Shown: positions 1 through 64,000 of the stretch, piece by piece | How the letters are laid out: each line of letters opens with the position of its first letter | Numbering within the stretch: the stretch's first letter is position 1 | Source: Vulcanimicrobiota bacterium | Lineage (GTDB): Bacteria; Vulcanimicrobiota; JAJTBE01 | Length of the DNA stretch: 64,000 nucleotides | Direction: 5' to 3' | Assembly (NCBI GenBank): GCA_021107945.1 | Contig: JAIORV010000162.1 | Span: 7,999-71,998 of the forward strand | Notes under the pieces: generated by a model | What the model was told of the DNA's origin: nothing | Database searches by the model: none | The model's input: the letters and a program-made list of their open reading frames with translations, nothing else | Made by a program: the position numbers and the translations under genes

Positions 1-1027
1 AGAAGTTGGACATGAAGCTTTTGACCGCTGTTCTGACTCCCGTGGGTTGGTCGCTGAGGATTATGAGTTCAACATCCGAGGGGAGATCATTTTTTATCTG
101 ATCCAGTTTCGCCTGAACTTTGTTTCCCCATTCTGTAATATTGCCTCCCCTTTTCATTGATACGCCCAGGACAACGCATTTCATTCCATTAGCCCTGACC
201 AGTTCTGATCTCGGCTCCTCGTAACCATACTCAGTTTTACCTTGCAGATCCTTGAGGCGAATTACCCTGCCTTCCTTGTCCGTATATACAACGGTGTTTC
301 TTACTTGCTCGATAGATTTATACGGGCCTGATACTTCTATAAGAATCTTCTTTCCTGAAAGATGAAGGTAAGGTTGGGCAATCTGGACATTTTGCTGTTT
401 TACGGCATTAATAATATCATTGGGAGTGATTCCCGTTGCAGACAAGGATGTCAGGTCTCCGCTTATATATATTCTTTCGGGTTGTGCTCCGATAATATCC
501 GTATCCCCGACTCCGTCAACGGTTTTTATCCCGTCTTTCATCCGGTCCGCTATAGATTCCAATTCTCTGTATGTTCTGTGGTTCGAAGCTATACCAATAA
601 CGTATGCGGTTGTCTCGCCGAATCGGTCATTTACATCGGGACCAATCACGTCATTGGGAAGAGCGGCCCTTTTATCATTAACATAGTTTCTTATCTGTTG
701 GGTGGCGGTTCTTACATTGGCTATAGGGATCTTTTTTGATATTTCAACTGTAATTACCGAGACGCCGGACATGGATTGTGAGAAAATCTTGTGAATATCG
801 TCCTGTTTCGATATTGCGTTTTCAATCGGTTTTGTAATATAAAGCTCAACGTCCTCGGGAGTAGCCCCGGGCCAGTATGTAGTGATTTGAACCGCGCGAA
901 CCTCAATCTTTGGATCTTCATTCTGGGGCATTGTCAGATAAGAGTATATCCCCATTATGGCAACAAGAAGAACTACAAAGAATGTGAGAGTCCTATTTTT
1001 TATTGCAAGTCTTATAAGTCTGGACAT
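1..1027 (-). CDS. RND efflux transporter permease (AcrB/HAE1 family). N-terminal part only; the 3' end runs off the window start.
   Basis: Reverse translation from the ATG at 1027..1025 gives MSRLIRLAIKNRTLTFFVVLLVAIMGIYSYLTMPQNEDPKIEVRAVQITTYWPGATPEDVE..., the typical AcrB N-terminal TM1 plus porter domain. The frame stays open to position 1. It is absent from the ORF track because there is no stop inside the window. Confidence 0.75.
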   Translation of the reverse strand, partial: MSRLIRLAIKNRTLTFFVVLLVAIMGIYSYLTMPQNEDPKIEVRAVQITTYWPGATPEDVELYITKPIENAISKQDDIHKIFSQSMSGVSVITVEISKKIPIANVRTATQQIRNYVNDKRAALPNDVIGPDVNDRFGETTAYVIGIASNHRTYRELESIADRMKDGIKTVDGVGDTDIIGAQPERIYISGDLTSLSATGITPNDIINAVKQQNVQIAQPYLHLSGKKILIEVSGPYKSIEQVRNTVVYTDKEGRVIRLKDLQGKTEYGYEEPRSELVRANGMKCVVLGVSMKRGGNITEWGNKVQAKLDQIKNDLPSDVELIILSDQPTGVRTAVKSFMSNF

Positions 1028-1043
1028 TAGCTTTTTCTATTTT

Positions 1044-2195
1044 CTATTGTGAGGCGAAACAGATCTTATTCCTTCCTTTTCGCTTGGCTTCATACATAGA
1101 GGTGTCTGCTTTGTCAACAAGCTCTTTCTTGGTCGCGGCATCATCAGGGAAGCTTGCCACTCCACCGGAAATGGTTATGTGAACAATGTTGCTTCCCAGG
1201 ACATATTCATATTCCTCAACCGCCTGCCTTATTCGTTCGGCAACCAGAACCGCCTGAATTCTGTCGGTTCCGATCATGATGATTGTGAATTCATCTCCTC
1301 CATATCTGCATATCACATCACCGGGTCTCGTATGGAGTCTGATGACGCCGCCCAATTGCTTCAGGAGGGCGTCACCCTGGGGGTGTCCATAATTATCATT
1401 AACTTTCTTGAAGAAATCTACATCCAGAATCATAAGGGATACGGGGTGGGGTGGATCCGCATATTTTGCCTCGTTAATCTTCTTGGAAAGATGCTCCTGG
1501 AAATAACCGTGAGTGAACATCCCCGATAGAGAGTCCGTGATGGCAAGTTGGGCGGTCTCTTTCTGGAGTTGGACATTCCTGATTGCCAGCGCCGCCTGGT
1601 TTGCCAGAAGAAGGAAAAGTCCGAATTGCTCCTGACTGAAAAATCCGGGAGCATTATCGGCCATAACAAGGGTTCCCAGAGATTTATCCTCAAAAATCAG
1701 CGGGGCCAACGCCATTGCTCTTAGACCCTTTGCATGCTGAATAAGTTCGTCTTTTCCCTCGTTGAAAAAGTCATTATATAATTTACCCTTTTTATCCTGG
1801 GACACGTTGCTTATTACAGATTTCGTGACATCCGGGTTGAAATCCTGAAATGCTTCCTCGTGCGGAGTTATATAGGCTTTCTTGCGCATGACAATTTCCT
1901 CGGGCTTTTCATCATCCTTCAGATATATAACTACAGTGCCGCAGTTAAAGAGGTTCTTTACCATCTGTACAACTATTTTAAGTACGCTTTCCAGACTTTC
2001 TGTTGTCCCCAATTCCTGGCTTGCTTGAATAATCGAGATAAGCGCGCCTGTTCTCTTTTCTGCTTTTCCTTTTAACATGAAAAACACAATGAAAAGAATG
2101 AAGAAGATCAGGGCAAGCGCGCCTGCCACAATCATTCCCACTGGAAGCTGAGTTGTCTGTGCCTGTAGGATCGGAAGAATCGTGGGATCAAACAT
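1044..2195 (-). CDS. Membrane-anchored GAF-GGDEF diguanylate cyclase
   Basis: N-terminal TM helix (LPVGMIVAGALALIFFILFIVFFML). The middle region is GAF-like. The C-terminus carries an intact RYGGDEFTIIM active-site motif and the upstream LMILDVDFFKKVND metal site. Confidence 0.85.
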   Translation of the reverse strand: MFDPTILPILQAQTTQLPVGMIVAGALALIFFILFIVFFMLKGKAEKRTGALISIIQASQELGTTESLESVLKIVVQMVKNLFNCGTVVIYLKDDEKPEEIVMRKKAYITPHEEAFQDFNPDVTKSVISNVSQDKKGKLYNDFFNEGKDELIQHAKGLRAMALAPLIFEDKSLGTLVMADNAPGFFSQEQFGLFLLLANQAALAIRNVQLQKETAQLAITDSLSGMFTHGYFQEHLSKKINEAKYADPPHPVSLMILDVDFFKKVNDNYGHPQGDALLKQLGGVIRLHTRPGDVICRYGGDEFTIIMIGTDRIQAVLVAERIRQAVEEYEYVLGSNIVHITISGGVASFPDDAATKKELVDKADTSMYEAKRKGRNKICFASQ

Positions 2196-2426
2196 ATTAT
2201 CCTCCTGTCTTTTTCTTCTTGGACAACGATTCCATCATTATTTAAGCTTCATCTGCCAAATGAAAGTTTTTTCATTCTTAAATTACCGGCTTAAATTACC
2301 GGACGTTTAAATCCAATATTTGCTCTCTCTAAAAGTAAAAATTCCTTAATAGTATTTTGTGAAAACAGAGCATATCCTGCCGGATTGACTGAACAAGAGA
2401 AAATATTTTATTATAATAAAATAACC

Positions 2427-5054
2427 CTATTTCAATTTTTTCTTCCATTCGTATATTTTATCCAGCGCCTCGCGTGGTGACATATCGTCCGGATCTATGG
2501 TATTCAACTCACCGGCCAGCGGATCTTGCATCATATCAAAAAATGTCAATTGATACGAAGGCTTTTTCTTTTCCTTGATAAGACCGGACCTGAAAGCGGC
2601 AAGATCCTCCTCGAATTCGTCAAGTATCTCCTTTGCCCTTCTCAGGACATCGCCGGGAAGACCTGCAAGTTTTGCAACATATATGCCGTAACTCTTGTCG
2701 GTGCCACCCGGTACTATGTGATGTAAAAAAATGATCTCCCTGTTCGTTTCTTTCACATCGACCCTGAAATTTGCCATTCCCTCCAAATTTCCGGCAAGCT
2801 CCGTCAATTCATGGAAATGTGTCGCAAAAAGCGTCCTTGCCTTTATATGTTTGTGAATATATTCAGATACCGACCATGCAATGCTCATGCCGTCATAAGT
2901 GCTCGTTCCCCTGCCTATCTCATCCAACAGAATCAAGCTTGTGCAGGATGCATTGTTTATTATGTTTGCAGTCTCGCTCATCTCAACAAGAAAAGTGGAT
3001 TTGCCCAGGTGAAGGTTGTCAGATGCACCCACTCTTGTGAAAACCCTGTCAATAATACCGATTTTTGCACTGTCCGCCGGCACAAAGGAACCCATTTGCG
3101 CCATTATTGCAATTAGTCCAATCTGGCGCAGGTATGTTGACTTTCCCGACATGTTGGGACCGGTAATGATGTGGAACCTTGATTTGCGATAATCCAGACC
3201 GCAGTCATTCGGCACAAAGCTTCCATCGAGCATCTTTTCCACAACGGCATGTCTTCCACCCACGATTTCAAGAATATTCTCCTTTACAACATCAGGCCTG
3301 CAATAATTCCCCTCACGCGCCACCATGGCAAGACTTCCCAGGCAGTCAAGATGTGCCACTATCCTGGATGCGACCTGTATGCGTCCGGCCTGTTGCAATA
3401 TATTATCCCTGATTTTCAGGAAGATATTGTATTCAAGATCGTTTATCTTCTCCTCCGCCCCCAGTACCTTTGATTCATATTCCTTCAACTCCGGGCTTAT
3501 AAAACGCTCTCCATTTGATACTGTCTGTTTCCGGATATAACCGTCAGGCACAAGGTGGAGATTGGGTCTTGTAACTTCGATGAAATAGCCGAATACATTG
3601 TTGAACTTGACTTTTAGAGATTTTATGCCGGTTTTTTCCTTCTCTCTCTTCTCAAGCCCGGCAATCCAACTTTTTGCATTGCTTCGAATTCCCCTCAATT
3701 CGTCCAACTCGGAATTGTACCCGGCTTTAATTATATTTCCCTCTTTTAACGAGGCAGGCGGATCCTCAGATATGGACAACTCCACAAGGTCATGAATATC
3801 ATCAAGTGTGTCCAGGGAATCAATCAACATTTTCATTAGTGAAGATTTTACTTCCCTGCCATAACTTTTCAAAGTGGGAAGGTGGGAGAGAGAATTTCTC
3901 AAGGCGAGAAGATCGCGTGCGTTGGCGCTTGCATAAACTACTCTGGATGTGATTCTCTCCAGGTCATATATGAGTTTGAGGGCGTCAGTGATACCTGTAT
4001 GAAGCGTATAATCGTTGATAAGCTCTTCCACGGCATCAAGCCTGGCGTTGATTTTCGCCCGGTTGAGAAGAGGCCTTTCGAGCCATGAGCGAATCAGTCT
4101 GGCCCCCATAGCTGTTTTTGTATTATCAAGAACCCACAGGAGCGAACCTTTTTTCTTAAGCTCTATCAATGTGCGGGATAACTCCAGGTTTCGCCAGGTT
4201 GTGGAATCAAGAATCATAAATTCCGATACGTCATAGTATTCAATCTTGTGAAGCGAATGATGTTCCGTCTTCTGTGTGTCATTCAGGTAATTGATAAGTG
4301 CGGCGGCCGCCATTCCCGGTTCGGGGTGTTTTTCCCAATTAATTTCAAATTTATCAGTTTTAAAGGCGGATTTAAGAATCTCCCTGAATATCATCCCCTG
4401 TAAAGGCTCTTTGTTTGTATTCCAGGGCGTATTTGACTCGTTTAAATGCATCTTCAACTGATCAAGCCTGTGCAAGTTCTCATCAAGAATAACCTCGGAA
4501 GGCTTGACCCGGATTATTTCGTCAACAAGGCGGGAGTATTCCGATAAGGGGATTTTCGTTACCCTGAATTCCCCGGTTGATACATCCGTAATTGCAAGAC
4601 CGTAGTTGTTATCAGACGATACCAGCGACATCAGGTAATTATTCTCATCGGACTCCAATAGCTTGGGATCTGTCACAGTCCCTGATGTGATAACCCTTGT
4701 GACATCCCTGTGAACCAGTCCTTTTGCCTTTTTTGGATCCTCGAGCTGTTCACATACGGCCACCCTGACCCTATGTTTTATAAGTCCCCTGATGTAACCG
4801 CCGGCGCTGTGATGAGGCACGCCCGCCATCGCTATTCTCTCGCCGCCTCCTGCATCGCGTGAAGTCAGGGATATTTTGAGTAACTTCGCTCCCTTCTCGG
4901 CATCATCGCCATACATCTCGTAAAAATCACCACACCTGAAAAAAAGAATGCAATCAGGATGTTTGTCCTTGATTTTAAAGAACTGACGAAACATGGGAGT
5001 CGGCTTTTGGGGGCGACTTACTGTTTTGGGTTTTTCCTTTTGATTGCTCATCAT
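2427..5054 (-). CDS. mutS: DNA mismatch repair protein MutS
   Basis: 875 aa. N-terminal mismatch-binding start TPMFRQFF, Walker A GPNMSGKSTYLRQ, Walker B LILLDEIGRGTSTYDG, and a helix-turn-helix C-terminus. Confidence 0.95.
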   Translation of the reverse strand: MMSNQKEKPKTVSRPQKPTPMFRQFFKIKDKHPDCILFFRCGDFYEMYGDDAEKGAKLLKISLTSRDAGGGERIAMAGVPHHSAGGYIRGLIKHRVRVAVCEQLEDPKKAKGLVHRDVTRVITSGTVTDPKLLESDENNYLMSLVSSDNNYGLAITDVSTGEFRVTKIPLSEYSRLVDEIIRVKPSEVILDENLHRLDQLKMHLNESNTPWNTNKEPLQGMIFREILKSAFKTDKFEINWEKHPEPGMAAAALINYLNDTQKTEHHSLHKIEYYDVSEFMILDSTTWRNLELSRTLIELKKKGSLLWVLDNTKTAMGARLIRSWLERPLLNRAKINARLDAVEELINDYTLHTGITDALKLIYDLERITSRVVYASANARDLLALRNSLSHLPTLKSYGREVKSSLMKMLIDSLDTLDDIHDLVELSISEDPPASLKEGNIIKAGYNSELDELRGIRSNAKSWIAGLEKREKEKTGIKSLKVKFNNVFGYFIEVTRPNLHLVPDGYIRKQTVSNGERFISPELKEYESKVLGAEEKINDLEYNIFLKIRDNILQQAGRIQVASRIVAHLDCLGSLAMVAREGNYCRPDVVKENILEIVGGRHAVVEKMLDGSFVPNDCGLDYRKSRFHIITGPNMSGKSTYLRQIGLIAIMAQMGSFVPADSAKIGIIDRVFTRVGASDNLHLGKSTFLVEMSETANIINNASCTSLILLDEIGRGTSTYDGMSIAWSVSEYIHKHIKARTLFATHFHELTELAGNLEGMANFRVDVKETNREIIFLHHIVPGGTDKSYGIYVAKLAGLPGDVLRRAKEILDEFEEDLAAFRSGLIKEKKKPSYQLTFFDMMQDPLAGELNTIDPDDMSPREALDKIYEWKKKLK

Positions 5055-5133
5055 AATTAAATGTTATATCTATTCAGAACTGCCACTGTAAGAAAGGCTT
5101 CCAACCTCTATTGTCGCGGCTCCTCGATTTTTT

Positions 5134-5568
5134 TTAAATGTCAAGGAGTTCTTTGATCCTCTCCGTCAGATCTTTCGGGTTGAAAGGCTTCGTAATGTAA
5201 TCATCCACACCCATGAGCCTGGCAAATTTTATATCTTCATATTCCACTTTCCCGGTTATAATAATTACCGGGATGTCACTGGTGCTTTCTTTCTCTTTAA
5301 GAGTAAGAAAAAACTCCAGCCCGTTGATTTCGGGCATCAAGATATCTGCAATCACAAGGTCGGGTTTTTCTCTGCTGATCATCTCAAGGGCTTCTTTTCC
5401 GTCTCCGGCGGTCATTACATCGAAATCATCCATTTCAAGGTTTAAACGAATAATCTTTCTGATGTGATATTCATCATCAATAACAAGAATTTTCTTTTTC
5501 AGGACTGCATCATTGCCTGTTTTTCGGGAATTTCCGGTCCCAAGTCCCGGTTTCAAATTGTCTTCCAT
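5134..5568 (-). CDS. Single-domain response regulator receiver (CheY-like)
   Basis: KKILVIDDEYHIRKII ... DLVIADILMPEINGLEF ... TGK. 144 aa with no output domain. Confidence 0.85.
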   Translation of the reverse strand: MEDNLKPGLGTGNSRKTGNDAVLKKKILVIDDEYHIRKIIRLNLEMDDFDVMTAGDGKEALEMISREKPDLVIADILMPEINGLEFFLTLKEKESTSDIPVIIITGKVEYEDIKFARLMGVDDYITKPFNPKDLTERIKELLDI

Positions 5569-5689
5569 TCAAACATTTCTCCTGAATATATTTACCAAAA
5601 AGCATACCGTATTTTTCTTCCTGAATTATTTATTACCTTCAATCAGTTTTACAACAATTTTACAAAACGGTTTTTTATGTATAATTATT

Positions 5690-6775
5690 ATGATGAATAA
5701 AGTTAATGATAATAAATGCGATAAATCATCGGAGAAGACCGGGAAGAAAAAAGAATTAAAACAAAAGGCGATAAAGATATTGCTCATATTATCAATCGCT
5801 TATTTTATTTTTCTTCTTTTTGTTCTTCTTATCGAATATGTGGTCGGCGAAACACATTGGGTGTTTATCTTGATTATATATTCACCCCAGGCTCTTTATG
5901 TTATTTTGCCCCTTATTTTTATATGCGTATCCTGCTTTTTTCGCAGCAAGGTAAATCTTCTTATTAATGTTTTCTCATTCTTGATAGTTATCTTTTTTTT
6001 GATGGGATTGAACATTCATATTAATCCTGATAATTCAAAAGACGGCAAGGTAAATAATCAATTAAAAGTCCTCACATACAACATACATTCCGGTACATAC
6101 GGCGCAAAAAAAGTGGCGGCATTTTTGAAGAAATCGGAAGCGGACCTGATTTTCCTCCAGGAAGCTCATCAGACCGCGAAAAAGACCAGGCCGGATCCGA
6201 TACCGGATATCCTGAATACTTTTCCTGGATGGTACCATATCAGGGGTGGAGAGAGAAAAGAGCTTATGATAATTTCCCGGTATCCCCTTGTGGATTTTGA
6301 GGAGAGAAAACTGGGGACATTCAGGAAATGCCTTATGGGATATATGATATGGAAAAACAAGAAAATCAGGGTCATTAATGTGCATTTTAATATCGCTCAT
6401 CCAGGCAAGAGCCTGATTCGAAGCGGCACGAATTTCAGGGAGTATCTCTATTATTCATCTATTGTCAGAATAAAGCAAGCTGAAGCACTGCGCGAAATAA
6501 TTAAAGATGAAAAAAATCCCATTCTACTCGTGGGTGATTTTAACGCGATTCCCAATACAAAAACACACAGGATTATAAACAGGAAGTTGACCGATTGCTT
6601 CGAAAAAGCCGGGAATGGAATTGGATATACATATAATTCAAGATTACCCATGTGGAGAATTGATTTTATTTTCGTGAGTGATGATTTCAGGGCGTTGAAT
6701 TGTAATAAGCTCCCGGTTCGCATATCGGATCATTTCCCGCTTGAGGCCTTGCTTGAGTTAGCAGGGAAGAAGTAG
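5690..6775 (+). CDS. Endonuclease/exonuclease/phosphatase (EEP) family protein with N-terminal multi-TM region
   Basis: EEP motifs LKVLTYNIHSG, LIFLQEAH, LLVGDFNA and SDHFPL. Several hydrophobic helices precede the domain. The track ORF begins at 5513 and overlaps the response regulator gene. An ATG pair at 5690 (MMNKVNDNK) is the more likely start. Confidence 0.7.
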   Translation: MMNKVNDNKCDKSSEKTGKKKELKQKAIKILLILSIAYFIFLLFVLLIEYVVGETHWVFILIIYSPQALYVILPLIFICVSCFFRSKVNLLINVFSFLIVIFFLMGLNIHINPDNSKDGKVNNQLKVLTYNIHSGTYGAKKVAAFLKKSEADLIFLQEAHQTAKKTRPDPIPDILNTFPGWYHIRGGERKELMIISRYPLVDFEERKLGTFRKCLMGYMIWKNKKIRVINVHFNIAHPGKSLIRSGTNFREYLYYSSIVRIKQAEALREIIKDEKNPILLVGDFNAIPNTKTHRIINRKLTDCFEKAGNGIGYTYNSRLPMWRIDFIFVSDDFRALNCNKLPVRISDHFPLEALLELAGKK

Positions 6776-6833
6776 GCGCATAAAGAAAATATCTTACCGG
6801 ACAAGACCGGAAGAGGCAGGCAAGGAAATTCAT

Positions 6834-8330
6834 ATGTCCTCTAAAGTAAATAAAACAATAATTATCACAATAATCCTGGCATTAACAGCACTTGCTTTTG
6901 CTGTCTTTTTTATTGTTAAGTCCCGGAAAAATGTGAATGGGGATTTACCTCCTGAAAATAAGGTCTCAATAATTGCCGACCTGGAATCTTCCGACATACA
7001 AAAAAAGTGTGTCGCCACTGTAAATGTCGGCCGGGAGAAGGAGCAAAAAGCTTTGCCCTGTCTTATAAAGAATATAAATGATGAAAACTCAAATGTCGCA
7101 ATACTATCTGTATGGGCAACAGGGAAAATTCGGGACAGGAGAGCCGTCGATCCATTAATAGAACTTCTGGAAAACCAACTGGACGATAATGCGGATATTA
7201 TTCCGTTCATAGCCTGGGCATTGGGCGAGATCGGAGATGTAAGAGCATTTGAATCCCTCATGGATCTCATTGAGGATAGTCCCGACCCCGGCCACAGGGA
7301 GACTGCATTGAAAGCGCTTGTTAATATCGGCGGATCAGATTTAACGGAAGTTTTGATTAAACTTCTCAAGGACAGGGATGAAAATGTCCGGGCGGCCTCT
7401 GCACAGGCGTTTTGCTTGAAACCGGATAAGCTAGCTGTGGATCCGTTAATTAATACTCTGTCAGATACTCACAGAATGGTAAGAATAAATGCTATAATGG
7501 CATTAAGCGGGATTGGATCTACCCGGGCTTTAAAGTACCTCAAGAAAATTGCCAGGAACTCAACGGATTCCGATGAAAGGGAAAAAGCAAGGACAGCCGT
7601 CAGGAATATTGAAATTTATGGGAGAAGATCAATGTATCGTCCCCCGGTGAATGAGTCGGAATATGCTTTCATAGAGTCGCTTGATATAAAAAAACTGGAG
7701 GATTATAATATAGAGGATTGCATGGAATTTGGCGAGATGCCAATGTATGTTGTCCGTGAAAAGGATATAGATAAATTACTGGAACAACTGGAAAGCGAGG
7801 ATTCCGATGTTCAAGGCAGAGCCGCCTGGATGTTGGGAAATGCAAAAAAAAAGGATCGCAGGATTGTGCCTGCCCTGATAAAGTCACTCAAAGACAAAAG
7901 CTCTTTTGTAAGACATAGCGCGGCGACATCGCTGGGAAAATTGAACGATAGAAGCGCTGTCCCACATCTCATCGAGGCTCTCGATGACGATGTTACCTCG
8001 GTGAGGGATGATTCAACCACGGCGCTGGGAAATCTTGGAGGCAAAGAAGTGGTCAAGCCGGTCATAAAGATGCTTGATGATGATTTTGTTTCAATCAGGA
8101 TATCGGCGGTTGTGGCCTTAAAAAGATTGAATACTCCCCGGAGTAATAAGGCAATAATAAGAATGCTTGAGGACCCCGAGCCGTCAGTGAGAAGAACTGC
8201 CGCCAGATCTCTGGGTGAGATTGGAGAGACATCCAATATCGCCGTTCTGGAAAAACTACTGACAGATCACGACAAAAAGGTTCGAATAGTCGCTGAAAAT
8301 GCCATAAAGAAGTTGAAAGAGAAAAAATGA
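6834..8330 (+). CDS. HEAT/PBS-lyase repeat protein with N-terminal TM helix
   Basis: Many repeats of the form xxVRxxAxxALGxIGDxRAVxPLIxLLxD, as in PBS-lyase HEAT-like repeats. An N-terminal hydrophobic helix is present. Confidence 0.75.
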   Translation: MSSKVNKTIIITIILALTALAFAVFFIVKSRKNVNGDLPPENKVSIIADLESSDIQKKCVATVNVGREKEQKALPCLIKNINDENSNVAILSVWATGKIRDRRAVDPLIELLENQLDDNADIIPFIAWALGEIGDVRAFESLMDLIEDSPDPGHRETALKALVNIGGSDLTEVLIKLLKDRDENVRAASAQAFCLKPDKLAVDPLINTLSDTHRMVRINAIMALSGIGSTRALKYLKKIARNSTDSDEREKARTAVRNIEIYGRRSMYRPPVNESEYAFIESLDIKKLEDYNIEDCMEFGEMPMYVVREKDIDKLLEQLESEDSDVQGRAAWMLGNAKKKDRRIVPALIKSLKDKSSFVRHSAATSLGKLNDRSAVPHLIEALDDDVTSVRDDSTTALGNLGGKEVVKPVIKMLDDDFVSIRISAVVALKRLNTPRSNKAIIRMLEDPEPSVRRTAARSLGEIGETSNIAVLEKLLTDHDKKVRIVAENAIKKLKEKK

Positions 8331-8362
8331 TCTGATATATTAGATCCGAGGGAGGATAATAT

Positions 8363-9916
8363 ATGAAAAAAAATTACATAATACTTATCTTCTTTATCAT
8401 ATCACTGCTGTTATTTTCAAATTGCACGAATAAACTGAAAAAACCAGATTACTCGTCACAACCGACACTCTCAAAAGATCTGCTGAAGTTATCTCCTGAT
8501 GAAGTAAGAGAACTTGATAAAATAAAGAAAGAAGTAAGAGAACTTATGGAGCGGGATCGATATAAAACCGCTCTTAATATCTTGAATAAAGCTATAAAAA
8601 AGTTCCCCAGGCAACCGGATTTATATCTCATGCGGGCAAAATGTCTCATCGAAACGGTGGAATCAATTGCCGACAATCATAACAAAATAGAGGATAATTA
8701 CAATAAGGCTGTCAAATTGGGCGGCGGTGAAAAAGCCTACATTGCCAGGGCGGATTTCTTCTATATGTCCAGGCAATATAACAGAGCTATAATCGACTGC
8801 AAGAAAGCCATGAAGATGAACCCGAAAAATCCTGAGCCTTACATTATTCTTGCAACGATATATAAGGATGAAGATAACTCTGCAAGAGTTTTAGAAAACC
8901 TTACAAAAGCAATTAAGATAGCACCCGACGAAGCGTTGGGATATAGCCTGAGAGGCGCATGGTATTATAAACTACCGGGACATTTCAAGGAGTCGAGAAA
9001 AGACCTGGAGAAGGCGTTATCAAAGGATGACACCGATTTTTTTGCGCTATATTACCTGGGCAGTCTTTACAACAAGCAAATAGATTATAAAAATGCTCTG
9101 AAGATTTACAAGAAGGCATTGAAGCTTTCCGGGAATAATCAATGGAAAAAATTGAATAAGAAACATGACCTTTACTCCTTGAGAGGGTGGGGCATTCCTG
9201 CGGATATAAATATTGTTATGGCTGATGTATATGACCAGATGAATGATGTAAAAAGCGCATTGGAAGTAATTGAGAAGATGAAAGGCGTAAAAGGGATGAC
9301 CGGCCTTCTGATGCACCCCGAGAAAGGCTACCTCCTGCAAAAACTGGGACGAAACAAGGACGCCCTGAAGGAATACAAGCAATTCTTCGCCAAAAAGCCC
9401 GGCAAGAGCATGAGAATGGATAACGCAGGAAAGCGATTCTATTACGAGATGGAAGGTCGCTCTTATGAGGCACTGGGGCAGTATAAGGATGCACTCGATT
9501 CATATATTCGTTTGCAGGAAATTCACCCCGATGAAGATTTTAATTCGATGTACTTGCAGGGGAAAGTGTTGTACAAGATGAGTAAAGAAGAGCAAGCGCG
9601 GGCGTTTTACAGGAAAATTGATAATATTGGGGAGAACAGGTTTGGAGCAGCCTATAAAAAGGATCCTTTTATACGATCATTAAGGGGAGTCATTGGCACT
9701 GTGCTGGGAAAATATGATAAGGCACTTCCCCTTTTGAATGAAACCCTTAAAAGCCAGCCCCATAATGCGGAATTGCTTTATTTCCGGGCGGTATGCAACT
9801 TTAACCTGGGCAATAAAGAGCAAGCGAAAAAAGACCTTGATAAAGTGATACAAAAGGAGACGGAAAAGCCTTCCTTGAAAAAAGCAAAAGCCCTGAGGGA
9901 AAAGATCGAAAAATAG
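8363..9916 (+). CDS. TPR-repeat lipoprotein
   Basis: Lipoprotein signal MKKNYIILIFFIISLLLFSNC. Repeated 34-residue TPR-like units (AxxxYxxAL..P.....Y..R). A strong RBS GAGGGAGG lies upstream. Confidence 0.75.
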   Translation: MKKNYIILIFFIISLLLFSNCTNKLKKPDYSSQPTLSKDLLKLSPDEVRELDKIKKEVRELMERDRYKTALNILNKAIKKFPRQPDLYLMRAKCLIETVESIADNHNKIEDNYNKAVKLGGGEKAYIARADFFYMSRQYNRAIIDCKKAMKMNPKNPEPYIILATIYKDEDNSARVLENLTKAIKIAPDEALGYSLRGAWYYKLPGHFKESRKDLEKALSKDDTDFFALYYLGSLYNKQIDYKNALKIYKKALKLSGNNQWKKLNKKHDLYSLRGWGIPADINIVMADVYDQMNDVKSALEVIEKMKGVKGMTGLLMHPEKGYLLQKLGRNKDALKEYKQFFAKKPGKSMRMDNAGKRFYYEMEGRSYEALGQYKDALDSYIRLQEIHPDEDFNSMYLQGKVLYKMSKEEQARAFYRKIDNIGENRFGAAYKKDPFIRSLRGVIGTVLGKYDKALPLLNETLKSQPHNAELLYFRAVCNFNLGNKEQAKKDLDKVIQKETEKPSLKKAKALREKIEK

Positions 9917-10133
9917 CTGCTATTTCCAATTTTAACAAACAATGAAAAAACCACTTGTTCGATAGTTTGTTTAATATGGGAATAAGAAAAACAGGAATCA
10001 TTACATGATATTACTCCCCCGGATTTATCCGGGGGATATAAGGAATCCCACTCCCCGTGTATCTCACAAAAACTTTTAGACGCTTCAGCGTCTTCCCGAT
10101 AAGGAATTCCTAACTATAGAGAAAAGAGAAAAT

Positions 10134-11291
10134 ATGATCCATAAATCAACTAAACCTGAAACTAATCAAAACGATATAGCCAGGGTATCCGCCGGAACGG
10201 AGCGTGTCCTGGGATTGAGCAATATAAGAATGGAAGATCCTCCAACTTGCGCATATTTTATGATTGGTGAGAACTGCAAGGGCACATGTTTTTTCTGCGC
10301 CAGAAGAAGTGAAAGAGAAAATGAAAACATTGAAACATCACCCAATAATTCAACTTCAAAAAAGCGGGGATTCCTGTCCAGAGTGACCTGGAAACCATAC
10401 AATATTCATACGGTTCTGGAGAAAAACGCAGAGCAATTTGAAAATGGATCGATCAGGAGAACTTGCTTCCAGGTTGTCCGGGACACCGAAGCTTACAGAC
10501 AGACCCTTGAGGCGGTTAAGATGCTCAAGAAAAAATGTGATATTCCCGTATGTGTATCAATAAACGGAATATCCCCGGAGCAGTATGGCGAATTGTATGA
10601 GGCCGGGGTTGAGAGGATAGCGTTTTCGTTTGACGCCGCAACACCGGAATTATATGAGAAAATAAAAGGGAAGTCGTGGGATGAGGAATGGGAAATCTAC
10701 CTTGAAATAAACAGGCGCTTCCCCGGCAGGACGGTAATTCACCTGATAGTGGGACTAGGCGAGACCGAGAAGCAGATGGTAGGGGCGATTGAAACATTCT
10801 ATAGGCACAACTCGGAAGTCTCCCTGTTTGCATTCACGCCGATTCCCGGAACGCCGCTGTCAGGAAGAAAACAGCCTTCTCTTTCGACATACAGAAAGAT
10901 ACAAACCGCTCTTTATATGATAAGAACCGGCATGTGGCAATGTAGGAGGGACGTCCCCGTCCCGATAAACGGAGAATGGAAAACGGATGCCGGATGCCAG
11001 AGCTCACTTCCCGTTTCCCACTTCCCATTTCCCGCCTCCAGCATGTGGGACGTCCCCGTCCCGATGAAATGTAAAAATGAACTATATAAATTCGAAAACG
11101 ATAAAATTATATTTAATCGTGATAAAAGAGACTTCTTCATACAAAATATTCCACAGACCGCATTCCGCACATACGGATGCCCCGACTGTAACAGGCCTCT
11201 ATATAACGAAAGACCGGGGCAGGTTCCATATAATTTCCCCCGGGAGCTTACGGAGGAGGAGCGTATTTCTGCGATTGAGTTGATTTTTTGA
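10134..11291 (+). CDS. Radical SAM protein. The C-terminal third contains two in-frame copies of a dispersed palindromic repeat.
   Basis: CxxxCxxC cluster ENCKGTCFFCARR and a TIM-barrel-like core with GLGET. The translation reads through repeat copies at 10941-10970 and 11044-11069 (CRRDVPVPIN / MWDVPVPMKC). Confidence 0.65.
   Translation: MIHKSTKPETNQNDIARVSAGTERVLGLSNIRMEDPPTCAYFMIGENCKGTCFFCARRSERENENIETSPNNSTSKKRGFLSRVTWKPYNIHTVLEKNAEQFENGSIRRTCFQVVRDTEAYRQTLEAVKMLKKKCDIPVCVSINGISPEQYGELYEAGVERIAFSFDAATPELYEKIKGKSWDEEWEIYLEINRRFPGRTVIHLIVGLGETEKQMVGAIETFYRHNSEVSLFAFTPIPGTPLSGRKQPSLSTYRKIQTALYMIRTGMWQCRRDVPVPINGEWKTDAGCQSSLPVSHFPFPASSMWDVPVPMKCKNELYKFENDKIIFNRDKRDFFIQNIPQTAFRTYGCPDCNRPLYNERPGQVPYNFPRELTEEERISAIELIF
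10941..10970. repeat. REP-like palindromic element TGTAGGAGGGACGTCCCCGTCCCGATAAA, copy 1 (inside a CDS)
   Basis: The same 29-mer occurs at 33942-33970. The GGGACGTCCC core is a perfect palindrome. Confidence 0.8.
11044..11069. repeat. REP-like palindromic element, copy 2 (TGTGGGACGTCCCCGTCCCGATGAAA), inside a CDS
   Basis: Near-identical to copy 1, lying 99 bp (33 codons) downstream in the same frame. Confidence 0.75.
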
Positions 11292-11558
11292 TTATTCAAT
11301 GCAGAGGACGCAGAGAACGCGAAGGTTTTATATGATTTTCATATTATTTACCACAGAGTTCACAGAGGGCATATAGGTTAGAAGGAATCTATTTTATGAA
11401 TGCCACAAAATCCTCATCTTTGGCATCATAAAAGACCTTGATTTTATATTCAAATAGATTTCTAAATGTTGTACCTCCTGAGTATTGCAAGGAATTCTCC
11501 AATACTATAAGCTTTTTCTATAAAACATTGGTTCCTTTTTCATCAGATGATATCTACT

Positions 11559-11671
11559 CCGGGGCTGACTAAAAAGTTGTAATAGTCATCCTGAACTCGT
11601 TTCAGGATCTAATATTCAAACCGTTTGTCAGATCCCGAAACAAGTTCGGGATGACTTATCGAACAGCCCCG
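11559..11671. other. Nested double-palindrome structure in a convergent intergenic region (candidate bidirectional terminator, structured RNA or operator pair)
   Basis: Outer stem CCGGGGCTG / CAGCCCCG. Two inner 8-5-8 palindromes, ATCCTGAA-ctcgt-TTCAGGAT and ATCCCGAA-acaag-TTCGGGAT, are flanked by GTCAT / ATGAC. Confidence 0.4.
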
Positions 11672-11777
11672 AATTAAAGGGGGGGCGAATCCGGACAAAA
11701 CTTAACGAAAATAACCAATAAAACTTTGCCTTTCCTTCCCGTTTGGGTTGAATTACAGTCGATTCCCGGACAAAAAA

Positions 11778-14576
11778 TCACCTTGCCCCGTGCTTGCGGA
11801 GAAGGTTAACGATGTTGGTATTGCCATATTTTGCTGAATATTTCAGAGGCGTCATACCGTATTTGTCCTTCGCATTTACATCTGCGCCTTTGGATATAAG
11901 TAATTTGGCAGTTTCGGTTTTACCTTCAATTGCCGCCCAGTGCATAGGTGTCCATCCACGATTACTCTTTGCATTTATATCTGCGCCATTGGATATGAGG
12001 AGTTTGGCAGTGTCGGTTTTACCTTCAATTGCCGCCGTGTGCAGGGGTGTCAGTTCATAATTGTCCTTCGCATTTATATCTGCGCCCATGAATATAAGTA
12101 ATTTGGCAGTTTCGGTTTTACCTTCAATTGCCGCATGGTGCAAGGGTGTTCTACCATGTGAATCCTTCACTTTTATATTTGCTCTTTTTAGAAACAAAAA
12201 AGAAGCGAATATGACTGTTATCAATATAATAAAAGATAATGCCAGCAGACCCCAAGGGGACCTCTTACTACTCACCTTTTTGTCTAAATTTGTTCCCCCA
12301 AGAAGATTGACGATGTCGGCATAGCCCCCGGATTTTGCAAATTGTAGGGGCGTCTTTCCTGAATTATCCTTCGAGTCTATATCCGCTCCTTTAGATATTA
12401 AAAATCTGGCAGTGTCGGTTTTACCTTCAATTGCCGCCGTGTGCAGGGGTGTCAGTTCATAATTGTCCTTCGCATTTATATCTGCGCCCATGAATATAAG
12501 TAATTTGGCAGTTTCGGTTTTACCTTCAATTGCCGCATGGTGCAAGGGTGTTCTACCATGTGAATCCTTCACTTTTATATTTGCTCTTTTTAGAAACAAA
12601 AAAGAAGCGAATATGACTGTTATCAATATAATAAAAGATAATGCCAGCAGACCCCAAGGGGACCTCTTACTACTCACCTTTTTGTCTAAATTTGTTCCCC
12701 CAAGAAGATTGACGATGTCGGCATAGCCCCCGGATTTTGCAAATTGTAGGGGCGTCTTTCCTGAATTATCCTTCGAGTCTATATCCGCTCCTTTAGATAT
12801 TAAAAATCTGGCAGTGTCTGTTTTACCTTCTATTGCCGCTCGGTGCAGGGGTGTCCCGCCGTCATTGTCCTTCTCATTTATATTTGCGCCTTTTGATATG
12901 AGGAGCTTTGCGGTGTCGGTTTCACCATTCCTTGCCGCTTGGTGCAGGGATGTCCATCCGCTATTGTCCTTCTCATTAACATTCGCGCCCTTGGATATAA
13001 GGAGCTTGGTAATGTCGGTATTACCTTCTATCGCCGCACAGTACAGGGGTGTCTCATCGTTATTGTTCTTTGTATTCATATTTGCGCCTTTGGATATAAG
13101 GAGCTTGGCAGTGTCGGTTTTACCATAAAATGCCGCCTTATGCAGGGGTGTCTGGCCATAATTGTCCTTCGCATTTACATTTGCGCCATTCCCTATCAGG
13201 AATCTGGTGGTGAAGATTTTACCTTCAATTGCCGCATTGTGCAAGGATGTCCAACCCTTATTATCCTTCGCATTTACATCCGCCCCCTTGAATACTAAAA
13301 GACTGACTATCCTGAAGGCATCGGAATAGCACGACCCTGCTGCAATATGAAGAGGTGGCACGCCGTAATCGTCCTTCGCATTTACATCCGCGCCCTGGTT
13401 GATATGTTCCTTGACTTTTGCCATATTACCATACTTCACCGCCTTAAAAAAATCATTATATCTACCAAATGGTTTCTTAGGAAAATGTGAGGGAGATTGG
13501 GGAGCAGGAACATGGGCATGGGCAGGAGCAGGAACAGATGTATGTGTAAGCGTAGGCGTAGGTGTAGGTGTAGGTGCAGGATACCTCACGCCACTTGTCG
13601 GGTAGCCTGAGGCAACAGCCCCAGGTGGTTTTGAAATATGAGTGGGTGCAGGTGTAGATACAGTTCCAGGATACCGCCCACCACCTCCATCAAGTATCTC
13701 AATGATCATATCAATCGAACCGGGACGGTTGACGCTGGATATATCCACCATGGACATGATGAGATCGTCAAGAAATTCGGGAACATTATTATTTAAATTT
13801 CTCACCGATTCGAATGTAAAAAGAGGACGGGACGGGTCTTCGGGATTGAGACCGGTAAGGAGATAGTGAATCAGAACCCCCAGGGAAAAAATATCGTTCA
13901 GCGGGGAATCATTGCCACGGTACTGGTCAGGAGAAGCATAGCCCTGCGTTCCCAACATCGTGCCTTTTTGCAGGGGCTTCAATATCTTGGCAATTCCAAA
14001 ATCAATAAGATAGAGCTTACTGTCTTTTATCATTGTATTTGAAGGCTTCAGATCACGGTAAATAACAGGGGGATTCTGAGAATGCAGGTAAGAGAATATG
14101 TCGAGGATTTGCCGGAAATATCCCATAACCTCGTCAAGGGGAAGCGGTGGAATGTTCTGCCTCAGATAGCATTCCAGATCCATGCCTTCGATGAATGTCA
14201 TCACAAGGTAATGTGATGTTTTTCCGCCGGAATCTTTTTTGGTGAAATAATCCGTTACCTTGGGAAGTCCTCCGTGATGGAGCTTCGCCAGCAGTTTTGC
14301 TTCTCTCAGGAACATCTCCTGAAATTTCTTCCCATCTGCATCCAGGTTATAGGTCGCCTGCATTTTTTTAACGGCTACGGTCTCTCCCAGGCGTGTGTCA
14401 ACGGCTCGATAGATACAACCCATGTTCCCTGACTTTAACATGCTTTCCACCTGATATCTGTCGTCCAGAAGCTCAACTTTCCGGGTGGCTGACGGCGACA
14501 TATTCGCCCCGCATTCGTTGCAATACTTCGCTGATGATTTTTGTTTTTTTCCGCAGACAGGGCAGAAACGATCCAT
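11778..14576 (-). CDS. Zinc-ribbon / Ser-Thr protein kinase / ankyrin-repeat protein, paralog A (two TM helices from an internal duplication)
   Basis: N-terminal CPVCGKK...YCNECG zinc ribbon. Kinase motifs VAVKKM, YRDLKPSN, DFGIAK and GYASPDQ. PTPTPT linker, then about 17 ANK repeats (TPLHxAAxxGxxDxxKLLIxxGADVNAKD). A TM helix WGLLALSFIILITVIFASFLFL occurs twice. An ATG at 14576 matches the paralog starts (MDRFC); the track start at 14591 is a TTG. Confidence 0.85.
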   Translation of the reverse strand: MDRFCPVCGKKQKSSAKYCNECGANMSPSATRKVELLDDRYQVESMLKSGNMGCIYRAVDTRLGETVAVKKMQATYNLDADGKKFQEMFLREAKLLAKLHHGGLPKVTDYFTKKDSGGKTSHYLVMTFIEGMDLECYLRQNIPPLPLDEVMGYFRQILDIFSYLHSQNPPVIYRDLKPSNTMIKDSKLYLIDFGIAKILKPLQKGTMLGTQGYASPDQYRGNDSPLNDIFSLGVLIHYLLTGLNPEDPSRPLFTFESVRNLNNNVPEFLDDLIMSMVDISSVNRPGSIDMIIEILDGGGGRYPGTVSTPAPTHISKPPGAVASGYPTSGVRYPAPTPTPTPTLTHTSVPAPAHAHVPAPQSPSHFPKKPFGRYNDFFKAVKYGNMAKVKEHINQGADVNAKDDYGVPPLHIAAGSCYSDAFRIVSLLVFKGADVNAKDNKGWTSLHNAAIEGKIFTTRFLIGNGANVNAKDNYGQTPLHKAAFYGKTDTAKLLISKGANMNTKNNNDETPLYCAAIEGNTDITKLLISKGANVNEKDNSGWTSLHQAARNGETDTAKLLISKGANINEKDNDGGTPLHRAAIEGKTDTARFLISKGADIDSKDNSGKTPLQFAKSGGYADIVNLLGGTNLDKKVSSKRSPWGLLALSFIILITVIFASFLFLKRANIKVKDSHGRTPLHHAAIEGKTETAKLLIFMGADINAKDNYELTPLHTAAIEGKTDTARFLISKGADIDSKDNSGKTPLQFAKSGGYADIVNLLGGTNLDKKVSSKRSPWGLLALSFIILITVIFASFLFLKRANIKVKDSHGRTPLHHAAIEGKTETAKLLIFMGADINAKDNYELTPLHTAAIEGKTDTAKLLISNGADINAKSNRGWTPMHWAAIEGKTETAKLLISKGADVNAKDKYGMTPLKYSAKYGNTNIVNLLRKHGAR
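12035..12838. repeat. Perfect 402-bp direct tandem duplication inside kinase paralog A
   Basis: Plus-strand track ORFs 12061-12324 and 12463-12726 have identical translations. The minus-strand protein repeats a 134-aa block (ANK, TM helix, 2 ANK) twice without any change. Confidence 0.85.
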
Positions 14577-14652
14577 TAAGTGTTCCCCCAAAAGAAAATT
14601 ATGGTACTATTCGGACATCTCTTGTAGTAAAAAACTATTCAATCCCGATTTC
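14577..14652 (-). promoter_or_regulatory. Conserved about 80-bp leader/promoter block shared by the three kinase paralogs (copy A)
   Basis: CCAAAAGAAAATTATGGTACTATTCGGACATCTCTTGTAGTAAAAAACTATTCAATCCCGATTTCAT aligns with 18168-18250 and 20716-20800. On the coding strand it contains TTGAATAG and CATAAT boxes and a GGGGGA RBS. Confidence 0.45.
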
Positions 14653-14712
14653 ATGCCGTTTCCCGGCGGGTCGGGAGACCCGCCGCTACCCAAATAGGGG
14701 ACGGGTCTGAAT
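14653..14712. ncRNA. About 60-nt conserved hairpin element (candidate small RNA or MITE), copy 1
   Basis: ATGCCGTTTCC-CGGCGGGTC-GGGA-GACCCGCCG-CTACCCAAATAGGGG. The reverse complement of 26281-26340 carries the same element with two compensatory base-pair changes in the 9-bp stem. Confidence 0.4.
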
Positions 14713-15194
14713 GATTATCCTTTTTATGCCCATTTTTATGACATTAATTATACTTCTGTCACTATAACATTACAGTCTTGATTATATCGTTCTATTCCAA
14801 CGGAATATGCCCTTCCTTATTAAAAAGATCCCTTGCAATCTGTAATTCTGAGTGGACTACGAAAGAATTGCTCTAATCCGATGACTTGCTCAAAGACGTG
14901 ATTATATTGATGCTTGTGATTTACAAAGCGAAGAATCCCTCGAATGTTGGCTTGAGATATCACGCAACATGTGTGATGACAGCGTGGACGACTCTCTTGC
15001 GGGAGATCATTCGCTGTGAAAGACATCGGAGGTAAGTAATACCATTTTGGATTCAAATTTGCCGCATGGGCAGAAAGCCGGTAGCTTCGGCGTCCCCGCC
15101 GGAGAAAGTATTGCGCCGAGGGCGGTTGTCCTCGGTTACACGGACTGAATGTATGCAAAATCTTTCAACGATCAGATTTTCAGGATCTGTTTTA

Positions 15195-18167
15195 TTATTC
15201 TCTCGCCCCTTGTTTGCGGAGAAGATTGACTGTGTCGGTATGTCCATTTAGTAAAGCTTCGCGCAGGGGTGTCCTGTCGTTATTGTTTTTCATGTTTACT
15301 TTTGCTCCTTTGGATATAAGGAGCAAAACGATCTCTGTATGATCATCCTGTGCCGCAAAGTGCAGGGGTGTATCTCCGTTTTTGTCCTTTGCTCTTACAT
15401 CTCCTCTCTTGGATATAAGGAGTTTGGCGGTGTCTGTATGGCCAAAAAATGCCGTGTTATGCAGGGGTGTATCTCCGTTATTGTCCTTTGCGCTTACATC
15501 TCCCCCATTGGATATAATGAGCCTGGCAGTGTCGGTATGACCAAAAAATGCCGTTTTGTGCAGGGGCGTATTTCCGTTGTTGTCCTTTGCGCTGACATCT
15601 CCTCCGCTGGATATAATGAGCTTGGCAGTGTCGGTATGTCCATCCGATGCCGCACTGTGCAGGGGTGTCTTTCCATCATTGTCCTTCGCATTCACATTTG
15701 TGCCTTTGGAGATGAGAAGCTCAACGAAGCCGGTGTGCCCTTTTGATGAAGCGTAATGAAGGGTTGTTCTTCCGTCATTATCCTTTGCATTCACATCTGC
15801 ACCTTTGGATATAAGGAGTTTAGCAGTGTCGGTTTTACCTCCAATTGCTGCTTGGTGTAAGGGTGTTCTACCAAGTGAATCCCTGGCATTTATATTTGTT
15901 TTTTTCAATTTAAGATATGGCAAAAGGGCAAAAGCAGTGAATATTAATGCTATAACGGCAAAACAAATTATCACACCCCGGAAAACCCCCTTTTTTCTTA
16001 TTGTCCCACCTTCAGCTGCCCCCTCGGATATGAGGAGTTTGGCGGTGTTGCTATATCCATTATTCATTGCGTAGTATATGGGTGTCTTGCCTAAATTATC
16101 CTTTACATTTACATCTGCACCTTTGGATAAAAGGAGTTTGACAGTGTCGCTTTTATCTTCACTTGCTGCAAAGTGCAGAGGAGTCCGTCCATCGTTGTCT
16201 TTAGCGCCTATATCCGCTTCCTTGGATAAAAGGAGTTTGGCAGTATCGGTATGGCCAAGAAATACCGTTTTATGCAGGGGCGTATCTCCGTTATTGTCCC
16301 TTGCATTTGTATCTGATCCCTTGGCTATAAGGAGCCTGGCGGTATAGACGTGACCATAAAGTGCCGCATAATGCAGAGGTGTTCGTTCATTATTATCTTG
16401 CACATTTACTCTTGCTCCTTTGGACATAAGGAGCCTGGAGGCGTGTGTGTGACCATAAAGTGCAGCAAAGTGCAGAGGTGTCCGTTCACTATTGTCTTTC
16501 ACATCTATTATTGCTTCTTTGGATATAAGGAGCTGGGCAGTGTCGGTCCTGCCTTCAATTGCCGCTCTGTGCAGGGGTGTCTTTCCATCATGGTCCTCCA
16601 TATTCACATCTGCGCCTTTGGATATAAGGAATCTGGAAATGTCGATGCGGTCTTCTATTGCCACTTTGTGCAGGGGAGTACGTCCCAAATTATCTTTAGT
16701 ATTTACATTTGCGCCACTTTGCACAAGGAGTTCAACGATGTCTATATCGCCGTTGAATGCGGCATAGTGCAGGGGTGCTAAATGGTCATTATTCTTCGTA
16801 TTCACTTTTGCCCCCATGGATATAAGGAGTTTGGCAATGCTGAGATGGCTTTCTATTGCCGCTTTGTGTAAGGGTGTACGTCCAAAATTGTCCTTAACAT
16901 TTACATTTGCACCATTGGAAATAAGGAGTTTGGCGGTGTCGGTATGGCCTTCATACATCGCCCAGTGCAAGGGTGTACATCCGTCATTATCCCGCGCATT
17001 TACATTGGCCCCCTGTTTTATATATTCTTTGACCTGGGCAGTCTTGTGAACCATCGCCGCTGAAAAAAAATCATCATACTTATCAAATTTCTTCCTGGGA
17101 TAACCGGGAGGAGGCGAGGGATCCGGAACAGGTGGTGTGGGTTCAGGTTCAGGTGCAGGTGCAGGCTCAGGAGTGGACGTTGGTGTAGCTTCAGGTGTTG
17201 GCGCAGGCTCTTGGGCGGGAGTTGGTGTAGGTTCAGATATTGGCACGGAATCATTTGTTGGGTCCTGCTGTTTGCTTCCATTCAGTATCTCAATGATTTT
17301 ATCAACCGACTCGGGACGGTTGGCGCAGGTTAAATCCACCATGGACATAATAAGATTATCGAGAAATTCGGGAACATTTTCATTGAAGTCTCTCACCTGT
17401 TCGAATGTAAAAAGAGGGCGGGATGGGTCTTCCGGATCAAGCCCGGTAAGGAGAAAATGTATCAAACCTCCCAGGGAGAAAATGTCGTTTTGGGTGCTAT
17501 CATTGCCCCGCAACTGATCGGGAGAAGCATAACCCGGAGTACCTAACATCGTACCTTTTTCTTGGGGTTTAAATATTTTGGCAATTCCAAAATCGACAAA
17601 ATAGAGCTTGCCGTCATTGATTATGATATTTGAAGGCTTTAGATCACGGTAAATAACAGGAGGGTTTTGAGAATGCAGGTAAGATAATATTTCGAGAACT
17701 TGTCGGAAATACCCCATAACTTCATCAATAGGAAGCGGTGGAAGATTTTGTTCCAGATAGCACCCCAGATTCATTCCTTCGATGAATGTCATAACAAGGT
17801 AATGTGATGTTTTTCCGTCGGGATCCTTTTGGGAGAAAAAATTCGTTACTTTGGGAAGGCCTTCATGATGGAGTTTTATCAAAAGTTTTGCTTCCCTCAG
17901 GAACATCTCTTGAAATTTCATCCCGCCTGTGCCCCGACTAAAAGTCACCTGCATTTTCTTGACGGCTACAGTCTCTCCCAGGCGTGTATCAACAGCTCGA
18001 TAGACACAACCCATATTGCCCGACTTTACAATGCATTCAACCTTATATCGGTTGTCCAGAAGCTCAACTTCCCCGGCAGCTTCCGGTGATATATTCGCTC
18101 CGCATTCGTTGCAATATTTCGCCGATGCTTCTTGCTTTTTTCCGCAGACAGTGCAGAAACGATGCAT
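15195..18167 (-). CDS. Zinc-ribbon / Ser-Thr protein kinase / ankyrin-repeat protein, paralog B (one TM helix inside the ankyrin array)
   Basis: MHRFCTVCGKK...YCNECG. Same kinase motifs as paralog A. PEPTPAP linker. About 10 ANK repeats, the TM helix GVIICFAVIALIFTAFALLPYL, then about 7 more ANK repeats. Confidence 0.85.
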   Translation of the reverse strand: MHRFCTVCGKKQEASAKYCNECGANISPEAAGEVELLDNRYKVECIVKSGNMGCVYRAVDTRLGETVAVKKMQVTFSRGTGGMKFQEMFLREAKLLIKLHHEGLPKVTNFFSQKDPDGKTSHYLVMTFIEGMNLGCYLEQNLPPLPIDEVMGYFRQVLEILSYLHSQNPPVIYRDLKPSNIIINDGKLYFVDFGIAKIFKPQEKGTMLGTPGYASPDQLRGNDSTQNDIFSLGGLIHFLLTGLDPEDPSRPLFTFEQVRDFNENVPEFLDNLIMSMVDLTCANRPESVDKIIEILNGSKQQDPTNDSVPISEPTPTPAQEPAPTPEATPTSTPEPAPAPEPEPTPPVPDPSPPPGYPRKKFDKYDDFFSAAMVHKTAQVKEYIKQGANVNARDNDGCTPLHWAMYEGHTDTAKLLISNGANVNVKDNFGRTPLHKAAIESHLSIAKLLISMGAKVNTKNNDHLAPLHYAAFNGDIDIVELLVQSGANVNTKDNLGRTPLHKVAIEDRIDISRFLISKGADVNMEDHDGKTPLHRAAIEGRTDTAQLLISKEAIIDVKDNSERTPLHFAALYGHTHASRLLMSKGARVNVQDNNERTPLHYAALYGHVYTARLLIAKGSDTNARDNNGDTPLHKTVFLGHTDTAKLLLSKEADIGAKDNDGRTPLHFAASEDKSDTVKLLLSKGADVNVKDNLGKTPIYYAMNNGYSNTAKLLISEGAAEGGTIRKKGVFRGVIICFAVIALIFTAFALLPYLKLKKTNINARDSLGRTPLHQAAIGGKTDTAKLLISKGADVNAKDNDGRTTLHYASSKGHTGFVELLISKGTNVNAKDNDGKTPLHSAASDGHTDTAKLIISSGGDVSAKDNNGNTPLHKTAFFGHTDTARLIISNGGDVSAKDNNGDTPLHNTAFFGHTDTAKLLISKRGDVRAKDKNGDTPLHFAAQDDHTEIVLLLISKGAKVNMKNNNDRTPLREALLNGHTDTVNLLRKQGARE

Positions 18168-18250
18168 TAAGACTCCTCCAAAAAATTTGATACTATTCGG
18201 ATATCTCTTTTGATAAAAAACTATTCAATCTCGATTTCATGCCGTTTACG
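18168..18250 (-). promoter_or_regulatory. Conserved leader/promoter block, copy B
   Basis: Aligns with 14577-14652 and 20716-20800. A GGAGGA RBS lies 8 nt upstream of the ATG. Confidence 0.45.
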
Positions 18251-18417
18251 GGTCAATCAGAAGACCGGCATTCATGTTCGGTTAAGGTGTTTTCTGATAG
18301 TATTTACCTGGTAGAGGTTGGCTCCTGAGCAACTTGACAGGGTCATGAAACTGTCAAAACGCCTTAAACACGACGGGCCTCCCGATCCGTCATTGCCCAA
18401 TAAAAGTTCTATTTTAT

Positions 18418-20715
18418 TCAATTTAACGATCCAGGACTTGGCTGAAATTTTTTCTCAGACACCAATCGCTTTACTCCGTTCTTATGAAGAAAGGAAGCTA
18501 TATGGGTATGCCCATTCGATGTAGCATATTGCCGGGGTGTCCAGCCCCTGACGTCTTCCGCATTTACATTTGCGCCTTTGGATACAAGGAGTTTGGCCGT
18601 GTCTTTATGTCCATCCGATGCCGCACCGTGCAGAGGTGTCCATCCATCATTGTCCTTCGCATTCACATTTGCCCCCCTGGATATCAGGAGCTCGATGATG
18701 TCTGTGTGTTCTTTGGATTCCGCCAGGTGCAGAGATACCCAGCCGTTATTTTCCTTCGCATTCACATTTGCTCCCCTGGATATAAGGAGCTTGATGACGT
18801 CGATATGTCCATATCTTGCGGCATAGTGCAGAGGTGTCCAGCCTCTGTTCTCCTTCGCATTCACATTTACACCCTTGGATATAAGGAGCCTGACGACGTC
18901 GATATGTCCATATCTTACCGCATAGTGTAGAAGTGTCCAGCCTTTATTATCCTTAACATTTATATCTGCTCCATTTGACATGAGAAATCTGACGATCTCG
19001 GTATTACCTTGATTTGACGCAAAATGAAGGGGTGTCCATCCGTCATTGTCCTTCGCATTTATATTTGCCCCCCTGGATATAAGGAGCTCGACGATATCGC
19101 TGTGTCCTTTGGATTCCGCCAGATGCAGAGGTGTCCAGTTGCTATTTTCCCTCGCATTCACATTTGCCCCCCTGGATATAAGGGACTTGACGACTTCGAT
19201 ATGTCCATATCTTGCCGCATAGTGCAGAGGTGTCCAGTTGCTGTTTTCCTTCGTATTCACATTTGCACTCTTGGATACAAGGAGCTTGACGATGTCGGCA
19301 TGTCCATATCTTGCGGCATAGTGCAGGGGTGTCCATCCGCTATTTTCCTTTGCGTTTACAAGTGCGTTTTTGGATGTGAGGAGTTTGACGATGTCGGTAT
19401 GGCCTTCTTTAGCCGCTCTATGCAGAAGTGTTCTTCCGTTATTATCCTTTGTGTTTACATACGCGCCCTCGGAGATGAGGAGCCTGACGATGTTTGTATG
19501 TCCATTGAATGTAGCATATTGCAGGGGTGTTACGTTTTTGCTGTCCTTTGCATTTACATCTGCCCCCTGGTTGATATATTCTTCAACTGTCATAATTCTA
19601 TCATTCTTAACCGCCTTGAAAAAATCATCATATCTATCGAACTGCCTTTTAATCAACTGATTCTTGGGAAAATATGAAGGGCCTGATGGGGCGGGATCAT
19701 ATGAAGAAGACAAAGCAGGTTTAGTTGCATTTGCAGGAGATTGCCTGTCACTTGTCAGGTGGCTTGGAGTATTAATCACCGGCGGTTTTGAAACAAGAGA
19801 AGATGCAGAATGCCGTCCTTCACTTCCATCGAGTATCTTAATGATCTGATCAATCGAACCGGGACGGTTGACATTGGACATTTCCACCATGGATAGGATG
19901 AGATTGTCGAGAAATTCGGGAATGTCCTTGTTGGAATTTCTTACCGGTTCGAATGTAAAAAGAGGACGGGATGAGTCTTCGGGATTGAGTCCGGAAAGAA
20001 GGTAATGAATCAGAACTCCAAGCGAATAAATATCGTTTTGCGGGGAATCATTGCCCCGGCATTGGTCAGGAGAAGCATAGCCCCGCGTTCCCCACATTGT
20101 GCCTTTTTGCAGGGGTTTCAATATTTTGGCAATTCCAAAATCAACAAGAAGGAGCCTGCCGTTATTAAACATGATATTTGAAGGCTTCAGATCGCGATAG
20201 ACAACGGGAGGGTTCTGAGAATGCAGGTAAGAAAATATGTCGAGAATCTGCCGGAAAAATCCTATAACTTCATCAAGAGGAAGCGGTGGAATGTTCTTCC
20301 TTAGATAGCATTCCAGATCCACGCCTTCGATGAATGTCATCACAAGGTAATGTGATGTTCTTCCGACGGGATCCTCTTTGGTGAAAAAATCTGTTACCTT
20401 GGGAAGTCCTCCGTGATGGAGCTTCGCCAATAGTTTTGCCTCTCTCAGAAACATTTCCTGAAATTTATTCCCGTCTGTGTCGAAATTATAAGTCGCCTGC
20501 ATTTTTTTGACGGCCACGGTCTCTCCTAGGCGTGTGTCAACGGCCCGATAGACACAGCCCATGTTCCCCGACTTTAATATTCTTTCCACCCTATATCGGT
20601 TGTCCAGAAGTTCAACTTGCCGGGTAATTCCCGGCGACATTTTCGCTCCGCATTGGTTGCAATATTTAGTTTTTGATTTTTGATTTCTTCCGCAGATAGT
20701 GCAGTAATGATCCAT
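18418..20715 (-). CDS. Zinc-ribbon / Ser-Thr protein kinase / ankyrin-repeat protein, paralog C (soluble, no TM helix)
   Basis: MDHYCTICGRN...YCNQCG. Kinase motifs conserved. S/P-rich linker followed by about 11 ANK repeats. Confidence 0.85.
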   Translation of the reverse strand: MDHYCTICGRNQKSKTKYCNQCGAKMSPGITRQVELLDNRYRVERILKSGNMGCVYRAVDTRLGETVAVKKMQATYNFDTDGNKFQEMFLREAKLLAKLHHGGLPKVTDFFTKEDPVGRTSHYLVMTFIEGVDLECYLRKNIPPLPLDEVIGFFRQILDIFSYLHSQNPPVVYRDLKPSNIMFNNGRLLLVDFGIAKILKPLQKGTMWGTRGYASPDQCRGNDSPQNDIYSLGVLIHYLLSGLNPEDSSRPLFTFEPVRNSNKDIPEFLDNLILSMVEMSNVNRPGSIDQIIKILDGSEGRHSASSLVSKPPVINTPSHLTSDRQSPANATKPALSSSYDPAPSGPSYFPKNQLIKRQFDRYDDFFKAVKNDRIMTVEEYINQGADVNAKDSKNVTPLQYATFNGHTNIVRLLISEGAYVNTKDNNGRTLLHRAAKEGHTDIVKLLTSKNALVNAKENSGWTPLHYAARYGHADIVKLLVSKSANVNTKENSNWTPLHYAARYGHIEVVKSLISRGANVNARENSNWTPLHLAESKGHSDIVELLISRGANINAKDNDGWTPLHFASNQGNTEIVRFLMSNGADINVKDNKGWTLLHYAVRYGHIDVVRLLISKGVNVNAKENRGWTPLHYAARYGHIDVIKLLISRGANVNAKENNGWVSLHLAESKEHTDIIELLISRGANVNAKDNDGWTPLHGAASDGHKDTAKLLVSKGANVNAEDVRGWTPRQYATSNGHTHIASFLHKNGVKRLVSEKKFQPSPGSLN

Positions 20716-20800
20716 TAAGATAAGACTCCCCCAAAAATTATGATGTTATTCGGACATCTCTTGTGGTGAAAACTATTCAATCACGATTCCATAACTATTC
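20716..20800 (-). promoter_or_regulatory. Conserved leader/promoter block, copy C
   Basis: Aligns with copies A and B. Confidence 0.45.
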
Positions 20801-20918
20801 GGACCGGCCAAAAGACCGGTCTGGAATTAAATCTCGGTGTGGTTGGAATGATTATCCTTTTTTTCAAACTCTGCGTCCTCCGCATCCTCTGCGGTGAATA
20901 CTCAAAGTCATCAAAAAA

Positions 20919-22247
20919 CTATATCTTCAACACCCTCGTCTTGAACTTCGCCAATTTTATCCACTGGACAATGGGGATTCTTGCCGGGCACACGTATGTA
21001 CAGCATCCACATTCCATGCAATCCATAAGGTTATATTCATATTTCGCTTCGGACCATCTCTCAGCTTTTGCCAGTTTTGCAAGCACCTGGGGCATGAGCT
21101 TTTGAGGGCAATGTTTTATGCAGAAGCTGCATCTTATGCAGTTCTCAGGCTCATAAAGCTTCGCCTTTTCTTTAGAGAGAATCAGGATACCCGATGTTCC
21201 CTTGATTACGGGTGTGTCGAGGGTATATTGGGCGATACCCATCATCGGTCCGCCGGATATTACCTTTACAGGCTCTTTTGTCAGACCTCCCGCCGCCTCG
21301 ACAAGGGTTTTGAATGGCGTACCGACGCGAACCTGGAAATTGCCCGGCTCCGCCACACAATCTCCGGTGATGGTAACAATCCTCTCATACAACGGCTTTC
21401 CCTTGACAACGGCTTCATAGACAGCATACGATGTACTCACATTTTGTACCACTGCTCCCACATCGACGGGAAGCCCGCCTGACGGAACCTCTCTGCCCGT
21501 GATGGCGTAAATAAGCTGTTTCTCCGATCCCTGCGGATACCTTGTCTTCATAACCTGAAGCTTCATCGGAGAATGACTGCTCTCGGTTTTCTCAAGCTCT
21601 TTTTCTATGGAGCTTATCGCCAGATGTTTGTTGTCCTCGACAGCTATTATAACTTCCGTCGCTGCTGTGGCGCGTTTTAATATCCTGACACCCTCGAGCA
21701 TCTCTGCGGTTTTTTCGCGCATAAGCCTGTCATCGCTTGTGAGAAAAGGCTCACATTCCGCACCGTTAATGATGAGAACATCCACCTTTTTCCCTTTCGG
21801 CGGAGATATTTTGACATGGGTCGGGAAGGCCGCGCCTCCCATGCCCACGACTCCAGCTTCCTTGACAAGGGCTACAATGTCGGCGGGTTTCATATCATGC
21901 CACCGGCGGTTTGCGGGTTTGCATTCAAGCATATCAACGCCGGAACCCTGGATAACAATTGCCTTGGATTCTCCGAACACCGGATGTGGTCTGTTCTCTA
22001 TTGCCTTGACCGCGCCGGTGATGGACGAATGAACCACGGCGGTAATGAATGATTCCGCCTGGGCAATTTTCTGTCCCGTTCTTACCTCGTCTTTTACTTT
22101 AACAAGGGGAGTCGCCGGGGCTCCAAGATGTTGTGAGACAGGAATTACAACTTCTTTTGGCGCATCGAGCACCTGTATAAGTTCAGTCTCGGTTAATTCT
22201 TTGTTTCCGGCAGGATGGATTCCTCCGGGAAATACAATTGTACTCAT
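20919..22247 (-). CDS. RnfC-like electron-transport subunit (SLBB NADH-binding domain plus two 4Fe-4S ferredoxin motifs), with no other Rnf subunits nearby
   Basis: N-terminal GGIHPAGNKELTE, GGAAFPTHVK, and clusters CIRCSFCIKHCP and CMECGCCTYVCP. Confidence 0.7.
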   Translation of the reverse strand: MSTIVFPGGIHPAGNKELTETELIQVLDAPKEVVIPVSQHLGAPATPLVKVKDEVRTGQKIAQAESFITAVVHSSITGAVKAIENRPHPVFGESKAIVIQGSGVDMLECKPANRRWHDMKPADIVALVKEAGVVGMGGAAFPTHVKISPPKGKKVDVLIINGAECEPFLTSDDRLMREKTAEMLEGVRILKRATAATEVIIAVEDNKHLAISSIEKELEKTESSHSPMKLQVMKTRYPQGSEKQLIYAITGREVPSGGLPVDVGAVVQNVSTSYAVYEAVVKGKPLYERIVTITGDCVAEPGNFQVRVGTPFKTLVEAAGGLTKEPVKVISGGPMMGIAQYTLDTPVIKGTSGILILSKEKAKLYEPENCIRCSFCIKHCPQKLMPQVLAKLAKAERWSEAKYEYNLMDCMECGCCTYVCPARIPIVQWIKLAKFKTRVLKI

Positions 22248-22251
22248 TTTA

Positions 22252-23118
22252 TCACCTTATGTTTATTTCGGTTTTCATTTCTTTATTGATTTTTTCTGAG
22301 AATTTTGCCAGGAAATGTGCCGTCCATGTAAGTAATCCGGGATTAAACTGGAAACTATCCTCAACAATAACATCTTCAAGGAGATGTCTCTTCATTTCAT
22401 AACATAGTCCATACTGGATATCTACCAGGATCGACAGGAGGGTCGAGATGTCACCATCGGGGAAGTTGGATAACCTATACACTTCCTTTGCAAGTTGTAC
22501 GCACTCCTGATAGACATCTGCTATTTCATTTGCCAATTCCCGATAGACTTTCTCCGGGACATCCGCCTGCCGTAATTTCACCCGTAATGCTTCCTTGAGA
22601 GCTTCATAGTCCGAGGACATTTCCTCACGGCTTATGGATATTTCTTCCACTTCTTCGCCTGTGTCTTTATTCTCTTCCAATATGTCTTCTAAATCAACAT
22701 TCTCCGGTTCTTCCAGTGCCTCGGGCTCCGGCTCCTCCTCATATTCATCTTCGCCCAGGAACTTTTCACCTTCCAGTACCTCCTCGAGTGTCCTGATAAG
22801 GGTGTCGAGCGGACCATGGAGGTTCTGCGTGTTGAATAATAGGCGTTTTGAACTTTCCCTGATATATAGAATAAACTTGAGATATTCACCCCAGTCTCCA
22901 TCGTCGGCGGAAAGGAATTTCTCAACATATCCCATATAATCCATGGTGAGTATGGACATTTGCCCTATGTAAAAGGAGGGCTTGATCAGAGCCAGCATAT
23001 TGACCCGGGATGAGGCAAGCTTCTTATAGACATCATTGGTAATATCACTGGCAGTGGTTTTTTGCTTCAGTTTTATAATTACATCATTCCAGAAAGACAT
23101 TTTTTCTCTTCCTTTCAA
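22252..23118 (-). CDS. Hypothetical protein with a strongly acidic central region (EDEYEEEPEPEALEEPENVD)
   Basis: Long ORF abutting the downstream gene. The stop of the 950-aa gene (23119) is adjacent to this start (23118). No recognisable motifs. Confidence 0.5.
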   Translation of the reverse strand: MKGREKMSFWNDVIIKLKQKTTASDITNDVYKKLASSRVNMLALIKPSFYIGQMSILTMDYMGYVEKFLSADDGDWGEYLKFILYIRESSKRLLFNTQNLHGPLDTLIRTLEEVLEGEKFLGEDEYEEEPEPEALEEPENVDLEDILEENKDTGEEVEEISISREEMSSDYEALKEALRVKLRQADVPEKVYRELANEIADVYQECVQLAKEVYRLSNFPDGDISTLLSILVDIQYGLCYEMKRHLLEDVIVEDSFQFNPGLLTWTAHFLAKFSEKINKEMKTEINIR

Positions 23119-25971
23119 TTAGAATAACAATTCGACGAGTCTTGATCGCAATTCCTCGCCCTTGAGTCCATCGTTTCTTATAGTGCGAATCTTCTCGGCA
23201 AGTTTCGGGCGATCAAGCTCATATTCCAACCAGTTGGCAAAATCTCCCTTGGACAAATGGAACGCCAAGGACGCGGGATCTATAAAGTGAATGGAGTCAA
23301 CAAACTCCTTGTAACTCCTTGCCCTTATGCCCAGGTATTTACCGGGAATCCAGAAATGGAAAGCACGATCTACGGCAAGATATATTTGCTTCTTGGGATC
23401 CTTCACCTTTTCTTTGACTTTTTCAAGCCTCTCATGCTCCCCAACTATTTTTACATCAACTGTTTCAGGTTTGTCTTCTTTCAATCGCTCGATTGTCTGA
23501 CTGAATTTTTTCAGTAGTTCCCAGGCCTCTTCTTTCGAAGCGGCTTCGGTGTAAACATGAAAGAGAGGCGCAGAAGGATCCGGGAGCATGAGAACCCACG
23601 CCTGGTCAAAGAATATCTTCAAACCTTCTATCACTTCCATAGGCTTATCCTCATGCACTTCAATCATACGGCGCATTATCTTGCCCTTTTCCTGCCAGGT
23701 GCAGCCAACAGTATCATGTGCCATATAAAAAGCGGGAACCTCGCTGAAAATCTCGGATAACTTCCTTTTTTCCCTTGCCATAAATTCAAGCATTTTGGCG
23801 AATGCAAACATCGCATCAAATGAGGGATGAAAACGAGGGAATATGAAGGAACCGTTAGAGTGGGCGGCAAAGACGATCTTCTGCTCGCCGAGATTTGACG
23901 TGTGCATCAGAGACCTGCCATCACTCTTTGTTGTGATAACCTTGCCTCCGTGTCTGTGCGCTATCTCTTCTATGACAGAAGGAGCGGTGACGGGCACGAC
24001 GACCATTCCCTGATCAGAGTGCTTCAGGACAAGATGAGTGAACAGGGCGAGAAGCCTGTTGTCCGAAATTATATCACCCTTGTCATCGACTATTACAATC
24101 TTCTCACAATCCATATCTATCCGTACACCAAGATCAGCATTTAAAGTGAGGACAATATTCTTGAGGCTTGTTAGTTCTTCTTCAACTCTTGATATTGATT
24201 CCGAGGCTTTCTCCGCGTCCAGATATGCGTTAATTGAAATAGTCTCACATCCCATTTTTCCCAGGATATGTGGCAGAACAAGTGATGCGATTCCATAACT
24301 ATAATTCAGAACAACCTTGAGCCTTGCTTTTTTGATGAGATCCTGATCCAGATTTTTAAAGAATCCCTCGTTATACTGATCAATAATTCTCCCGGGAAAT
24401 TCAATCGTGCCGACTTCGTCCATCGAAGTTCTTCGAAAGTCTTCCCTGAAGAAAATATTTTCCAATTTCCTCTCGACCGATTTGTTTATATTAATTCCAT
24501 TATCATCAAAGAACTCGATAAGAACATTCCGCGGATCCCAAGGATCTATTCTGGCATGAATTCCGCCCTTTGCACCGGTGTTTTTAACGACATACCTACT
24601 CACGGGAGCAGGATTGACACGGAGATCATAGCAATTAACACCCACTGAAATTAACCCGCATATAATCGAGCGGTTGAGCATGCGTGCAGCAGGGTGGGAA
24701 TCACGGCTGGTTATTGCGGCTGAGCCTTTTGCAAGGTAAGCTCCATATGCCGCCCCGAGCTTCATGGCAAATTCCGGTGTTATCTCGATATTGGCTAATC
24801 CTGATATCCCGTCAACGCCAAATAGTGAACCGGGCCATCTGCCTCCCCAGATAAGGCTCATATTTACAGTTGCGCCGGCTTCGATGTTCTTGTTCGGCCA
24901 TACCTTGACCTGTGGTTGTACAACCGCCCCGGAATCTATGAACACCTTGTCTCCAAGAACTACACCTTCGTTGATTACAACATTATTCTTTATCGTACTC
25001 TGGCGGCATACTATTCCTCCGGACATCCTGCTGTTCTTTCCAAGATAAACATTATTCCAGAGAGTTGACATGTGAACAACTGCTCCCTCCTCGACTATGC
25101 AGTTGTCGCCGATTATGGTGTATTCATCCACATGAGCGTTTGCCTTGATCCGGCAGTTTCTGCCTATTATGGCAGGGCCGCCGATGTTGGCGGAAGGATG
25201 AATCTCACTACCTTCTCCGAGCCAGACATTCCTTCTGATTTTTTCACCGGGAATCTTTACATCCACTTTACTCTGCATTATATCAGACTGGGCGTTTCTG
25301 TATTGCTGAAGGTTGCCGATATCGCACCAGTAACCGGTTGTAATACAGCCGTATATGGATTTTTCTTCCTCCAGGAGTTTGGGAAATATATCCTTGCTCC
25401 AATCATAATTTTTGCCTCTTACCATATAATCTAAAACTTCAGGCTCGAGGATATATATCCCGGTATTGATTGTATCGCTGAAAACCTCTCCCCAGGAAGG
25501 CTTTTCAAGAAACCTGCGTATCGCTCCATTTTCTTCCGTTATAACAACGCCAAATTCCAGCGGATTATCAACTCTTGTAAGTGTAAGAGTGGCAAGAGAT
25601 TTCTTCTCATTATGGAAGTCAATAATTCCCTTGAGATTGAAATCAGTGAGAGCATCTCCGCTGACGATAACAAAAGTTTCATCAAGGAAATCGTCCAGGA
25701 GTTTAACCGCTCCCGCCGTTCCAAGTGGCTCTTCTTCAACGGAATAGTGAAGTTGAACTCCCCAATCGGAGCCGTCTCCGAAATAGCTCACAATTTCATC
25801 GGCCAGATAGTGAAGTGTCGCTGCAATCTGGGTAATACCATTCTTCTTAAGAAGCTCGATGATATATTCCATTACAGGCTTGTTGCATAAAGGTACCAAA
25901 GGCTTAGGCTTGTTACAGGTAAGTGGTCTCAGCCTGGAACCTTCTCCTCCCGCCATTACTACTGCCTTCAT
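23119..25971 (-). CDS. Fusion enzyme: sugar-1-phosphate nucleotidyltransferase, left-handed beta-helix and phosphomannomutase/phosphoglucomutase-like domains
   Basis: N-terminal [22 protein letters not shown] (NTP-transferase G-loop). Hexapeptide repeats at aa 250-400. PGM/PMM-like region TSRDSHPA ... [11 protein letters not shown]. 950 aa. Confidence 0.8.
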
Positions 25972-26280
25972 TTTTCATTAACCCCCTTGATAAAATAAAT
26001 TATTAAAGGCTCCTCAAAACAAGACCAGGGATAGGAGCCAGCAAAGTAAATAAAATTAAAATCATTGAAATATCACCTTGTATATTTCAATTTCTGCTTC
26101 CAAAATCCTCCGGATCATGGTTCGTGATAAAAAAAAGATTGTACCCATTAAGACTAACCGCAGCAAGAGAGGCTCCCAGCCTCGATTCTAATGGCAGTCC
26201 GCCTCGATATTCGTGGTAAGATGCTACTCCCATAAAGGAGGTTTTAATGTTTTAAAGATTGATATTTAAAGTGTAATTAT

Positions 26281-26340
26281 TCAGACCGCCCCACTATTTG
26301 GGTAGAGGCTGGTCTCCCGACCAGCCTGGAAACGGCATAA
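26281..26340. ncRNA. About 60-nt conserved hairpin element, copy 2 (reverse orientation relative to copy 1)
   Basis: rc = TTATGCCGTTTCC-AGGCTGGTC-GGGA-GACCAGCCT-CTACCCAAATAGTGGGG. The stem is preserved by compensatory changes relative to 14653-14712. Confidence 0.4.
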
Positions 26341-26366
26341 AATAGGGGTTGGGAAACCCCTACAGA
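26340..26366. repeat. REP-like element in reverse orientation (rc = TCTGTAGGGGTTTCCCAACCCCTATTT)
   Basis: Matches TGTAGGAGGGGTTTCCTAACCCCGATAAA at 37618-37649. Confidence 0.6.
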
Positions 26367-26385
26367 ATGGGTCTGAATACATACT

Positions 26386-26811
26386 TTAAATTGTGTCCCT
26401 TATTGATGAAAGCCTTAGTGCGAATTTCTCTGCCGATTCCTCGTTGCCGATTATTTCAAAGTCAAAAAGAAATCCCCCATTTTCTTCGACAATTTTCATG
26501 AGATGTTTTAGAGAAGTTGATGCTCTATTAACTTTCTTTGTAACGAAGACTGCAATTTGCTTTCCTCCGATAAAGGGGCTGTTATTGATAAATTCTTCAA
26601 ATTCCATCGGAATTCCACCGCTCCGGGATGTTTGCCCAAGTCCAATAATTATCAGTTTTGAGGAGGAGAACAGTCCGGAATGAAATGTGTCAGTTTTTTC
26701 CGCCTCTTTGATTTCGAAAAGATCAACATCAAATCCCTCGTCCCTGAGGGCTTTTCCCATTGTTTTTACGATGTTGGTGATTTCCTTATTATAGGCAATT
26801 GCAAGTTTCAC
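26386..26811 (-). CDS. Flavodoxin-like fold protein
   Basis: MKLAIAYN start, then IIIGLGQTSRSGG and IAVFVTKK, giving an alpha/beta flavodoxin-like pattern. 141 aa. Confidence 0.45.
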   Translation of the reverse strand: MKLAIAYNKEITNIVKTMGKALRDEGFDVDLFEIKEAEKTDTFHSGLFSSSKLIIIGLGQTSRSGGIPMEFEEFINNSPFIGGKQIAVFVTKKVNRASTSLKHLMKIVEENGGFLFDFEIIGNEESAEKFALRLSSIRDTI

Positions 26812-26915
26812 AAACTTGTTATTTGTTGATTTTGATTTAATTCCTTTGAGGAAGGAGATTAAATATGTTAGTTTAACTTTTATGATATGGTTAAGTTATT
26901 TGTAAGAAAGGGGAC

Positions 26916-27227
26916 ATGATAATGGTAGCATTAGTAGTAACAGGTAAATTTAAGAATCCTGAAATGATGGAAAAGGCAATAGGAATGGAAGGTCATTTTG
27001 TCTCACATGGCAAAAAACTCCTGGAGAAGTTCCATTGCAAGGGTGGGGTTCTATTGACTCACCCCGACGGAAAGTTCAGTGATATCAGCTTCTGGGACAA
27101 TGAAGAAGATGCAAAGAAAATAATGGAAAATTCCATTGTCAAGGAAATGATGAAAATGAGTAAGGTATTACTTGACGGGGAAATGAAAGTTGATTATGCA
27201 GATGTAAGCATTAGTCTGGGTATATAA
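26916..27227 (+). CDS. Small hypothetical protein (possibly ABM/Dabb-like)
   Basis: 103-aa ORF followed by an intrinsic terminator. Weak resemblance to ABM monooxygenase-fold proteins. Confidence 0.4.
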   Translation: MIMVALVVTGKFKNPEMMEKAIGMEGHFVSHGKKLLEKFHCKGGVLLTHPDGKFSDISFWDNEEDAKKIMENSIVKEMMKMSKVLLDGEMKVDYADVSISLGI

Positions 27228-27265
27228 CCGGCAAGTGGTACCTATAGATATTCCCGGATTGTTAT

Positions 27266-27306
27266 AAAATTAATCGGGAGCTTTAAAAAAATAAGGCTCC
27301 TTTTTT
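27266..27306 (+). terminator. Rho-independent terminator
   Basis: GGGAGCTTTAAAAAAATAAGGCTCC followed by TTTTTTATT. Confidence 0.5.
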
Positions 27307-27371
27307 ATTGACTGTATCAATTCATTTGATTCCGCTTTGTGGGCTTCGAATACTCTATGGCCAATGGATAT

Positions 27372-28172
27372 CTATAATTCAACTTTTTTTACGGTTGGGA
27401 TCTTTCCTCCGAAGAACCTGCTCCCCATTTTCTGAAATTCCTCAGGATCTCCGCTCACAAAAAATTCATGAAGAGAGTTTTCGTTATTCGACAGCATTTC
27501 TCTTTCTTCAAGACTTTTCTTTAAATGTTCCGCCACCGCTTTGGCGGGATCGATTATTTTTATCCCGTGATTCATAATTTTATTTATAGTGGGTATTAAG
27601 TAGGGATAATGGGTACAACCTAATATGAGCGTATCAATTTTGGAATCAATAAGAGGCTTCAGATCCTGTCTTACAATCTCCTCAACTTCCTCTCCGGAGA
27701 CATTTCCTGCCTCTATAAGTGGAACCCATCGTTTGCATGGGCTTTGAAATACCATTGTACCGTTCAGGGATATGTTTTTAATAGTTCTTTTATACGCTCC
27801 GTTTTTCACGGTCAATGGGTTTGCGACTACACCTATTCTTTCATTTTTGGAAGTTTCAAGCGCCATCCTTGATGCGAACTCAATCACTCCCAGCGTCGGA
27901 ATATTTAATCTCCCGTTCAGTCGGGGAAGCACTATTGCCGACGATGTATTACATGCCATAACAAGGGCTTTTATTCCCTTGGTACAAAAAAAATCTATTA
28001 TATTGTGAACATATTTAATTATTTGTGTCTCGGTCTTGTCCCCATAAGGAACGTGTGCCGTGTCGCCAAAATATATGATTTTCTCTTCCGGTAAAGTTTT
28101 TGATATGGCGTTAGCTACGGTGAGCCCGCCTACACCGGAATCGAAAACTCCGATTCCCTTGTTTCTATTCAT
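27372..28172 (-). CDS. murI: Glutamate racemase
   Basis: VFDSGVGGLTV, MACNTSS and LGCTHYP motifs. 266 aa. Confidence 0.9.
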   Translation of the reverse strand: MNRNKGIGVFDSGVGGLTVANAISKTLPEEKIIYFGDTAHVPYGDKTETQIIKYVHNIIDFFCTKGIKALVMACNTSSAIVLPRLNGRLNIPTLGVIEFASRMALETSKNERIGVVANPLTVKNGAYKRTIKNISLNGTMVFQSPCKRWVPLIEAGNVSGEEVEEIVRQDLKPLIDSKIDTLILGCTHYPYLIPTINKIMNHGIKIIDPAKAVAEHLKKSLEEREMLSNNENSLHEFFVSGDPEEFQKMGSRFFGGKIPTVKKVEL

Positions 28173-28475
28173 TATGAAACCGCCTTGAAAAATAATCTCT
28201 CCAATCCTCTGCGACGGATAGTAGTAATTTAATCACATTTTAACGGAATCCTTCGCGTGAATCAATCGAACTAAGGACATATATGATTACAATTTAGTAA
28301 CAATTTGGCAACAAATTCATTGGAGGTTTATTGTGGATTTTGAAGAATAAAAGATAGGTTACATTTTATCATGGTTTTTTTGAATGGTTGTTATTAAATA
28401 TTCAGAGGAATCCTTGCAGGTAAAATAGAAATATGTATAAAATTTGAAAAACCACTGAAAGAGGGTTGCGGATAT

Positions 28476-30095
28476 ATGAAGAAACCAAAAAATCCACTGG
28501 AAATGATAAAGTTTCCGGAAATTATATCAAAGATTGGTTCTCCGTTCGGACTTGGTATGGCTGGCGTAGAAAAGGATTTTTTTGACTCCGGTTTTGAGAT
28601 CAGGATAATAAGCGGAATGGATCAGGGCAATACTTACCCGTTGAATTCAAAGGAAATTACACTGGGAAGGAAAGAATCTCCTGACGAGGTGTTGAAAAAT
28701 CATATCTTGTTTGTTGATTCTTCAGTTTCAAGAGTTCATGCAGTTCTCCGGTGGGATTTGGATCTCGAGAAATATGTAATTTATCATCTTTCCAAGGAAA
28801 ACCCCACACTTGTAAACGGCCGTGCCGTAAAGAAATCTCTTTTAAATCCCAATTACAGGGTGCAGGTGGGGGAATTATCTTTTGAAGTTGTTTCAATCAA
28901 GGAAAAACGAAGAAGAGAATCTACTGTACTCTGGCAAAAATTCAAGGCAGGCGATGAGAGGGGAGAAAAGGAAGTTGACTCGGGTTATAAGCTCATAGTT
29001 GTGGAAGGACCCGACAAAGGAGAATCCTTTGATCTTGACAAGAACCTCATGATCATCGGCAGGCGAAAGGGAGCCGGTGATATAAGAGATACTTACGGGA
29101 TTCTTCTGTCGGATTCTGATTTACCCGACGAACTTGCGCTTCTTGTCTGGAATGAGAATGAGGGAAAATATAATATATTCCAGTCGGAGGATTCGCAGGT
29201 TGCCATAAAACTGTTCAGGGTTATGGAAACGGCCGAGGGTTCCCGGATTGTTGGCAGAGAATTCCAGAATATATTGGAAGATAAGGACTCAATAATGGCC
29301 GGTCAGACGGTGATGGTGGTTCATAAAGCAACGGAAGCTGAGACGCCTGATGCTAAGGTTGATATTGAAAAGGAGCTCAAGATCGAATCTCTTGCCGGCA
29401 TGGGAGGAATGGGACTTACCGCCCCGGGATCTTTCAGAATTGATTTTGTATTTGAGGTTCTCGACGGTCCCGGCAAGGGCCAGAAAATATCGCTTCTATC
29501 CGATGAGATGAACGAGGGGAAAATCATAACTTTTGGAAAAAGTGGAGATACGAGGCAAAATGATATTGAACTTGAGGATGAAACCATCGACAACACACAG
29601 GGTTATCTTGAATTCTCTGAAGGAAACCTATATCTTATCAATGAGATAGGGCAGTCCCAGGTGAAGGTAAACAAATATGTAATAAATGAGAATGAGAAGA
29701 TTGTCTTAAACAGTGGAGACCATATCCGGATAGGAGACACAATCCTTGGGTTTACCGACAACAGGGTACTTGCGGCGTTAAGAAATTATTCACTGGTGGT
29801 TATTGCCGGCGAGGAAGATGATAAATCAAAACGATTTACCCTTACCAGAACCGCCGCATTCATAGGCAGAGGATCAGCCTGTGATGTGAGGGTCCTGGAC
29901 CCAGAGATCTCAAGATTACATGCAGTTTTCACATTTAAATCGGGACGCTTTCACCTTGAGCATAAATCAAATATTAATCCCACATTTGTAAACGGTGTTT
30001 CACTTAAAAAAGGACAGGATAGGATTGTATTTCCCGGTGATAAAATATATCTTTCAGGGAAGACCATCCTTCAACTGATCAGGGCCAACGGTTAG
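28476..30095 (+). CDS. Protein with four FHA (forkhead-associated, phospho-Thr binding) domains
   Basis: Four separate units of the type ITLGR/IIGRR/ITFGK/AFIGRG ... SR.HA with conserved G-R...S.H..N spacing (e.g. ITLGRKESPDEV...VSRVHAVL and FIGRGSACDVRVLDPEISRLHAVF). Confidence 0.8.
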   Translation: MKKPKNPLEMIKFPEIISKIGSPFGLGMAGVEKDFFDSGFEIRIISGMDQGNTYPLNSKEITLGRKESPDEVLKNHILFVDSSVSRVHAVLRWDLDLEKYVIYHLSKENPTLVNGRAVKKSLLNPNYRVQVGELSFEVVSIKEKRRRESTVLWQKFKAGDERGEKEVDSGYKLIVVEGPDKGESFDLDKNLMIIGRRKGAGDIRDTYGILLSDSDLPDELALLVWNENEGKYNIFQSEDSQVAIKLFRVMETAEGSRIVGREFQNILEDKDSIMAGQTVMVVHKATEAETPDAKVDIEKELKIESLAGMGGMGLTAPGSFRIDFVFEVLDGPGKGQKISLLSDEMNEGKIITFGKSGDTRQNDIELEDETIDNTQGYLEFSEGNLYLINEIGQSQVKVNKYVINENEKIVLNSGDHIRIGDTILGFTDNRVLAALRNYSLVVIAGEEDDKSKRFTLTRTAAFIGRGSACDVRVLDPEISRLHAVFTFKSGRFHLEHKSNINPTFVNGVSLKKGQDRIVFPGDKIYLSGKTILQLIRANG

Positions 30096-30312
30096 GCTAT
30101 ATTGCTTTTTTCAGGAAGAGTGATAATAATGAAATGTCGAAAAAAATCGCGGGCTATTGTTCGTCAAGCTATCAAAGTAAGAAACAGGGATGAACAAAAG
30201 AGAAAGTTCAATAGAAAACTTCATGAGAAAATGAAAAGTGAAGATGAAAAAGCCCGCAAGTCGGAATTGGTTACAGTATTGTTATAATCCGGCTTGAATA
30301 TTTATAAATTGT

Positions 30313-31062
30313 GTGTTTGAACAGCCCAATAAAATGGGTGAGGATTTGATTTTGAAAAATTTAATATTTGAAAACAAGCAAATAGAGGAGACACTAATAA
30401 GGGATATTCCGTTTCTAAATGATATCCCGGTGGAAGCAAAGGATCTCCTTGTGTCAAGATCCCAATCTGTAAAATTTTCACCTAAACAAATTATTTATTA
30501 TCAGGAAGATCCAAATAACAACTTCTACATTATACTCAAGGGACAGGCGAAAATCAGTAAATACAACGCCGAAGGAAAGGAAATAACCGTTGAAATTCTT
30601 GGAAAGGGAGACATGTTCGGATATGCTTCCCTTATAGAGAATAAATGCTCGGAATCTACAGTTACAACATTAACAAGTTCTATAATGTTGATTTTAAATG
30701 GGAGGGACTTTTTATCACTGCTAAGTGATTTTCCTACAGTAATTCATTTTATACTTAAAAATGCATGCCTTCGATTGAGAAATGCTTACCAGCATATAGA
30801 AAATATTTCATCTACAAATGTTCAAAAAAGAGTTATCAGGATCCTGCTGGAGTTGGGCAGGCAAGAAGGAGAATATGAAGGCAGGAAACTTGTCTATAAT
30901 ACAAAACTGACTCACCAGGAACTTGCAAACCTTGCGGGAACATCAAGAGAGACCGTTACCAGAATACTCACTTTTCTCAAGAAAAACGGCTATATAACTG
31001 TAGCTAGATCGAGGATTACAATACTGGCGGAAGATAAGATGGAAGACATACTGAGTAAATAG
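30313..31062 (+). CDS. Crp/Fnr family transcriptional regulator
   Basis: cNMP-binding beta-roll (ILKGQAKISKYNAEGKEITVEILGKGDMFGY) and a C-terminal HTH (THQELANLAGTSRETVTRIL). Confidence 0.85.
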   Translation: MFEQPNKMGEDLILKNLIFENKQIEETLIRDIPFLNDIPVEAKDLLVSRSQSVKFSPKQIIYYQEDPNNNFYIILKGQAKISKYNAEGKEITVEILGKGDMFGYASLIENKCSESTVTTLTSSIMLILNGRDFLSLLSDFPTVIHFILKNACLRLRNAYQHIENISSTNVQKRVIRILLELGRQEGEYEGRKLVYNTKLTHQELANLAGTSRETVTRILTFLKKNGYITVARSRITILAEDKMEDILSK

Positions 31063-31224
31063 TAAATAGAAATATAAATGTTATTTATGTGATTGTAGAA
31101 AATATATCATTTATGGGTAGATGTCGTTAAACTTTTATCTTATGATATTTTTGACTTATGAGTAATGTTAATAATATAAATAAAATGTTATAATAAATGG
31201 AAGATATATAAACAAAGGTCTGTT

Positions 31225-31842
31225 TTGGATGTCTGCCAAAATATGCATTTCTTACAAAAAGTAAAAGGAAGTGAGTTGATGGAAAACTGTCTGATGACCT
31301 TAATGGTCGGTGGTGAAGGTGAAGGTGAAGATGGCAGAGGAATTAGACCAAATCTCTTCTTGTTCTTTTGCGGTGGCAAAGAACCGCGCTGGATCAGGAA
31401 AGACCTGGGATTACAAGAAAAAGACAAAGACGAGAGCGACAAAACTATAATTGCAGATGTGATTCATTATCCGCATAACGACCAGATGCCTTACGTTTTA
31501 ACTGACTTATTACTGAGATTTTGCCCGCAGATAAGTGCTTCATATGACAAAATAAGAGAGCTTTTCGACAAAATTGAGTCCTCAACTTCGATGTCGATTG
31601 ACGATTATTTTCAGAATTACAAGGGAATGAAACATCACAAAGAATCCAGAAGAATTTTGGCACTTTGCAGAGAAACATTTGAAGACTCAAAAATACTTTC
31701 CAAGATTGTAATGCATGTACTTATTGGTGGGCCTAAAATTCAGATTGTTGATAACCTGAAAAGAATGAATGCTCCCTTCGAATTGGGAATAACTGAAAAA
31801 TATAGATTAAAAGGAAAAGGTGGCATAGAAGAAGTATTATAA
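31225..31842 (+). CDS. Hypothetical protein
   Basis: 205-aa ORF, followed by a strong intrinsic terminator. The start may be the internal ATG at 31279. Confidence 0.45.
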   Translation: MDVCQNMHFLQKVKGSELMENCLMTLMVGGEGEGEDGRGIRPNLFLFFCGGKEPRWIRKDLGLQEKDKDESDKTIIADVIHYPHNDQMPYVLTDLLLRFCPQISASYDKIRELFDKIESSTSMSIDDYFQNYKGMKHHKESRRILALCRETFEDSKILSKIVMHVLIGGPKIQIVDNLKRMNAPFELGITEKYRLKGKGGIEEVL

Positions 31843-31907
31843 TTAACAATAACAAGAATGGTGGAAAATTTTTGTTGTAATGTTATTATAAAGAGAGTGA
31901 TGAGATA

Positions 31908-31950
31908 GAAAAACCCGATAATTTATCCGTAAATTTAATCGGGTTTTTTT
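31908..31950 (+). terminator. Rho-independent terminator
   Basis: AAAAACCCGATAATTTATCCGTAAATTTAATCGGGTTTTTTTT. Confidence 0.6.
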
Positions 31951-31959
31951 TATAAATTA

Positions 31960-33939
31960 ATGAGTAAGTTAAAAAAAGAATTCAAATTGATTGACGTCTT
32001 TGCCATTTCAACCGGGGCGATGATCAGCTCAGGCTTATTTGTGCTTCCCGGCATGGCGTATTCCGTAGCAGGGCCTGCAATGATATTGGCATATCTTGTA
32101 GCGGGATTAATGTATATCCCTGCAATGCTCAGTTATGCCGAGCTTTCAACGGCAATGCCGCGCTCCGGAGGCAGCTACTTTTTCGTGGATAGAAGCATGG
32201 GACCGATCCCCGGAACAATTGGCGGGATGTCTGAGTGGTTATCCCTTATTTTGAAAAGCTCATTTGCACTAATTGGAATTGGCGCATTTGCCACAATATT
32301 CTTTCCCGGAATGGCGGAGATACACATTAAGCTTATTGCAACAGCTTTTTGTGTGTTTTTTGTGATACTCAATATCCATGGCGTAAAAGAGGCAGGCAAG
32401 TTACAAGTTGCCCTTGTTATAGGACTTATCGTTATTCTTGTCCTGTATGTAGTTGAGGGATTCTCTAAGCTGGACCCAATGAATTTCTCTCCGTTCATGC
32501 CCCAGGGCAAACTCTCAATCCTTTCAGCCGCAGGACTGGTGTATATTTCATTTGCAGGACTTACCAAAGTTGTGAATATGGGTGAGGAGATAAAAAACCC
32601 GGGACGAAATATTCCTCTGGGCATGGCATTGGCATTTATAACGGTTATTATAATATATGTATTAGTTACCATTGTAACTGTGGGAATTGTGCCCGGCAGC
32701 GAGTTGTCAGGTAATCTTGCCCCCCTTGCTCTGGGAGGCAAAAAAATGATGGGAACTTTCGGAGAGATCCTCATCACGGTTGCCGCCCTGTTTGCATTTG
32801 CAACAACAGCAAACGCAGGCATTATGGCCGCTTCAAGGACGCCGGTCTCTATGAGCAGGGACGGCCATTTACCCACGTTTTTACACAAAATCCATCCAAA
32901 ATATCACACTCCCCGTAATGCAATACTTCTTACCGGGACAATCATGATAGCATTTATACTTCTACTGGATATCCGGACATTTGTAAAAACAGCTTCAGTC
33001 GTCATGCTCATTCTTCTTACAATGATATGTATTGCTGTTATCGTGATGAGAGAGAGTAAACTCTATAATTATAAGCCCATATTTCGCTCACCCTTTTATC
33101 CGTATGTTCAGATAATAGGAATCCTCGCGTATTCTTACCTTCTTCTCACAATCGGTGTGAAGCCGCTGGTAATGACGGCAATTCTTTTATTCGCAGGCTT
33201 TATCTGGTACTGGATTTATGCCAGGATCCGGATAAACAGGGAATCCGCCCTTGTACACGTGATAGAAAGGTTCATGGATACAAAGTATGACAGAGACCTG
33301 GCTCAGGAAAAGCTCGCCACGGAATTGAAAGAAATCGTCAAGGAGCGAGACGAGGTGGTAGAAGATCTGCTTGACAGGCTTGTGACAAATGCAACGGCCA
33401 TTGAGCTTGAAGATGGTATTACGAGAGATGAATTCTTCAAACTTGTATCGGAGCAATTCGCCGATAGATACCAGATTGAAGCTCGGGAGTTATTTGAACA
33501 TCTGCAAAAAAGAGAAGCGGAGTCAACATCCGAGATTTTACCGGGACTTGCCATTCCTCATATTATTATCGACGGGAAATGTGAATTTTCATTGCTAATG
33601 GCTCGAAGTAAGGAAGGAATTGATTTCTCACCGGGAATGAAACCCGCACATGCCATATTTGTCTTTATCGGGACAAAGGAAATGAGGTCCCTGTATCTCA
33701 GATCCCTTGTTGCGATAACTGAAATTGCTCAGCAAAAGGATTTCGAAGAATTCTGGAGGAACGCAAGAGATGAGGAGGAGCTTCGTAATATTATATTAAT
33801 GGGAGAGAGAAAGAGGGTCCACATGATAAACTGCCTGCATTGCCCCGAGGACGCTCTTTTTGAAGAAAAGAAATACTGCCCCATATACTATGATGAAGAA
33901 GGAAAGGTCAATAGAGGGAAAGGGGAAACGGGAAGTTGA
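31960..33939 (+). CDS. APC-superfamily amino acid permease with a roughly 220-aa cytoplasmic C-terminal domain
   Basis: 12 predicted TM helices (GAMISSGLFVLPG...). The soluble C-terminal region is acidic. Confidence 0.8.
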   Translation: MSKLKKEFKLIDVFAISTGAMISSGLFVLPGMAYSVAGPAMILAYLVAGLMYIPAMLSYAELSTAMPRSGGSYFFVDRSMGPIPGTIGGMSEWLSLILKSSFALIGIGAFATIFFPGMAEIHIKLIATAFCVFFVILNIHGVKEAGKLQVALVIGLIVILVLYVVEGFSKLDPMNFSPFMPQGKLSILSAAGLVYISFAGLTKVVNMGEEIKNPGRNIPLGMALAFITVIIIYVLVTIVTVGIVPGSELSGNLAPLALGGKKMMGTFGEILITVAALFAFATTANAGIMAASRTPVSMSRDGHLPTFLHKIHPKYHTPRNAILLTGTIMIAFILLLDIRTFVKTASVVMLILLTMICIAVIVMRESKLYNYKPIFRSPFYPYVQIIGILAYSYLLLTIGVKPLVMTAILLFAGFIWYWIYARIRINRESALVHVIERFMDTKYDRDLAQEKLATELKEIVKERDEVVEDLLDRLVTNATAIELEDGITRDEFFKLVSEQFADRYQIEARELFEHLQKREAESTSEILPGLAIPHIIIDGKCEFSLLMARSKEGIDFSPGMKPAHAIFVFIGTKEMRSLYLRSLVAITEIAQQKDFEEFWRNARDEEELRNIILMGERKRVHMINCLHCPEDALFEEKKYCPIYYDEEGKVNRGKGETGS

Positions 33940-33941
33940 TT

Positions 33942-34040
33942 TGTAGGAGGGACGTCCCCGTCCCGATAAATGGAAAATGGAAAATGGATGTTGGAAAATG
34001 GATGACGGATAACGGCTCTCGTTTCCCACGTCCCGGCTAA
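33942..34040. repeat. REP-like element, copy 3, plus an adjacent GGAAAATGGA microsatellite, in a convergent intergenic region
   Basis: TGTAGGAGGGACGTCCCCGTCCCGATAAA is identical to 10941-10969. It is followed by TGGAAAATGGAAAATGGATG... and GTTTCCCACGTCCCGG, which resembles 10996-11030. Confidence 0.8.
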
Positions 34041-36034
34041 CCGCACTTGGAATAGCCACAGTGTTGGCATACGGAGCATGCTCCCACGAGAATCGTGCCC
34101 TGACCGCATTCATGACATACTATTTCTTTAACTTCAGTCATCATGGGTATATCGAGGGTCTCACCTTCATCGTCCGTCCCGGTATTCCCATTTTCAACAT
34201 CTGTTTTTACACAGACAGACTTTGTTGCCTCATCCGACTCAATATCATCATCCTGCCCGGAGGTCGAATCTCCCATGACTATTACCTGTCCCTCTCTGCT
34301 TCCGTCCCTATAGACGGTAATTCCCTTGAGGTTGTTTCTATGGGCCATCATGTAGATATGACCAACATCTTCTTTTGTAGCGTTCGCGGGTAGGTTTATT
34401 GTCTTTGATACACTCATATCAACATGCTTTTGAAATGACGCCTGGATTAGGACATGCCTTTCCCCGGCAATATCATGCGACGTTACAAACAACTTTCTTA
34501 TATGTTCCGGTATTTCATCAAAATTTTGTATAGTCCCGGTTCTTGCAAGTTTAATCACTAGGTCTTTCGAATAAAACCCTTCTTTTTTTGCCATCTCTTC
34601 AAAGGTGGGGTGAATCTGTAAAAGCTTTTTGTCTCCAAGAACATTTCTCTCGAAGCATACACCGAAAAGAGGCTCAATACCCGGGGAGCACCCTGCAATT
34701 ATCGAGAGAGTGCCTGTGGGAGCGATACTTGTGATTGTTGCATTCCTTATGGTTGTAGCAGGGAAGAAGGTGGATTTTCCCCAGTTCGGGAAGCAACCCC
34801 TCTCTTTTGCCAATTCATTTGAAGCTTTTCTGCCCTCTTTCGAAATAAATTCCATTACCCTGTCCGCTATTTTGAGGGCAAATTCATCTTTATATGAGAT
34901 TCCCAGGAGTATAAGCATGTCGGCAAATCCCATAATCCCGAGACCAATTTTACGGTTCCCTCTGGTTTTTTGCTTTATTTTCGGGATTTGCGGTACATAT
35001 TCATTGACATCAATGACGTTATCAAGGAAACGCACGGCGAGCTTTACTGTTTGAGCGAGATGAGCGTAATCAATTGAACGGTTCTTTACAAATCTGCTGA
35101 GATTTATGGACCCCAGGTTGCAGGCCTCGAAAGGCAGAAGGCAAGCTTCGCCGCATGGATTTGTTGATTCAATCCTCCCCAGCTTTGGTGTCGGATTGTC
35201 AGAGTTTATCCTGTCAAGAAACAGTATGCCGGGCTCTGCATTCTTCCAGGCATTGGTTACTATTTTATCCCAGACGGTGCTGGCTTTGAGAGAGTCTGAT
35301 TTCTTTCCTGAGCGGGGATTGTAAAGATCATAATCGGAATTGTTTTTCAGGGCGTCCATAAACTCGTCGGTAATTGCCACTGATATGTTGAAATTATAGA
35401 AATCTCCCTCCGAGAGCTTGGCATCGATAAAATCCAATATATCCGGGTGATCAATTCGCAATACCCCCATATTTGCTCCCCTGCGGCGACCTCCCTGTTT
35501 CACGGTTTCTGTTGCCTGGTTGAAGACCCTCATAAATGAAATGGGACCGCTCGATACGCCGTTTGTGGTCCTGACGCGATCACCTGCGGGACGTAACCTT
35601 GAAAAGCTATATCCCACACCTCCACCGCTTTTTTGTATGAGAGCCGCTTGTTTTACAGCATCGAATATCTCGGGCATCGAGTCCCCCACAGGTAAAACAA
35701 AGCAGGCGGAAAGTTGACCCTCATCTCTTCCGGCATTCATCAGGGTGGGAGAATTGGGGAGAAAGACCAGGTTGACCATCATATCATAAAACTTCTGGGC
35801 ATATTCTTCCATTTTATTACGATCTCCATATTGGAGCTCCGCAATTGAAACGGTGCTTGCCACCCGGTGGAACATCTCCCGGGGGGTTTCAACCACTTCA
35901 TTTTTGAGATTCTTTTTTAAATACCTTGCCCGAAGTACTGTTATGGCATTGTCCGTAAGCTCGGGTTCTTTATTCGACTTTATCGGATTAATTTCATCAA
36001 ATAAGAGGGGTAATTCCAAATCGTAACTTCCCAT
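34037..36034 (-). CDS. nrdJ: Adenosylcobalamin-dependent ribonucleoside-diphosphate/triphosphate reductase (class II) with a C-terminal zinc ribbon
   Basis: TNPCGEACLLPFEACNLGSINLSRF active-site loop and conserved class II blocks. C-terminal CHECG...CSVCQHCG. An ATG at 36034 has an AGGAGA RBS; the track start at 36046 is a TTG. Confidence 0.88.
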   Translation of the reverse strand: MGSYDLELPLLFDEINPIKSNKEPELTDNAITVLRARYLKKNLKNEVVETPREMFHRVASTVSIAELQYGDRNKMEEYAQKFYDMMVNLVFLPNSPTLMNAGRDEGQLSACFVLPVGDSMPEIFDAVKQAALIQKSGGGVGYSFSRLRPAGDRVRTTNGVSSGPISFMRVFNQATETVKQGGRRRGANMGVLRIDHPDILDFIDAKLSEGDFYNFNISVAITDEFMDALKNNSDYDLYNPRSGKKSDSLKASTVWDKIVTNAWKNAEPGILFLDRINSDNPTPKLGRIESTNPCGEACLLPFEACNLGSINLSRFVKNRSIDYAHLAQTVKLAVRFLDNVIDVNEYVPQIPKIKQKTRGNRKIGLGIMGFADMLILLGISYKDEFALKIADRVMEFISKEGRKASNELAKERGCFPNWGKSTFFPATTIRNATITSIAPTGTLSIIAGCSPGIEPLFGVCFERNVLGDKKLLQIHPTFEEMAKKEGFYSKDLVIKLARTGTIQNFDEIPEHIRKLFVTSHDIAGERHVLIQASFQKHVDMSVSKTINLPANATKEDVGHIYMMAHRNNLKGITVYRDGSREGQVIVMGDSTSGQDDDIESDEATKSVCVKTDVENGNTGTDDEGETLDIPMMTEVKEIVCHECGQGTILVGACSVCQHCGYSKCG

Positions 36035-36257
36035 GGCTTGAATCAATTCTCCTTTTTATATCTATTTATATCTATTTGTAGCAAAGACCACAGAGCCCCC
36101 ATTTTATTCACATTCTTTGCGTTAAAACCAACCCTTATTCATCCTCCGGGCTCCGATTCCACTGCAGATCGTAAAGAATACAGGTTGTTGAGTTGGTCCG
36201 ACATCTAAACCCGGGGCGAGGGATCTTATATAATTTCCATTCTCTATATATAATTTC

Positions 36258-37577
36258 CTACCTTGAGTTTGAAGCTTTTTTGTCCTGAATCCATCGAACC
36301 CTCTCTATCTCTATCAATAATTCATTTGAAATTTTTTCATGACCATAGACGGTCGGATGCATATCATCTAAAAATAGTGGATCCGCCGGTAAATCATGCC
36401 ACTTTCGAAGGAGATCCAGGAATATCCCGCCTTTTTCCTCCGTGACTTCCTTCATTATCTTTCTGTATTGATATAACTCAGTATCTTCTTCTTCAATGAG
36501 AATATCTTTGTTATCATCGACAATGTCATTCTCTGAATCCTCAAATTCTTCCGCTTTCCTGGGCATTGATATCACCAGGATTTTCATACCCCTGTCGTTT
36601 GCAATATCCATTATCGAATTGAGATTCTCCCTGAAATCCACGGCGCTAACCCTGTGAACTCCGCGGTCTTCGGGAACCGACTCGTAAAGATGTGGTTTCT
36701 TCCTGTATTTCGCATTCAGGATCTCCCTGCGAAGGCACATATATATATTGCTTCTATAGAATAATCTCAATAATGGCTGGATGTATCCCTGCGATGCCCT
36801 GTTTTTATCCTCGTCCCAGTCGAAGTCAGGATCGTTGTTGTGAGATATTATTATTGCATCCGGGTCGAATCCGACTCCCTTCCCGCGAAAAAAAATCAGC
36901 GTGGAAAACGTTGTGTAACCGGGAACAGCGGCATTTATTACCTCGATTTTTCTTTCCCTGTATTTCCTGCCGAGCTTTTCCCCCAGAACATTTGCAAAAA
37001 CCTCGTTCTGGTTGACGCCGTATCCGAATGCCGACGAGTCACCAAGAATCATAATCCTGAATGTGTCGGCGGGTTTCTTTTTACTTACCTCGTCCCCTCT
37101 GAACCCATGTCCGTTGACTTTCAACTTGCAAGTAAATCCTCCCACATCAGTCGTCCCCTCATGACCCGGAAAAAGCTCCCATAAATACGCGGGGTGAGGG
37201 CGATGTAAAGGGGGATGCTTGCGGACATGCGCTCCCATAGCATATTCCATTGAGCCGACAATAAGTAAAATCCAAATAACAACATAAACCGACTTCTTCC
37301 ATCCCCTCCATCTGAATGCAAAAAGAGAATCAGTAAGCAAGTAAACAAACACCGCAATAAGAAGTACAATCAATCCCACTTTTTCAGTACCCCTGGGGGG
37401 GTAATTTACATTCTCGGAATAATACGGGTTTACCGACGGAGCGGCTCTTTGGGGAGCGATTCCCGACCCGATTATGAGGATAATAACAACAGCGGCCAAA
37501 ATACCGAATATTATTGCAAATATAAGGTATGGACGGGATATGGATCTATTATCTTTTTTTATTTCCTGATTTTTCAT
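36258..37577 (-). CDS. Membrane-anchored SGNH/GDSL hydrolase family protein
   Basis: N-terminal TM helices, then MILGDSSAFGYG (GDS block) and DMHP near the C-terminus. The track start at 37607 (a GTG) lies inside a repeat element, so the ATG at 37577 is preferred. Confidence 0.65.
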   Translation of the reverse strand: MKNQEIKKDNRSISRPYLIFAIIFGILAAVVIILIIGSGIAPQRAAPSVNPYYSENVNYPPRGTEKVGLIVLLIAVFVYLLTDSLFAFRWRGWKKSVYVVIWILLIVGSMEYAMGAHVRKHPPLHRPHPAYLWELFPGHEGTTDVGGFTCKLKVNGHGFRGDEVSKKKPADTFRIMILGDSSAFGYGVNQNEVFANVLGEKLGRKYRERKIEVINAAVPGYTTFSTLIFFRGKGVGFDPDAIIISHNNDPDFDWDEDKNRASQGYIQPLLRLFYRSNIYMCLRREILNAKYRKKPHLYESVPEDRGVHRVSAVDFRENLNSIMDIANDRGMKILVISMPRKAEEFEDSENDIVDDNKDILIEEEDTELYQYRKIMKEVTEEKGGIFLDLLRKWHDLPADPLFLDDMHPTVYGHEKISNELLIEIERVRWIQDKKASNSR

Positions 37578-37591
37578 TGATTTGTATTTAT

Positions 37592-37680
37592 TCACCGCAA
37601 AGACCACAAAGAATTTTTGTAGGAGGGGTTTCCTAACCCCGATAAACCCTTTGCGTCCTTTGCTTCTTTGCGGTTAATTT
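37592..37680. repeat. Composite hairpin element: triple-heptamer arms CCGCAAAG-ACCACAAAG / CTTTGCGTC-CTTTGCTTC-TTTGCGG around an internal REP-like core
   Basis: The arms are reverse complements of each other. The core TGTAGGAGGGGTTTCCTAACCCCGATAAA belongs to the same family as the 10941 and 33942 elements. Confidence 0.7.
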
Positions 37681-37763
37681 TAATCATCCAAATATTTACC
37701 CACATAATATAGAGAAGAGCTGAATAAATTCTCTGCGGACTCCGCGATCTCCGCGGTTAATAA

Positions 37764-39080
37764 TTACCCCGAATAAAACCCCAGCGCAGCTATCGTGACA
37801 TTTGAAAATCCCATTGGATCCACACACTGGCGATACTCGAGCAGTCTGCCGTAATCGGCATCCATACATTTCATCATTGTATAGAGAGGTGAAAGTCCGC
37901 ATACCCGCCTTTTCTCCTGGTCTTTTATCACATCGGCGAAGAAACCGTCGGCGTCCATTTTTTCTACAAGTCCAATGCTTTTAAGCTCATCTTCTTCCAA
38001 AGACTTCATCTGTGTCAGGGTGGGAGCTATGAGATCGCCGAATGCAAGCCCGACATGGGCAAAATCAATTCCTGAAATAAACGCAGGCTTATATCCGCCG
38101 GACTTGATTGTCTTTTTCATGGCAGATATAAATTCCCTCACCTTTGGCTCATCCATGGGATTTATACCTTTTATACCGAAATCGTCGAATGAATGAACAA
38201 GAACCGGCACTATCCTTATGTCCCTGTCAGGGAATATGTATTTCAACATAACTGCCTGGAACTCGATTGAATGCTCGGTTCTGTGGAGATATTCGTCCTG
38301 GTGATAGTCGGTTTTGCAGTAGCTTGTTAATTTGTCAATGAAGTCCTTGTCTGTTGGAATGTCACCCAATGGAGTCTTGAATGTCTTTTTTGTAAGTGCA
38401 ATCAGGTTGTCAGCGGAATGATGGGATGTTCCAAATATGATAAAAAGATTGGCGTCCGATTTTTTTAACTCCCTGTATGCAAACCCGTATGTTCTGTTGC
38501 CCCGTTGGAAGTCGATATGGGGCGCGGCAATCCCGACAGGAATATCGTCAGGGTGTTCATCTTCCGGGAGGTCAATAAAAAAATCGCTCAATTCTTCTCG
38601 AAGCTCTTCAGGATTGTCCGAGTACCCTTTTCCCGCAAGAGATGCTTCTCTGTAATCCTGCTTCCCAAACTCATCATTTAAAAATTCCATGTATTTGCGG
38701 TATCTGTCATTTTCAAGGAGCAGGGCGGCATCGAGCTCGGCCATGATAGACCTGATTTTATCGGAGAATATGAGTCTTCCGAATTTGCGGTTATATTCCA
38801 CCTGGATTTCAGAAGTTTTATGCTTGCCGTCAAATCGTGATATTATAAAGAAAACATCGGGCGGAACCATTAGCATCTTATCCGTGAGTGAGGCCGGATC
38901 CCTTATCAGGATCATGTCCATATTCTGGAAATTTATAGGAACAGCTTCAATATGCCTTATGAGGGGATATTCCTCCTCATGTTTAAGAGTTCTTTTTTCA
39001 ATATCGGGATCTTTCAAATCGATATCTCCTTCAAAAGGGAAATGGGATGATTTCTTACACCACGAAGCCACGGAGTTCAC
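37764..39080 (-). CDS. MEMO1-family (AmmeMemoRadiSam system protein B-like) protein with a roughly 160-aa N-terminal extension
   Basis: IAAPHIDFQRGNRTYGFAY and IIFGTSHH match the MEMO1 H-x-D and GPSHH blocks. The annotated start overlaps a hairpin repeat, so the true start is uncertain. Confidence 0.55.
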   Translation of the reverse strand: MNSVASWCKKSSHFPFEGDIDLKDPDIEKRTLKHEEEYPLIRHIEAVPINFQNMDMILIRDPASLTDKMLMVPPDVFFIISRFDGKHKTSEIQVEYNRKFGRLIFSDKIRSIMAELDAALLLENDRYRKYMEFLNDEFGKQDYREASLAGKGYSDNPEELREELSDFFIDLPEDEHPDDIPVGIAAPHIDFQRGNRTYGFAYRELKKSDANLFIIFGTSHHSADNLIALTKKTFKTPLGDIPTDKDFIDKLTSYCKTDYHQDEYLHRTEHSIEFQAVMLKYIFPDRDIRIVPVLVHSFDDFGIKGINPMDEPKVREFISAMKKTIKSGGYKPAFISGIDFAHVGLAFGDLIAPTLTQMKSLEEDELKSIGLVEKMDADGFFADVIKDQEKRRVCGLSPLYTMMKCMDADYGRLLEYRQCVDPMGFSNVTIAALGFYSG

Positions 39081-39140
39081 GAAGGAAATATCCAGTTTAT
39101 TATATTAAAAACTCCGTGTTCTCCGTGACTTCGTGGTAAA
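39043..39140. repeat. Composite hairpin element: CCACGAAG-CCACGGAG-TTCACGAAGG ... AT-rich loop ... CTCCGTG-TTCTCCGTG-ACTTCGTGG-TAA
   Basis: 26-nt imperfect inverted arms built from three heptamer units. Same architecture as 37592-37680 and 62395-62468. Confidence 0.7.
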
Positions 39141-39184
39141 TTCAAACCTGACTCATACCACTTCCAATCTTCATCTTCCATTTT

Positions 39185-39922
39185 CTACCCGGGTACATAT
39201 CTCGCTTTCATATCGGGTTGATTCCCGTTGTGATTTACTTTGCTCTGCTCCATTATGGAAAAGAAATCAGCGTCATAAAACAGGCTGTCGCCATGTGCGG
39301 AGAAAAGCATATGTATTTTATAATTCAGGTTCCTGACAATTTCAATCGTACGGTTTATTGACTTGATTTTATCCCGGGGATCTACGAGATCATTACAATC
39401 ACTAAGATCTCCCAGATACCAGTCCCCTGTTATTATCGCGCCCTTGAAGACAATCAGCAGGTCGCTATAGGAATGTTTGGGAGCATGAATGAGATAGACA
39501 GGCTCCCCGCCAATATCACCGGTAAAAAGCTCCCCGGAAAAAACCGTATCAAAAAACCTGTGTCCTCCCATAACCCAATTTTTGCCCCTGGCGCTTCGTA
39601 GGTTTCTAACGATGTAATAACTGAAAAACGGATCAGATAAGAATGACTCATGAGTCACAAATTTTGCCTGGGGAAAGGTTTCCCTGAATTTTGGCAGAGT
39701 GAAAGAGTGATCCCAGTGGGAATGACTGAGAAAACCGTATTTTGGGAACAGCCTGTTCTTATTGAGATACATCTTTGCTTTTTCATACGGCGGTTTTTCA
39801 TTTTTCCTGAACGGCGGCATCTCAACTATTGCCGCCTCCCCGTTGTTTTCGAGAATCCAGCAGGCGTTTTTCAAATGCCCGTATCTTTTTAATATAGTAA
39901 AACCCTGGGCCGGTTTATTCAT
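39185..39922 (-). CDS. MBL-fold metallo-hydrolase
   Basis: SHSHWDHS (HxHxDH) motif, and downstream His/Asp ligands (HAPKHSYSD, SAHGD). The start was taken as MNKPAQ, which leaves an 8-bp overlap with the upstream gene. Confidence 0.75.
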   Translation of the reverse strand: MNKPAQGFTILKRYGHLKNACWILENNGEAAIVEMPPFRKNEKPPYEKAKMYLNKNRLFPKYGFLSHSHWDHSFTLPKFRETFPQAKFVTHESFLSDPFFSYYIVRNLRSARGKNWVMGGHRFFDTVFSGELFTGDIGGEPVYLIHAPKHSYSDLLIVFKGAIITGDWYLGDLSDCNDLVDPRDKIKSINRTIEIVRNLNYKIHMLFSAHGDSLFYDADFFSIMEQSKVNHNGNQPDMKARYVPG

Positions 39923-40670
39923 ATTTTTTTCTCTCCAATCCCGCCGTGCGGGAAAATGTGAATACATGTATTTTTGCCACTCCCGCCTCAGACAGTGCCC
40001 TGGAGCACTCCGACACGGTGGCGCCGGTTGTTATTATATCATCGACAAGCAGGATTGTCCTGCCTTTAATCTCATCTGACCGCTCTACCTTGAAAGCTTT
40101 TTTCACATTCTCCCATCTCTGTTTCGAATTAAGCTTGTGCTGGGGTTCGATTTTTCTTGTATGGGACAGGCATTCAAGTACGGGGATTTCCGATGCTTGG
40201 GAAACAGCTTGAGCTAAAAGTTGTGAGGTGGAGTTATTTACTTTTGCATACGATTGCCTGTGAGATGGAACCGGTATAATATATTTTGCCGGAAAGAGGA
40301 ATTCGTTCTCCCTGAAATATTCACATGCCCCTTTGAAAATGGCGGGAAATAAATCAATCTTGTTTTTAAATTTCAGTAAAGCCAAGGCCTCTTTCAATTT
40401 TCCATTATAATAAAAAGGGGACCGACAAAGAATATATCGGGGCTTATTAAGAATACAATCCTGGCAGATTTCCATTCCGGAATCTCTTAACGGATTCCCG
40501 CAAATTTTGCAAAGAGGTGGAAATATGGGATTAAATTCATTCAGGCATTTTCGGCAGATAGGTTCGCCGGTTTCGCTATCACATAGTCGGCAATGATTAG
40601 GAAAAATTAGTTCAAGAAGGTTGTCGAACAATCCCACCACGGTTATCTCTTTTTTCCTCTTTCCTGCCAT
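39915..40670 (-). CDS. comF: ComF-family protein (phosphoribosyltransferase domain with N-terminal zinc finger)
   Basis: CRLCDSETGEPICRKC zinc finger. PRTase motif ILLVDDIITTGATVSE. Confidence 0.75.
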   Translation of the reverse strand: MAGKRKKEITVVGLFDNLLELIFPNHCRLCDSETGEPICRKCLNEFNPIFPPLCKICGNPLRDSGMEICQDCILNKPRYILCRSPFYYNGKLKEALALLKFKNKIDLFPAIFKGACEYFRENEFLFPAKYIIPVPSHRQSYAKVNNSTSQLLAQAVSQASEIPVLECLSHTRKIEPQHKLNSKQRWENVKKAFKVERSDEIKGRTILLVDDIITTGATVSECSRALSEAGVAKIHVFTFSRTAGLERKKYE

Positions 40671-41305
40671 TTCGCTCTGAATGTTATCAGAAAAGACATG
40701 AGAATAAGCTTCAGGTCAAGGAAAAGATTGTATTTTTTAACATAAAGCAGGTCATATTTCAACTTGTTTTTCGGAGGTGTATTGTACCTGCCATAAACCT
40801 GGGCAAGTCCTGTAAGACCCGGGCGAACGATATGACGACTGTGGTAATGGGGAATCCTGTCTGCATAGTCGGAATCCACCAGCACCACTCGCTGTGGGCG
40901 CGGTCCTACAAAGCTCATATCACCCGCTAATATGTTTATAAGCTGTGGAAGCTCGTCCATGGCAGTCTTGCGAAGGAACCATCCCACCCTGGTGATCCTA
41001 TTGTCTTTTTGGCTTGCAAGGATCGGACCTGAGTCCTTTTCCGCATTGTGAACCATAGAGCGGAATTTCCATTGCCTGAAGGTCCTGCCTTTTTTCGAAT
41101 AACATATTTTGTGAAAGAAAATGGGTCCCCCTGATTCCAGTTTGATCAGGATTGAAATAATAACCCACATCGGAGCGGATATTATTAGTCCGAAAAGAGC
41201 AAGGAAAACATCAATAACTCTCTTTAGATAATCATAGATTCCTGTTATCCTGCGTGACTTGAAGGGAATATCATAACTCCCCGCCTGCAGTCTGTAAATC
41301 GTCAT
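40643..41305 (-). CDS. Polyprenyl-phosphate sugar phosphotransferase (bacterial sugar transferase, WbaP/CpsE C-terminal domain type)
   Basis: [18 protein letters not shown] ... SGGPIFF ... [34 protein letters not shown]. Confidence 0.8.
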   Translation of the reverse strand: [220 protein letters not shown]

Positions 41306-41489
41306 ATTAAAGGTACCGCCATATCAGAATGGTATTTTTATATATTTGACACATATTATACAGAAAAGTTCCTGTTTATGCAAATTAATTTCCGGATATT
41401 TATTCATCGCAAAGACCACAAAGATTTTAATCTTACCACGAAGCCAAGAAGGACACGAAGAAATGTATGGGACTCCATTCTTTGTTCTC

Positions 41490-42395
41490 CTATTCCACTT
41501 TCTCCGGTTTCGAAATCATATCGAAGTCAAGGAGAATATCTTCAAGCATTCCACCGAGAACAAGCTTTTTATAGTCGGGAGATCCTCTTAGAGAAGACGC
41601 TCTTGGGTACAAATTTCCTTTAATCCATACTTTTGCAAGCTCAAGAACCTCGCCGTTTATTTCCTTATAAGACAGGATTGTTGTCAATTCCGCCGGGCAA
41701 ATCGGTGTTCTTGCAACCGCCGACAGGGCGACTCTCACCTTTCTTGAGACGACCTCGTCAGGATTCAGAACAAGAACCGATAGAGCACATGTTGCCAGAT
41801 CCTGTCCTTTCACCCTGCTAGCTCTCCTGTATGCCGATTTTGTACCCGCCGGGAATAGCGGAAAAATGATTGATGTGAGTATCTCCCCTTCTTTCAAGTC
41901 AGTCTTTCCGGGTCCCAACAGGAATTTCTCAACCGGTATTGTCCTGTAACCGCCGGTTCCGAATATCTTTACCTCTGCATCATATATAAGGCTCGGGCTT
42001 CCTCCCTCAGCTCCCGGCGCTCCGTTGGCAAGGTTTCCACCAAGAGTAGCCCTGTTTCGTATGTCATAGCAGCCGAATGATGATGAAGCCTGTATCAGTG
42101 CTGGAAAATGCTTCTTGATCCGCTCATTCTCATTAATTTGTGTCCATGTCGCGGTTGCGCCTATTGAAAGGCCTTCCTCATCCCATGTTATCTCATCCAG
42201 TCCCGGGATCCCCTTGATATCAACCACTTTTTTCGGGCGGATTCTACCCCCTCTTATTTTCACAAAAAGATCCGTTCCCCCGGCAAGTACCCGGGAGTTT
42301 TTGTCCTCAAGCAGGATTTTTACCGCCGACTCAAGTGATTCAGGTTTAATATAGTCAAAATCAGTCATAATAATATTTATCCGCTCCTTTTTCAA
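41490..42395 (-). CDS. FAD-binding subunit of a xanthine dehydrogenase/CO dehydrogenase-family molybdoenzyme (CoxM/CutM-like), with no partner subunits nearby
   Basis: FDYIKPESLESAVKILLEDKNSRVLAGGTDLFVKIRGG, a FAD-binding PCMH-type domain, plus the C-terminal CO-dehydrogenase flavoprotein domain. Confidence 0.7.
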   Translation of the reverse strand: MKKERINIIMTDFDYIKPESLESAVKILLEDKNSRVLAGGTDLFVKIRGGRIRPKKVVDIKGIPGLDEITWDEEGLSIGATATWTQINENERIKKHFPALIQASSSFGCYDIRNRATLGGNLANGAPGAEGGSPSLIYDAEVKIFGTGGYRTIPVEKFLLGPGKTDLKEGEILTSIIFPLFPAGTKSAYRRASRVKGQDLATCALSVLVLNPDEVVSRKVRVALSAVARTPICPAELTTILSYKEINGEVLELAKVWIKGNLYPRASSLRGSPDYKKLVLGGMLEDILLDFDMISKPEKVE

Positions 42396-42714
42396 GGTGA
42401 TGGATATAGCCGGGTTTCTTACGGTATATAGAATATTTTTCGTTTGATATCAAATTCCCTTTTTTTGTGGATTATGGAAACATCGAATTTGCGAGGAATT
42501 GTTGTTGTTACTTATTGCCATAATAAACTCTGCGAGATCTGCATGAGCTTGTTGTTCCGCTGCAGCTTCAATGCATAATAATCAGATATATGGTATAATA
42601 TTTCAGTCAAAATATTCTTTATGAGAATTGTTTTCTATAATTTGGGTGAAACGTGGATATTTGGCGCGTAGATAAAACAAAAACATGAAATTTTTAGAAT
42701 CTGGAGGTTATAAG

Positions 42715-43170
42715 ATGAAAAGATATGGATTTATCCTGCCGTTATTGCTTATGTTTATTGTGGGCGTTTTTTGTTCCTGCTCTGAACGACAGCCGCAAAC
42801 CGGAACGGTATCAAAGGAAGAAGTTCAGAAAAAGGGTGTGGAGGCGTTGGAAACAACTTCCGCATATTTGAAAGAACAAAAAGATATTTATTTGGATGAG
42901 CTTGGTAAAAAGCTAGACGAGTATGACAAACAGATTGACGAGATAAAAAAACAGACCGAGTCACAGATGACAGATGACGAGAAAGAAAAGTTCCAGAAGA
43001 AAATGGAGGACCTGCAAAACAAACGAAAAGAGTTAGAGGATAAAATAGAAAAGCTCAAGGTCGCAGGCAAGGAAGCCTGGCAGGATTTAAAGCCCGGGAT
43101 TGATGAGGCCGTTAAAGATCTTGATAAGTCCTACGATAAGGCGCTGAAGGAATTCCAGGATAATAATTAA
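42715..43170 (+). CDS. KE-rich coiled-coil lipoprotein
   Basis: Signal peptide MKRYGFILPLLLMFIVGVFCSC. The C-terminus ...DLDKSYDKALKEFQ is paralogous to the 45922-46497 product. RBS GGAGG. Confidence 0.5.
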   Translation: MKRYGFILPLLLMFIVGVFCSCSERQPQTGTVSKEEVQKKGVEALETTSAYLKEQKDIYLDELGKKLDEYDKQIDEIKKQTESQMTDDEKEKFQKKMEDLQNKRKELEDKIEKLKVAGKEAWQDLKPGIDEAVKDLDKSYDKALKEFQDNN

Positions 43171-43234
43171 TCACCGCATTTAAAGATGGGGTTTGGGGAA
43201 GAGACTTTTTTGAAAAGTTTCTTCCCCTAATAAG

Positions 43235-44530
43235 CTATTGGGTTTCATCCAAAAACGGTATTGTTACCGAGGTATATACCGGGTCGTCATTAAACTCGCC
43301 TGTCGCCGGATGAAGCCATAATTCAAGGCGGTTGTCAGAGAAAGAATATACCAGGCTCTGAACCGTATATTTCCAGAAAATATCACCGTCATCATTGCCT
43401 CCCGCTCCGGGTTTGCTGTAACTCATTATTGTTTTAATGCCATCAACATTGTTCGTATCACCTTGCTGAGTGAGCATGCTTTTGAAATTGGCCCAACGCT
43501 CGGAATTAGATGGGAAATCGGTAAAATTATCAAAGTTGCCTTTTAATACAAAGGCGTTAACACATGCCATGGCATCGGTAATTCCCCATGTGATTCCAGG
43601 ATTCAATTCCGAGTCCTCGACTCTCAAGGCTCGATTTCTATCAAAGTCGTTTTCCAGCACTTTTGCCACATTTTTATCGGCAATAAACATATTGTTATTA
43701 TAGGCATAAATTCTTGACGGGTTTCCCAGGAACGCAGCCACTTCGTCCACGGTACTGGAGGTTTCAATTGCTTCTCGAATGTCAAGCATAACGGATCTTC
43801 TACCCACCGCAGAATAAGTTCCTCCTGTTGCGCTATACAGGTTAGACACAAAAATCCCGTCGCTGTTGATAGCTACGAGGTTTCCAATAATTCCCAGGTA
43901 TCCAAATGATACTACCTGCTTGCTTCCTGTCTTTGAATAAATAACGGCATTTACGTATCCCACCTGTCCTCTTGTGCCGGGAAACCAATCGGTATTTCTT
44001 CCCACAATGGTTTGCCCGGTTACGGAGCGGTTCCCATAAACGGCAACATTGGAGCAGGAAGTAGTAGTGCATATATCGGGATTGAAATTAAGAATAAGGA
44101 ATTCGTCTCTTGAAATTTTTCCGTCATTCAATACATTATTCGTTCCACCGCTGAGAACTGAGGCAAATCCTTCAATTTCATTCATGTATTGTGATTGTGC
44201 GCTTTTGGAGATTTCCAGAGCCCTCTCTATCAGGACCTCATAAGTTAAGTTGGGATCTTGTAGATATAGTCCTGCCACCATCTCTACGAGAACTGACTCC
44301 ACTTCCTTTTCATAGTCCGGAAAGGCGGATAGAACTTTAGTTCCATATTCTTTGCCGATAGTATATCGATCACCGCTGGAATAATCAATATTAACTTCAA
44401 AATGTGTTGTTTTTGATGTTATGGTCACGTAATCATCTGAATCTTCCGAACCACCGGTACTGCAACTTATGGTAATAAGAAGAGTCAGGGAAAGAATAAT
44501 TGCAAGAAAAAGTTTGAAATATTTGCTCAT
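43235..44530 (-). CDS. Lipoprotein, Ntn-hydrolase-like (choloylglycine hydrolase/peptidase C45-type: Cys nucleophile, later R-N-x-D)
   Basis: Lipobox LLITISCS, then ...DICTTTSCSNVAVYGNRSVTGQTIVGRNTDW. The start at 44530 has a GGAGG RBS. Confidence 0.45.
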   Translation of the reverse strand: MSKYFKLFLAIILSLTLLITISCSTGGSEDSDDYVTITSKTTHFEVNIDYSSGDRYTIGKEYGTKVLSAFPDYEKEVESVLVEMVAGLYLQDPNLTYEVLIERALEISKSAQSQYMNEIEGFASVLSGGTNNVLNDGKISRDEFLILNFNPDICTTTSCSNVAVYGNRSVTGQTIVGRNTDWFPGTRGQVGYVNAVIYSKTGSKQVVSFGYLGIIGNLVAINSDGIFVSNLYSATGGTYSAVGRRSVMLDIREAIETSSTVDEVAAFLGNPSRIYAYNNNMFIADKNVAKVLENDFDRNRALRVEDSELNPGITWGITDAMACVNAFVLKGNFDNFTDFPSNSERWANFKSMLTQQGDTNNVDGIKTIMSYSKPGAGGNDDGDIFWKYTVQSLVYSFSDNRLELWLHPATGEFNDDPVYTSVTIPFLDETQ

Positions 44531-44656
44531 AAAAGCCTCCTCATCGTAAAATTTATATAATATATAGTGAAACAAATCACATAGAAATCCTTCTGTAAAA
44601 GAGTTTCTAAGAAACAGAGTTTACTAAAGTGGTCGGCATTGTGGGGACCATAAAAC

Positions 44657-45610
44657 TTAATGACTCATAAAGAAATTCCAGATAACCTCACTTCCCTCAA
44701 TATCCATATTCTGGGGATTATCAGGATTGGAGCTTGCAGGAAATAACGACGGCAAATTATGACCTCCGCCAACAACTTCATAAAGAATCACGTCATTTCC
44801 GTTATTGCTTCTGTAGGTTTTTGTAAGAATATGACTTTTGTCCTTTTTGTTGATATCGGGCAAATTTTTCACTTCTGCTTTTTTTGATGCGCCGTTTCGA
44901 TTAATCCAGTACAGAACATTCTCATCACAGGACAGAACAAGGGACAATACATCCCCATTTATATTTACCTCGCCGCCTTTCCAGGGAACTATGGGATCGG
45001 AGGTTCCATTCATAATGAGAATCGGTAAAGGTTTAGTTTTTTTGTATTCTTTAGCTGATTTAACTCCCATACTTGATATTACCGGAGCTACCGCTTTTAG
45101 TTTTTCAGGAATCTCACAACTCAGCCGGTAAGTCATCTCACCGCCATTGGATATTCCCATTACATATATTCTGTTTGGATCAATATTATATTTTTGCTTG
45201 CATTTATCGATCAATGCCGATAAGAATCCCACGTCATCAACATCATCGGTAGCTTTATAGACTCCTCCCATCTTATCATTCCAGTGATTAGCTACAGCAT
45301 TGGGATATACAACAACAACTCCGTCTCTCTCGGCAAGTTCATTCAGTTTTCCCCCGGTCATCTTAATTATTTCCTGGGCTGACTGACCAAAACCATGCAG
45401 ACATAAAACCATTGGGGGCTTCTTTTTGTTATTCAGCTTTGACGGCACATAAACCAAATAATTCCGTTCAATATTGTTCATTTTCATGGACCCGGAGGAA
45501 AGATTCGCGTCCTTTTTAATTTCGTCTGAATAGCAGATGTAAGATGTCGTAAGGATCAATAGGGTTGCGATGCAAAGTATTGTTTTTAACACATTTTTCT
45601 TCAATTTCAT
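44657..45610 (-). CDS. Secreted alpha/beta-hydrolase esterase (PHB-depolymerase/LpqC-like family)
   Basis: Signal peptide, then PMVLCLHGFGQSA and the nucleophile elbow YVMGISNGG. Confidence 0.7.
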   Translation of the reverse strand: MKLKKNVLKTILCIATLLILTTSYICYSDEIKKDANLSSGSMKMNNIERNYLVYVPSKLNNKKKPPMVLCLHGFGQSAQEIIKMTGGKLNELAERDGVVVVYPNAVANHWNDKMGGVYKATDDVDDVGFLSALIDKCKQKYNIDPNRIYVMGISNGGEMTYRLSCEIPEKLKAVAPVISSMGVKSAKEYKKTKPLPILIMNGTSDPIVPWKGGEVNINGDVLSLVLSCDENVLYWINRNGASKKAEVKNLPDINKKDKSHILTKTYRSNNGNDVILYEVVGGGHNLPSLFPASSNPDNPQNMDIEGSEVIWNFFMSH

Positions 45611-45921
45611 TCTCCTTTAATAATTGCTCCTGGACTGTAAAAAACTTAATGTTTTTTTGGCGTGCATTATATAAATTAAGCAGGTATGGAGTTCAGCTAT
45701 TAGAACTATTGGATAATGGATACTGTTACAGGAATTTCAAAATATATTGGTGTCCTGTAACTTGAAAAATCGATACAGTACATGATATATCGGCAAATAT
45801 CGGATATATTATACTGTGTGCTCATCACTGAAAATCCTGGTTGTGTAAAGACTATCGATACTTTTTGGTGAGCAGATTTCATAGAAATCTGAGTTTATAA
45901 TTTCATGAAGGTGATTAATAA

Positions 45922-46497
45922 ATGATTGAAGAGAAGCTGGCAAACCTGGGAAAGAAGCTTGATAATCTGGTGGCGCAGGGGAGTAAGCTCTCAGGTAAGG
46001 CAAAGATTGAATTTGATAAGAAAATGCATCATTTGCGGGAAAAACAAAATAATGCCATAAGAAAAATCGATAAATTGAAGAGCTCCGGTGGTGATAAACT
46101 CAGGAGTTTGAAAACGAAAATGGATTCTCTTGTGAATGATCTTGGAAAATCTTATAATGAAACTCTTTCTAATTTTACAGGTTCAACGAAAAAAGTTGAA
46201 AAGGAAGAGAAAAAAAGAAGAAAAGAGTATCAAGAACAGGTAAAGAGCCGGCTGAAAGAATTCGATAAAAAGCTTGATGAGCTGGAAAAAAAGAAAAAGA
46301 GTCTGGAAAAAGATTCGAGGATTCACTTGAATGAGGGAATTGTCTTTTTGAAAAAGAAGCGGGATGAGACAAGAAAAAAATTCAGGGAATTGAAATCCTC
46401 TTCCGGAAAAAAGTGGGATGATCAAAAATCAATCCTGGACATGCTGATAGATGACCTTGATAAATCGTATGATGAGGCGATAAGATTTTTTTCTTGA
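45922..46497 (+). CDS. KE-rich coiled-coil protein (paralog of the 42715-43170 product, no signal peptide)
   Basis: Heptad-rich sequence. C-terminal LIDDLDKSYDEAIRFF resembles AVKDLDKSYDKALKEF. Confidence 0.5.
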   Translation: MIEEKLANLGKKLDNLVAQGSKLSGKAKIEFDKKMHHLREKQNNAIRKIDKLKSSGGDKLRSLKTKMDSLVNDLGKSYNETLSNFTGSTKKVEKEEKKRRKEYQEQVKSRLKEFDKKLDELEKKKKSLEKDSRIHLNEGIVFLKKKRDETRKKFRELKSSSGKKWDDQKSILDMLIDDLDKSYDEAIRFFS

Positions 46498-46705
46498 GGG
46501 CAAAAGATAATGCGCTACATGATTCTTTTTGGTTACTACTCAGCAGTAGATCCCAAAGGTAGAGATCCTTCGAAGTGTAATACATCGGAGGTATGGAATT
46601 TCCGTTCTTTCACTTCGTTCGAGGACAGCTTCTCAAGGAAAGTAAAAGAATCGTATTCCGCTCAGGATGACAACTCCAATACTCCATTCATAATGACATC
46701 AAGAA

Positions 46706-48907
46706 TCAGGAAACAGGCAATTCGGGGATATTAATTTCCGGTAATTCTGGAATATCGGAATCTTCCGGGTGATTTTCATCTATTTCCTGTATCTCCGGAA
46801 TATCGGAATCATAGGAACTCTCCGGGTGACTTTCATCTATTTCCGGTAATTCCGGAATATCGGAATCGTCAGAATCATCGGAACCCTGCGGGTGACTTTC
46901 ATCACTATATTCTTCCATGTCCTCCGGCAATTCCAGTAATTCAATTTCATCCGATTCATCCGACTCATCAGGCGTAATCTCCTCATCAGAAATTGCGGGA
47001 GTGTCTTTTTCTTCCAACTCTACAAAATTCTCCGGTATTTCATATGACGGTGGAGATTCCATCTCTTCCGGCATATCTGGGACCTCAGGCACTATGGGCA
47101 TTTCTTCTTCTAATGTTTCCATCTCTTTACCAAATACATATCCGTCAATGAATTTCATCATTCTCTCAAAAAGTGCGACACGAGTCTCAAGTCTTGCCAT
47201 TGAATGACCTTCCGCTTCGAAAAGTTCTTCTTCAAAAACTTTTCCTTCCATGGAAAGCTTTTCTCGAAGCTGTTCCATTTCATCTACGGGAACTCTTGGG
47301 TCGTTTTTTCCATAGAGAATTAATAATGGACAATTGATATTTTCAACGAAGTTAATCGGTGACCTGTCCTGATAATAATCAGGATCTTCTTCTATAGGTT
47401 TGAATCCATACTTCTTATCCAATATCGGTTTTAACCAGGATGCTGAATTATTATAGAACGATTCCAGATTTACCGGTCCCATAAAGTTTATGGCCGCCGC
47501 CCAGAGTTCAGGTTTTTTTGTTGCGGCCATCATTGTCATATAGCCGCCATAGCTTCCCCCTGCGACAATTACTTTTTCAACATCCGCGTTTGGATCTTCT
47601 TTGAGGAATTCCACGGCATGCGAAATATCCTGGAGATCATCGCCGCCCCAATCGTGGAACACCTTGTTCTCAAACTCCGTTCCATATCCTGTTGACCCCC
47701 TGACGTTGGGAGCCAGGACGGCAATGTCGTTGAGGAGGAATAATTGAATGAAGGGATTCCAACTGTTGAAATGCTGATGTGTGGGTCCTCCATGAATCCA
47801 GATAAGAACCGGGTACTTTTCGACATTCTCCGGCTTATAATAAAGTGCTGGAATTTCGAGTTCATCGAAAGATTTATATCTAATTCTTTCGGGCTTTACG
47901 AAGTGATCGGGCTGTAGTCCGAAGATGGTGGAATCTGTAATTTTCCTGAATGATTTTTGTTCTTTTATAAAAATCTCGGCAGGCTTGTTTGGAGTTGAAA
48001 GTAGCGACGCAATTTTATCATCGTTGTTTGAATATCTTAAACAGGCACATAGGTAGCCCTCGGGTGTTATCCTTCTTGCTGATTTTGGAGGATAATCCCA
48101 TTCAAATGCGGTTAAATGTGCATCTTCATTTTCAATATATGCGAAACGGTCTCCCTTGTGATTCCATTTTGCAAAATGCCTTTCACATTTTTTCTCCGGC
48201 ATCCACATGGTCTTCCGGGTCTCAACCTCCATAAGCACCACATTCTTTGTTCCTTTTGAGTCCGATGTGAAAGCAATGGTCTTGGAATCGGGAGAGAAAT
48301 GCGGTCCAGTGTTCTCTCCGCCGAGGCCCGCTGTCATATTTGAAACTTTCAGTGTATCCAGGTTAACGATACAGATGTCGGCTTTCAACTTATCCTGGAA
48401 ACTGGTATATGCTATTTGTTTTCCGTTTTCTGCCCAGTTGAGTTCCATCTTGAGATTCTTGGTGTCTGTCAGCCAAAAAAGTGCTTCAGTATCTATGTCC
48501 AGGGCTACTATATTATATTCCCCGTCTTTTTCCGCAATAAACCCAATCCTTGAGCTATCCGGCGACCAGTCAAAAAATGGAAGTGAAATCTTGATATCTT
48601 CCGTAATACATCTGGGAGTTCCGCCACTGGTGGAAAGTAATAATATCTTGTAATTTTCCTTTCCGCAATAGTCAACACATATAGCCATAGTCTTGCCGTC
48701 GGGGGAAAGCTTGATAGCTTTGACATCTCCCTCGTCAAGAACAGCCATTAATCTTGGGTATCCTCCTTTTGCGGGGATCGCCCAGACTCTATAATACTTT
48801 CCCAGGTTTGTTACATAAAAAACGAAATCGTCTTCCTTGCTCCATTGAAGATCGAGAATCGTCTTGTTTGCCGCCAGGTGTTTTGCAGTTATTTCACTTT
48901 TCTCCAT
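46706..48907 (-). CDS. S9-family serine peptidase (beta-propeller plus alpha/beta hydrolase) with an acidic repetitive C-terminal tail
   Basis: Nucleophile elbow VIVAGGSYGGYM. A propeller-like N-terminal half. The tail is ...DSDIPELPEIDESHPE... encoded by about 57-bp tandem repeats. Confidence 0.85.
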   Translation of the reverse strand: MEKSEITAKHLAANKTILDLQWSKEDDFVFYVTNLGKYYRVWAIPAKGGYPRLMAVLDEGDVKAIKLSPDGKTMAICVDYCGKENYKILLLSTSGGTPRCITEDIKISLPFFDWSPDSSRIGFIAEKDGEYNIVALDIDTEALFWLTDTKNLKMELNWAENGKQIAYTSFQDKLKADICIVNLDTLKVSNMTAGLGGENTGPHFSPDSKTIAFTSDSKGTKNVVLMEVETRKTMWMPEKKCERHFAKWNHKGDRFAYIENEDAHLTAFEWDYPPKSARRITPEGYLCACLRYSNNDDKIASLLSTPNKPAEIFIKEQKSFRKITDSTIFGLQPDHFVKPERIRYKSFDELEIPALYYKPENVEKYPVLIWIHGGPTHQHFNSWNPFIQLFLLNDIAVLAPNVRGSTGYGTEFENKVFHDWGGDDLQDISHAVEFLKEDPNADVEKVIVAGGSYGGYMTMMAATKKPELWAAAINFMGPVNLESFYNNSASWLKPILDKKYGFKPIEEDPDYYQDRSPINFVENINCPLLILYGKNDPRVPVDEMEQLREKLSMEGKVFEEELFEAEGHSMARLETRVALFERMMKFIDGYVFGKEMETLEEEMPIVPEVPDMPEEMESPPSYEIPENFVELEEKDTPAISDEEITPDESDESDEIELLELPEDMEEYSDESHPQGSDDSDDSDIPELPEIDESHPESSYDSDIPEIQEIDENHPEDSDIPELPEINIPELPVS
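46720..46910. repeat. About 57-bp tandem DNA repeats encoding the acidic (E/D-S-D-I-P-E-L-P-E-I) C-terminal tail of the peptidase
   Basis: Repeated CCGGTAATTCCGGAATATCGGAATC...CCGGGTGACTTTCATCTATTTCC units. Confidence 0.7.
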
Positions 48908-49085
48908 TAATTTTCACTCCTCAGGGTCCATGTATATTCGATTGCTATAAAAAAATTAAGTTTGTATCTCGGGGGATACAGATTAATGCCAAATCAATTA
49001 TTAGAGGAACTGATTGCCTCTTGAGATTTTTTCTTCTCCTGTCCGGGATTTCCTGTTTTGATCAATCATTTTAATATTCATTATA

Positions 49086-51020
49086 TTATTTTTTTGTGTC
49101 CCCATTACCTCTGCTTGATTTCTTGCGCCTTTTTAACCTTTCCAGCTCATTTATATATATATTAATGTTTTTGAAACCGGGCGCCATTTTCTTTAGTTGT
49201 GTGAAGAGTACTTCAGCTTCCTGAAGTCTCCCCAGGTACATATAGACAATTGCCATATTTCCCATAATCTCCGGTTCCTGCGGCCTGTTCCTGAAAGCAT
49301 AACGGATATGTCCGAATGCCCTCTGAAAATCTTCCATACCCATATGGCATTTCCCGATTTCATGGTGTAACGAAATTTGATCTTCAAACAACTCATCTAC
49401 TTTTTCAAAAGCCGTCAATGCTTCTACATATTGTGCAAGTGTCCGGTGACCCACTCCTTTTAAAAACCATGCTCTCCAATAATAGGGCTCAACATGCAAT
49501 ACTCTGTCAAGTAGATTAATTGCACTTTTCATCTCTCTCTTTTTCATATTATTGATTGCTTCGAGAAAAGTATCACGATTCAGAATCTGCTTCTCTTCGG
49601 TAATTCCCGCCGCAATCCGGGAGTAAAAGTAACGGGCTTCCTCGGAAATGAAAGATGAGGGAGCAAGATCAATTGTTGTCCTGGCAAACCTCTCGGCGTT
49701 TTCCCTGTCCTTCATCCGGTAATACAGTCTTGCTGCGAAAAAATTAACCGAAGGATCCTCGGGACTGCTATCCAGCGCATCAATAATATTCTTACGGGTT
49801 TTTATTAAGTCACCCAGTTTAGCATAATATATGGCCTTTGACATTTTGATATGACTGGAATCAGAAAAAAGAAATTGAGCTTTATCATAAAGCTCTTTTG
49901 CCTTGTCGAACTCCTCCAACTCCGCATATGCCTGTGCAGTGTTCAAAAGAGTATATTCCCGGTGGGGAAATAACTCAAGTCCTTTTTTGAATATCTTCAA
50001 CGCAGGTTTTATTTTGTTGATTGAAGCCAGGAAGTAGCCGTATGAATCATAAATATCGGGATTCTCTTTGTTGTATTCAAGTGCTTTATCGAATAGCTTT
50101 ATGGTGTCTTCGTTCCTGTCTGTTTGCATTTGAATGAGTGCCATATTAAACGGGATGTCGCAAAGGGATTTATCATTTTTTATTGCATTTTCAATAAACT
50201 CCATGGCCTCATCCATCCCCCGATGTCTTAATATGATTTCTGCCATTAACTTTGATGAGTCAAGATCGGTAGGATGAGCCTTCAGAATTTTTTGAATAAT
50301 TTCCTCGGCCTTTCTTGTCTCGCCAATATTTTCGAGTTGACTTGCCTGATTAACAAGAAGGGCGGTGAGCGTTTCACTATCGGAATCCTTCTGAAAGGCT
50401 GTCAATAAGAATTTCAGGAAGTCATCCTTACTTTTTTCACCCACCGGACTGAGTGGATCATTCTCCAGGGCTTCCATCAACAATTCAATAGCCTTAATTT
50501 TGGTTGAGGGTTGCTTTTCGAGCCTTTCTTTTTCATCCGGGGTCAGTCCGACTTTAAGGAAACTGATAATATTTAAAAAGAAATCGTTGATAAACTCGAG
50601 AAAATTTTCTTTTTTTCCCAGGTATGTTTTATTACATAAGATTTTCCCCTCAATTCTTGAGTAAAGCTGGACGAATAACCTTCCCGGGTCAAGCGAAATC
50701 TCTCCGCCGATCAAATAATCGGATCTATCAAATTTCTCAATGAACTCAGGTGATAGCCAGAAAGAATCAGGCAATGCTGAAAGGTATTCCGGTTTTCCTT
50801 TGCTCCTGTCCAGTGGAACAATATAACTAGTATTAAACTTTGAAATTTGATCCATCTTGATTTTCATTACCTGTGGCAATCTTCTTGAATATATTGCCTG
50901 AAGCCTGGAATCCGGTTCGATTGGATTCCTGGCAAAAATAATAAAAGATAAAGAAGGAAGAAATTTTTCCGGGGTCTTTAATATTTTTTTGCTATCGGGA
51001 AGAAAGTACTTGAAGTTCAT
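49086..51020 (-). CDS. TPR-repeat protein
   Basis: At least 10 tandem TPR units (xxAxxxYxxALxxxPxxxxAxxxLGxxY). Confidence 0.7.
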   Translation of the reverse strand: MNFKYFLPDSKKILKTPEKFLPSLSFIIFARNPIEPDSRLQAIYSRRLPQVMKIKMDQISKFNTSYIVPLDRSKGKPEYLSALPDSFWLSPEFIEKFDRSDYLIGGEISLDPGRLFVQLYSRIEGKILCNKTYLGKKENFLEFINDFFLNIISFLKVGLTPDEKERLEKQPSTKIKAIELLMEALENDPLSPVGEKSKDDFLKFLLTAFQKDSDSETLTALLVNQASQLENIGETRKAEEIIQKILKAHPTDLDSSKLMAEIILRHRGMDEAMEFIENAIKNDKSLCDIPFNMALIQMQTDRNEDTIKLFDKALEYNKENPDIYDSYGYFLASINKIKPALKIFKKGLELFPHREYTLLNTAQAYAELEEFDKAKELYDKAQFLFSDSSHIKMSKAIYYAKLGDLIKTRKNIIDALDSSPEDPSVNFFAARLYYRMKDRENAERFARTTIDLAPSSFISEEARYFYSRIAAGITEEKQILNRDTFLEAINNMKKREMKSAINLLDRVLHVEPYYWRAWFLKGVGHRTLAQYVEALTAFEKVDELFEDQISLHHEIGKCHMGMEDFQRAFGHIRYAFRNRPQEPEIMGNMAIVYMYLGRLQEAEVLFTQLKKMAPGFKNINIYINELERLKRRKKSSRGNGDTKK

Positions 51021-51039
51021 CCTTATTCCTCATTTATAA

Positions 51040-51609
51040 TTAAAGCTTCATCAAGCCGTCTATATCATCAATTTGCGCTATTTCAGGTGTTTTCTTTTCT
51101 TGAGTCTTATTTTTGTTGAGTCCTGCGATCTGCCTAAATCCCTCGGGTGTCTTTTTCTCCAACGGTACTTTGAGATCTTGCTCCAGCGAGAGAATTATTG
51201 AGTCTTTTCCAATTCCATCTTCGGGAAATGAAGCGACTCCAACATTGCCGACAGGGATAATATCGGGAAAATCATGAAAACTCATCATGTCCATCTGATT
51301 TTTTATCTTCAGGGCTACCCTTAATCCACCTTCATAGTCAGTTTCGGGAAGGAGAATAAGAATCCTGTTCCTATATCTAACCTTGATATCCAGGTAACGG
51401 GTTGTGCCCCTGGCAATATTTGCAATCTTTTTCAATGCAAGATATCCAACCTGATGGAATCTGTCTTCCGGCACACCGGGATCAATAAGAAGAAATGTTA
51501 ACGGTCTTCTATATCTCTCAGCTCTTTTTATTTCTCTTTCAAGTCCTTCTTCCAGGAAAGAATCCTTTAAAAGTCTTGTAAGTTTGTCAATCTCATCCTT
51601 GTTGTACAT
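51040..51609 (-). CDS. Degenerate GGDEF-domain protein (active-site motif replaced by RYRNR)
   Basis: RYRRPLTFLLID and ...KVRYRNRILILLPETDYEGGLRVALKI... match a GGDEF fold without the GG(D/E)EF residues. The start at 51609 has an AGGAGG RBS. Confidence 0.55.
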   Translation of the reverse strand: MYNKDEIDKLTRLLKDSFLEEGLEREIKRAERYRRPLTFLLIDPGVPEDRFHQVGYLALKKIANIARGTTRYLDIKVRYRNRILILLPETDYEGGLRVALKIKNQMDMMSFHDFPDIIPVGNVGVASFPEDGIGKDSIILSLEQDLKVPLEKKTPEGFRQIAGLNKNKTQEKKTPEIAQIDDIDGLMKL

Positions 51610-51625
51610 GAAATACCTCCTGTAA

Positions 51626-52258
51626 TCAGGAATTGCTACCTTCAAAAGTTTCTTTTTCCAACTGTAGAATTTGCTTGACCAGTTTTGCAAAGTTTTTGAT
51701 TTCTTCCCATGACAGGAAGAAATTTTTCACCACTTCAGGATCAAACTGGTGTCCGGACTGTTGCAGGATCTCTTCTTTCGCCTGCTCAAATGACATTCCT
51801 TTCCTGTAGGGTCTGTTTGTTGTCATTGCGTCAAATGAGTCGGCTAACGCTATTATTCTTGCCACAAGGGGAATCTCCTCGCCATTTAAGCTGTCGGGAT
51901 ATCCCTTTCCGTCCCATCTTTCATGGTGAGATCTGACGGACCTGAGTGCCGGTGAAAGAAATTCAACTTCCTTGAGTATCTCAACTCCTTTTTCAGGATG
52001 ACCCCTCAGGATTTGCCACTCCTCGTCGGTTAATTTTTCTACCTTTCCCATTATCTGTTCGGCGACACCGGTTTTTCCTATATCATGAAGAAGAAGACTG
52101 TATTTAAAGTTCCTGTCTTGTAAAAGTTCAGGATTCAATCTCTTTGCAATAGTACGGGCATAGAAAGCCACCCTGTCGGTATGACCCCCTATATATGCAT
52201 CCTTTAAGTCCACGGTTCGGGAGAGTGCCGCTATTGTCTTGACATATGTCTTTTCCAT
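51626..52258 (-). CDS. HD-GYP domain c-di-GMP phosphodiesterase
   Basis: LLHDIGK, HHERWDGKGYP and the metal-binding His/Asp array. Confidence 0.85.
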   Translation of the reverse strand: MEKTYVKTIAALSRTVDLKDAYIGGHTDRVAFYARTIAKRLNPELLQDRNFKYSLLLHDIGKTGVAEQIMGKVEKLTDEEWQILRGHPEKGVEILKEVEFLSPALRSVRSHHERWDGKGYPDSLNGEEIPLVARIIALADSFDAMTTNRPYRKGMSFEQAKEEILQQSGHQFDPEVVKNFFLSWEEIKNFAKLVKQILQLEKETFEGSNS

Positions 52259-52263
52259 TGCGT

Positions 52264-53715
52264 TCAGGGATTTTTTCTCTCCCTTGCAAATACTTCACTA
52301 AGCTCATGAGCATATGACAGGAGTTGTTCCTGTGTGTCCTTGAGATTTCTGGAAAGCTCTTCAATTTGCCTGGGATAGGTTTTGTTTAATTCCGCCACAA
52401 TCTCTCTTGCATCCTGATAAGATCTCGGCAGTTTTATAGTGAATATACTTCCTTTACCCACCTGACTCTCCAGGGATACCGAACCTCCGTGATCCTCAAC
52501 TACATGTTTTGCAATTGAAAGTCCGAGTCCCATGCCTCCCACATGTCTTGTGAGAAAATCGGCAACCTGGTAAAATGGACTGAATACTTTATCCTTCTTG
52601 TCCTCGGGAATTCCTTTGCCTGTATCTTGAAATTCAATTATCACGAAGATTCCCTCGTCACGACAGCGAATATCAAAAGTCCCCCCGGAATCGGTGAAGT
52701 TCAAAGCGTTATGAACAAAATGAGACAGGGCTTCCTTGAGTCTTTCATAGTCAGCTTTGATAGGCCTGAAGTCACTTTCGAACTCAAGGTTTGTTTTAAT
52801 GCCCTTGGCGTCAAATTGTGACTGATAGTCCTCCATGATGAGATTCATCAGGCTTGGCAGATGGATTTCCCTTTTCTCGAATGTCATGAGTCCGGATTTC
52901 ATACAGGAGAAATCAAGCAGTTCACCCATCAGTTCTTCCAGACGATTCGTCGCCTTGAAAATAGGTGTAAGGAAACCGGAAATATCATCTTTTAGTGATG
53001 ACTTATTTAACACTTCCTGTAAAAGATATAGATAACCCTTGATGATGCTTAACGGTGTTCTGAGTTCATGCGATACGAGAGCGATGAAGATATCCTTCAT
53101 CTTCTCCATTTCTTTCAGCTTCTCATATGCCTTGTTAAGCTCCCTGGTTTTCGCGAACTCATTCTGGTATATCTTACTGAGATCCATTGCATAGAGCATT
53201 AATTGTTCATTTTTCAATTTACTCAGTTCTTCACGGGTGCGGATCCGGTGAACTTCCAATGTTGGAGTGACTTCGTAGGCCTGACTACTTTTAGGTATAG
53301 TCGAAATATCGGTTTCAATACATTCCTTGTAAAAATGTGAATGAACTTTATTCAACAACTGGATGGGGCTGAAAGGCTTGACAAAGAAATCATCGGCTCC
53401 GGCCTTTATACCTTTTTCTTTCACCCATTCCTCGGTATTACCCGTCAGCATAACGATATATGTGTTCATATGTGGATCTGCTTTTATTCTTCTGCAGACT
53501 TCATATCCTGAAATACCTGGCATTGTAACGTCAAGAAGTATAAGATCAGGTTGAATTTTTTGAGCCATTTCCAGTGCCTGTTTTCCATTTTCCGCTTCCT
53601 GAATTTCATAACTGGCGCTGGTCAGAGTGGCGCGTGTCAACTTCCTTATGAATTCTTCATCGTCAACTAGCAGTATTCTTTTTCGCTTGTTAAGCATTAA
53701 TAAATCCTCCAACAA
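52264..53715 (-). CDS. Hybrid sensor: N-terminal receiver domain fused to a histidine kinase (HisKA and HATPase_c)
   Basis: ILLVDDEEFIRKL...DLILLDVTMPGISG. H-box SHELRTPL. G-boxes DTGKGIP and GGMGLGLSIAK. Confidence 0.85.
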   Translation of the reverse strand: MLEDLLMLNKRKRILLVDDEEFIRKLTRATLTSASYEIQEAENGKQALEMAQKIQPDLILLDVTMPGISGYEVCRRIKADPHMNTYIVMLTGNTEEWVKEKGIKAGADDFFVKPFSPIQLLNKVHSHFYKECIETDISTIPKSSQAYEVTPTLEVHRIRTREELSKLKNEQLMLYAMDLSKIYQNEFAKTRELNKAYEKLKEMEKMKDIFIALVSHELRTPLSIIKGYLYLLQEVLNKSSLKDDISGFLTPIFKATNRLEELMGELLDFSCMKSGLMTFEKREIHLPSLMNLIMEDYQSQFDAKGIKTNLEFESDFRPIKADYERLKEALSHFVHNALNFTDSGGTFDIRCRDEGIFVIIEFQDTGKGIPEDKKDKVFSPFYQVADFLTRHVGGMGLGLSIAKHVVEDHGGSVSLESQVGKGSIFTIKLPRSYQDAREIVAELNKTYPRQIEELSRNLKDTQEQLLSYAHELSEVFARERKNP

Positions 53716-53752
53716 ACCGACTGTCCTTGTGTAGATATATTACTTAAAATAA

Positions 53753-54610
53753 TCATCGGGTCTTTGTTTTGGTCTTTGTTTTGGTCTCGGGTTCATCTGT
53801 GGGGGATTCCGTATAATTAGTCGATGGACCGGGAACTTCAACTGGCTTTATCTTCACTTCGATAAGAAGCTTATTGTCTTTTACTTTTAATTTTTTTAAC
53901 TTGACCGGAAGTTTCTCGTATTCCGGGTTACTTGAAATTTCCCGGGCAAAACTTTTGGAGAATTCCTCCATGAAATCTCCTTTTGGAAATTTCAACTTGC
54001 CCATCATGAAACTGTCAAGTTTAAGCTTGAATCTGTAATCATCAACTTCGATTTTGCCTTTTGTTGTGATATTCAGGTACTGCCTGGGCTCTGCGGGCTG
54101 GTATGGAATGGATAGCTTAACACTCATCTTATCGTCAGAGTGTATCTTAATAAACATTCTGGGTGATTTTTTCCCTTTGGTATTCTGAAATTGATAATTT
54201 AATTCATCAGGAGTTAATTCCAATGATACGACTTCTTCTTTCTCATTATCAATTGCTTTTTTAAGCAGATATAGCTTCTTTGTCAGCTTCTTTTCCTCTT
54301 TCTCGGAAAGATATACGGAAGGCATTTCCAGCGGTCTGTCTGATATAAATGTATTCTTGAACCAGTGTATTCCCGCAAATATTCCGACCAGGGAAAGAAT
54401 TATAAAACCAAGGCATCCGAACATTCCACAACCGACACAGCCCATGCCAAAAAGACAGCTTTTCTTCTTGGAGCTGTCGCCATCTTTTACCGTGCCACCG
54501 GCCGGGTATGCGGAAGGAGTTGGAACTCCGGCATAATCTTTATTCTCGGGTTGCCCCATACCTTGTTGATCGGGTAAATTTCCACGTTCTGGTGACATCT
54601 TCACTTCCAC
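53753..54610 (-). CDS. Hypothetical membrane protein with a Cys/Gly-rich TM segment and a C-terminal (KT)n tail
   Basis: CLFGMGCVGCGMFGCLGFIILSLVGIFAG. C-terminus ETKTKTKTKTR, encoded by (GGTCTTTGTTTT)n. Confidence 0.5.
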   Translation of the reverse strand: MEVKMSPERGNLPDQQGMGQPENKDYAGVPTPSAYPAGGTVKDGDSSKKKSCLFGMGCVGCGMFGCLGFIILSLVGIFAGIHWFKNTFISDRPLEMPSVYLSEKEEKKLTKKLYLLKKAIDNEKEEVVSLELTPDELNYQFQNTKGKKSPRMFIKIHSDDKMSVKLSIPYQPAEPRQYLNITTKGKIEVDDYRFKLKLDSFMMGKLKFPKGDFMEEFSKSFAREISSNPEYEKLPVKLKKLKVKDNKLLIEVKIKPVEVPGPSTNYTESPTDEPETKTKTKTKTR

Positions 54611-54669
54611 CTTTGCCCTTTTAATCTTGACTGTTACATTAGTTGTTAGTGCCTGTCAGTTACTATTTA

Positions 54670-55308
54670 TCACTTTATTAGTTTATCGTTTAATAAAGTT
54701 GTCATTCTAATTATATCCTGGTCCTCGGGATATTGAATATGTAATTTCCTGAAAAGATCGAGAGCTTCGTCAAATTTTCCCATTCGATATTGAATTATTG
54801 CAATATTGTATATCGCATCCTTATAATCGGGGAGTTTTTTGATGACCGATTGGAATTCAGCCTGTGCCATTTTTAACATGCTCTTATCTTTTTTTGTAGC
54901 ATATGTTACTCCCATAGAAAACTTATCAGCAAGATCCCTGGGAAGCTCAACTTTTTCCTCGTGACAATTCTTGCCCCGGAAAAATGATTTAATCCTATCA
55001 AATATGCCGGGCTTTGGGGTAGTAATATCTCTTGAGAAATGATCCAAATGCCCGGAGCGCCTTAACTGCAAAGGAATACGAATTCTATAGCAATGCTGGT
55101 TGTCATATTCGGATCTCTTTGCCGGATCCATGACAATATCATAGGCCTCTGTCAATTGTTTCATCTTTTTCTCGGCGAAGACCTTATTATCCGGGTTGAG
55201 ATCCGGGTGATATTCTTTTGTTTTGATCTTATAAGCTACCTTTATGACCTTCCGATCATCGGTAGGATTTACACCAAGGAGCTGATAATAATTATTTTTT
55301 TCTGACAT
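54670..55308 (-). CDS. DnaJ (J-domain) protein with a C-terminal TPR-like region
   Basis: YYQLLGVNPTDDRKVIKVAYKIKTKEYHPDLNPDNK, i.e. a J domain with an HPD tripeptide. Confidence 0.75.
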   Translation of the reverse strand: MSEKNNYYQLLGVNPTDDRKVIKVAYKIKTKEYHPDLNPDNKVFAEKKMKQLTEAYDIVMDPAKRSEYDNQHCYRIRIPLQLRRSGHLDHFSRDITTPKPGIFDRIKSFFRGKNCHEEKVELPRDLADKFSMGVTYATKKDKSMLKMAQAEFQSVIKKLPDYKDAIYNIAIIQYRMGKFDEALDLFRKLHIQYPEDQDIIRMTTLLNDKLIK

Positions 55309-55781
55309 TTCCTCATCCGTTATTATAAAATTTTGTTTGTGTGGAGGGAGGAAGCCGCATACTTCAAGCTTTGTAATTCTCTATTATTATTAATATTCCT
55401 TTTGAAAGGTATCTTAATAATAATTATTGAATAGCAAGAAAAACAGGAAAGACATAGTAAGGGAATGATATCTTTCCTGTCCCGCCGACGGGGGTAAGAC
55501 CGGGTAAGGCAGTCCGTATGATCCATCAATATTTGAAATAGAATTGACTTCTTGATTGTTACCGGAATTATAGAGTATTTTATGATTTGTTAGATCATCC
55601 AATAATCCGGGTATAGTCCGGTTTTCCCACCGTCCTGAAAATGGCATAAAATAAAGGCCGTCTGCAGGTGGTTTCAGGTGACTATTTCGATTTTCGTCTC
55701 CGGATTGCCTTGAAACAAGCTCTTTTTCTGCTAATAGGTTCAGGGAGGATGTTTGCCATATATTATCGGGGGGCGTTTAAA

Positions 55782-56711
55782 ATGTATTTCTGTGAATATC
55801 TCAAGAAAATAAAGTTTAACAGGGTGGCTTTATATGTTTTATTTATATTATTGGCAATGAATCTTGCATGTTCACAAAAAACAACCACCAGGCACGATTC
55901 AATAAAGAAGTCCCCGTCTTCACCGGATAAGACCCCGTCTTCCTCGCTATTCAAGCCTTTGAATAAGAAAAAGAAGCTCGGAACAGATTCGGAAAAATTC
56001 ATTGTCCTGGGGGATGAATTATTTTTAAAAGGAGATTTCGACTCGGCCTCCATAAAATATAATTTGGCTTTGAAGGCGAATCCCTCTTCCGTGGATGCCT
56101 GTATTCGTCTTGGCGATATTTACCTGCGAAAAGGGGAATATAAAAAGTCAGGCGAATTTTTTAAAAAAGCGATAGATATTGAGCCTGAAAATAAATTTGC
56201 CAGGTTTGGATATGCCGACATACTGTTGGAGATGGGTGAAAAAGAAGACTCGGAATGGCAATTAAGGCAAGTGATTTCTTTTGACCCGAAATTTGCGCAG
56301 GCTTATACAAGTCTGGGGGATATTTACCTTGACAGTGGTAAGCAAAATAAGGCCGGGGAAATGTTCAGGAAATCCCTTGAAATTATGCCGGATCAGAATT
56401 TTCCCGATACTTACATCGGCATGGGAGAGCTTAATCTTGCAAGGTTGAAGTATCAAGAGGCGCTTGAATCTTTTAACACAGCAAAGAAAAAGGATCCTTA
56501 TGACATTGACGGTTACCTGGGGGCGGCGAGAGCATTGACGGCATTGAAGAGATATGAAGATGCCAAGAGGAATTATAAAAAAGCTCTTGAAATTTTCCCG
56601 GATCACAGGGAAGCTTGTGAGATGTTAGTGGAGTTTTACAAGGATCGCGGAATGCATGATAAAGCAAAAAAACTCAGGGATAAGTTGCCTGTTCCTGATT
56701 TGCAGCCTTGA
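55782..56711 (+). CDS. TPR-repeat lipoprotein
   Basis: Signal peptide with lipobox (LAMNLACSQ) if started at the ATG at 55782. Six or more TPR units. Confidence 0.7.
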   Translation: MYFCEYLKKIKFNRVALYVLFILLAMNLACSQKTTTRHDSIKKSPSSPDKTPSSSLFKPLNKKKKLGTDSEKFIVLGDELFLKGDFDSASIKYNLALKANPSSVDACIRLGDIYLRKGEYKKSGEFFKKAIDIEPENKFARFGYADILLEMGEKEDSEWQLRQVISFDPKFAQAYTSLGDIYLDSGKQNKAGEMFRKSLEIMPDQNFPDTYIGMGELNLARLKYQEALESFNTAKKKDPYDIDGYLGAARALTALKRYEDAKRNYKKALEIFPDHREACEMLVEFYKDRGMHDKAKKLRDKLPVPDLQP

Positions 56712-56762
56712 TATGGGTGTTTTACTAATTACTACAAAGAGCGCTGAGGACGCAGAGTTTTC

Positions 56763-58562
56763 ATGAAAAAAAGACTTAACATTTTTCTAATAATGATTGG
56801 AGTAGCCAGCCTCCTGTTGATTGGCAGGCTTGCTTTTTTACAATTAATTATGGGGGATCGCTATGGAAAAATTGCCCGGTTTAATATCATAAGAACCACA
56901 CTTATTACCGCTCCAAGGGGTGAGATAAGGGACCGCAAGGGCAGAGTTCTGGCCTATGACGTGCCCCGCCTGAATGTATGTGCAATTCCCTTCGAGATTG
57001 ATGATGTTGAGAAATTTGCGAAAAAACTGGCCCCCTTAATCGGATATTCGCCGGAGAGAATTGTCAAGATCATCAAAAAGCATAAAGGGAATAAGTTTCA
57101 GGAAATAGTAATCAAGTCCAAGGTGAATACCGAAGTCATGATGAGGGTGGCCGAATATCAGGGCGATATCCCCGGGCTTTACCTGGAAGTTCTCCCCGTC
57201 AGGGAGTATCCGCATGGTGAGATTGCCTCTCATATTATCGGTTATGTGGGTGAAATTACAGGCGAAGAATTAGGTAAGCCCCGATATAGCGGGAGACGCC
57301 AGGGAGATGTTGTTGGGAAAGACGGGATTGAGAAGTATTATGATCAATACCTGCAGGGAAAAATGGGAGAAGTAGAGGAAGTGGTCGATGCCTCCGGTAA
57401 AATCATCAAGGTTCTGGGAAAAACACAGCCCAGACCGGGATATAACCTCTACCTTACCCTTGATTTTGAATTACAAAAAGAGTGTGAGGAGTTATTAAAA
57501 TATTATGTAAAATCTCTCTCAAAGATTAGCGGTGAGCCACTTGCGGGATCCGTAATAATTATGAACAGTAAAACCGGTGAAATATTTGCAATGGTCAGCT
57601 ATCCCGGTTTCGATCCGAATATATTTTCAAAAGGAGTCTCGCGGAAAGATTATCAAAAACTTATCAATCGAAAAGATTATCCCCTTCTGAATAGAAGTAT
57701 TGCAGGAGCATATCCGGCGGCTTCAACATTTAAAATCGTCACAGGTTCCGCGGCACTTCAGGAAGGGATTTGCACAAGATATTCGCCTTTCTATTGTTCC
57801 GGCAGGCATAAGGTGGGGAATCTATATTTTAATTGCTTTGTAAGGGCCGGGCACGGCCCTATTAATTTTCACAAGTCGATATCGGAGTCATGCGATGTCG
57901 TCTTCTATATCCTGGGTGAATCCCTTGGAATAGACAGACTTCTTAATTATTCCCGGCAATATGGTATAGGAAGTAAAACCGATATTGATCTTCCGGGAGA
58001 AATTTCCGGTCTTTTACCTAATCATATATGGAAAATGAAAACACTCAAGGAACCTTGGTACACGGGAGACACCGTTAACCTGTCAATAGGGCAGGGTTAT
58101 CTTGGGATCACACCTTTACAAATGGCGGTAGTTGTCGGGGTGGTGGCAAATAAGGGGTTCATGTACAGGCCTTTTCTTGTAAAGAAGGTGGAAAGACATG
58201 ACAACGTTGTTTTGAAAGTTATCAATCCTGTTATTTCAAAAAGAGTAAAAATAAAACCGGGTCATTTTAATGCAATAAGAGACGGTATGAGGGAGGCGGT
58301 TCTGACAGGAACCGCAAAAAGACTCAATTCGCCGAAGATGAGATTCGCAGGCAAGACAGGCACGGCCGAGAACTTTCCCACGAAGGAAAATCCACATGGC
58401 CGAAATCATACATGGTTTGTTGGGATGGGTCCCTTTGAGGATCCGGAGATTATCCTGGTTGTATTCCTGGAAAAATCGGGCGGTCTTGCGGGAAAGAGAG
58501 CGGTTCCTCTTTCCAGGAGTATATTAAATGAGTATAGGAAGTTGAAAAATGGAAAGAATTGA
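56763..58562 (+). CDS. mrdA: Penicillin-binding protein 2 (peptidoglycan D,D-transpeptidase)
   Basis: N-terminal TM helix, dimerisation domain, then transpeptidase motifs STFK (AASTFKIV), SGR-like, and KTGTA. Confidence 0.85.
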   Translation: MKKRLNIFLIMIGVASLLLIGRLAFLQLIMGDRYGKIARFNIIRTTLITAPRGEIRDRKGRVLAYDVPRLNVCAIPFEIDDVEKFAKKLAPLIGYSPERIVKIIKKHKGNKFQEIVIKSKVNTEVMMRVAEYQGDIPGLYLEVLPVREYPHGEIASHIIGYVGEITGEELGKPRYSGRRQGDVVGKDGIEKYYDQYLQGKMGEVEEVVDASGKIIKVLGKTQPRPGYNLYLTLDFELQKECEELLKYYVKSLSKISGEPLAGSVIIMNSKTGEIFAMVSYPGFDPNIFSKGVSRKDYQKLINRKDYPLLNRSIAGAYPAASTFKIVTGSAALQEGICTRYSPFYCSGRHKVGNLYFNCFVRAGHGPINFHKSISESCDVVFYILGESLGIDRLLNYSRQYGIGSKTDIDLPGEISGLLPNHIWKMKTLKEPWYTGDTVNLSIGQGYLGITPLQMAVVVGVVANKGFMYRPFLVKKVERHDNVVLKVINPVISKRVKIKPGHFNAIRDGMREAVLTGTAKRLNSPKMRFAGKTGTAENFPTKENPHGRNHTWFVGMGPFEDPEIILVVFLEKSGGLAGKRAVPLSRSILNEYRKLKNGKN

Positions 58563-59391
58563 AATTGTAAAGAATATTGTGAAAAAAGCCGGTAGGACAG
58601 CGCTGGATTACTTTGGCAGGACAACAGGCTCTATTAAATCGGACAGGACAATTGTTACATTGGCGGACATCGAAATCGGGAAATTCCTGACACAACAACT
58701 GCAGGGCGAATTTCCCGGCTATGGGATTATTAACGAGGAAATTGATGACGAGGATGTTAATAAAGAAACCCCGGACTTAACTTCATCCACCGGAATACCG
58801 ATCAAACAGGATAATGAATATACCTGGATTATAGATCCCATTGACGGCACATCAAGCTTCTATTGCCGATTACCGGTTTGGTGCATAGCTGTGGGACTGC
58901 TCAAGGGACTTGAGCCTGTTCTGGGTATGATTTATATGCCCGTGATGGATGAATTCTATTATACCGATGAAAATATCCCGGCCTATTTTGAATCCGGACG
59001 TTGGGGCAAGACGGTTATGGATATATCAGGACGCGACGATCATTTTATTGAAGAGTCTTTTCTTGGCATTATTTCAACTTTGCACAAAACTCTTAATGTA
59101 ACCTTCCCCGGCAAAGCCCGCGCTCTTGGAAGCAACTCGGCAAATTTCTGTTACGTTTCCAGAGGAGATGCGGTGGGCGCGTTTATCCGGGGACACCTCT
59201 GGGATCTTGTAATGGGAATGGCAATCCTGAAAAAAGCCGGTGGGAAGATATTTTCTTTAAACAGAAAGCCTGTCGATCTTGCTGAGTTGTTTGACAGAAG
59301 CAGATTAAGCGGGTTTAATATCATAGGCTCTCCTGCGAATGTGGAGAAAATATTGGGGATTACCAAACATAAGGATGACAATTCTATATAG
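58549..59391 (+). CDS. Inositol monophosphatase family protein
   Basis: WIIDPIDGTSSF motif and downstream metal-binding D residues. Overlaps the mrdA stop by 14 nt. Confidence 0.8.
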   Translation: MERIEIVKNIVKKAGRTALDYFGRTTGSIKSDRTIVTLADIEIGKFLTQQLQGEFPGYGIINEEIDDEDVNKETPDLTSSTGIPIKQDNEYTWIIDPIDGTSSFYCRLPVWCIAVGLLKGLEPVLGMIYMPVMDEFYYTDENIPAYFESGRWGKTVMDISGRDDHFIEESFLGIISTLHKTLNVTFPGKARALGSNSANFCYVSRGDAVGAFIRGHLWDLVMGMAILKKAGGKIFSLNRKPVDLAELFDRSRLSGFNIIGSPANVEKILGITKHKDDNSI

Positions 59392-59665
59392 TATCCATTC
59401 ACCGCCCAAATAACAAGAGATTGGTAGGGGTGGCGTCTCGCCGCCCAAGTAACTAAAATGTCTTCTTCGTGAAGGAGAAAAGAAAGTGAAAAGTGAAAAA
59501 TGAAGCTATAACCATTGCAGGAGTTACGTGTTTTATCATTGCGAGGAGCTAACTTTAATGTTCTTTGTCTATTCAGGAGATTGCTTCACTAACACCCGCA
59601 ATGACACCTTTTGCACGATTACTTTGCGTAGGTCCTGTCATTATTTAACTTAAAGGGGACGAATT

Positions 59666-60088
59666 ATGAAAAAATTGATAACATTAATCTTCTGTATTCT
59701 CTTATTGGTTGGATTCGTTTCATGTTCTCAACCCGGAGGTAAAATTAACACTGAAAAAAAGAATTCGGATGACGACCCCGTAAAAGCTTTTGAGAAATTC
59801 GTAAAAGCTATTAAAGATGATGATTTCAAGGCGATCTGGGGTCTCATGTCCAAAGAATCCAGGGAGCAATTCAAACAACAAGGCAAACCCTCTTTTGAAA
59901 AATTCAAGAAAGAGATAGAGAAAGAACTCAGCGACAAAAAGAAAAAAGAGGAGATATTAAGCGCTGTTCCCATAGAAGCCAGGATAACTGCTGAAATAAA
60001 AATCAAGTGCAAAAAAGGGGACACGGAGCGAACCGAGACAATAAAAATGGTAAAGGAAGACGATAAATGGAAAATTAACCTCCGTTAA
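59666..60088 (+). CDS. Hypothetical lipoprotein
   Basis: MKKLITLIFCILLLVGFVSCSQ lipobox. 140-aa K/E-rich protein. Confidence 0.5.
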   Translation: MKKLITLIFCILLLVGFVSCSQPGGKINTEKKNSDDDPVKAFEKFVKAIKDDDFKAIWGLMSKESREQFKQQGKPSFEKFKKEIEKELSDKKKKEEILSAVPIEARITAEIKIKCKKGDTERTETIKMVKEDDKWKINLR

Positions 60089-60172
60089 GGAATTGTCGGT
60101 GTTTACAAATTTTTTTCCGACTATTGCATTTGATTTTCAATTCTGCTATAATGTGAAAACAATAAATGCCCT

Positions 60173-60245
60173 GCGGAAATAGCTCAGATGGTAGAGCATT
60201 AGCTTCCCAAGCTGAGGGTCGCGGGTTCGAATCCCGTTTTCCGCT
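60173..60245 (+). tRNA. tRNA-Gly (anticodon CCC)
   Basis: Cloverleaf GCGGAAA/TTTCCGC acceptor stem, anticodon loop TTCCCAA, T-loop TTCGAAT. Confidence 0.85.
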
Positions 60246-60271
60246 TTTTATTCTGAGTGCAGAAATAGCAG

Positions 60272-60347
60272 GGCGACGTGGCCGAGTGGCTAAGGCAGCG
60301 GTCTGCAAAACCGTTTATCACCAGTTCGAATCTGGTCGTCGCCTCCA
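60272..60347 (+). tRNA. tRNA-Cys (anticodon GCA), with CCA encoded
   Basis: Acceptor GGCGACG/CGTCGCC, anticodon stem-loop GCGGT-CTGCAAA-ACCGT, T-arm ACCAG-TTCGAAT-CTGGT, 3' TCCA. Confidence 0.8.
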
Positions 60348-60353
60348 TACTAA

Positions 60354-60427
<74 letters not shown>

Positions 60428-60429
60428 TT

Positions 60430-60475
60430 AAAGAAGCCCGTGGTTTCAAGCGAATCACGGGCTTTTGGTTTTTAA
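60430..60475 (+). terminator. Rho-independent terminator after the tRNA cluster
   Basis: GAAGCCCGTGGTTTCAAGCGAATCACGGGCTTTTGGTTTTT. Confidence 0.6.
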
Positions 60476-60647
60476 TAAATTGTCTTGTAATGAAGATAAA
60501 ATGAAATAAAAAATTTCCTGAAAAACTCTAAGAAAATAGAAAACGGAAATCCCCTTGGCAATAATAACTTTCAATTTATTCTACTATAAAAGAAAAAAAA
60601 GAGAGTTCGAAAGAACGCCCTTCTTATAATCCAATATAAATTTCCAG

Positions 60648-61076
60648 TTAATTGGTAATAAGTCCACGTCTTGGATTATATTGTGGAAATCCTTCAGTTA
60701 CTGCCTTGATAATCAAGTGATGTATTCCACAGCAGTGGGTTGTAAAGTTATGATAGTCTATACTATCGACCTCATATCCATAAGTCTGGTTATTGCTTGG
60801 GCATCGGGGTTCCGGGTGCATATAAGGTGGGTTTCCCCCCTGCGATTGAAATATCTTTGATTGCCATTCGCCTTCCTTGGGATACTGCCCTGCATCGGTA
60901 TGGTAGATCTCAAGTGCTGAGGCCATATTTCGCAGGTTGGCCTGACAAGCTGTGTATTGGGCTTGATATCTGCCCTTTACCATATGAGGAAGAACAATAG
61001 AAGATAAAATACCAATAATTACAATTACAATCATCAACTCAATCAGAGTGTATCCTTTTTTCTTTTGGTTCTTCAC
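60648..61076 (-). CDS. Prepilin-type N-terminal cleavage/methylation domain protein (type IV pilin / T2SS pseudopilin-like)
   Basis: KKGYTLIELMIVIVIIGILSSIV, i.e. a class III signal peptide (G/FTLIE). Confidence 0.75.
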   Translation of the reverse strand: MKNQKKKGYTLIELMIVIVIIGILSSIVLPHMVKGRYQAQYTACQANLRNMASALEIYHTDAGQYPKEGEWQSKIFQSQGGNPPYMHPEPRCPSNNQTYGYEVDSIDYHNFTTHCCGIHHLIIKAVTEGFPQYNPRRGLITN

Positions 61077-61373
61077 GATTTTACCTCCTCCGGAGATCAG
61101 TTAAAAATAATGATAATAGATATTATTTCGAGCAATCGGGCGATTCCTCCTTTATATTTTACCGGTAAAATATAATTATTATAACAGTGAAGGGAGATAC
61201 CCCGATTTCTCCTTACATTATAATTATAGCATAATGTTTATAAATTGTTAGTTCTTAAATAGAAAAACTTCACTGTTTAACTAAATTATACCCAAAATAC
61301 ATGGAAAATCTCCCTTGCTTGTTAAAAACCGTTTTTTTATCAAATTTTATCGGAAATTTTCATGTTGAAAAAT

Positions 61374-62321
61374 TTATCTAGGCACTTCAACTCTTGACAG
61401 GATGTTCCGGATGATATCATCGGAAGTCATTCCCTCAATTTCAGCTTCCGGTCGGAGCAGGAGCCTGTGTCTTAACACCGGGTAGGCAGATTCCTTGACA
61501 TCATCGGGAATGATGTAATCTCTGCTTCTCACCGCAGCCCTTGCCTTGCTTGACAATAAAAGAGAAATTGCTCCTCTGGGACTTGCTCCCAGCACCACGT
61601 TCGAATCTTTCCTTGTCATATCGTTTATTTGAATAATATATTCGAATATCTCATCCCGGACAGTTACATTCTGGATTTCCTCAAGAATCCGGGGGAGAAA
61701 GTCAATGTAATTCATTTTTTCAAATGCAATTCCATCCAGTTTTCTGGGGTTAAATCCACCATGATATGCCTTGAGGATTTCCACTTCTCTGTCTCGCCCG
61801 GGGTAATCGATTGTTATTTTAAACATAAACCTATCCATCTGTGCTTCAGGCAGAGGGTAGGTTCCCTCGAACTCAATGGGATTCTGTGTGGCAAATACAA
61901 GGAAGAGATCGGAAAGCTTGTTTCTCTCACCTTCTATTGTTACCTGTCCCTCTTCCATCGCCTCAAGGAGCGCGGACTGTGTTTTGGGGGAAGTCCTGTT
62001 TATCTCATCGGCAAGCAGAAGATTTGTGAAAATGGGTCCTTTTTTTAGATAGAATTCACTGGTTTTCATATCAAACACATGAGTTCCAACGACATCGGAA
62101 GGCATCATGTCCGGTGTAAACTGAATTCTTTCAAACGTACATTCGATTATATGCGACAAAGTCTTTACCATCAGGGTCTTTGCAGTTCCCGGCACACCTT
62201 CGAGAAGAACATGTCCCTGTGAAAAAAATGCAATGAGGATATTTTCGATAATTTCCTCCTGCCCAATGATTACCTTGCCGATTTCTTTTCGAAGCTCCTC
62301 GAATATTTTATGAGTCAACAT
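61374..62321 (-). CDS. MoxR-family AAA+ ATPase
   Basis: VIIGQEEIIENILIAFFSQGHVLLEGVPGTAKT (Walker A) and LLADEINR (Walker B). A start at MLTHKIFEEL gives the usual length of about 315 aa. Confidence 0.85.
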   Translation of the reverse strand: MLTHKIFEELRKEIGKVIIGQEEIIENILIAFFSQGHVLLEGVPGTAKTLMVKTLSHIIECTFERIQFTPDMMPSDVVGTHVFDMKTSEFYLKKGPIFTNLLLADEINRTSPKTQSALLEAMEEGQVTIEGERNKLSDLFLVFATQNPIEFEGTYPLPEAQMDRFMFKITIDYPGRDREVEILKAYHGGFNPRKLDGIAFEKMNYIDFLPRILEEIQNVTVRDEIFEYIIQINDMTRKDSNVVLGASPRGAISLLLSSKARAAVRSRDYIIPDDVKESAYPVLRHRLLLRPEAEIEGMTSDDIIRNILSRVEVPR

Positions 62322-62394
62322 GCTTTCGCCAGTTGTCTTTAGTCCAACTGAATCCACAATCGCTCTCCTTTCGATTTTTTTAAACGCAGAGATC

Positions 62395-62468
62395 GCGGAG
62401 TTCGCAGAGGATAACCGGAGAAAAAACATTGATACCTCTGTGTTCTCTGTGTCCTCTGTGGTAAAAAA
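62395..62468. repeat. Composite hairpin element: CGCAGAG-ATCGCGGAG-TTCGCAGAGG ... CCTCTGTG-TTCTCTGTG-TCCTCTGTGG-TAA
   Basis: Same triple-heptamer inverted-arm architecture as 39043-39140 and 37592-37680. Confidence 0.7.
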
Positions 62469-62518
62469 ACACCTTCAATAACCGAGATTTTGAGGTTTTT
62501 CGATACCCTCGCCTCCGT

Positions 62519-63652
62519 CTATGCCAATTTGCTTGCTATTTTATCCAGCTCATTGCAGAGTTTTACCAATTCCGCATCGGGAAGGTCTTTCTCTTTCGCT
62601 GCTTTTCGGCATTTTTCAAGGACTGACTCTATAACTCCTCTATCCTCTCCGGGGATATATTTCAATAATTCTATAAACTTTTCATCGGGAGTGTCCGGTG
62701 GAATACGATAAACACCTGCAATTTTACGTTTGAAGCTTCGAATTGCATTGGACAGGGCGAAATCGTGAGTATGCGCCTTCATGAAAAGCCCGGCAAACGA
62801 GTGAATATACTCCGTGGATGTACGCAGTGTATCTTCCTTCAACCTTTTGGGTTTGCCAAAGCGTTTCATTGCTACAAGGTAAAACAAGAAGAGAGCTATC
62901 GACAACTGAATCAGGATCAGGTTCAAAATCGGAGGCATCTTGAAAGCGTTTGATTTTTTACTAAAATTATATCCATGAAGCGATTCATCTATGAGAACTT
63001 TTGTTTTTCCGATATATTTCAATATATTTGTTATTAGAATAGCATTTCCGTCGCTGTCAATACTGCTGTTCTTAAAAATTCCCGGGGCGGAGAAAACAAT
63101 AATTTCTCCTTTGCCAAGTTTAATACGGGCGCATATTATACCATTCTCATCTTCCAGAAGTGTCTCAAATTCATCTTTTTCAGGAATAAGGCGGGTTACT
63201 CCCACATCCTTTACAAACTTGACATTATCGGATACAGCGCCTTCGGGATTCTTCAAATCCGATTGAAGCACATAATCAAGTTTTATTTTTAAAGCTGAAT
63301 AGAGGCCGTTAAAATCATCGGCCGCAAGTAAAACTTTGTTTCCCTTCTTCACCCAGTTTATTAACTTACCGGTATTCTCTTTCCTGATAATGTCAGGATA
63401 AGGTTTGATTATTAAGAGAACGCTGGAGGGGTCATCTTTTAACTCGTCAAAGTCCCTTTCGAAGCGACTGATATTATAATTCATTTTTTTAAGAAGCAGG
63501 TAGAATGCCTTATACCCCCGCTTGCCGGTGTCGTATGTTGTGGGTTTGCTGATAATTGTGCGCCTTCGACCTGACATGACAATTTGAAATACAACCACCA
63601 GGATCAATATTCCCACAAATATTATGCCTGTTATCAGTTTCTTTCTTTTCAA
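62519..63652 (-). CDS. Membrane protein of the MoxR operon (resembles DUF4350-type partner proteins, two TM helices)
   Basis: N-terminal TM helix LITGIIFVGILILVVVF and a second TM helix ILNLILIQLSIALFLFYLVA. It lies immediately upstream of the MoxR gene in the same orientation. Confidence 0.45.
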   Translation of the reverse strand: MKRKKLITGIIFVGILILVVVFQIVMSGRRRTIISKPTTYDTGKRGYKAFYLLLKKMNYNISRFERDFDELKDDPSSVLLIIKPYPDIIRKENTGKLINWVKKGNKVLLAADDFNGLYSALKIKLDYVLQSDLKNPEGAVSDNVKFVKDVGVTRLIPEKDEFETLLEDENGIICARIKLGKGEIIVFSAPGIFKNSSIDSDGNAILITNILKYIGKTKVLIDESLHGYNFSKKSNAFKMPPILNLILIQLSIALFLFYLVAMKRFGKPKRLKEDTLRTSTEYIHSFAGLFMKAHTHDFALSNAIRSFKRKIAGVYRIPPDTPDEKFIELLKYIPGEDRGVIESVLEKCRKAAKEKDLPDAELVKLCNELDKIASKLA

Positions 63653-63987
63653 AGCTTTCTGATTCCCTTCTTACACGAGATGTAAGCGTCATGAAACGAA
63701 TCATAATCCAGTTTCTCGCATGGCTCAAGTGCATAGACTTTATCCTCGAAAATCCTGTTCATACAGGAGAAGCTTTTGCATAAGTCGTCAGTCCCGGCTT
63801 TTTCGATTTTCCTCTGTGTCTCCCTGTTTGTGCGTGTATTATCAAATTCGAGGATTCCCCTGGAATTGAACAATAGGAGAAGTGAGATATAAAGGTGTCG
63901 TATTGCCCTCAGGAATTCTCCCCTTTTTGCGGCGGTTAATCCCTGTTTCTCTCTGGTATTTGGATCGATGGATCCCGCCTCCCCCAT
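63649..63987 (-). CDS. Hypothetical protein (resembles the DUF4129-type first gene of MoxR operons). The 5' end may lie beyond the window.
   Basis: ORF overlapping the downstream gene by 4 nt, i.e. operon-coupled. Confidence 0.35.
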   Translation of the reverse strand: MGEAGSIDPNTREKQGLTAAKRGEFLRAIRHLYISLLLLFNSRGILEFDNTRTNRETQRKIEKAGTDDLCKSFSCMNRIFEDKVYALEPCEKLDYDSFHDAYISCKKGIRKL

Positions 63988-64000
63988 CTCAGAATCAATT

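Follow-up and report, generated by a model that had tools for sequence, protein, structure and literature searches.

The described systems closest to the repeats considered here are the GTAG-headed repetitive extragenic palindromes (REPs), which are tied to REP-associated tyrosine transposases (RAYTs). One REP class of pseudomonads and xanthomonads follows the formula GTRG GA S(6) L(2) S(6) GAN, for example GTAGGAGCGCGCTTGCGCGCGATG in Xcam (PMC4690160, Table I), and the GTAG-1 and GTAG-2 types are marked by an unpaired dinucleotide after GTAG and by a conserved 3-bp motif on the opposite side (PMC3733652). The E. coli RAYT reads the hairpin together with the GTAG on single-stranded DNA, which it cleaves and rejoins (PMC3479197; summarised in PMC4690160). 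In the published REPIN-RAYT systems the RAYT is encoded in single copy (PMC3116915; PMC5581495), and inverted doublets of REPs (REPINs) are held to be the mobile unit. The REP survey of PMC3733652 further reports that head-to-tail dimers are rare in most genomes, that REPtrons may be lost by deletion, that some REPs (conv-REPs) are placed between convergent genes, that unrelated stem-loops and TIRs can adjoin GTAG-1 units, and that in-frame REPs encoding 20-82 residues occur in Opitutus, Thauera, and Rickettsia.

The window, i.e., the whole stretch of DNA that was analysed, comprises 64,000 nucleotides of contig JAIORV010000162.1. The five repeat copies listed in a preliminary description of this DNA were all recovered at their positions, including the one in reverse orientation near 26340. 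The core had been described there as either a GGGACGTCCC palindrome or a GGGGTT hairpin. Instead, there is one architecture, a 6-bp stem with a TCCY tetraloop: GGGACGTCCC followed by CGTCCC parses as GGGACG-TCCC-CGTCCC, which has the same layout of 6-bp stem and 4-nt TCCY loop as GGGGTT-TCCT-AACCCC. The REP unit, so corrected, is GTAG-GA-stem6-TCCY-stem6-GAT(AAA). The five copies and one weak candidate are as follows, with the scores of a covariance model (R1) described below.

10942-10969, plus strand: REP copy, GTAGGAGGGACGTCCCCGTCCCGATAAA (GTAG-GA-GGGACG-TCCC-CGTCCC-GATAAA); 45.1 bits, E = 2e-8.
11045-11069, plus strand: head-shortened REP copy, GT----GGGACGTCCCCGTCCCGATGAAA; 22.2 bits, E = 0.003.
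26338-26365, minus strand: REP copy in reverse orientation, TGTAGGGGTTTCCCAACCCCTA (TGTAG-GGGTT-TCCC-AACCC-CTA); 16 bits, E = 0.064.
33943-33970, plus strand: REP copy, 28-nt core identical to 10942-10969; 44.5 bits.
37619-37646, plus strand: REP copy with a different, compensated stem, GTAGGAGGGGTTTCCTAACCCCGATAAA (GTAG-GA-GGGGTT-TCCT-AACCCC-GATAAA); 44.6 bits.
15081-15105, plus strand: weak candidate of uncertain membership, GTAG-ctt-CGGCG-TCCC-CGCCG-GA; 9.1 bits, E = 2.3.

The copy at 11045 reads GT[4 nt missing]GGGACG-TCCC-CGTCCC-GATGAAA, its head being GTGG after the loss of 4 nt, and the minus-strand copy 26338-26365 has a 5-bp stem and an altered tail. The GTAG head is present at 10942, 33943, 37619, and 26302 on the plus strand and at 26363 and 14689 on the minus strand. 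The unpaired GA and the GAT tail are found in 10942, 33943, 37619, and 70 variants of other loci. The interval 33942-34040 is a REP over 33943-33970, while the rest of it, 33971-34036, is a heptamer-periodic tract (GGAAAAT...). The supposed degenerate relative at 9995-10100 has no match to the covariance model at E ≤ 10 and consists of two unrelated small hairpins and a CCCGATAAGG word.

Separate 10-mers of the repeat are weakly enriched, barely above chance, and this speaks for a chance similarity or a repeated peptide motif as the source of the copies. The composite structure speaks against it. Perfect TCCN-loop hairpins number 10 in the window versus 2.0 in shuffles, and those with a GTAG or GTGG head number 7 versus 0.07 expected, with a shuffle maximum of 2. 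A generic scan for GTAG followed by any hairpin showed no enrichment (13 versus 12.2 in shuffles); the TCCN-loop subset alone is enriched. Model R1, which was built from 52 distinct variants from other loci and the window and run with filters off, matched exactly the five listed copies in the window, with E values of 2e-8, 2.5e-8, 2.7e-8, 0.003, and 0.06; three of the five are training rows of R1, so that their matches are partly by construction. A peptide motif is ruled out because three of the five copies are intergenic. Considering the excess of the composite and the model E values of about 2e-8, it is scarcely credible that chance or peptide repetition produced these elements.

A pattern scan of one genome per species, using the pattern GTAGGAGGGNNNTCCNNNNCCCGATAA with the inner stem left free, returned at least 39 loci. 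Poribacteria, WOR-3, Stahlbacteria, Calditrichaceae, Zipacnadia, and a gammaproteobacterial MAG are among the matches listed, and the REP class occurs in at least seven labelled lineages. Fourteen of the 19 distinct variants among the matches listed pair at all three free positions (16 triplet combinations), whereas full pairing by (1/4)^3 would be expected in about 0.3 of 19; G-T pairs are shown by two of the 19. The pairing at the free positions is direct evidence that the hairpin, rather than its sequence, is conserved. In the 52-variant alignment, which was pre-filtered for at most one mismatch, 94.9% of the cells are paired versus 27-56% in slid registers. With a looser scan of all loci collected, 70 variants in 160 instances fit GT[AG]GGA-stem-loop-stem-GA[TC].

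The repeats are not restricted to the window, since further copies are present elsewhere on its contig and unrelated metagenome contigs carry the identical variant. The window is part of ENA contig NODE_12_length_85996 (ERZ26872897), which was read for a further 4.3 kb before the start (L040) and 8.4 kb after the end (L043), giving 76.7 kb of same-contig sequence in total. Eight copies were counted in the window, five in the 4.3 kb before its start, and none in the 8.4 kb after its end. A four-unit tandem REP array with a 48-nt period is located between convergent genes at L040 14340-14540, about 2.2 kb outside the window. The tandem arrays (this one, and one with a 69-nt period in L001) were also considered as CRISPRs; this reading was dropped because their 'spacers' are identical. 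The 28-nt core is identical at three loci (10942, 33943, and L040 14505), and the sites at 10942 and 33943 are 83% identical over 71 nt, which argues for recent copying. In a metagenome scan a window-specific 22-mer was found, identical, on eight contigs, and one of these (L050) has the same layout of REP, heptamer hairpin, and head-shortened REP as 10942-11069. In independent Logan assemblies of the source organism, contigs stop at window positions 33967 (L044) and 33961 and 37614 (L058), each of which is at or inside a REP, as expected for multi-copy repeats. Strains lacking a REP (empty sites) were sought in these Logan contigs, which stop at the REPs and do not span them.

In other genomes this REP class flanks RAYT genes. 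A Poribacteria locus (L031) contains a 165-aa ORF with HVH and YENPV (Y..NPV) motifs, and on both sides of this ORF there are many GTAGGAGGGAATTCC.ATTCCCGAT copies and an inverted partner. RAYT homologues of 153 aa are encoded in a Desulfobacterales MAG (L053) and on three metagenome contigs (L056, L059, and L060), and all four genes are flanked by inverted GTGGGAGCGGCTTCCAGCCGCGAT-type pairs. Three of these proteins (L031, P0237 of L056, and P0232 of L053) were scored against NCBIfam NF047646, 'REP-associated tyrosine transposase', and gave 121-138 bits at a cut-off of 80; they also match Pfam PF01797 (Y1_Tnp). The Poribacteria RAYT is 31% identical over 86 residues to an E. coli RAYT. The protein collection contains about 1,200 relatives, most of them encoded on short contigs.

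The GTAG or GTGG head, the unpaired GA, the compensated GC-rich stem, the GAT tail, and the presence of the class beside RAYTs elsewhere uphold the REP-family reading of the preliminary description. The window elements are thus probably REPs of the GTAG-headed class (GTAG-1/2 type), tied to a RAYT. Like the GTAG-1 and GTAG-2 REPs of Pseudomonas, Xanthomonas, Thauera, and Thioalkalivibrio, they have the head, the GA, a GC-rich S6, and GAT (PMC3733652); common to both are also compensatory sub-families, arrangements as singletons, dimers, and clusters, and linkage to RAYTs, which for the window class is seen in other genomes. They differ in several respects. The loop is a conserved 4-nt TCCY here but L(2) in the published GTAG-1/2 class formula (PMC4690160), the stems of the window class begin with GGG, and the window lineage conserves an AAA after the GAT of the tail. 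Head-to-tail tandems are prominent (10942/11045 and the L040 array), many copies have periodic low-complexity arms, and the hosts bear labels of uncultivated groups (an Eremiobacteraeota-labelled MAG, Poribacteria, WOR-3, Stahlbacteria, Calditrichaceae, and Zipacnadia).

A RAYT presumably exists, or existed, in the source genome and acts on the copies. The window and its two contig extensions, 76.7 kb together, yielded no RAYT-like ORF, either by tblastn (with the Poribacteria RAYT and an E. coli RAYT as queries) or by a RAYT HMM on six-frame ORFs. The same HMM on six-frame ORFs of 474 kb of loci and the metagenome scan with the window-specific 22-mer gave no RAYT attributable to the source organism, and among the best 120 hits of each of two protein searches none was named for it ('Candidatus Eremiobacteraeota bacterium'). 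This result would be in accord with the elements being orphan or decaying REPs, i.e., genuine units whose matching RAYT is gone from the genome and whose copies are passive relics, kept where they are harmless or useful. The four missing head nucleotides of 11045, the shortened stem and altered tail of 26338, and the documented deletion of REPtrons (PMC3733652) point the same way. However, these 76.7 kb probably represent no more than about 1-2% of the genome, so that the absence of a single-copy gene from them means little. Moreover, the identical cores at three loci and the 71-nt stretch common to two of them argue against decay. It is therefore considered unlikely that the copies are orphans of a lost RAYT.

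A second REP type, absent from the preliminary description, has the form GGGTAG-S9-TCCC-S9-GGAAACGG. The following features belong to it or include it.

14656-14692, minus strand: S9-type REP, GGGTAG-CGGCGGGTC-TCCC-GACCCGCCG-GGAAACGG.
26302-26335, plus strand: S9-type REP, GTAG-AGGCTGGTC-TCCC-GACCAGCCT-GGAAACGG, with a 9-bp stem and no GA spacer.
26278-26377, plus strand: REPIN-like unit of two inverted REPs closed by the outer stem ATTCAGACC / GGTCTGAAT.

Since the S9 type (26302 and 14689) lacks the GA and the GAT, it is a different GTAG type. The copy at 14656-14692 lies upstream of the kinase-ankyrin gene (11778-14591) and has the flank ATTCAGACC..TATTTGGGTAG in common with 26278-26335. 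Beyond the window, a third S9-type copy is found at L040 16441, where the contig ends after another 42 nt. In the pair 26302(+)/26338(-) the two REPs are inverted with their GTAG ends outward. It is the sole REPIN-like unit in the window, and its halves are of different REP types. The DNA fold of 26276-26382 has an energy of -25.9 kcal/mol (z = -5.9), and the MFE and centroid structures concur.

The likeness to the REPIN-RAYT systems (PMC3116915; PMC5581495) consists in the short GTAG-headed hairpin repeats and this one inverted doublet (26278-26377) closed by an outer stem. The differences are that one window site alone is an inverted doublet, with halves of different types, and that the search of 76.7 kb of the source genome gave no RAYT. 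The likeness to the E. coli REP/BIME system with TnpA-REP (RAYT; PMC3479197) is the GTAG head, read with a DNA hairpin by an HUH/Y1 enzyme; the enterobacterial REPs, unlike those of the window, have longer bulged stems and no GA/GAT frame. Two further points count against the REP-RAYT reading. Most of the window copies are singletons (33943 and 37619) or head-to-tail (10942/11045), not inverted doublets, and two of the five listed copies are intragenic, which is atypical for REPs, yet documented.

Larger tracts accompany the intergenic copies at 33943 and 37619.

33971-34036, plus strand: heptamer-periodic tract (period 7, score 0.78), reaching up to the nrdJ stop codon at 34037-34039 on the minus strand.
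37594-37676, plus strand: composite element in which the REP at 37619 is enclosed by the mutually paired low-complexity arms ACCGCAAAGACCACAAAGAA / CTTTGCGTCCTTTGCTTCTTTGCGGT.

The copy at 33943 starts 3 nt past the permease stop codon (33937-33939), and together with the heptamer tract it makes up the whole 97-nt gap that separates the permease gene from the convergent nrdJ gene. The tract reads GGAAAAT GGAAAAT GGATGTT GGAAAAT GGATGAC GGATAAC, followed by a short complementary segment. The copy at 37619 is located in the 186-nt gap from the stop of a Memo-like gene to the start of a GDSL-lipase gene. Both genes are on the minus strand, and the copy is antisense to both. The DNA fold of 37588-37682 has an energy of -17.9 kcal/mol (z = -5.4). 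Thus 33943 is placed between convergent genes, 37619 and the pair 26302/26338 between unidirectional genes, and the copies in ORF 10134-11291 are the exceptions. The placement near stops and between convergent or unidirectional genes fits the REP survey (PMC3733652).

The position of 33943, 3 nt past a stop codon and between convergent genes, also suits an RNA-level element, in which the hairpins would be selected as 3'-end stabilisers, terminators, or a protein-binding RNA motif, the REP likeness being secondary. Such roles have been suggested for REPs in the literature, where G-T pairing is also pointed out (PMC3733652); here it is seen in the two of 19 variants mentioned above. Against it, no terminator-like T run was found in 33500-34500, and the REP tails are GATAAA, so that the reading of 33943 as an intrinsic terminator was rejected. 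Rfam 15 matched tRNAs alone, in the window at the gathering threshold and in eight related loci at E ≤ 0.1, and thus gave no family for the hairpins. The elements occur in both orientations relative to transcription, 37619 being antisense and another pair coding. What is conserved, namely the single-stranded GTAG-GA head and the GAT tail, is exactly what a RAYT recognises, and RAYT genes are physically linked to the class. Selection at the RNA level as the primary cause is therefore held to be improbable. On the REP reading, 33943 and its heptamer tract would lie at the 3' end of one or both convergent transcripts, so that a putative effect on 3'-end stability is plausible, although the sequence gives it no direct support.

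The remaining two listed copies, at 10942 and 11045, form a head-to-tail tandem, in frame and stop-free, inside the radical-SAM ORF 10134-11291. Between them is the following feature.

10970-11042, plus strand: heptamer-periodic spacer between the intragenic REPs (period 7, score 0.74).

The spacer consists of (GGANNNY)x4, a short loop, and (NNNTCCC)x5; it can fold into an imperfect hairpin, and its translation product belongs to the linker. The copy 10942-10969 corresponds to codons 270-279 (CRRDVPVPIN), and the predicted peptide of the translated REP is CRRDVPVPINGEWK. Two of the three frames of the REP sense strand are closed, by a TAG in the head and a TAA in the tail, and the ORF takes the sole open frame; the C-terminal conserved motif (GCPDCNRPLYNE...) stays in frame downstream of the insert. 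The insert is repeat-derived, because its 28-nt core is identical to that of the intergenic copy 33943 and the two sites are so similar over 71 nt.

The radical-SAM protein matches, at 100% identity, an NCBI/ENA protein of a MAG labelled 'Candidatus Eremiobacteraeota bacterium'. The insert site is a linker that is missing from distant radical-SAM homologues and variable among close ones (alignment A1). The closest homologues are at most 55% identical and have their own, unrelated variable linkers. In an AlphaFold2 model of the protein (mean pLDDT 76.7), the REP-encoded residues 270-312 have pLDDT values of 38-56, belong to a disordered linker, and sit between the confident barrel and the C-terminal hairpin domain. 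It may be envisaged that the tandem REP pair landed in the only stop-free frame of a variable linker and was tolerated there as about 43 extra residues.

This pair resembles the cases of Opitutus terrae, Thauera, and R. conorii in that palindromic repeats are in frame within coding genes (PMC3733652). The intragenic palindrome clusters of Thauera and R. conorii encode 43-82 residues, compared with about 43 here (PMC3733652). In contrast, the host gene here is a biotin/lipoyl-synthase-like radical-SAM gene, whereas DNA repair and replication genes are emphasised in PMC3733652, and the insert includes a heptamer-periodic spacer, unlike the intragenic repeats described there.

Periodic tracts of 7-9 nt are found in 6.8% of the REP flanks versus 0.5% of control windows, a 13-fold enrichment (Mann-Whitney p = 1e-7). 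The enrichment is seen around the REPs of WOR-3, of Stahlbacteria, of the window lineage, and of two RAYT loci of the 153-aa kind (L056 and L060), i.e., in several lineages that bear the labels of different phyla. The window has nine periodic tracts versus about 0.7 in shuffles, and the strongest two adjoin REPs. The tracts often pair across a REP, and in L056 a 42-nt low-complexity pair, 86% complementary, brackets the entire RAYT unit. A similar low-complexity hairpin without a REP is located at 39059-39137 (z = -8.4).

These arms raise the question of a composite element, not yet described, in which a REP is joined to long complementary arms of 7-9-nt periodicity and the bare REP is the core. 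The 13-fold enrichment in the flanks, the arms pairing around the REP at 37594-37676 (z = -5.4), the 86%-complementary pair around the RAYT unit of L056, and the recurrence in L050 of the layout of REP, heptamer hairpin, and REP are in its favour. However, most REP copies, including those of all the Poribacteria loci, have no periodic arms, low-complexity hairpins also occur without a REP (e.g., 39059-39137), and TIRs and stem-loops beside GTAG-1 units are already known (PMC3733652). It is accordingly unlikely that REP and arms make up one such element, with the arms made or used by the same machinery. Because of the REP-free hairpins and the known stem-loops and TIRs, the arms are regarded as an open side observation and not as a new system. 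As a speculation, RAYT-linked DNA processing, such as iterative copying of the REP tail into nested hairpins, might produce the arms or use them as its substrate. A separate speculation concerns the frame GTAGGAG...TCCN...CGATAA, which is nearly identical in at least seven labelled lineages: it may have spread horizontally, or a single RAYT specificity may be very deeply conserved. Neither the larger unit of REP and arms nor such an explanation of the shared frame is given more than a small chance of being correct.

For the preferred reading, that of RAYT-linked REPs, a working scheme may be proposed by analogy with the known systems. The single-stranded REP, e.g., GTAGGAGGGACGTCCCCGTCCCGAT, would be the substrate and, judging from the family as a whole, would fold into a hairpin of 6 bp capped by a TCCY loop. 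The enzyme would be a RAYT of the HUH/Y1 kind, whose single gene would lie at another place in the genome. It would recognise the hairpin together with the 5' GTAG, and its cleavage and rejoining would spread or maintain the units, whether singly, in tandem arrays, or as inverted pairs. Further effects would vary with the landing site of each copy.

The literature already describes GTAG REPs from several phyla, REPs within genes, and placement between convergent genes, and the current understanding of REPs is unchanged by these findings. New here are the host lineages, the TCCY loop and its conservation, the arrangement in tandem, and the periodic arms. All the lineages have one recognition frame in common, GTAGGAG-hairpin(TCCN)-CGAT, which therefore provides a simple probe for such systems in metagenomes. 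The REPs have practical consequences as well: they fragment assemblies, the contigs breaking exactly there, and they can inflate or alter gene calls through REP-encoded peptides in ORFs and spurious ORFs over REP clusters. As to the biology of the family, the REP-RAYT partnership is extended to poorly known, mostly uncultivated lineages, and the in-frame pair in the radical-SAM gene is a clean example of selfish DNA turned into protein sequence.

Several long palindromic or low-complexity elements of the window lie outside its REP copies. A near-perfect palindrome of 34 nt (AACCCGATAATTTATCCGTAAATTTAATCGGGTT; 31912-31945), located just upstream of the permease gene, has the word CCCGATAA in common with the REP tail and is devoid of the GTAG head. 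The Memo-like ORF has at its 5' end a long hairpin without a REP (39059-39137), which consists of periodic low-complexity sequence, ACCACGAAGCCACGGAGTTCACGAAG, and its complement, with a DNA fold z of -8.4. Tracts in the same style, each one-sided, are found at four other sites:

11300-11370, one-sided tract
36075-36120, one-sided tract
41405-41460, one-sided tract
62429-62465, one-sided tract

Periodic low-complexity sequence also occurs around RAYT genes. In the metagenome contig L056, a 42-nt inverted repeat of this kind (CCAGTGATCAGT...; 636-677 and 1325-1366, 86%-complementary) encloses a complete REP-RAYT-REP unit, and a similar arm is present upstream of the RAYT gene in a second metagenome contig, L060.

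In a Poribacteria locus (CBDBFT010000001.1, 5327-5535), two REP types form an alternating tandem array whose period is 69 nt, with an ORF directly downstream. The spacing is CRISPR-like, yet the sequences between the REPs are identical. A RAYT homologue recovered in the Poribacteria-seeded search, P0212, carries the in-frame insert 'IAGQDAPPTGEGHITGQDAPPTG' (alignment A2, columns ~135-160). The PPT motif of this insert corresponds to CCTCCTAC, which reads as the REP head GTAGGAGG on the opposite strand; translation of the transposase gene therefore seems to run through a REP pair.

Other features of the window and of the contig extension past its end are as follows:

11778-14591, minus strand, first of three tandem genes, kinase-ankyrin gene
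15195-18167, minus strand, second tandem gene, probable kinase-ankyrin paralogue
18418-20715, minus strand, third tandem gene, probable kinase-ankyrin paralogue
14595-14683, 18181-18269 and 20734-20772, conserved block of ~90 nt upstream of each of these genes
46706-48907, minus strand, ORF of 733 aa
46734-46913, imperfect tandem repeat in this ORF (reference unit 57 nt, copy starts 9-48 nt apart)
60173-60427, cluster of three tRNA genes (Rfam, 65-70 bits)
5979-6619 of the extension, nucleotidyltransferase/HepT-like toxin-antitoxin pair and HicB gene

The Pfam scan, run on the first of the three tandem genes alone, identified its product as a Ser/Thr protein kinase fused to a long ankyrin-repeat array; the other two are probably its paralogues, judging by their common repeat families. 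In the repeat search, the ankyrin arrays comprise 99-nt units, with 32+ copies in repeat family D1.

Where the same organism was assembled independently from other sequencing runs, the contigs stop at a REP copy or within one: the Logan contig L044 ends at window position 33967, and L058 at 37614 and 33961. The end of L040, the contig's extension before the window start, is likewise among these breaks. REP copies limit MAG contiguity in the lineage of this organism.

Follow-up and report, generated by a model that had tools for sequence, protein, structure and literature searches.

Tandem-heptamer arms form hairpins in intergenic spacers

The window, by which we mean the whole 64,000-nt stretch of DNA analysed here, contains no rRNA and carries a total of about 13 copies of a short sequence arm, all of them intergenic, in short spacers between co-directional protein genes, where they stand alone or form inverted or direct pairs. 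An arm measures ~30 nt and has the form TTNAC-[CRCRRAG]-N1-2-[CRCRRAG]-NN-[CRCRRAG], although some arms have two heptamer units. A two-unit pattern, CRCRRAGNNCRCRRAG, allowing at most one mismatch, matches the window 21 times vs 0.36 expected, and a profile built from 414 arms of other genomes, with none from the window, detects those of the window with E values from 1e-8 to 1e-2, eight of them at E <= 0.01. The window arms share the family pattern of TTNAC followed by two to four tandem CRCRRAG units with 1–3-nt spacers, and in three elements two such arms converge with TTNAC/GTNAA outermost. The protein records of the window's contig include MCD4785710/13/20.

The preliminary description of this DNA had proposed three full inverted-repeat copies with three heptamers in each arm. 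All three copies exist, with spans refined to 37592-37680, 39054-39142 and 62379-62468 (none assigned to a strand), and the three-heptamer arm needs amending for element 1, whose left arm has two units. Element 1 (37592-37680) is a CGCAAAG-type variant with the left arm ATTCAC-CGCAAAG-AC-CACAAAG, a loop that contains an internal mini-hairpin (GGGGTT/AACCCC), and the right arm CCCTTTGCG-TC-CTTTGCT-T-CTTTGCG-GTTAA; its weak profile score (E 0.26) is due to the AAAG variant. Element 2 (39054-39142) begins 44 nt after the Lactamase_B stop and consists of the left arm TTACAC-CACGAAG-C-CACGGAG-TT-CACGAAG (39056-39084), a 27-nt loop and the right arm CTCCGTG-TT-CTCCGTG-A-CTTCGTG-GTAA (39112-39140); a repeat finder reports the same element at 39059-39137 as 26-nt arms that are 85% complementary. 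Element 3 (62379-62468; profile E 1e-8 and 5e-6) follows the DUF4350 stop (62519) on the genes' own strand and has the left arm TTTAAA-CGCAGAG-AT-CGCGGAG-TT-CGCAGAG-G, a 26-nt loop and the right arm CCTCTGTG-TT-CTCTGTG-TC-CTCTGTG-GTAA. Loops in the window elements measure 26-45 nt.

When RNA folding was compared with 200 dinucleotide shuffles, the three elements gave -29 to -42 kcal/mol with z-scores of -4.0 to -8.4, and none of the 200 shuffles equalled them (for element 3, on the + strand), so the arms are clearly more complementary than shuffled sequence. The individual z-scores were -4.0 and -4.3 for element 1, -7.6 on the + strand and -8.4 on the - strand for element 2, and -6.3 on the + strand for element 3 (62382-62468), which on the - strand (z -1.56) folds no better than shuffles. 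The claim that a hairpin is always preserved is thus borne out by folding with the exception of element 3, whose arms are complementary via G.U on the + strand only, the - strand being the sense of the flanking genes. Given this poor sense-strand fold of element 3, pairing at the RNA level is not clearly under selection.

The remaining copies are simpler. Among the partial copies listed previously, those at 11300-11365, 36075-36110, 41399-41470 and 56735-56765 contain real arms, whereas the one at 59395-59470 is mostly lost; the first and third are directly oriented pairs and hence not hairpins. The first direct pair (11295-11371, + strand; z about -1.2, profile E 2e-4 and 1e-4) begins 4 nt past the stop of a radical-SAM gene and consists of the arms TGCAGAG-GA-CGCAGAG-AA-CGCGAAG (11295-11325) and TTTAC-CACAGAG-TT-CACAGAG-GG... 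(11345-11371). The second (41399-41467, + strand), detected by pattern matches and giving no fold, combines the two-unit arm TTCAT-CGCAAAG-AC-CACAAAG (41399-41425) with the arm TTAC-CACGAAG-C-CAAGAAG-GA-CACGAAG (41433-41467). A solo arm on the + strand, TTAC-TACAAAG-AG-CGCTGAG-GA-CGCAGAG (56729-56757; profile E 1.4e-3), is placed between a stop codon at 56711 and an ATG at 56763. The short element at 36075-36125, AGCAAAG-AC-CACAGAG ... TTCTTTGCG-TTAA, is a decayed inverted pair, unstranded and without a significant fold, and lies 40 nt upstream of the RNR start. The highly degenerate copy at 59394-59476 (unstranded; z -2.2, profile search negative) is doubtful and at best a relic, in which the outer CCATTCAC/GTGAAGG pairing (TTCAC/GTGAA) and one CTTCGTG unit are recognisable. 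Two solo arms on the - strand had been overlooked: ATTCAC-CGCAGAG-GA-TGCGGAG-GA-CGCAGAG (20866-20899; profile E 3.5e-6), ~20 nt past the stop of the gene at 20919-22247(-), and TTAAC-CGCGGAG-AT-CGCGGAG-TC-CGCAGAG (37730-37761; profile E 4e-6), 4 nt past the Memo stop. A weak match inside a gene, at 36650-36674 (E 0.18), is probably due to chance.

Start codons and Shine-Dalgarno sites lie outside the stems

Some of the hairpins had been reported to overlap annotated start codons and were proposed to act as attenuators. The apparent overlap with the starts of three ORFs is an artefact that arises because the ORF list takes the first in-frame start; the called or conserved starts and their Shine-Dalgarno sites all lie outside the stems. 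Memo starts at TTG 39017 after GAAGGAG, 38 nt beyond element 2, and both TTG and GAAGGAG are kept in an 84%-identical relative (L244); the GDSL ATG is at 37577, 14 nt from the end of element 1; and MoxR most plausibly starts at GTG 62357 after AAAGGAG, 24 nt outside element 3. An alternative MoxR ATG (62429) falls inside the hairpin loop, and translation from there would read through the arm. When mechanical ORF calling translates the arms, the proteins concerned (here MoxR, Memo and GDSL) acquire false N-terminal extensions, and for annotation the hairpins are better masked as repeats than treated as gene-specific regulators.

A cis-regulatory attenuator that sequesters the ribosome-binding site or start of the downstream gene might be suspected from the position of the hairpins 14-38 nt upstream of starts, from GGAG/GAGG strings within the purine arms, and from the solo arm at 56729-56757, which stops 5 nt before an ATG. 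We nevertheless consider it highly improbable, because the Shine-Dalgarno sites and start codons outside the stems are conserved independently of them, relatives at 65% identity do not have the element at the LactB-Memo spacer, the genes downstream are unrelated across phyla, the stems have no terminator-like T tract after them, and start codons are not enriched after arms, although this last control is weak. The elements also occur in Bacteroidota, which make little use of Shine-Dalgarno pairing. No intrinsic terminator was called on the elements in a scan of 35900-41700, and on the sense strand element 3 is followed by UUUAAAAAAA. A search of Rfam returned no relevant family, the only hits being three tRNAs at gathering score and sub-threshold miRNA-like hairpins at E >= 0.4. 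These observations suggest that the hairpins do not control the start codons of adjacent genes. Separately, anecdotal cases in which a purine arm provides the Shine-Dalgarno sequence were seen in phage contigs.

The arm is widespread across bacterial phyla

The elements are also found far outside the window. The exact three-unit pattern had at least 120 matches each in viral and species-representative genome collections, where we estimate a few tens of chance matches across the whole genome collection, and arms were found in at least 12 groups at phylum level, in cultured isolates as well as in viral contigs. Among the matches listed are Acidobacteriota, Planctomycetota (including Brocadiaceae), Verrucomicrobiota, Chloroflexota, Thermodesulfobacteriota, ‘delta’-, Beta- and Gammaproteobacteria, Cyanobacteria, Bacteroidota, Cloacimonadota, Binatia and others. 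Cultured carriers identified by BLAST in annotated plasmid and chromid records include Bacteroides finegoldii and ovatus, Nostoc/Anabaena/Calothrix and Pseudoalteromonas, and in Gemmatirosa kalamazoonensis arms lie at 23 places on one replicon. No arm was found in E. coli genomes, and in the plasmid and phage records checked no annotated feature lies beneath the matches. Rfam therefore lacks a ~30-nt non-coding module whose conservation reaches from Bacteroides to Acidobacteriota, cyanobacteria and contigs of phages.

All loci used for statistics were selected for the presence of an arm or of a GxxExxY gene. The 2.07 Mb of fetched loci, every one of which has one or more arms by ascertainment, gave 549 raw arm matches (511 without tandem arrays) vs 23 in shuffles. 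Adjacent arms were mostly convergent (98 pairs, with 8 divergent and 60 direct), and the spacing of convergent arms was bimodal, at up to ~100 nt or at 300-600 nt. The arm consensus runs from a purine-rich lead-in through TTNAC into the units, with spacer usage in the order GA > AA > AG > GG. In many phyla the element adjoins unrelated genes. The elements are real, non-random and widespread, and they are not gene-specific regulators.

GxxExxY genes lie between convergent arms

In B. finegoldii a gene annotated as ‘GxxExxY protein’ (PF13366 PDDEXK_3, TIGR04256) is located exactly between two convergent arms. We searched metagenome contigs with a GxxExxY alignment and obtained 80 loci, with 72 genes that had enough flanking sequence, and scored a strict three-unit arm within 140 nt, purine upstream and pyrimidine downstream. 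An upstream arm was present at 56/72 genes, a downstream arm at 51/72, both at 43/72 and either at 64/72, while control windows in the same loci had an upstream arm in 1/153 cases, a downstream arm in 2/153 and both in none, and shuffled flanks had none. Arm-flanked GxxExxY genes also occur in isolates of Bernardetia, Sphingomonas, where the cassette is inserted between fabD and fabG, and Treponema, where the flanks are single units; the GxxExxY gene of Gemmatirosa is followed closely on its downstream side by a complete hairpin. Other GxxExxY genes are associated with related units, namely CACTAAC, or CGCGGAT with 3-nt spacers, and cassettes can be nested or adjacent (L299, L278 and L285). 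When small ORFs flanked by arms were sought generically in arm-selected loci, those found were few and heterogeneous.

The G..E..Y motif together with D68 and E78-x-K80 is invariant in 39 diverse members of the protein family. An AlphaFold2 model (pLDDT 94.6) predicts that the ~125-aa protein adopts a minimal PD-(D/E)XK nuclease fold in which the catalytic residues are invariant, its best PDB matches being Cas4 SSO0001 and lambda-exonuclease-type PD-(D/E)XK nucleases at modest scores (E 6e-4, TM about 0.5); a PDB sequence search with GxxExxY gave no match. At least 7,990 clusters make up this very large family, and PDDEXK_3 is listed with ‘Unknown’ function in a survey of the superfamily (PMC3424549), so the association with heptamer arms provides a testable substrate hypothesis for it. 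Our literature searches, whose coverage was incomplete, found no functional study of GxxExxY or PDDEXK_3 and no publication linking it with the arms, and a search for the literal arm sequence returned only eukaryotic primers.

A search of the 64-kb window gave no GxxExxY (PF13366) ORF. Given this, and the tight association of arms with GxxExxY genes elsewhere, we assign the window copies to gene-less derivatives or solo ends of such cassettes. At a probability of roughly 70%, we interpret the hairpins, direct pairs and solo arms of the window as gene-less copies and solo ends of a dispersed family of palindromic GxxExxY cassettes, a family whose ends are inverted tandem-heptamer arrays, TTNAC-(CRCRRAG-N1-2)x2-4.

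Elements differ in presence between relatives

Three relatives of the Memo locus were compared: L244 (84% identity) and L245 and L246 (65%). In both L245 and L246 the LactB-Memo spacer measures 26 nt and has no element, and in L244 it contains the right arm only. The Memo-GDSL spacer of L244 contains one complete hairpin, and that of the window a solo arm plus a different hairpin, the solo arm (37730-37761) being orthologous to the left arm of the full L244 hairpin. The two-unit arm at 41399-41425 has an ortholog in L244; the adjoining extra arm at 41433 and the decayed element upstream of RNR are absent from it. The Memo-GDSL element of L244 and window element 3 occupy unrelated loci, yet over their full length, with the loop, they share 90.6% identity, whereas orthologous genes of the window and L244 are only 77-81% identical. 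One and the same element, loop and all, therefore occupies two loci in two related genomes, and these sequence comparisons point to mobility of the elements. Within the species no polymorphism was seen: L001-L003 are identical to the window, and two Logan contigs break at 39112 inside hairpin 2.

The cassettes themselves can be stable. The Bacteroides radA/GxxExxY/FAD-protein cassette is found at the same locus in several assemblies and samples with an identical protein, and B. finegoldii has it at the same radA locus with a protein about 90% identical, which indicates stable inheritance and not jumping. Such persistence could mean that the hairpins are useful to the host. REP elements of enterobacteria have been co-opted as processing and stability signals between cistrons, and the window hairpins might likewise punctuate operon transcripts, their persistence being selected. 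Every window copy is in a short spacer between co-directional genes, orthologous arms are kept between the window and L244 despite ~20% DNA divergence, the Bacteroides cassette and its arms are held at one locus, and the analogous stem of the 23S rRNA intervening sequence (IVS) is processed by RNase III (PMC4990558). We regard this as unlikely all the same, as relatives have no element at the same spacers, solo and direct-repeat arms are unable to form stems, element 3 is unfolded on the sense strand, neighbouring genes are unrelated across phyla, and wobble pairs in cassettes show no significant strand asymmetry (G.T 16 vs A.C 12).

The preliminary description had also raised MITEs, and this alternative is closer than the attenuator reading: inverted repeats, TTNAC...GTNAA, delimit elements that are copy-like and dispersed. 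Conventional MITEs are internally deleted copies of a DDE-type IS that its transposase moves in trans, and the small size, terminal inverted repeats, intergenic and dispersed distribution, non-coding nature, subfamilies and presence or absence between relatives would all be as expected. We consider it very unlikely, however, that these are MITEs of this kind. Among 87 arm pairs there was no consistent 2-5-nt direct repeat at offsets 0-8, with small scattered excesses over chance, and target-site duplication is lacking at any offset or length; the complementarity of the arms ends at TTNAC, position -5. No transposase family recurs near the ~500 arms in about 240 arm-containing loci, where the only recurrent neighbouring proteins are phage structural families common to related viral contigs. 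Solo arms are frequent, the arms are built of direct heptamers, and what recurs as cargo is a PD-(D/E)XK protein of 125 aa instead of a transposase. The sole nearby IS, an IS630 beside Memo in L246, was rejected as a parent because its ends are unrelated.

REPINs, inverted doublets of ~30-nt units that occur with singlets in extragenic space, resemble the window elements in these same respects, and would be moved by RAYT, an IS200/IS605-like Y1 transposase. REP units are by definition imperfectly palindromic and have a conserved head, and the RAYT gene is flanked by them. The arms here are tandem direct heptamers with neither an internal palindrome nor a GTAG head, their sequence is conserved across phyla and not species-specific, and no Y1 transposase was found near arms in the roughly 240 arm-containing loci; of all the explanations weighed, we hold this one to be the least probable.

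Each element tends to a single heptamer type

The heptamer was described earlier as differing between copies with the two arms of each copy remaining complementary, which was taken as covariation. For 87 inverted pairs, units of partner arms differed at 0.747 positions in register and at 0.753 out of register, and there is thus no position-specific compensation. What we observed is sameness across the whole element: units differed at 0.67 positions within an arm, at 1.16 between non-partner arms of the same locus and at 1.37 between different loci, and each element tends to one heptamer type throughout. Non-purine variants such as CGCTGAG, CGCCAAG and CACGGGG are present in both arms of an element.

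This uniformity is explained in part by the copying of whole elements. Units and spacer are shared by an L244 arm and the window arms at 37592, 41399 and 36075, and those at 39056, 39140 and 41433 have in common an unusual 1-nt first spacer. At an orthologous Bacteroides site the left arm has changed in two units with the right arm unchanged. Slippage or conversion inside an element probably alters how many heptamers it has and of which type.

Taken as gene-less GxxExxY cassettes, the window copies would have arisen by the copying of whole elements or of arms in a manner that leaves no target-site duplication, and in this Candidatus Eremiobacterota MAG they would behave as insertions, selfish or neutral, that are tolerated between genes. 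In a transcript in which the two arms pair they would form an interrupted stem of ~25-30 bp, which, by analogy with the Coxiella IVS, would be expected to be cut by RNase III.

A more tentative extension, which we think rather unlikely to be right, is that the GxxExxY nuclease uses the heptamer arrays both for recognition and as sites of homology, so that the cassettes would represent an undescribed nuclease-encoding class found in many phyla and phages. The cassette would cut ‘empty’ hairpins, or cruciform or hairpin DNA, and be copied in from a filled copy via its ~30-bp arms, which would make the window hairpins empty targets or relics and rRNA IVSs that bear S23p a sister branch with other heptamers. 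Were this true, it would explain the missing target-site duplications, the single heptamer type per element, the consensus of arms across phyla, and the nested and adjacent cassettes.

Relationship to other heptamer arrays and palindromic elements

Among described systems the closest is the 23S rRNA IVS of Coxiella. That of Coxiella burnetii is 428 nt long, is regarded as selfish by the authors who describe it and has an inverted-repeat stem of 28 bp; GACAGAT heptamers, three in tandem or in some strains two, lie upstream of the S23p ORF, and RNase III cuts at the first repeat (PMC4990558). The window elements resemble the IVSs of C. burnetii and Leptospira in being small and bounded by inverted repeats, with tandem heptamers in a stem of ~28 bp in the IVS, and the CACAGAT and CACGGAT variants among the arms here come near to the GACAGAT of the IVS. 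The IVS carries an ORF of ~120 aa in its loop, encoding an S23p four-helix bundle, and full-length members of the cassette family likewise carry a small ORF. Unlike the IVS, the window copies have no ORF and are located in mRNA spacers instead of within a helix of 23S rRNA, the heptamers that follow TTNAC in them are CRCRRAG units with spacers of 1-2 nt, and their full-length relatives encode GxxExxY instead of S23p. Excision by RNase III has been demonstrated for the IVS only. The window copies are best described as an IVS-like palindromic element in mRNA spacers.

Intergenic heptamer arrays have also been reported by Rehm et al. from Xanthomonas (GGGAATC) and Nostoc (GGGGAYT), with no function assigned there and with 70-75 convergent pairs, capable of forming stem-loops, per Xanthomonas genome; heptanucleotide repeats of Calothrix are cited in the same place (PMC4692102). 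They share with the window arms the intergenic tandem heptamers and a unit number that varies between close relatives (PMC4692102). The Xanthomonas and Nostoc units are described there as genus-specific, G-rich and without spacers, and are discussed as G-quadruplex formers with no link to a cargo gene noted in the passages that describe them (PMC4692102), whereas the arms studied here keep one consensus across phyla. The comparison joins the 23S rRNA IVSs and the Xanthomonas and Nostoc arrays into one architectural class.

Integron attC cassettes also have imperfect inverted repeats around single small genes and can be likened to the adjacent or nested cassettes, and a minority of ends here have the outer AAC...GTT that recalls the attC core sites, RYYYAAC...GTTRRRY. 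We rejected an attC origin because most ends are TTCAC...GTGAA and integrase context is absent; in addition, the elements are scattered among housekeeping genes and not arrayed.

The architecture extends to S23p genes outside rRNA. Using as query an approximate S23p consensus, which scored 174 bits on PF05635, we found S23p-family genes in eight viral contigs, all of them flanked by inverted arrays of other short tandem units, for example GGCAGAA, TTGGCTG and GGAAGGA. Since cargoes of unrelated fold, GxxExxY and the four-helix-bundle S23p, are found within one architecture, the cargo may be a passenger and not the mobilising enzyme.

The number of units in the arms, the roughly 30-nt repeats in which TTNAC is followed by tandem CRCRRAG heptamers with 1–2-nt spacers, differs between genomes. 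Expanded arms carry five tandem units in Candidatus Oscillochloris fontis (locus L146, 5621–5700) and at least ten in Labilibaculum euxinus (L144, 2579–2625), both following the pattern TTAAC-CGCAGAG-AA-CGCAGAG-GA-(CACAGAG-GA)n, and arm unit number is therefore unstable, as was likewise described for the heptamers of the Coxiella 23S rRNA intervening sequence (PMC4990558). Three metagenome loci with GxxExxY genes (L278, L285 and L303) show nested or clustered arrangements, for example a gene preceded by three plus-strand arms at intervals of about 95 nt and followed by three minus-strand arms, and several complete hairpins also adjoin a cassette, that is, a GxxExxY gene between arms.

At L244, the 84%-identical relative of the Memo locus, a repeat tract (6885–6965, orthologous to window ~39185–39145) begins immediately after the Lactamase_B stop with tandem heptamers that have no spacers, three of AGTCAGA and seven of TGTTGGA. 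These are followed by a small palindrome with a GTAG head, GTAGCGCGGGTTTTTAAACCCGC, at the site that the left arm of hairpin 2 (39054–39142) occupies in the window.

Effects on assembly and ORF calling

Two independent Logan assemblies of one organism, both identical to the window, have contigs ending at window position 39112, the first base of the hairpin 2 right arm; evidently this repeat breaks up short-read assemblies. The elements also affect gene calls, with ORFs over-extended into them by 24 codons for MoxR (62357–62429), 21 for Memo (39017–39080) and 10 for GDSL (37577–37607), so that mechanical calls yield peptides translated from arms, such as MFFLRLSSANSAISA. The protein collection contains a 438-aa Memo variant (P0123) equal in length to the over-extended window ORF, and it may be the same artefact.

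S23p-type cargo; further features of the window

The consensus of the S23p-type, four-helix-bundle cargo also matches PF22296 (bAvd-like) in a Pfam scan. This is the family of accessory proteins of diversity-generating retroelements, and the match hints that S23p-type cargo binds nucleic acids.

A second type of hairpin, distinct from the heptamer-arm elements and present once in the 64-kb window, lies at 11584–11656 in the same convergent spacer as a direct arm pair (11295–11371). Its two 27-nt arms are 89% complementary, each of them forming a small palindrome of its own, ATCCTGAAC-TCG-TTTCAGGAT, such that the whole resembles a REPIN-like inverted doublet of palindromic units. Near-identical palindromic strings at 12324–12351 and 12726–12753 are coding repeats of a 937-aa minus-strand protein (11778–14591) in which about 11 ankyrin repeats accompany a zinc ribbon and a Ser/Thr kinase domain. 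The sole Rfam matches in the window are a cluster of three plus-strand tRNA genes (60173–60427).
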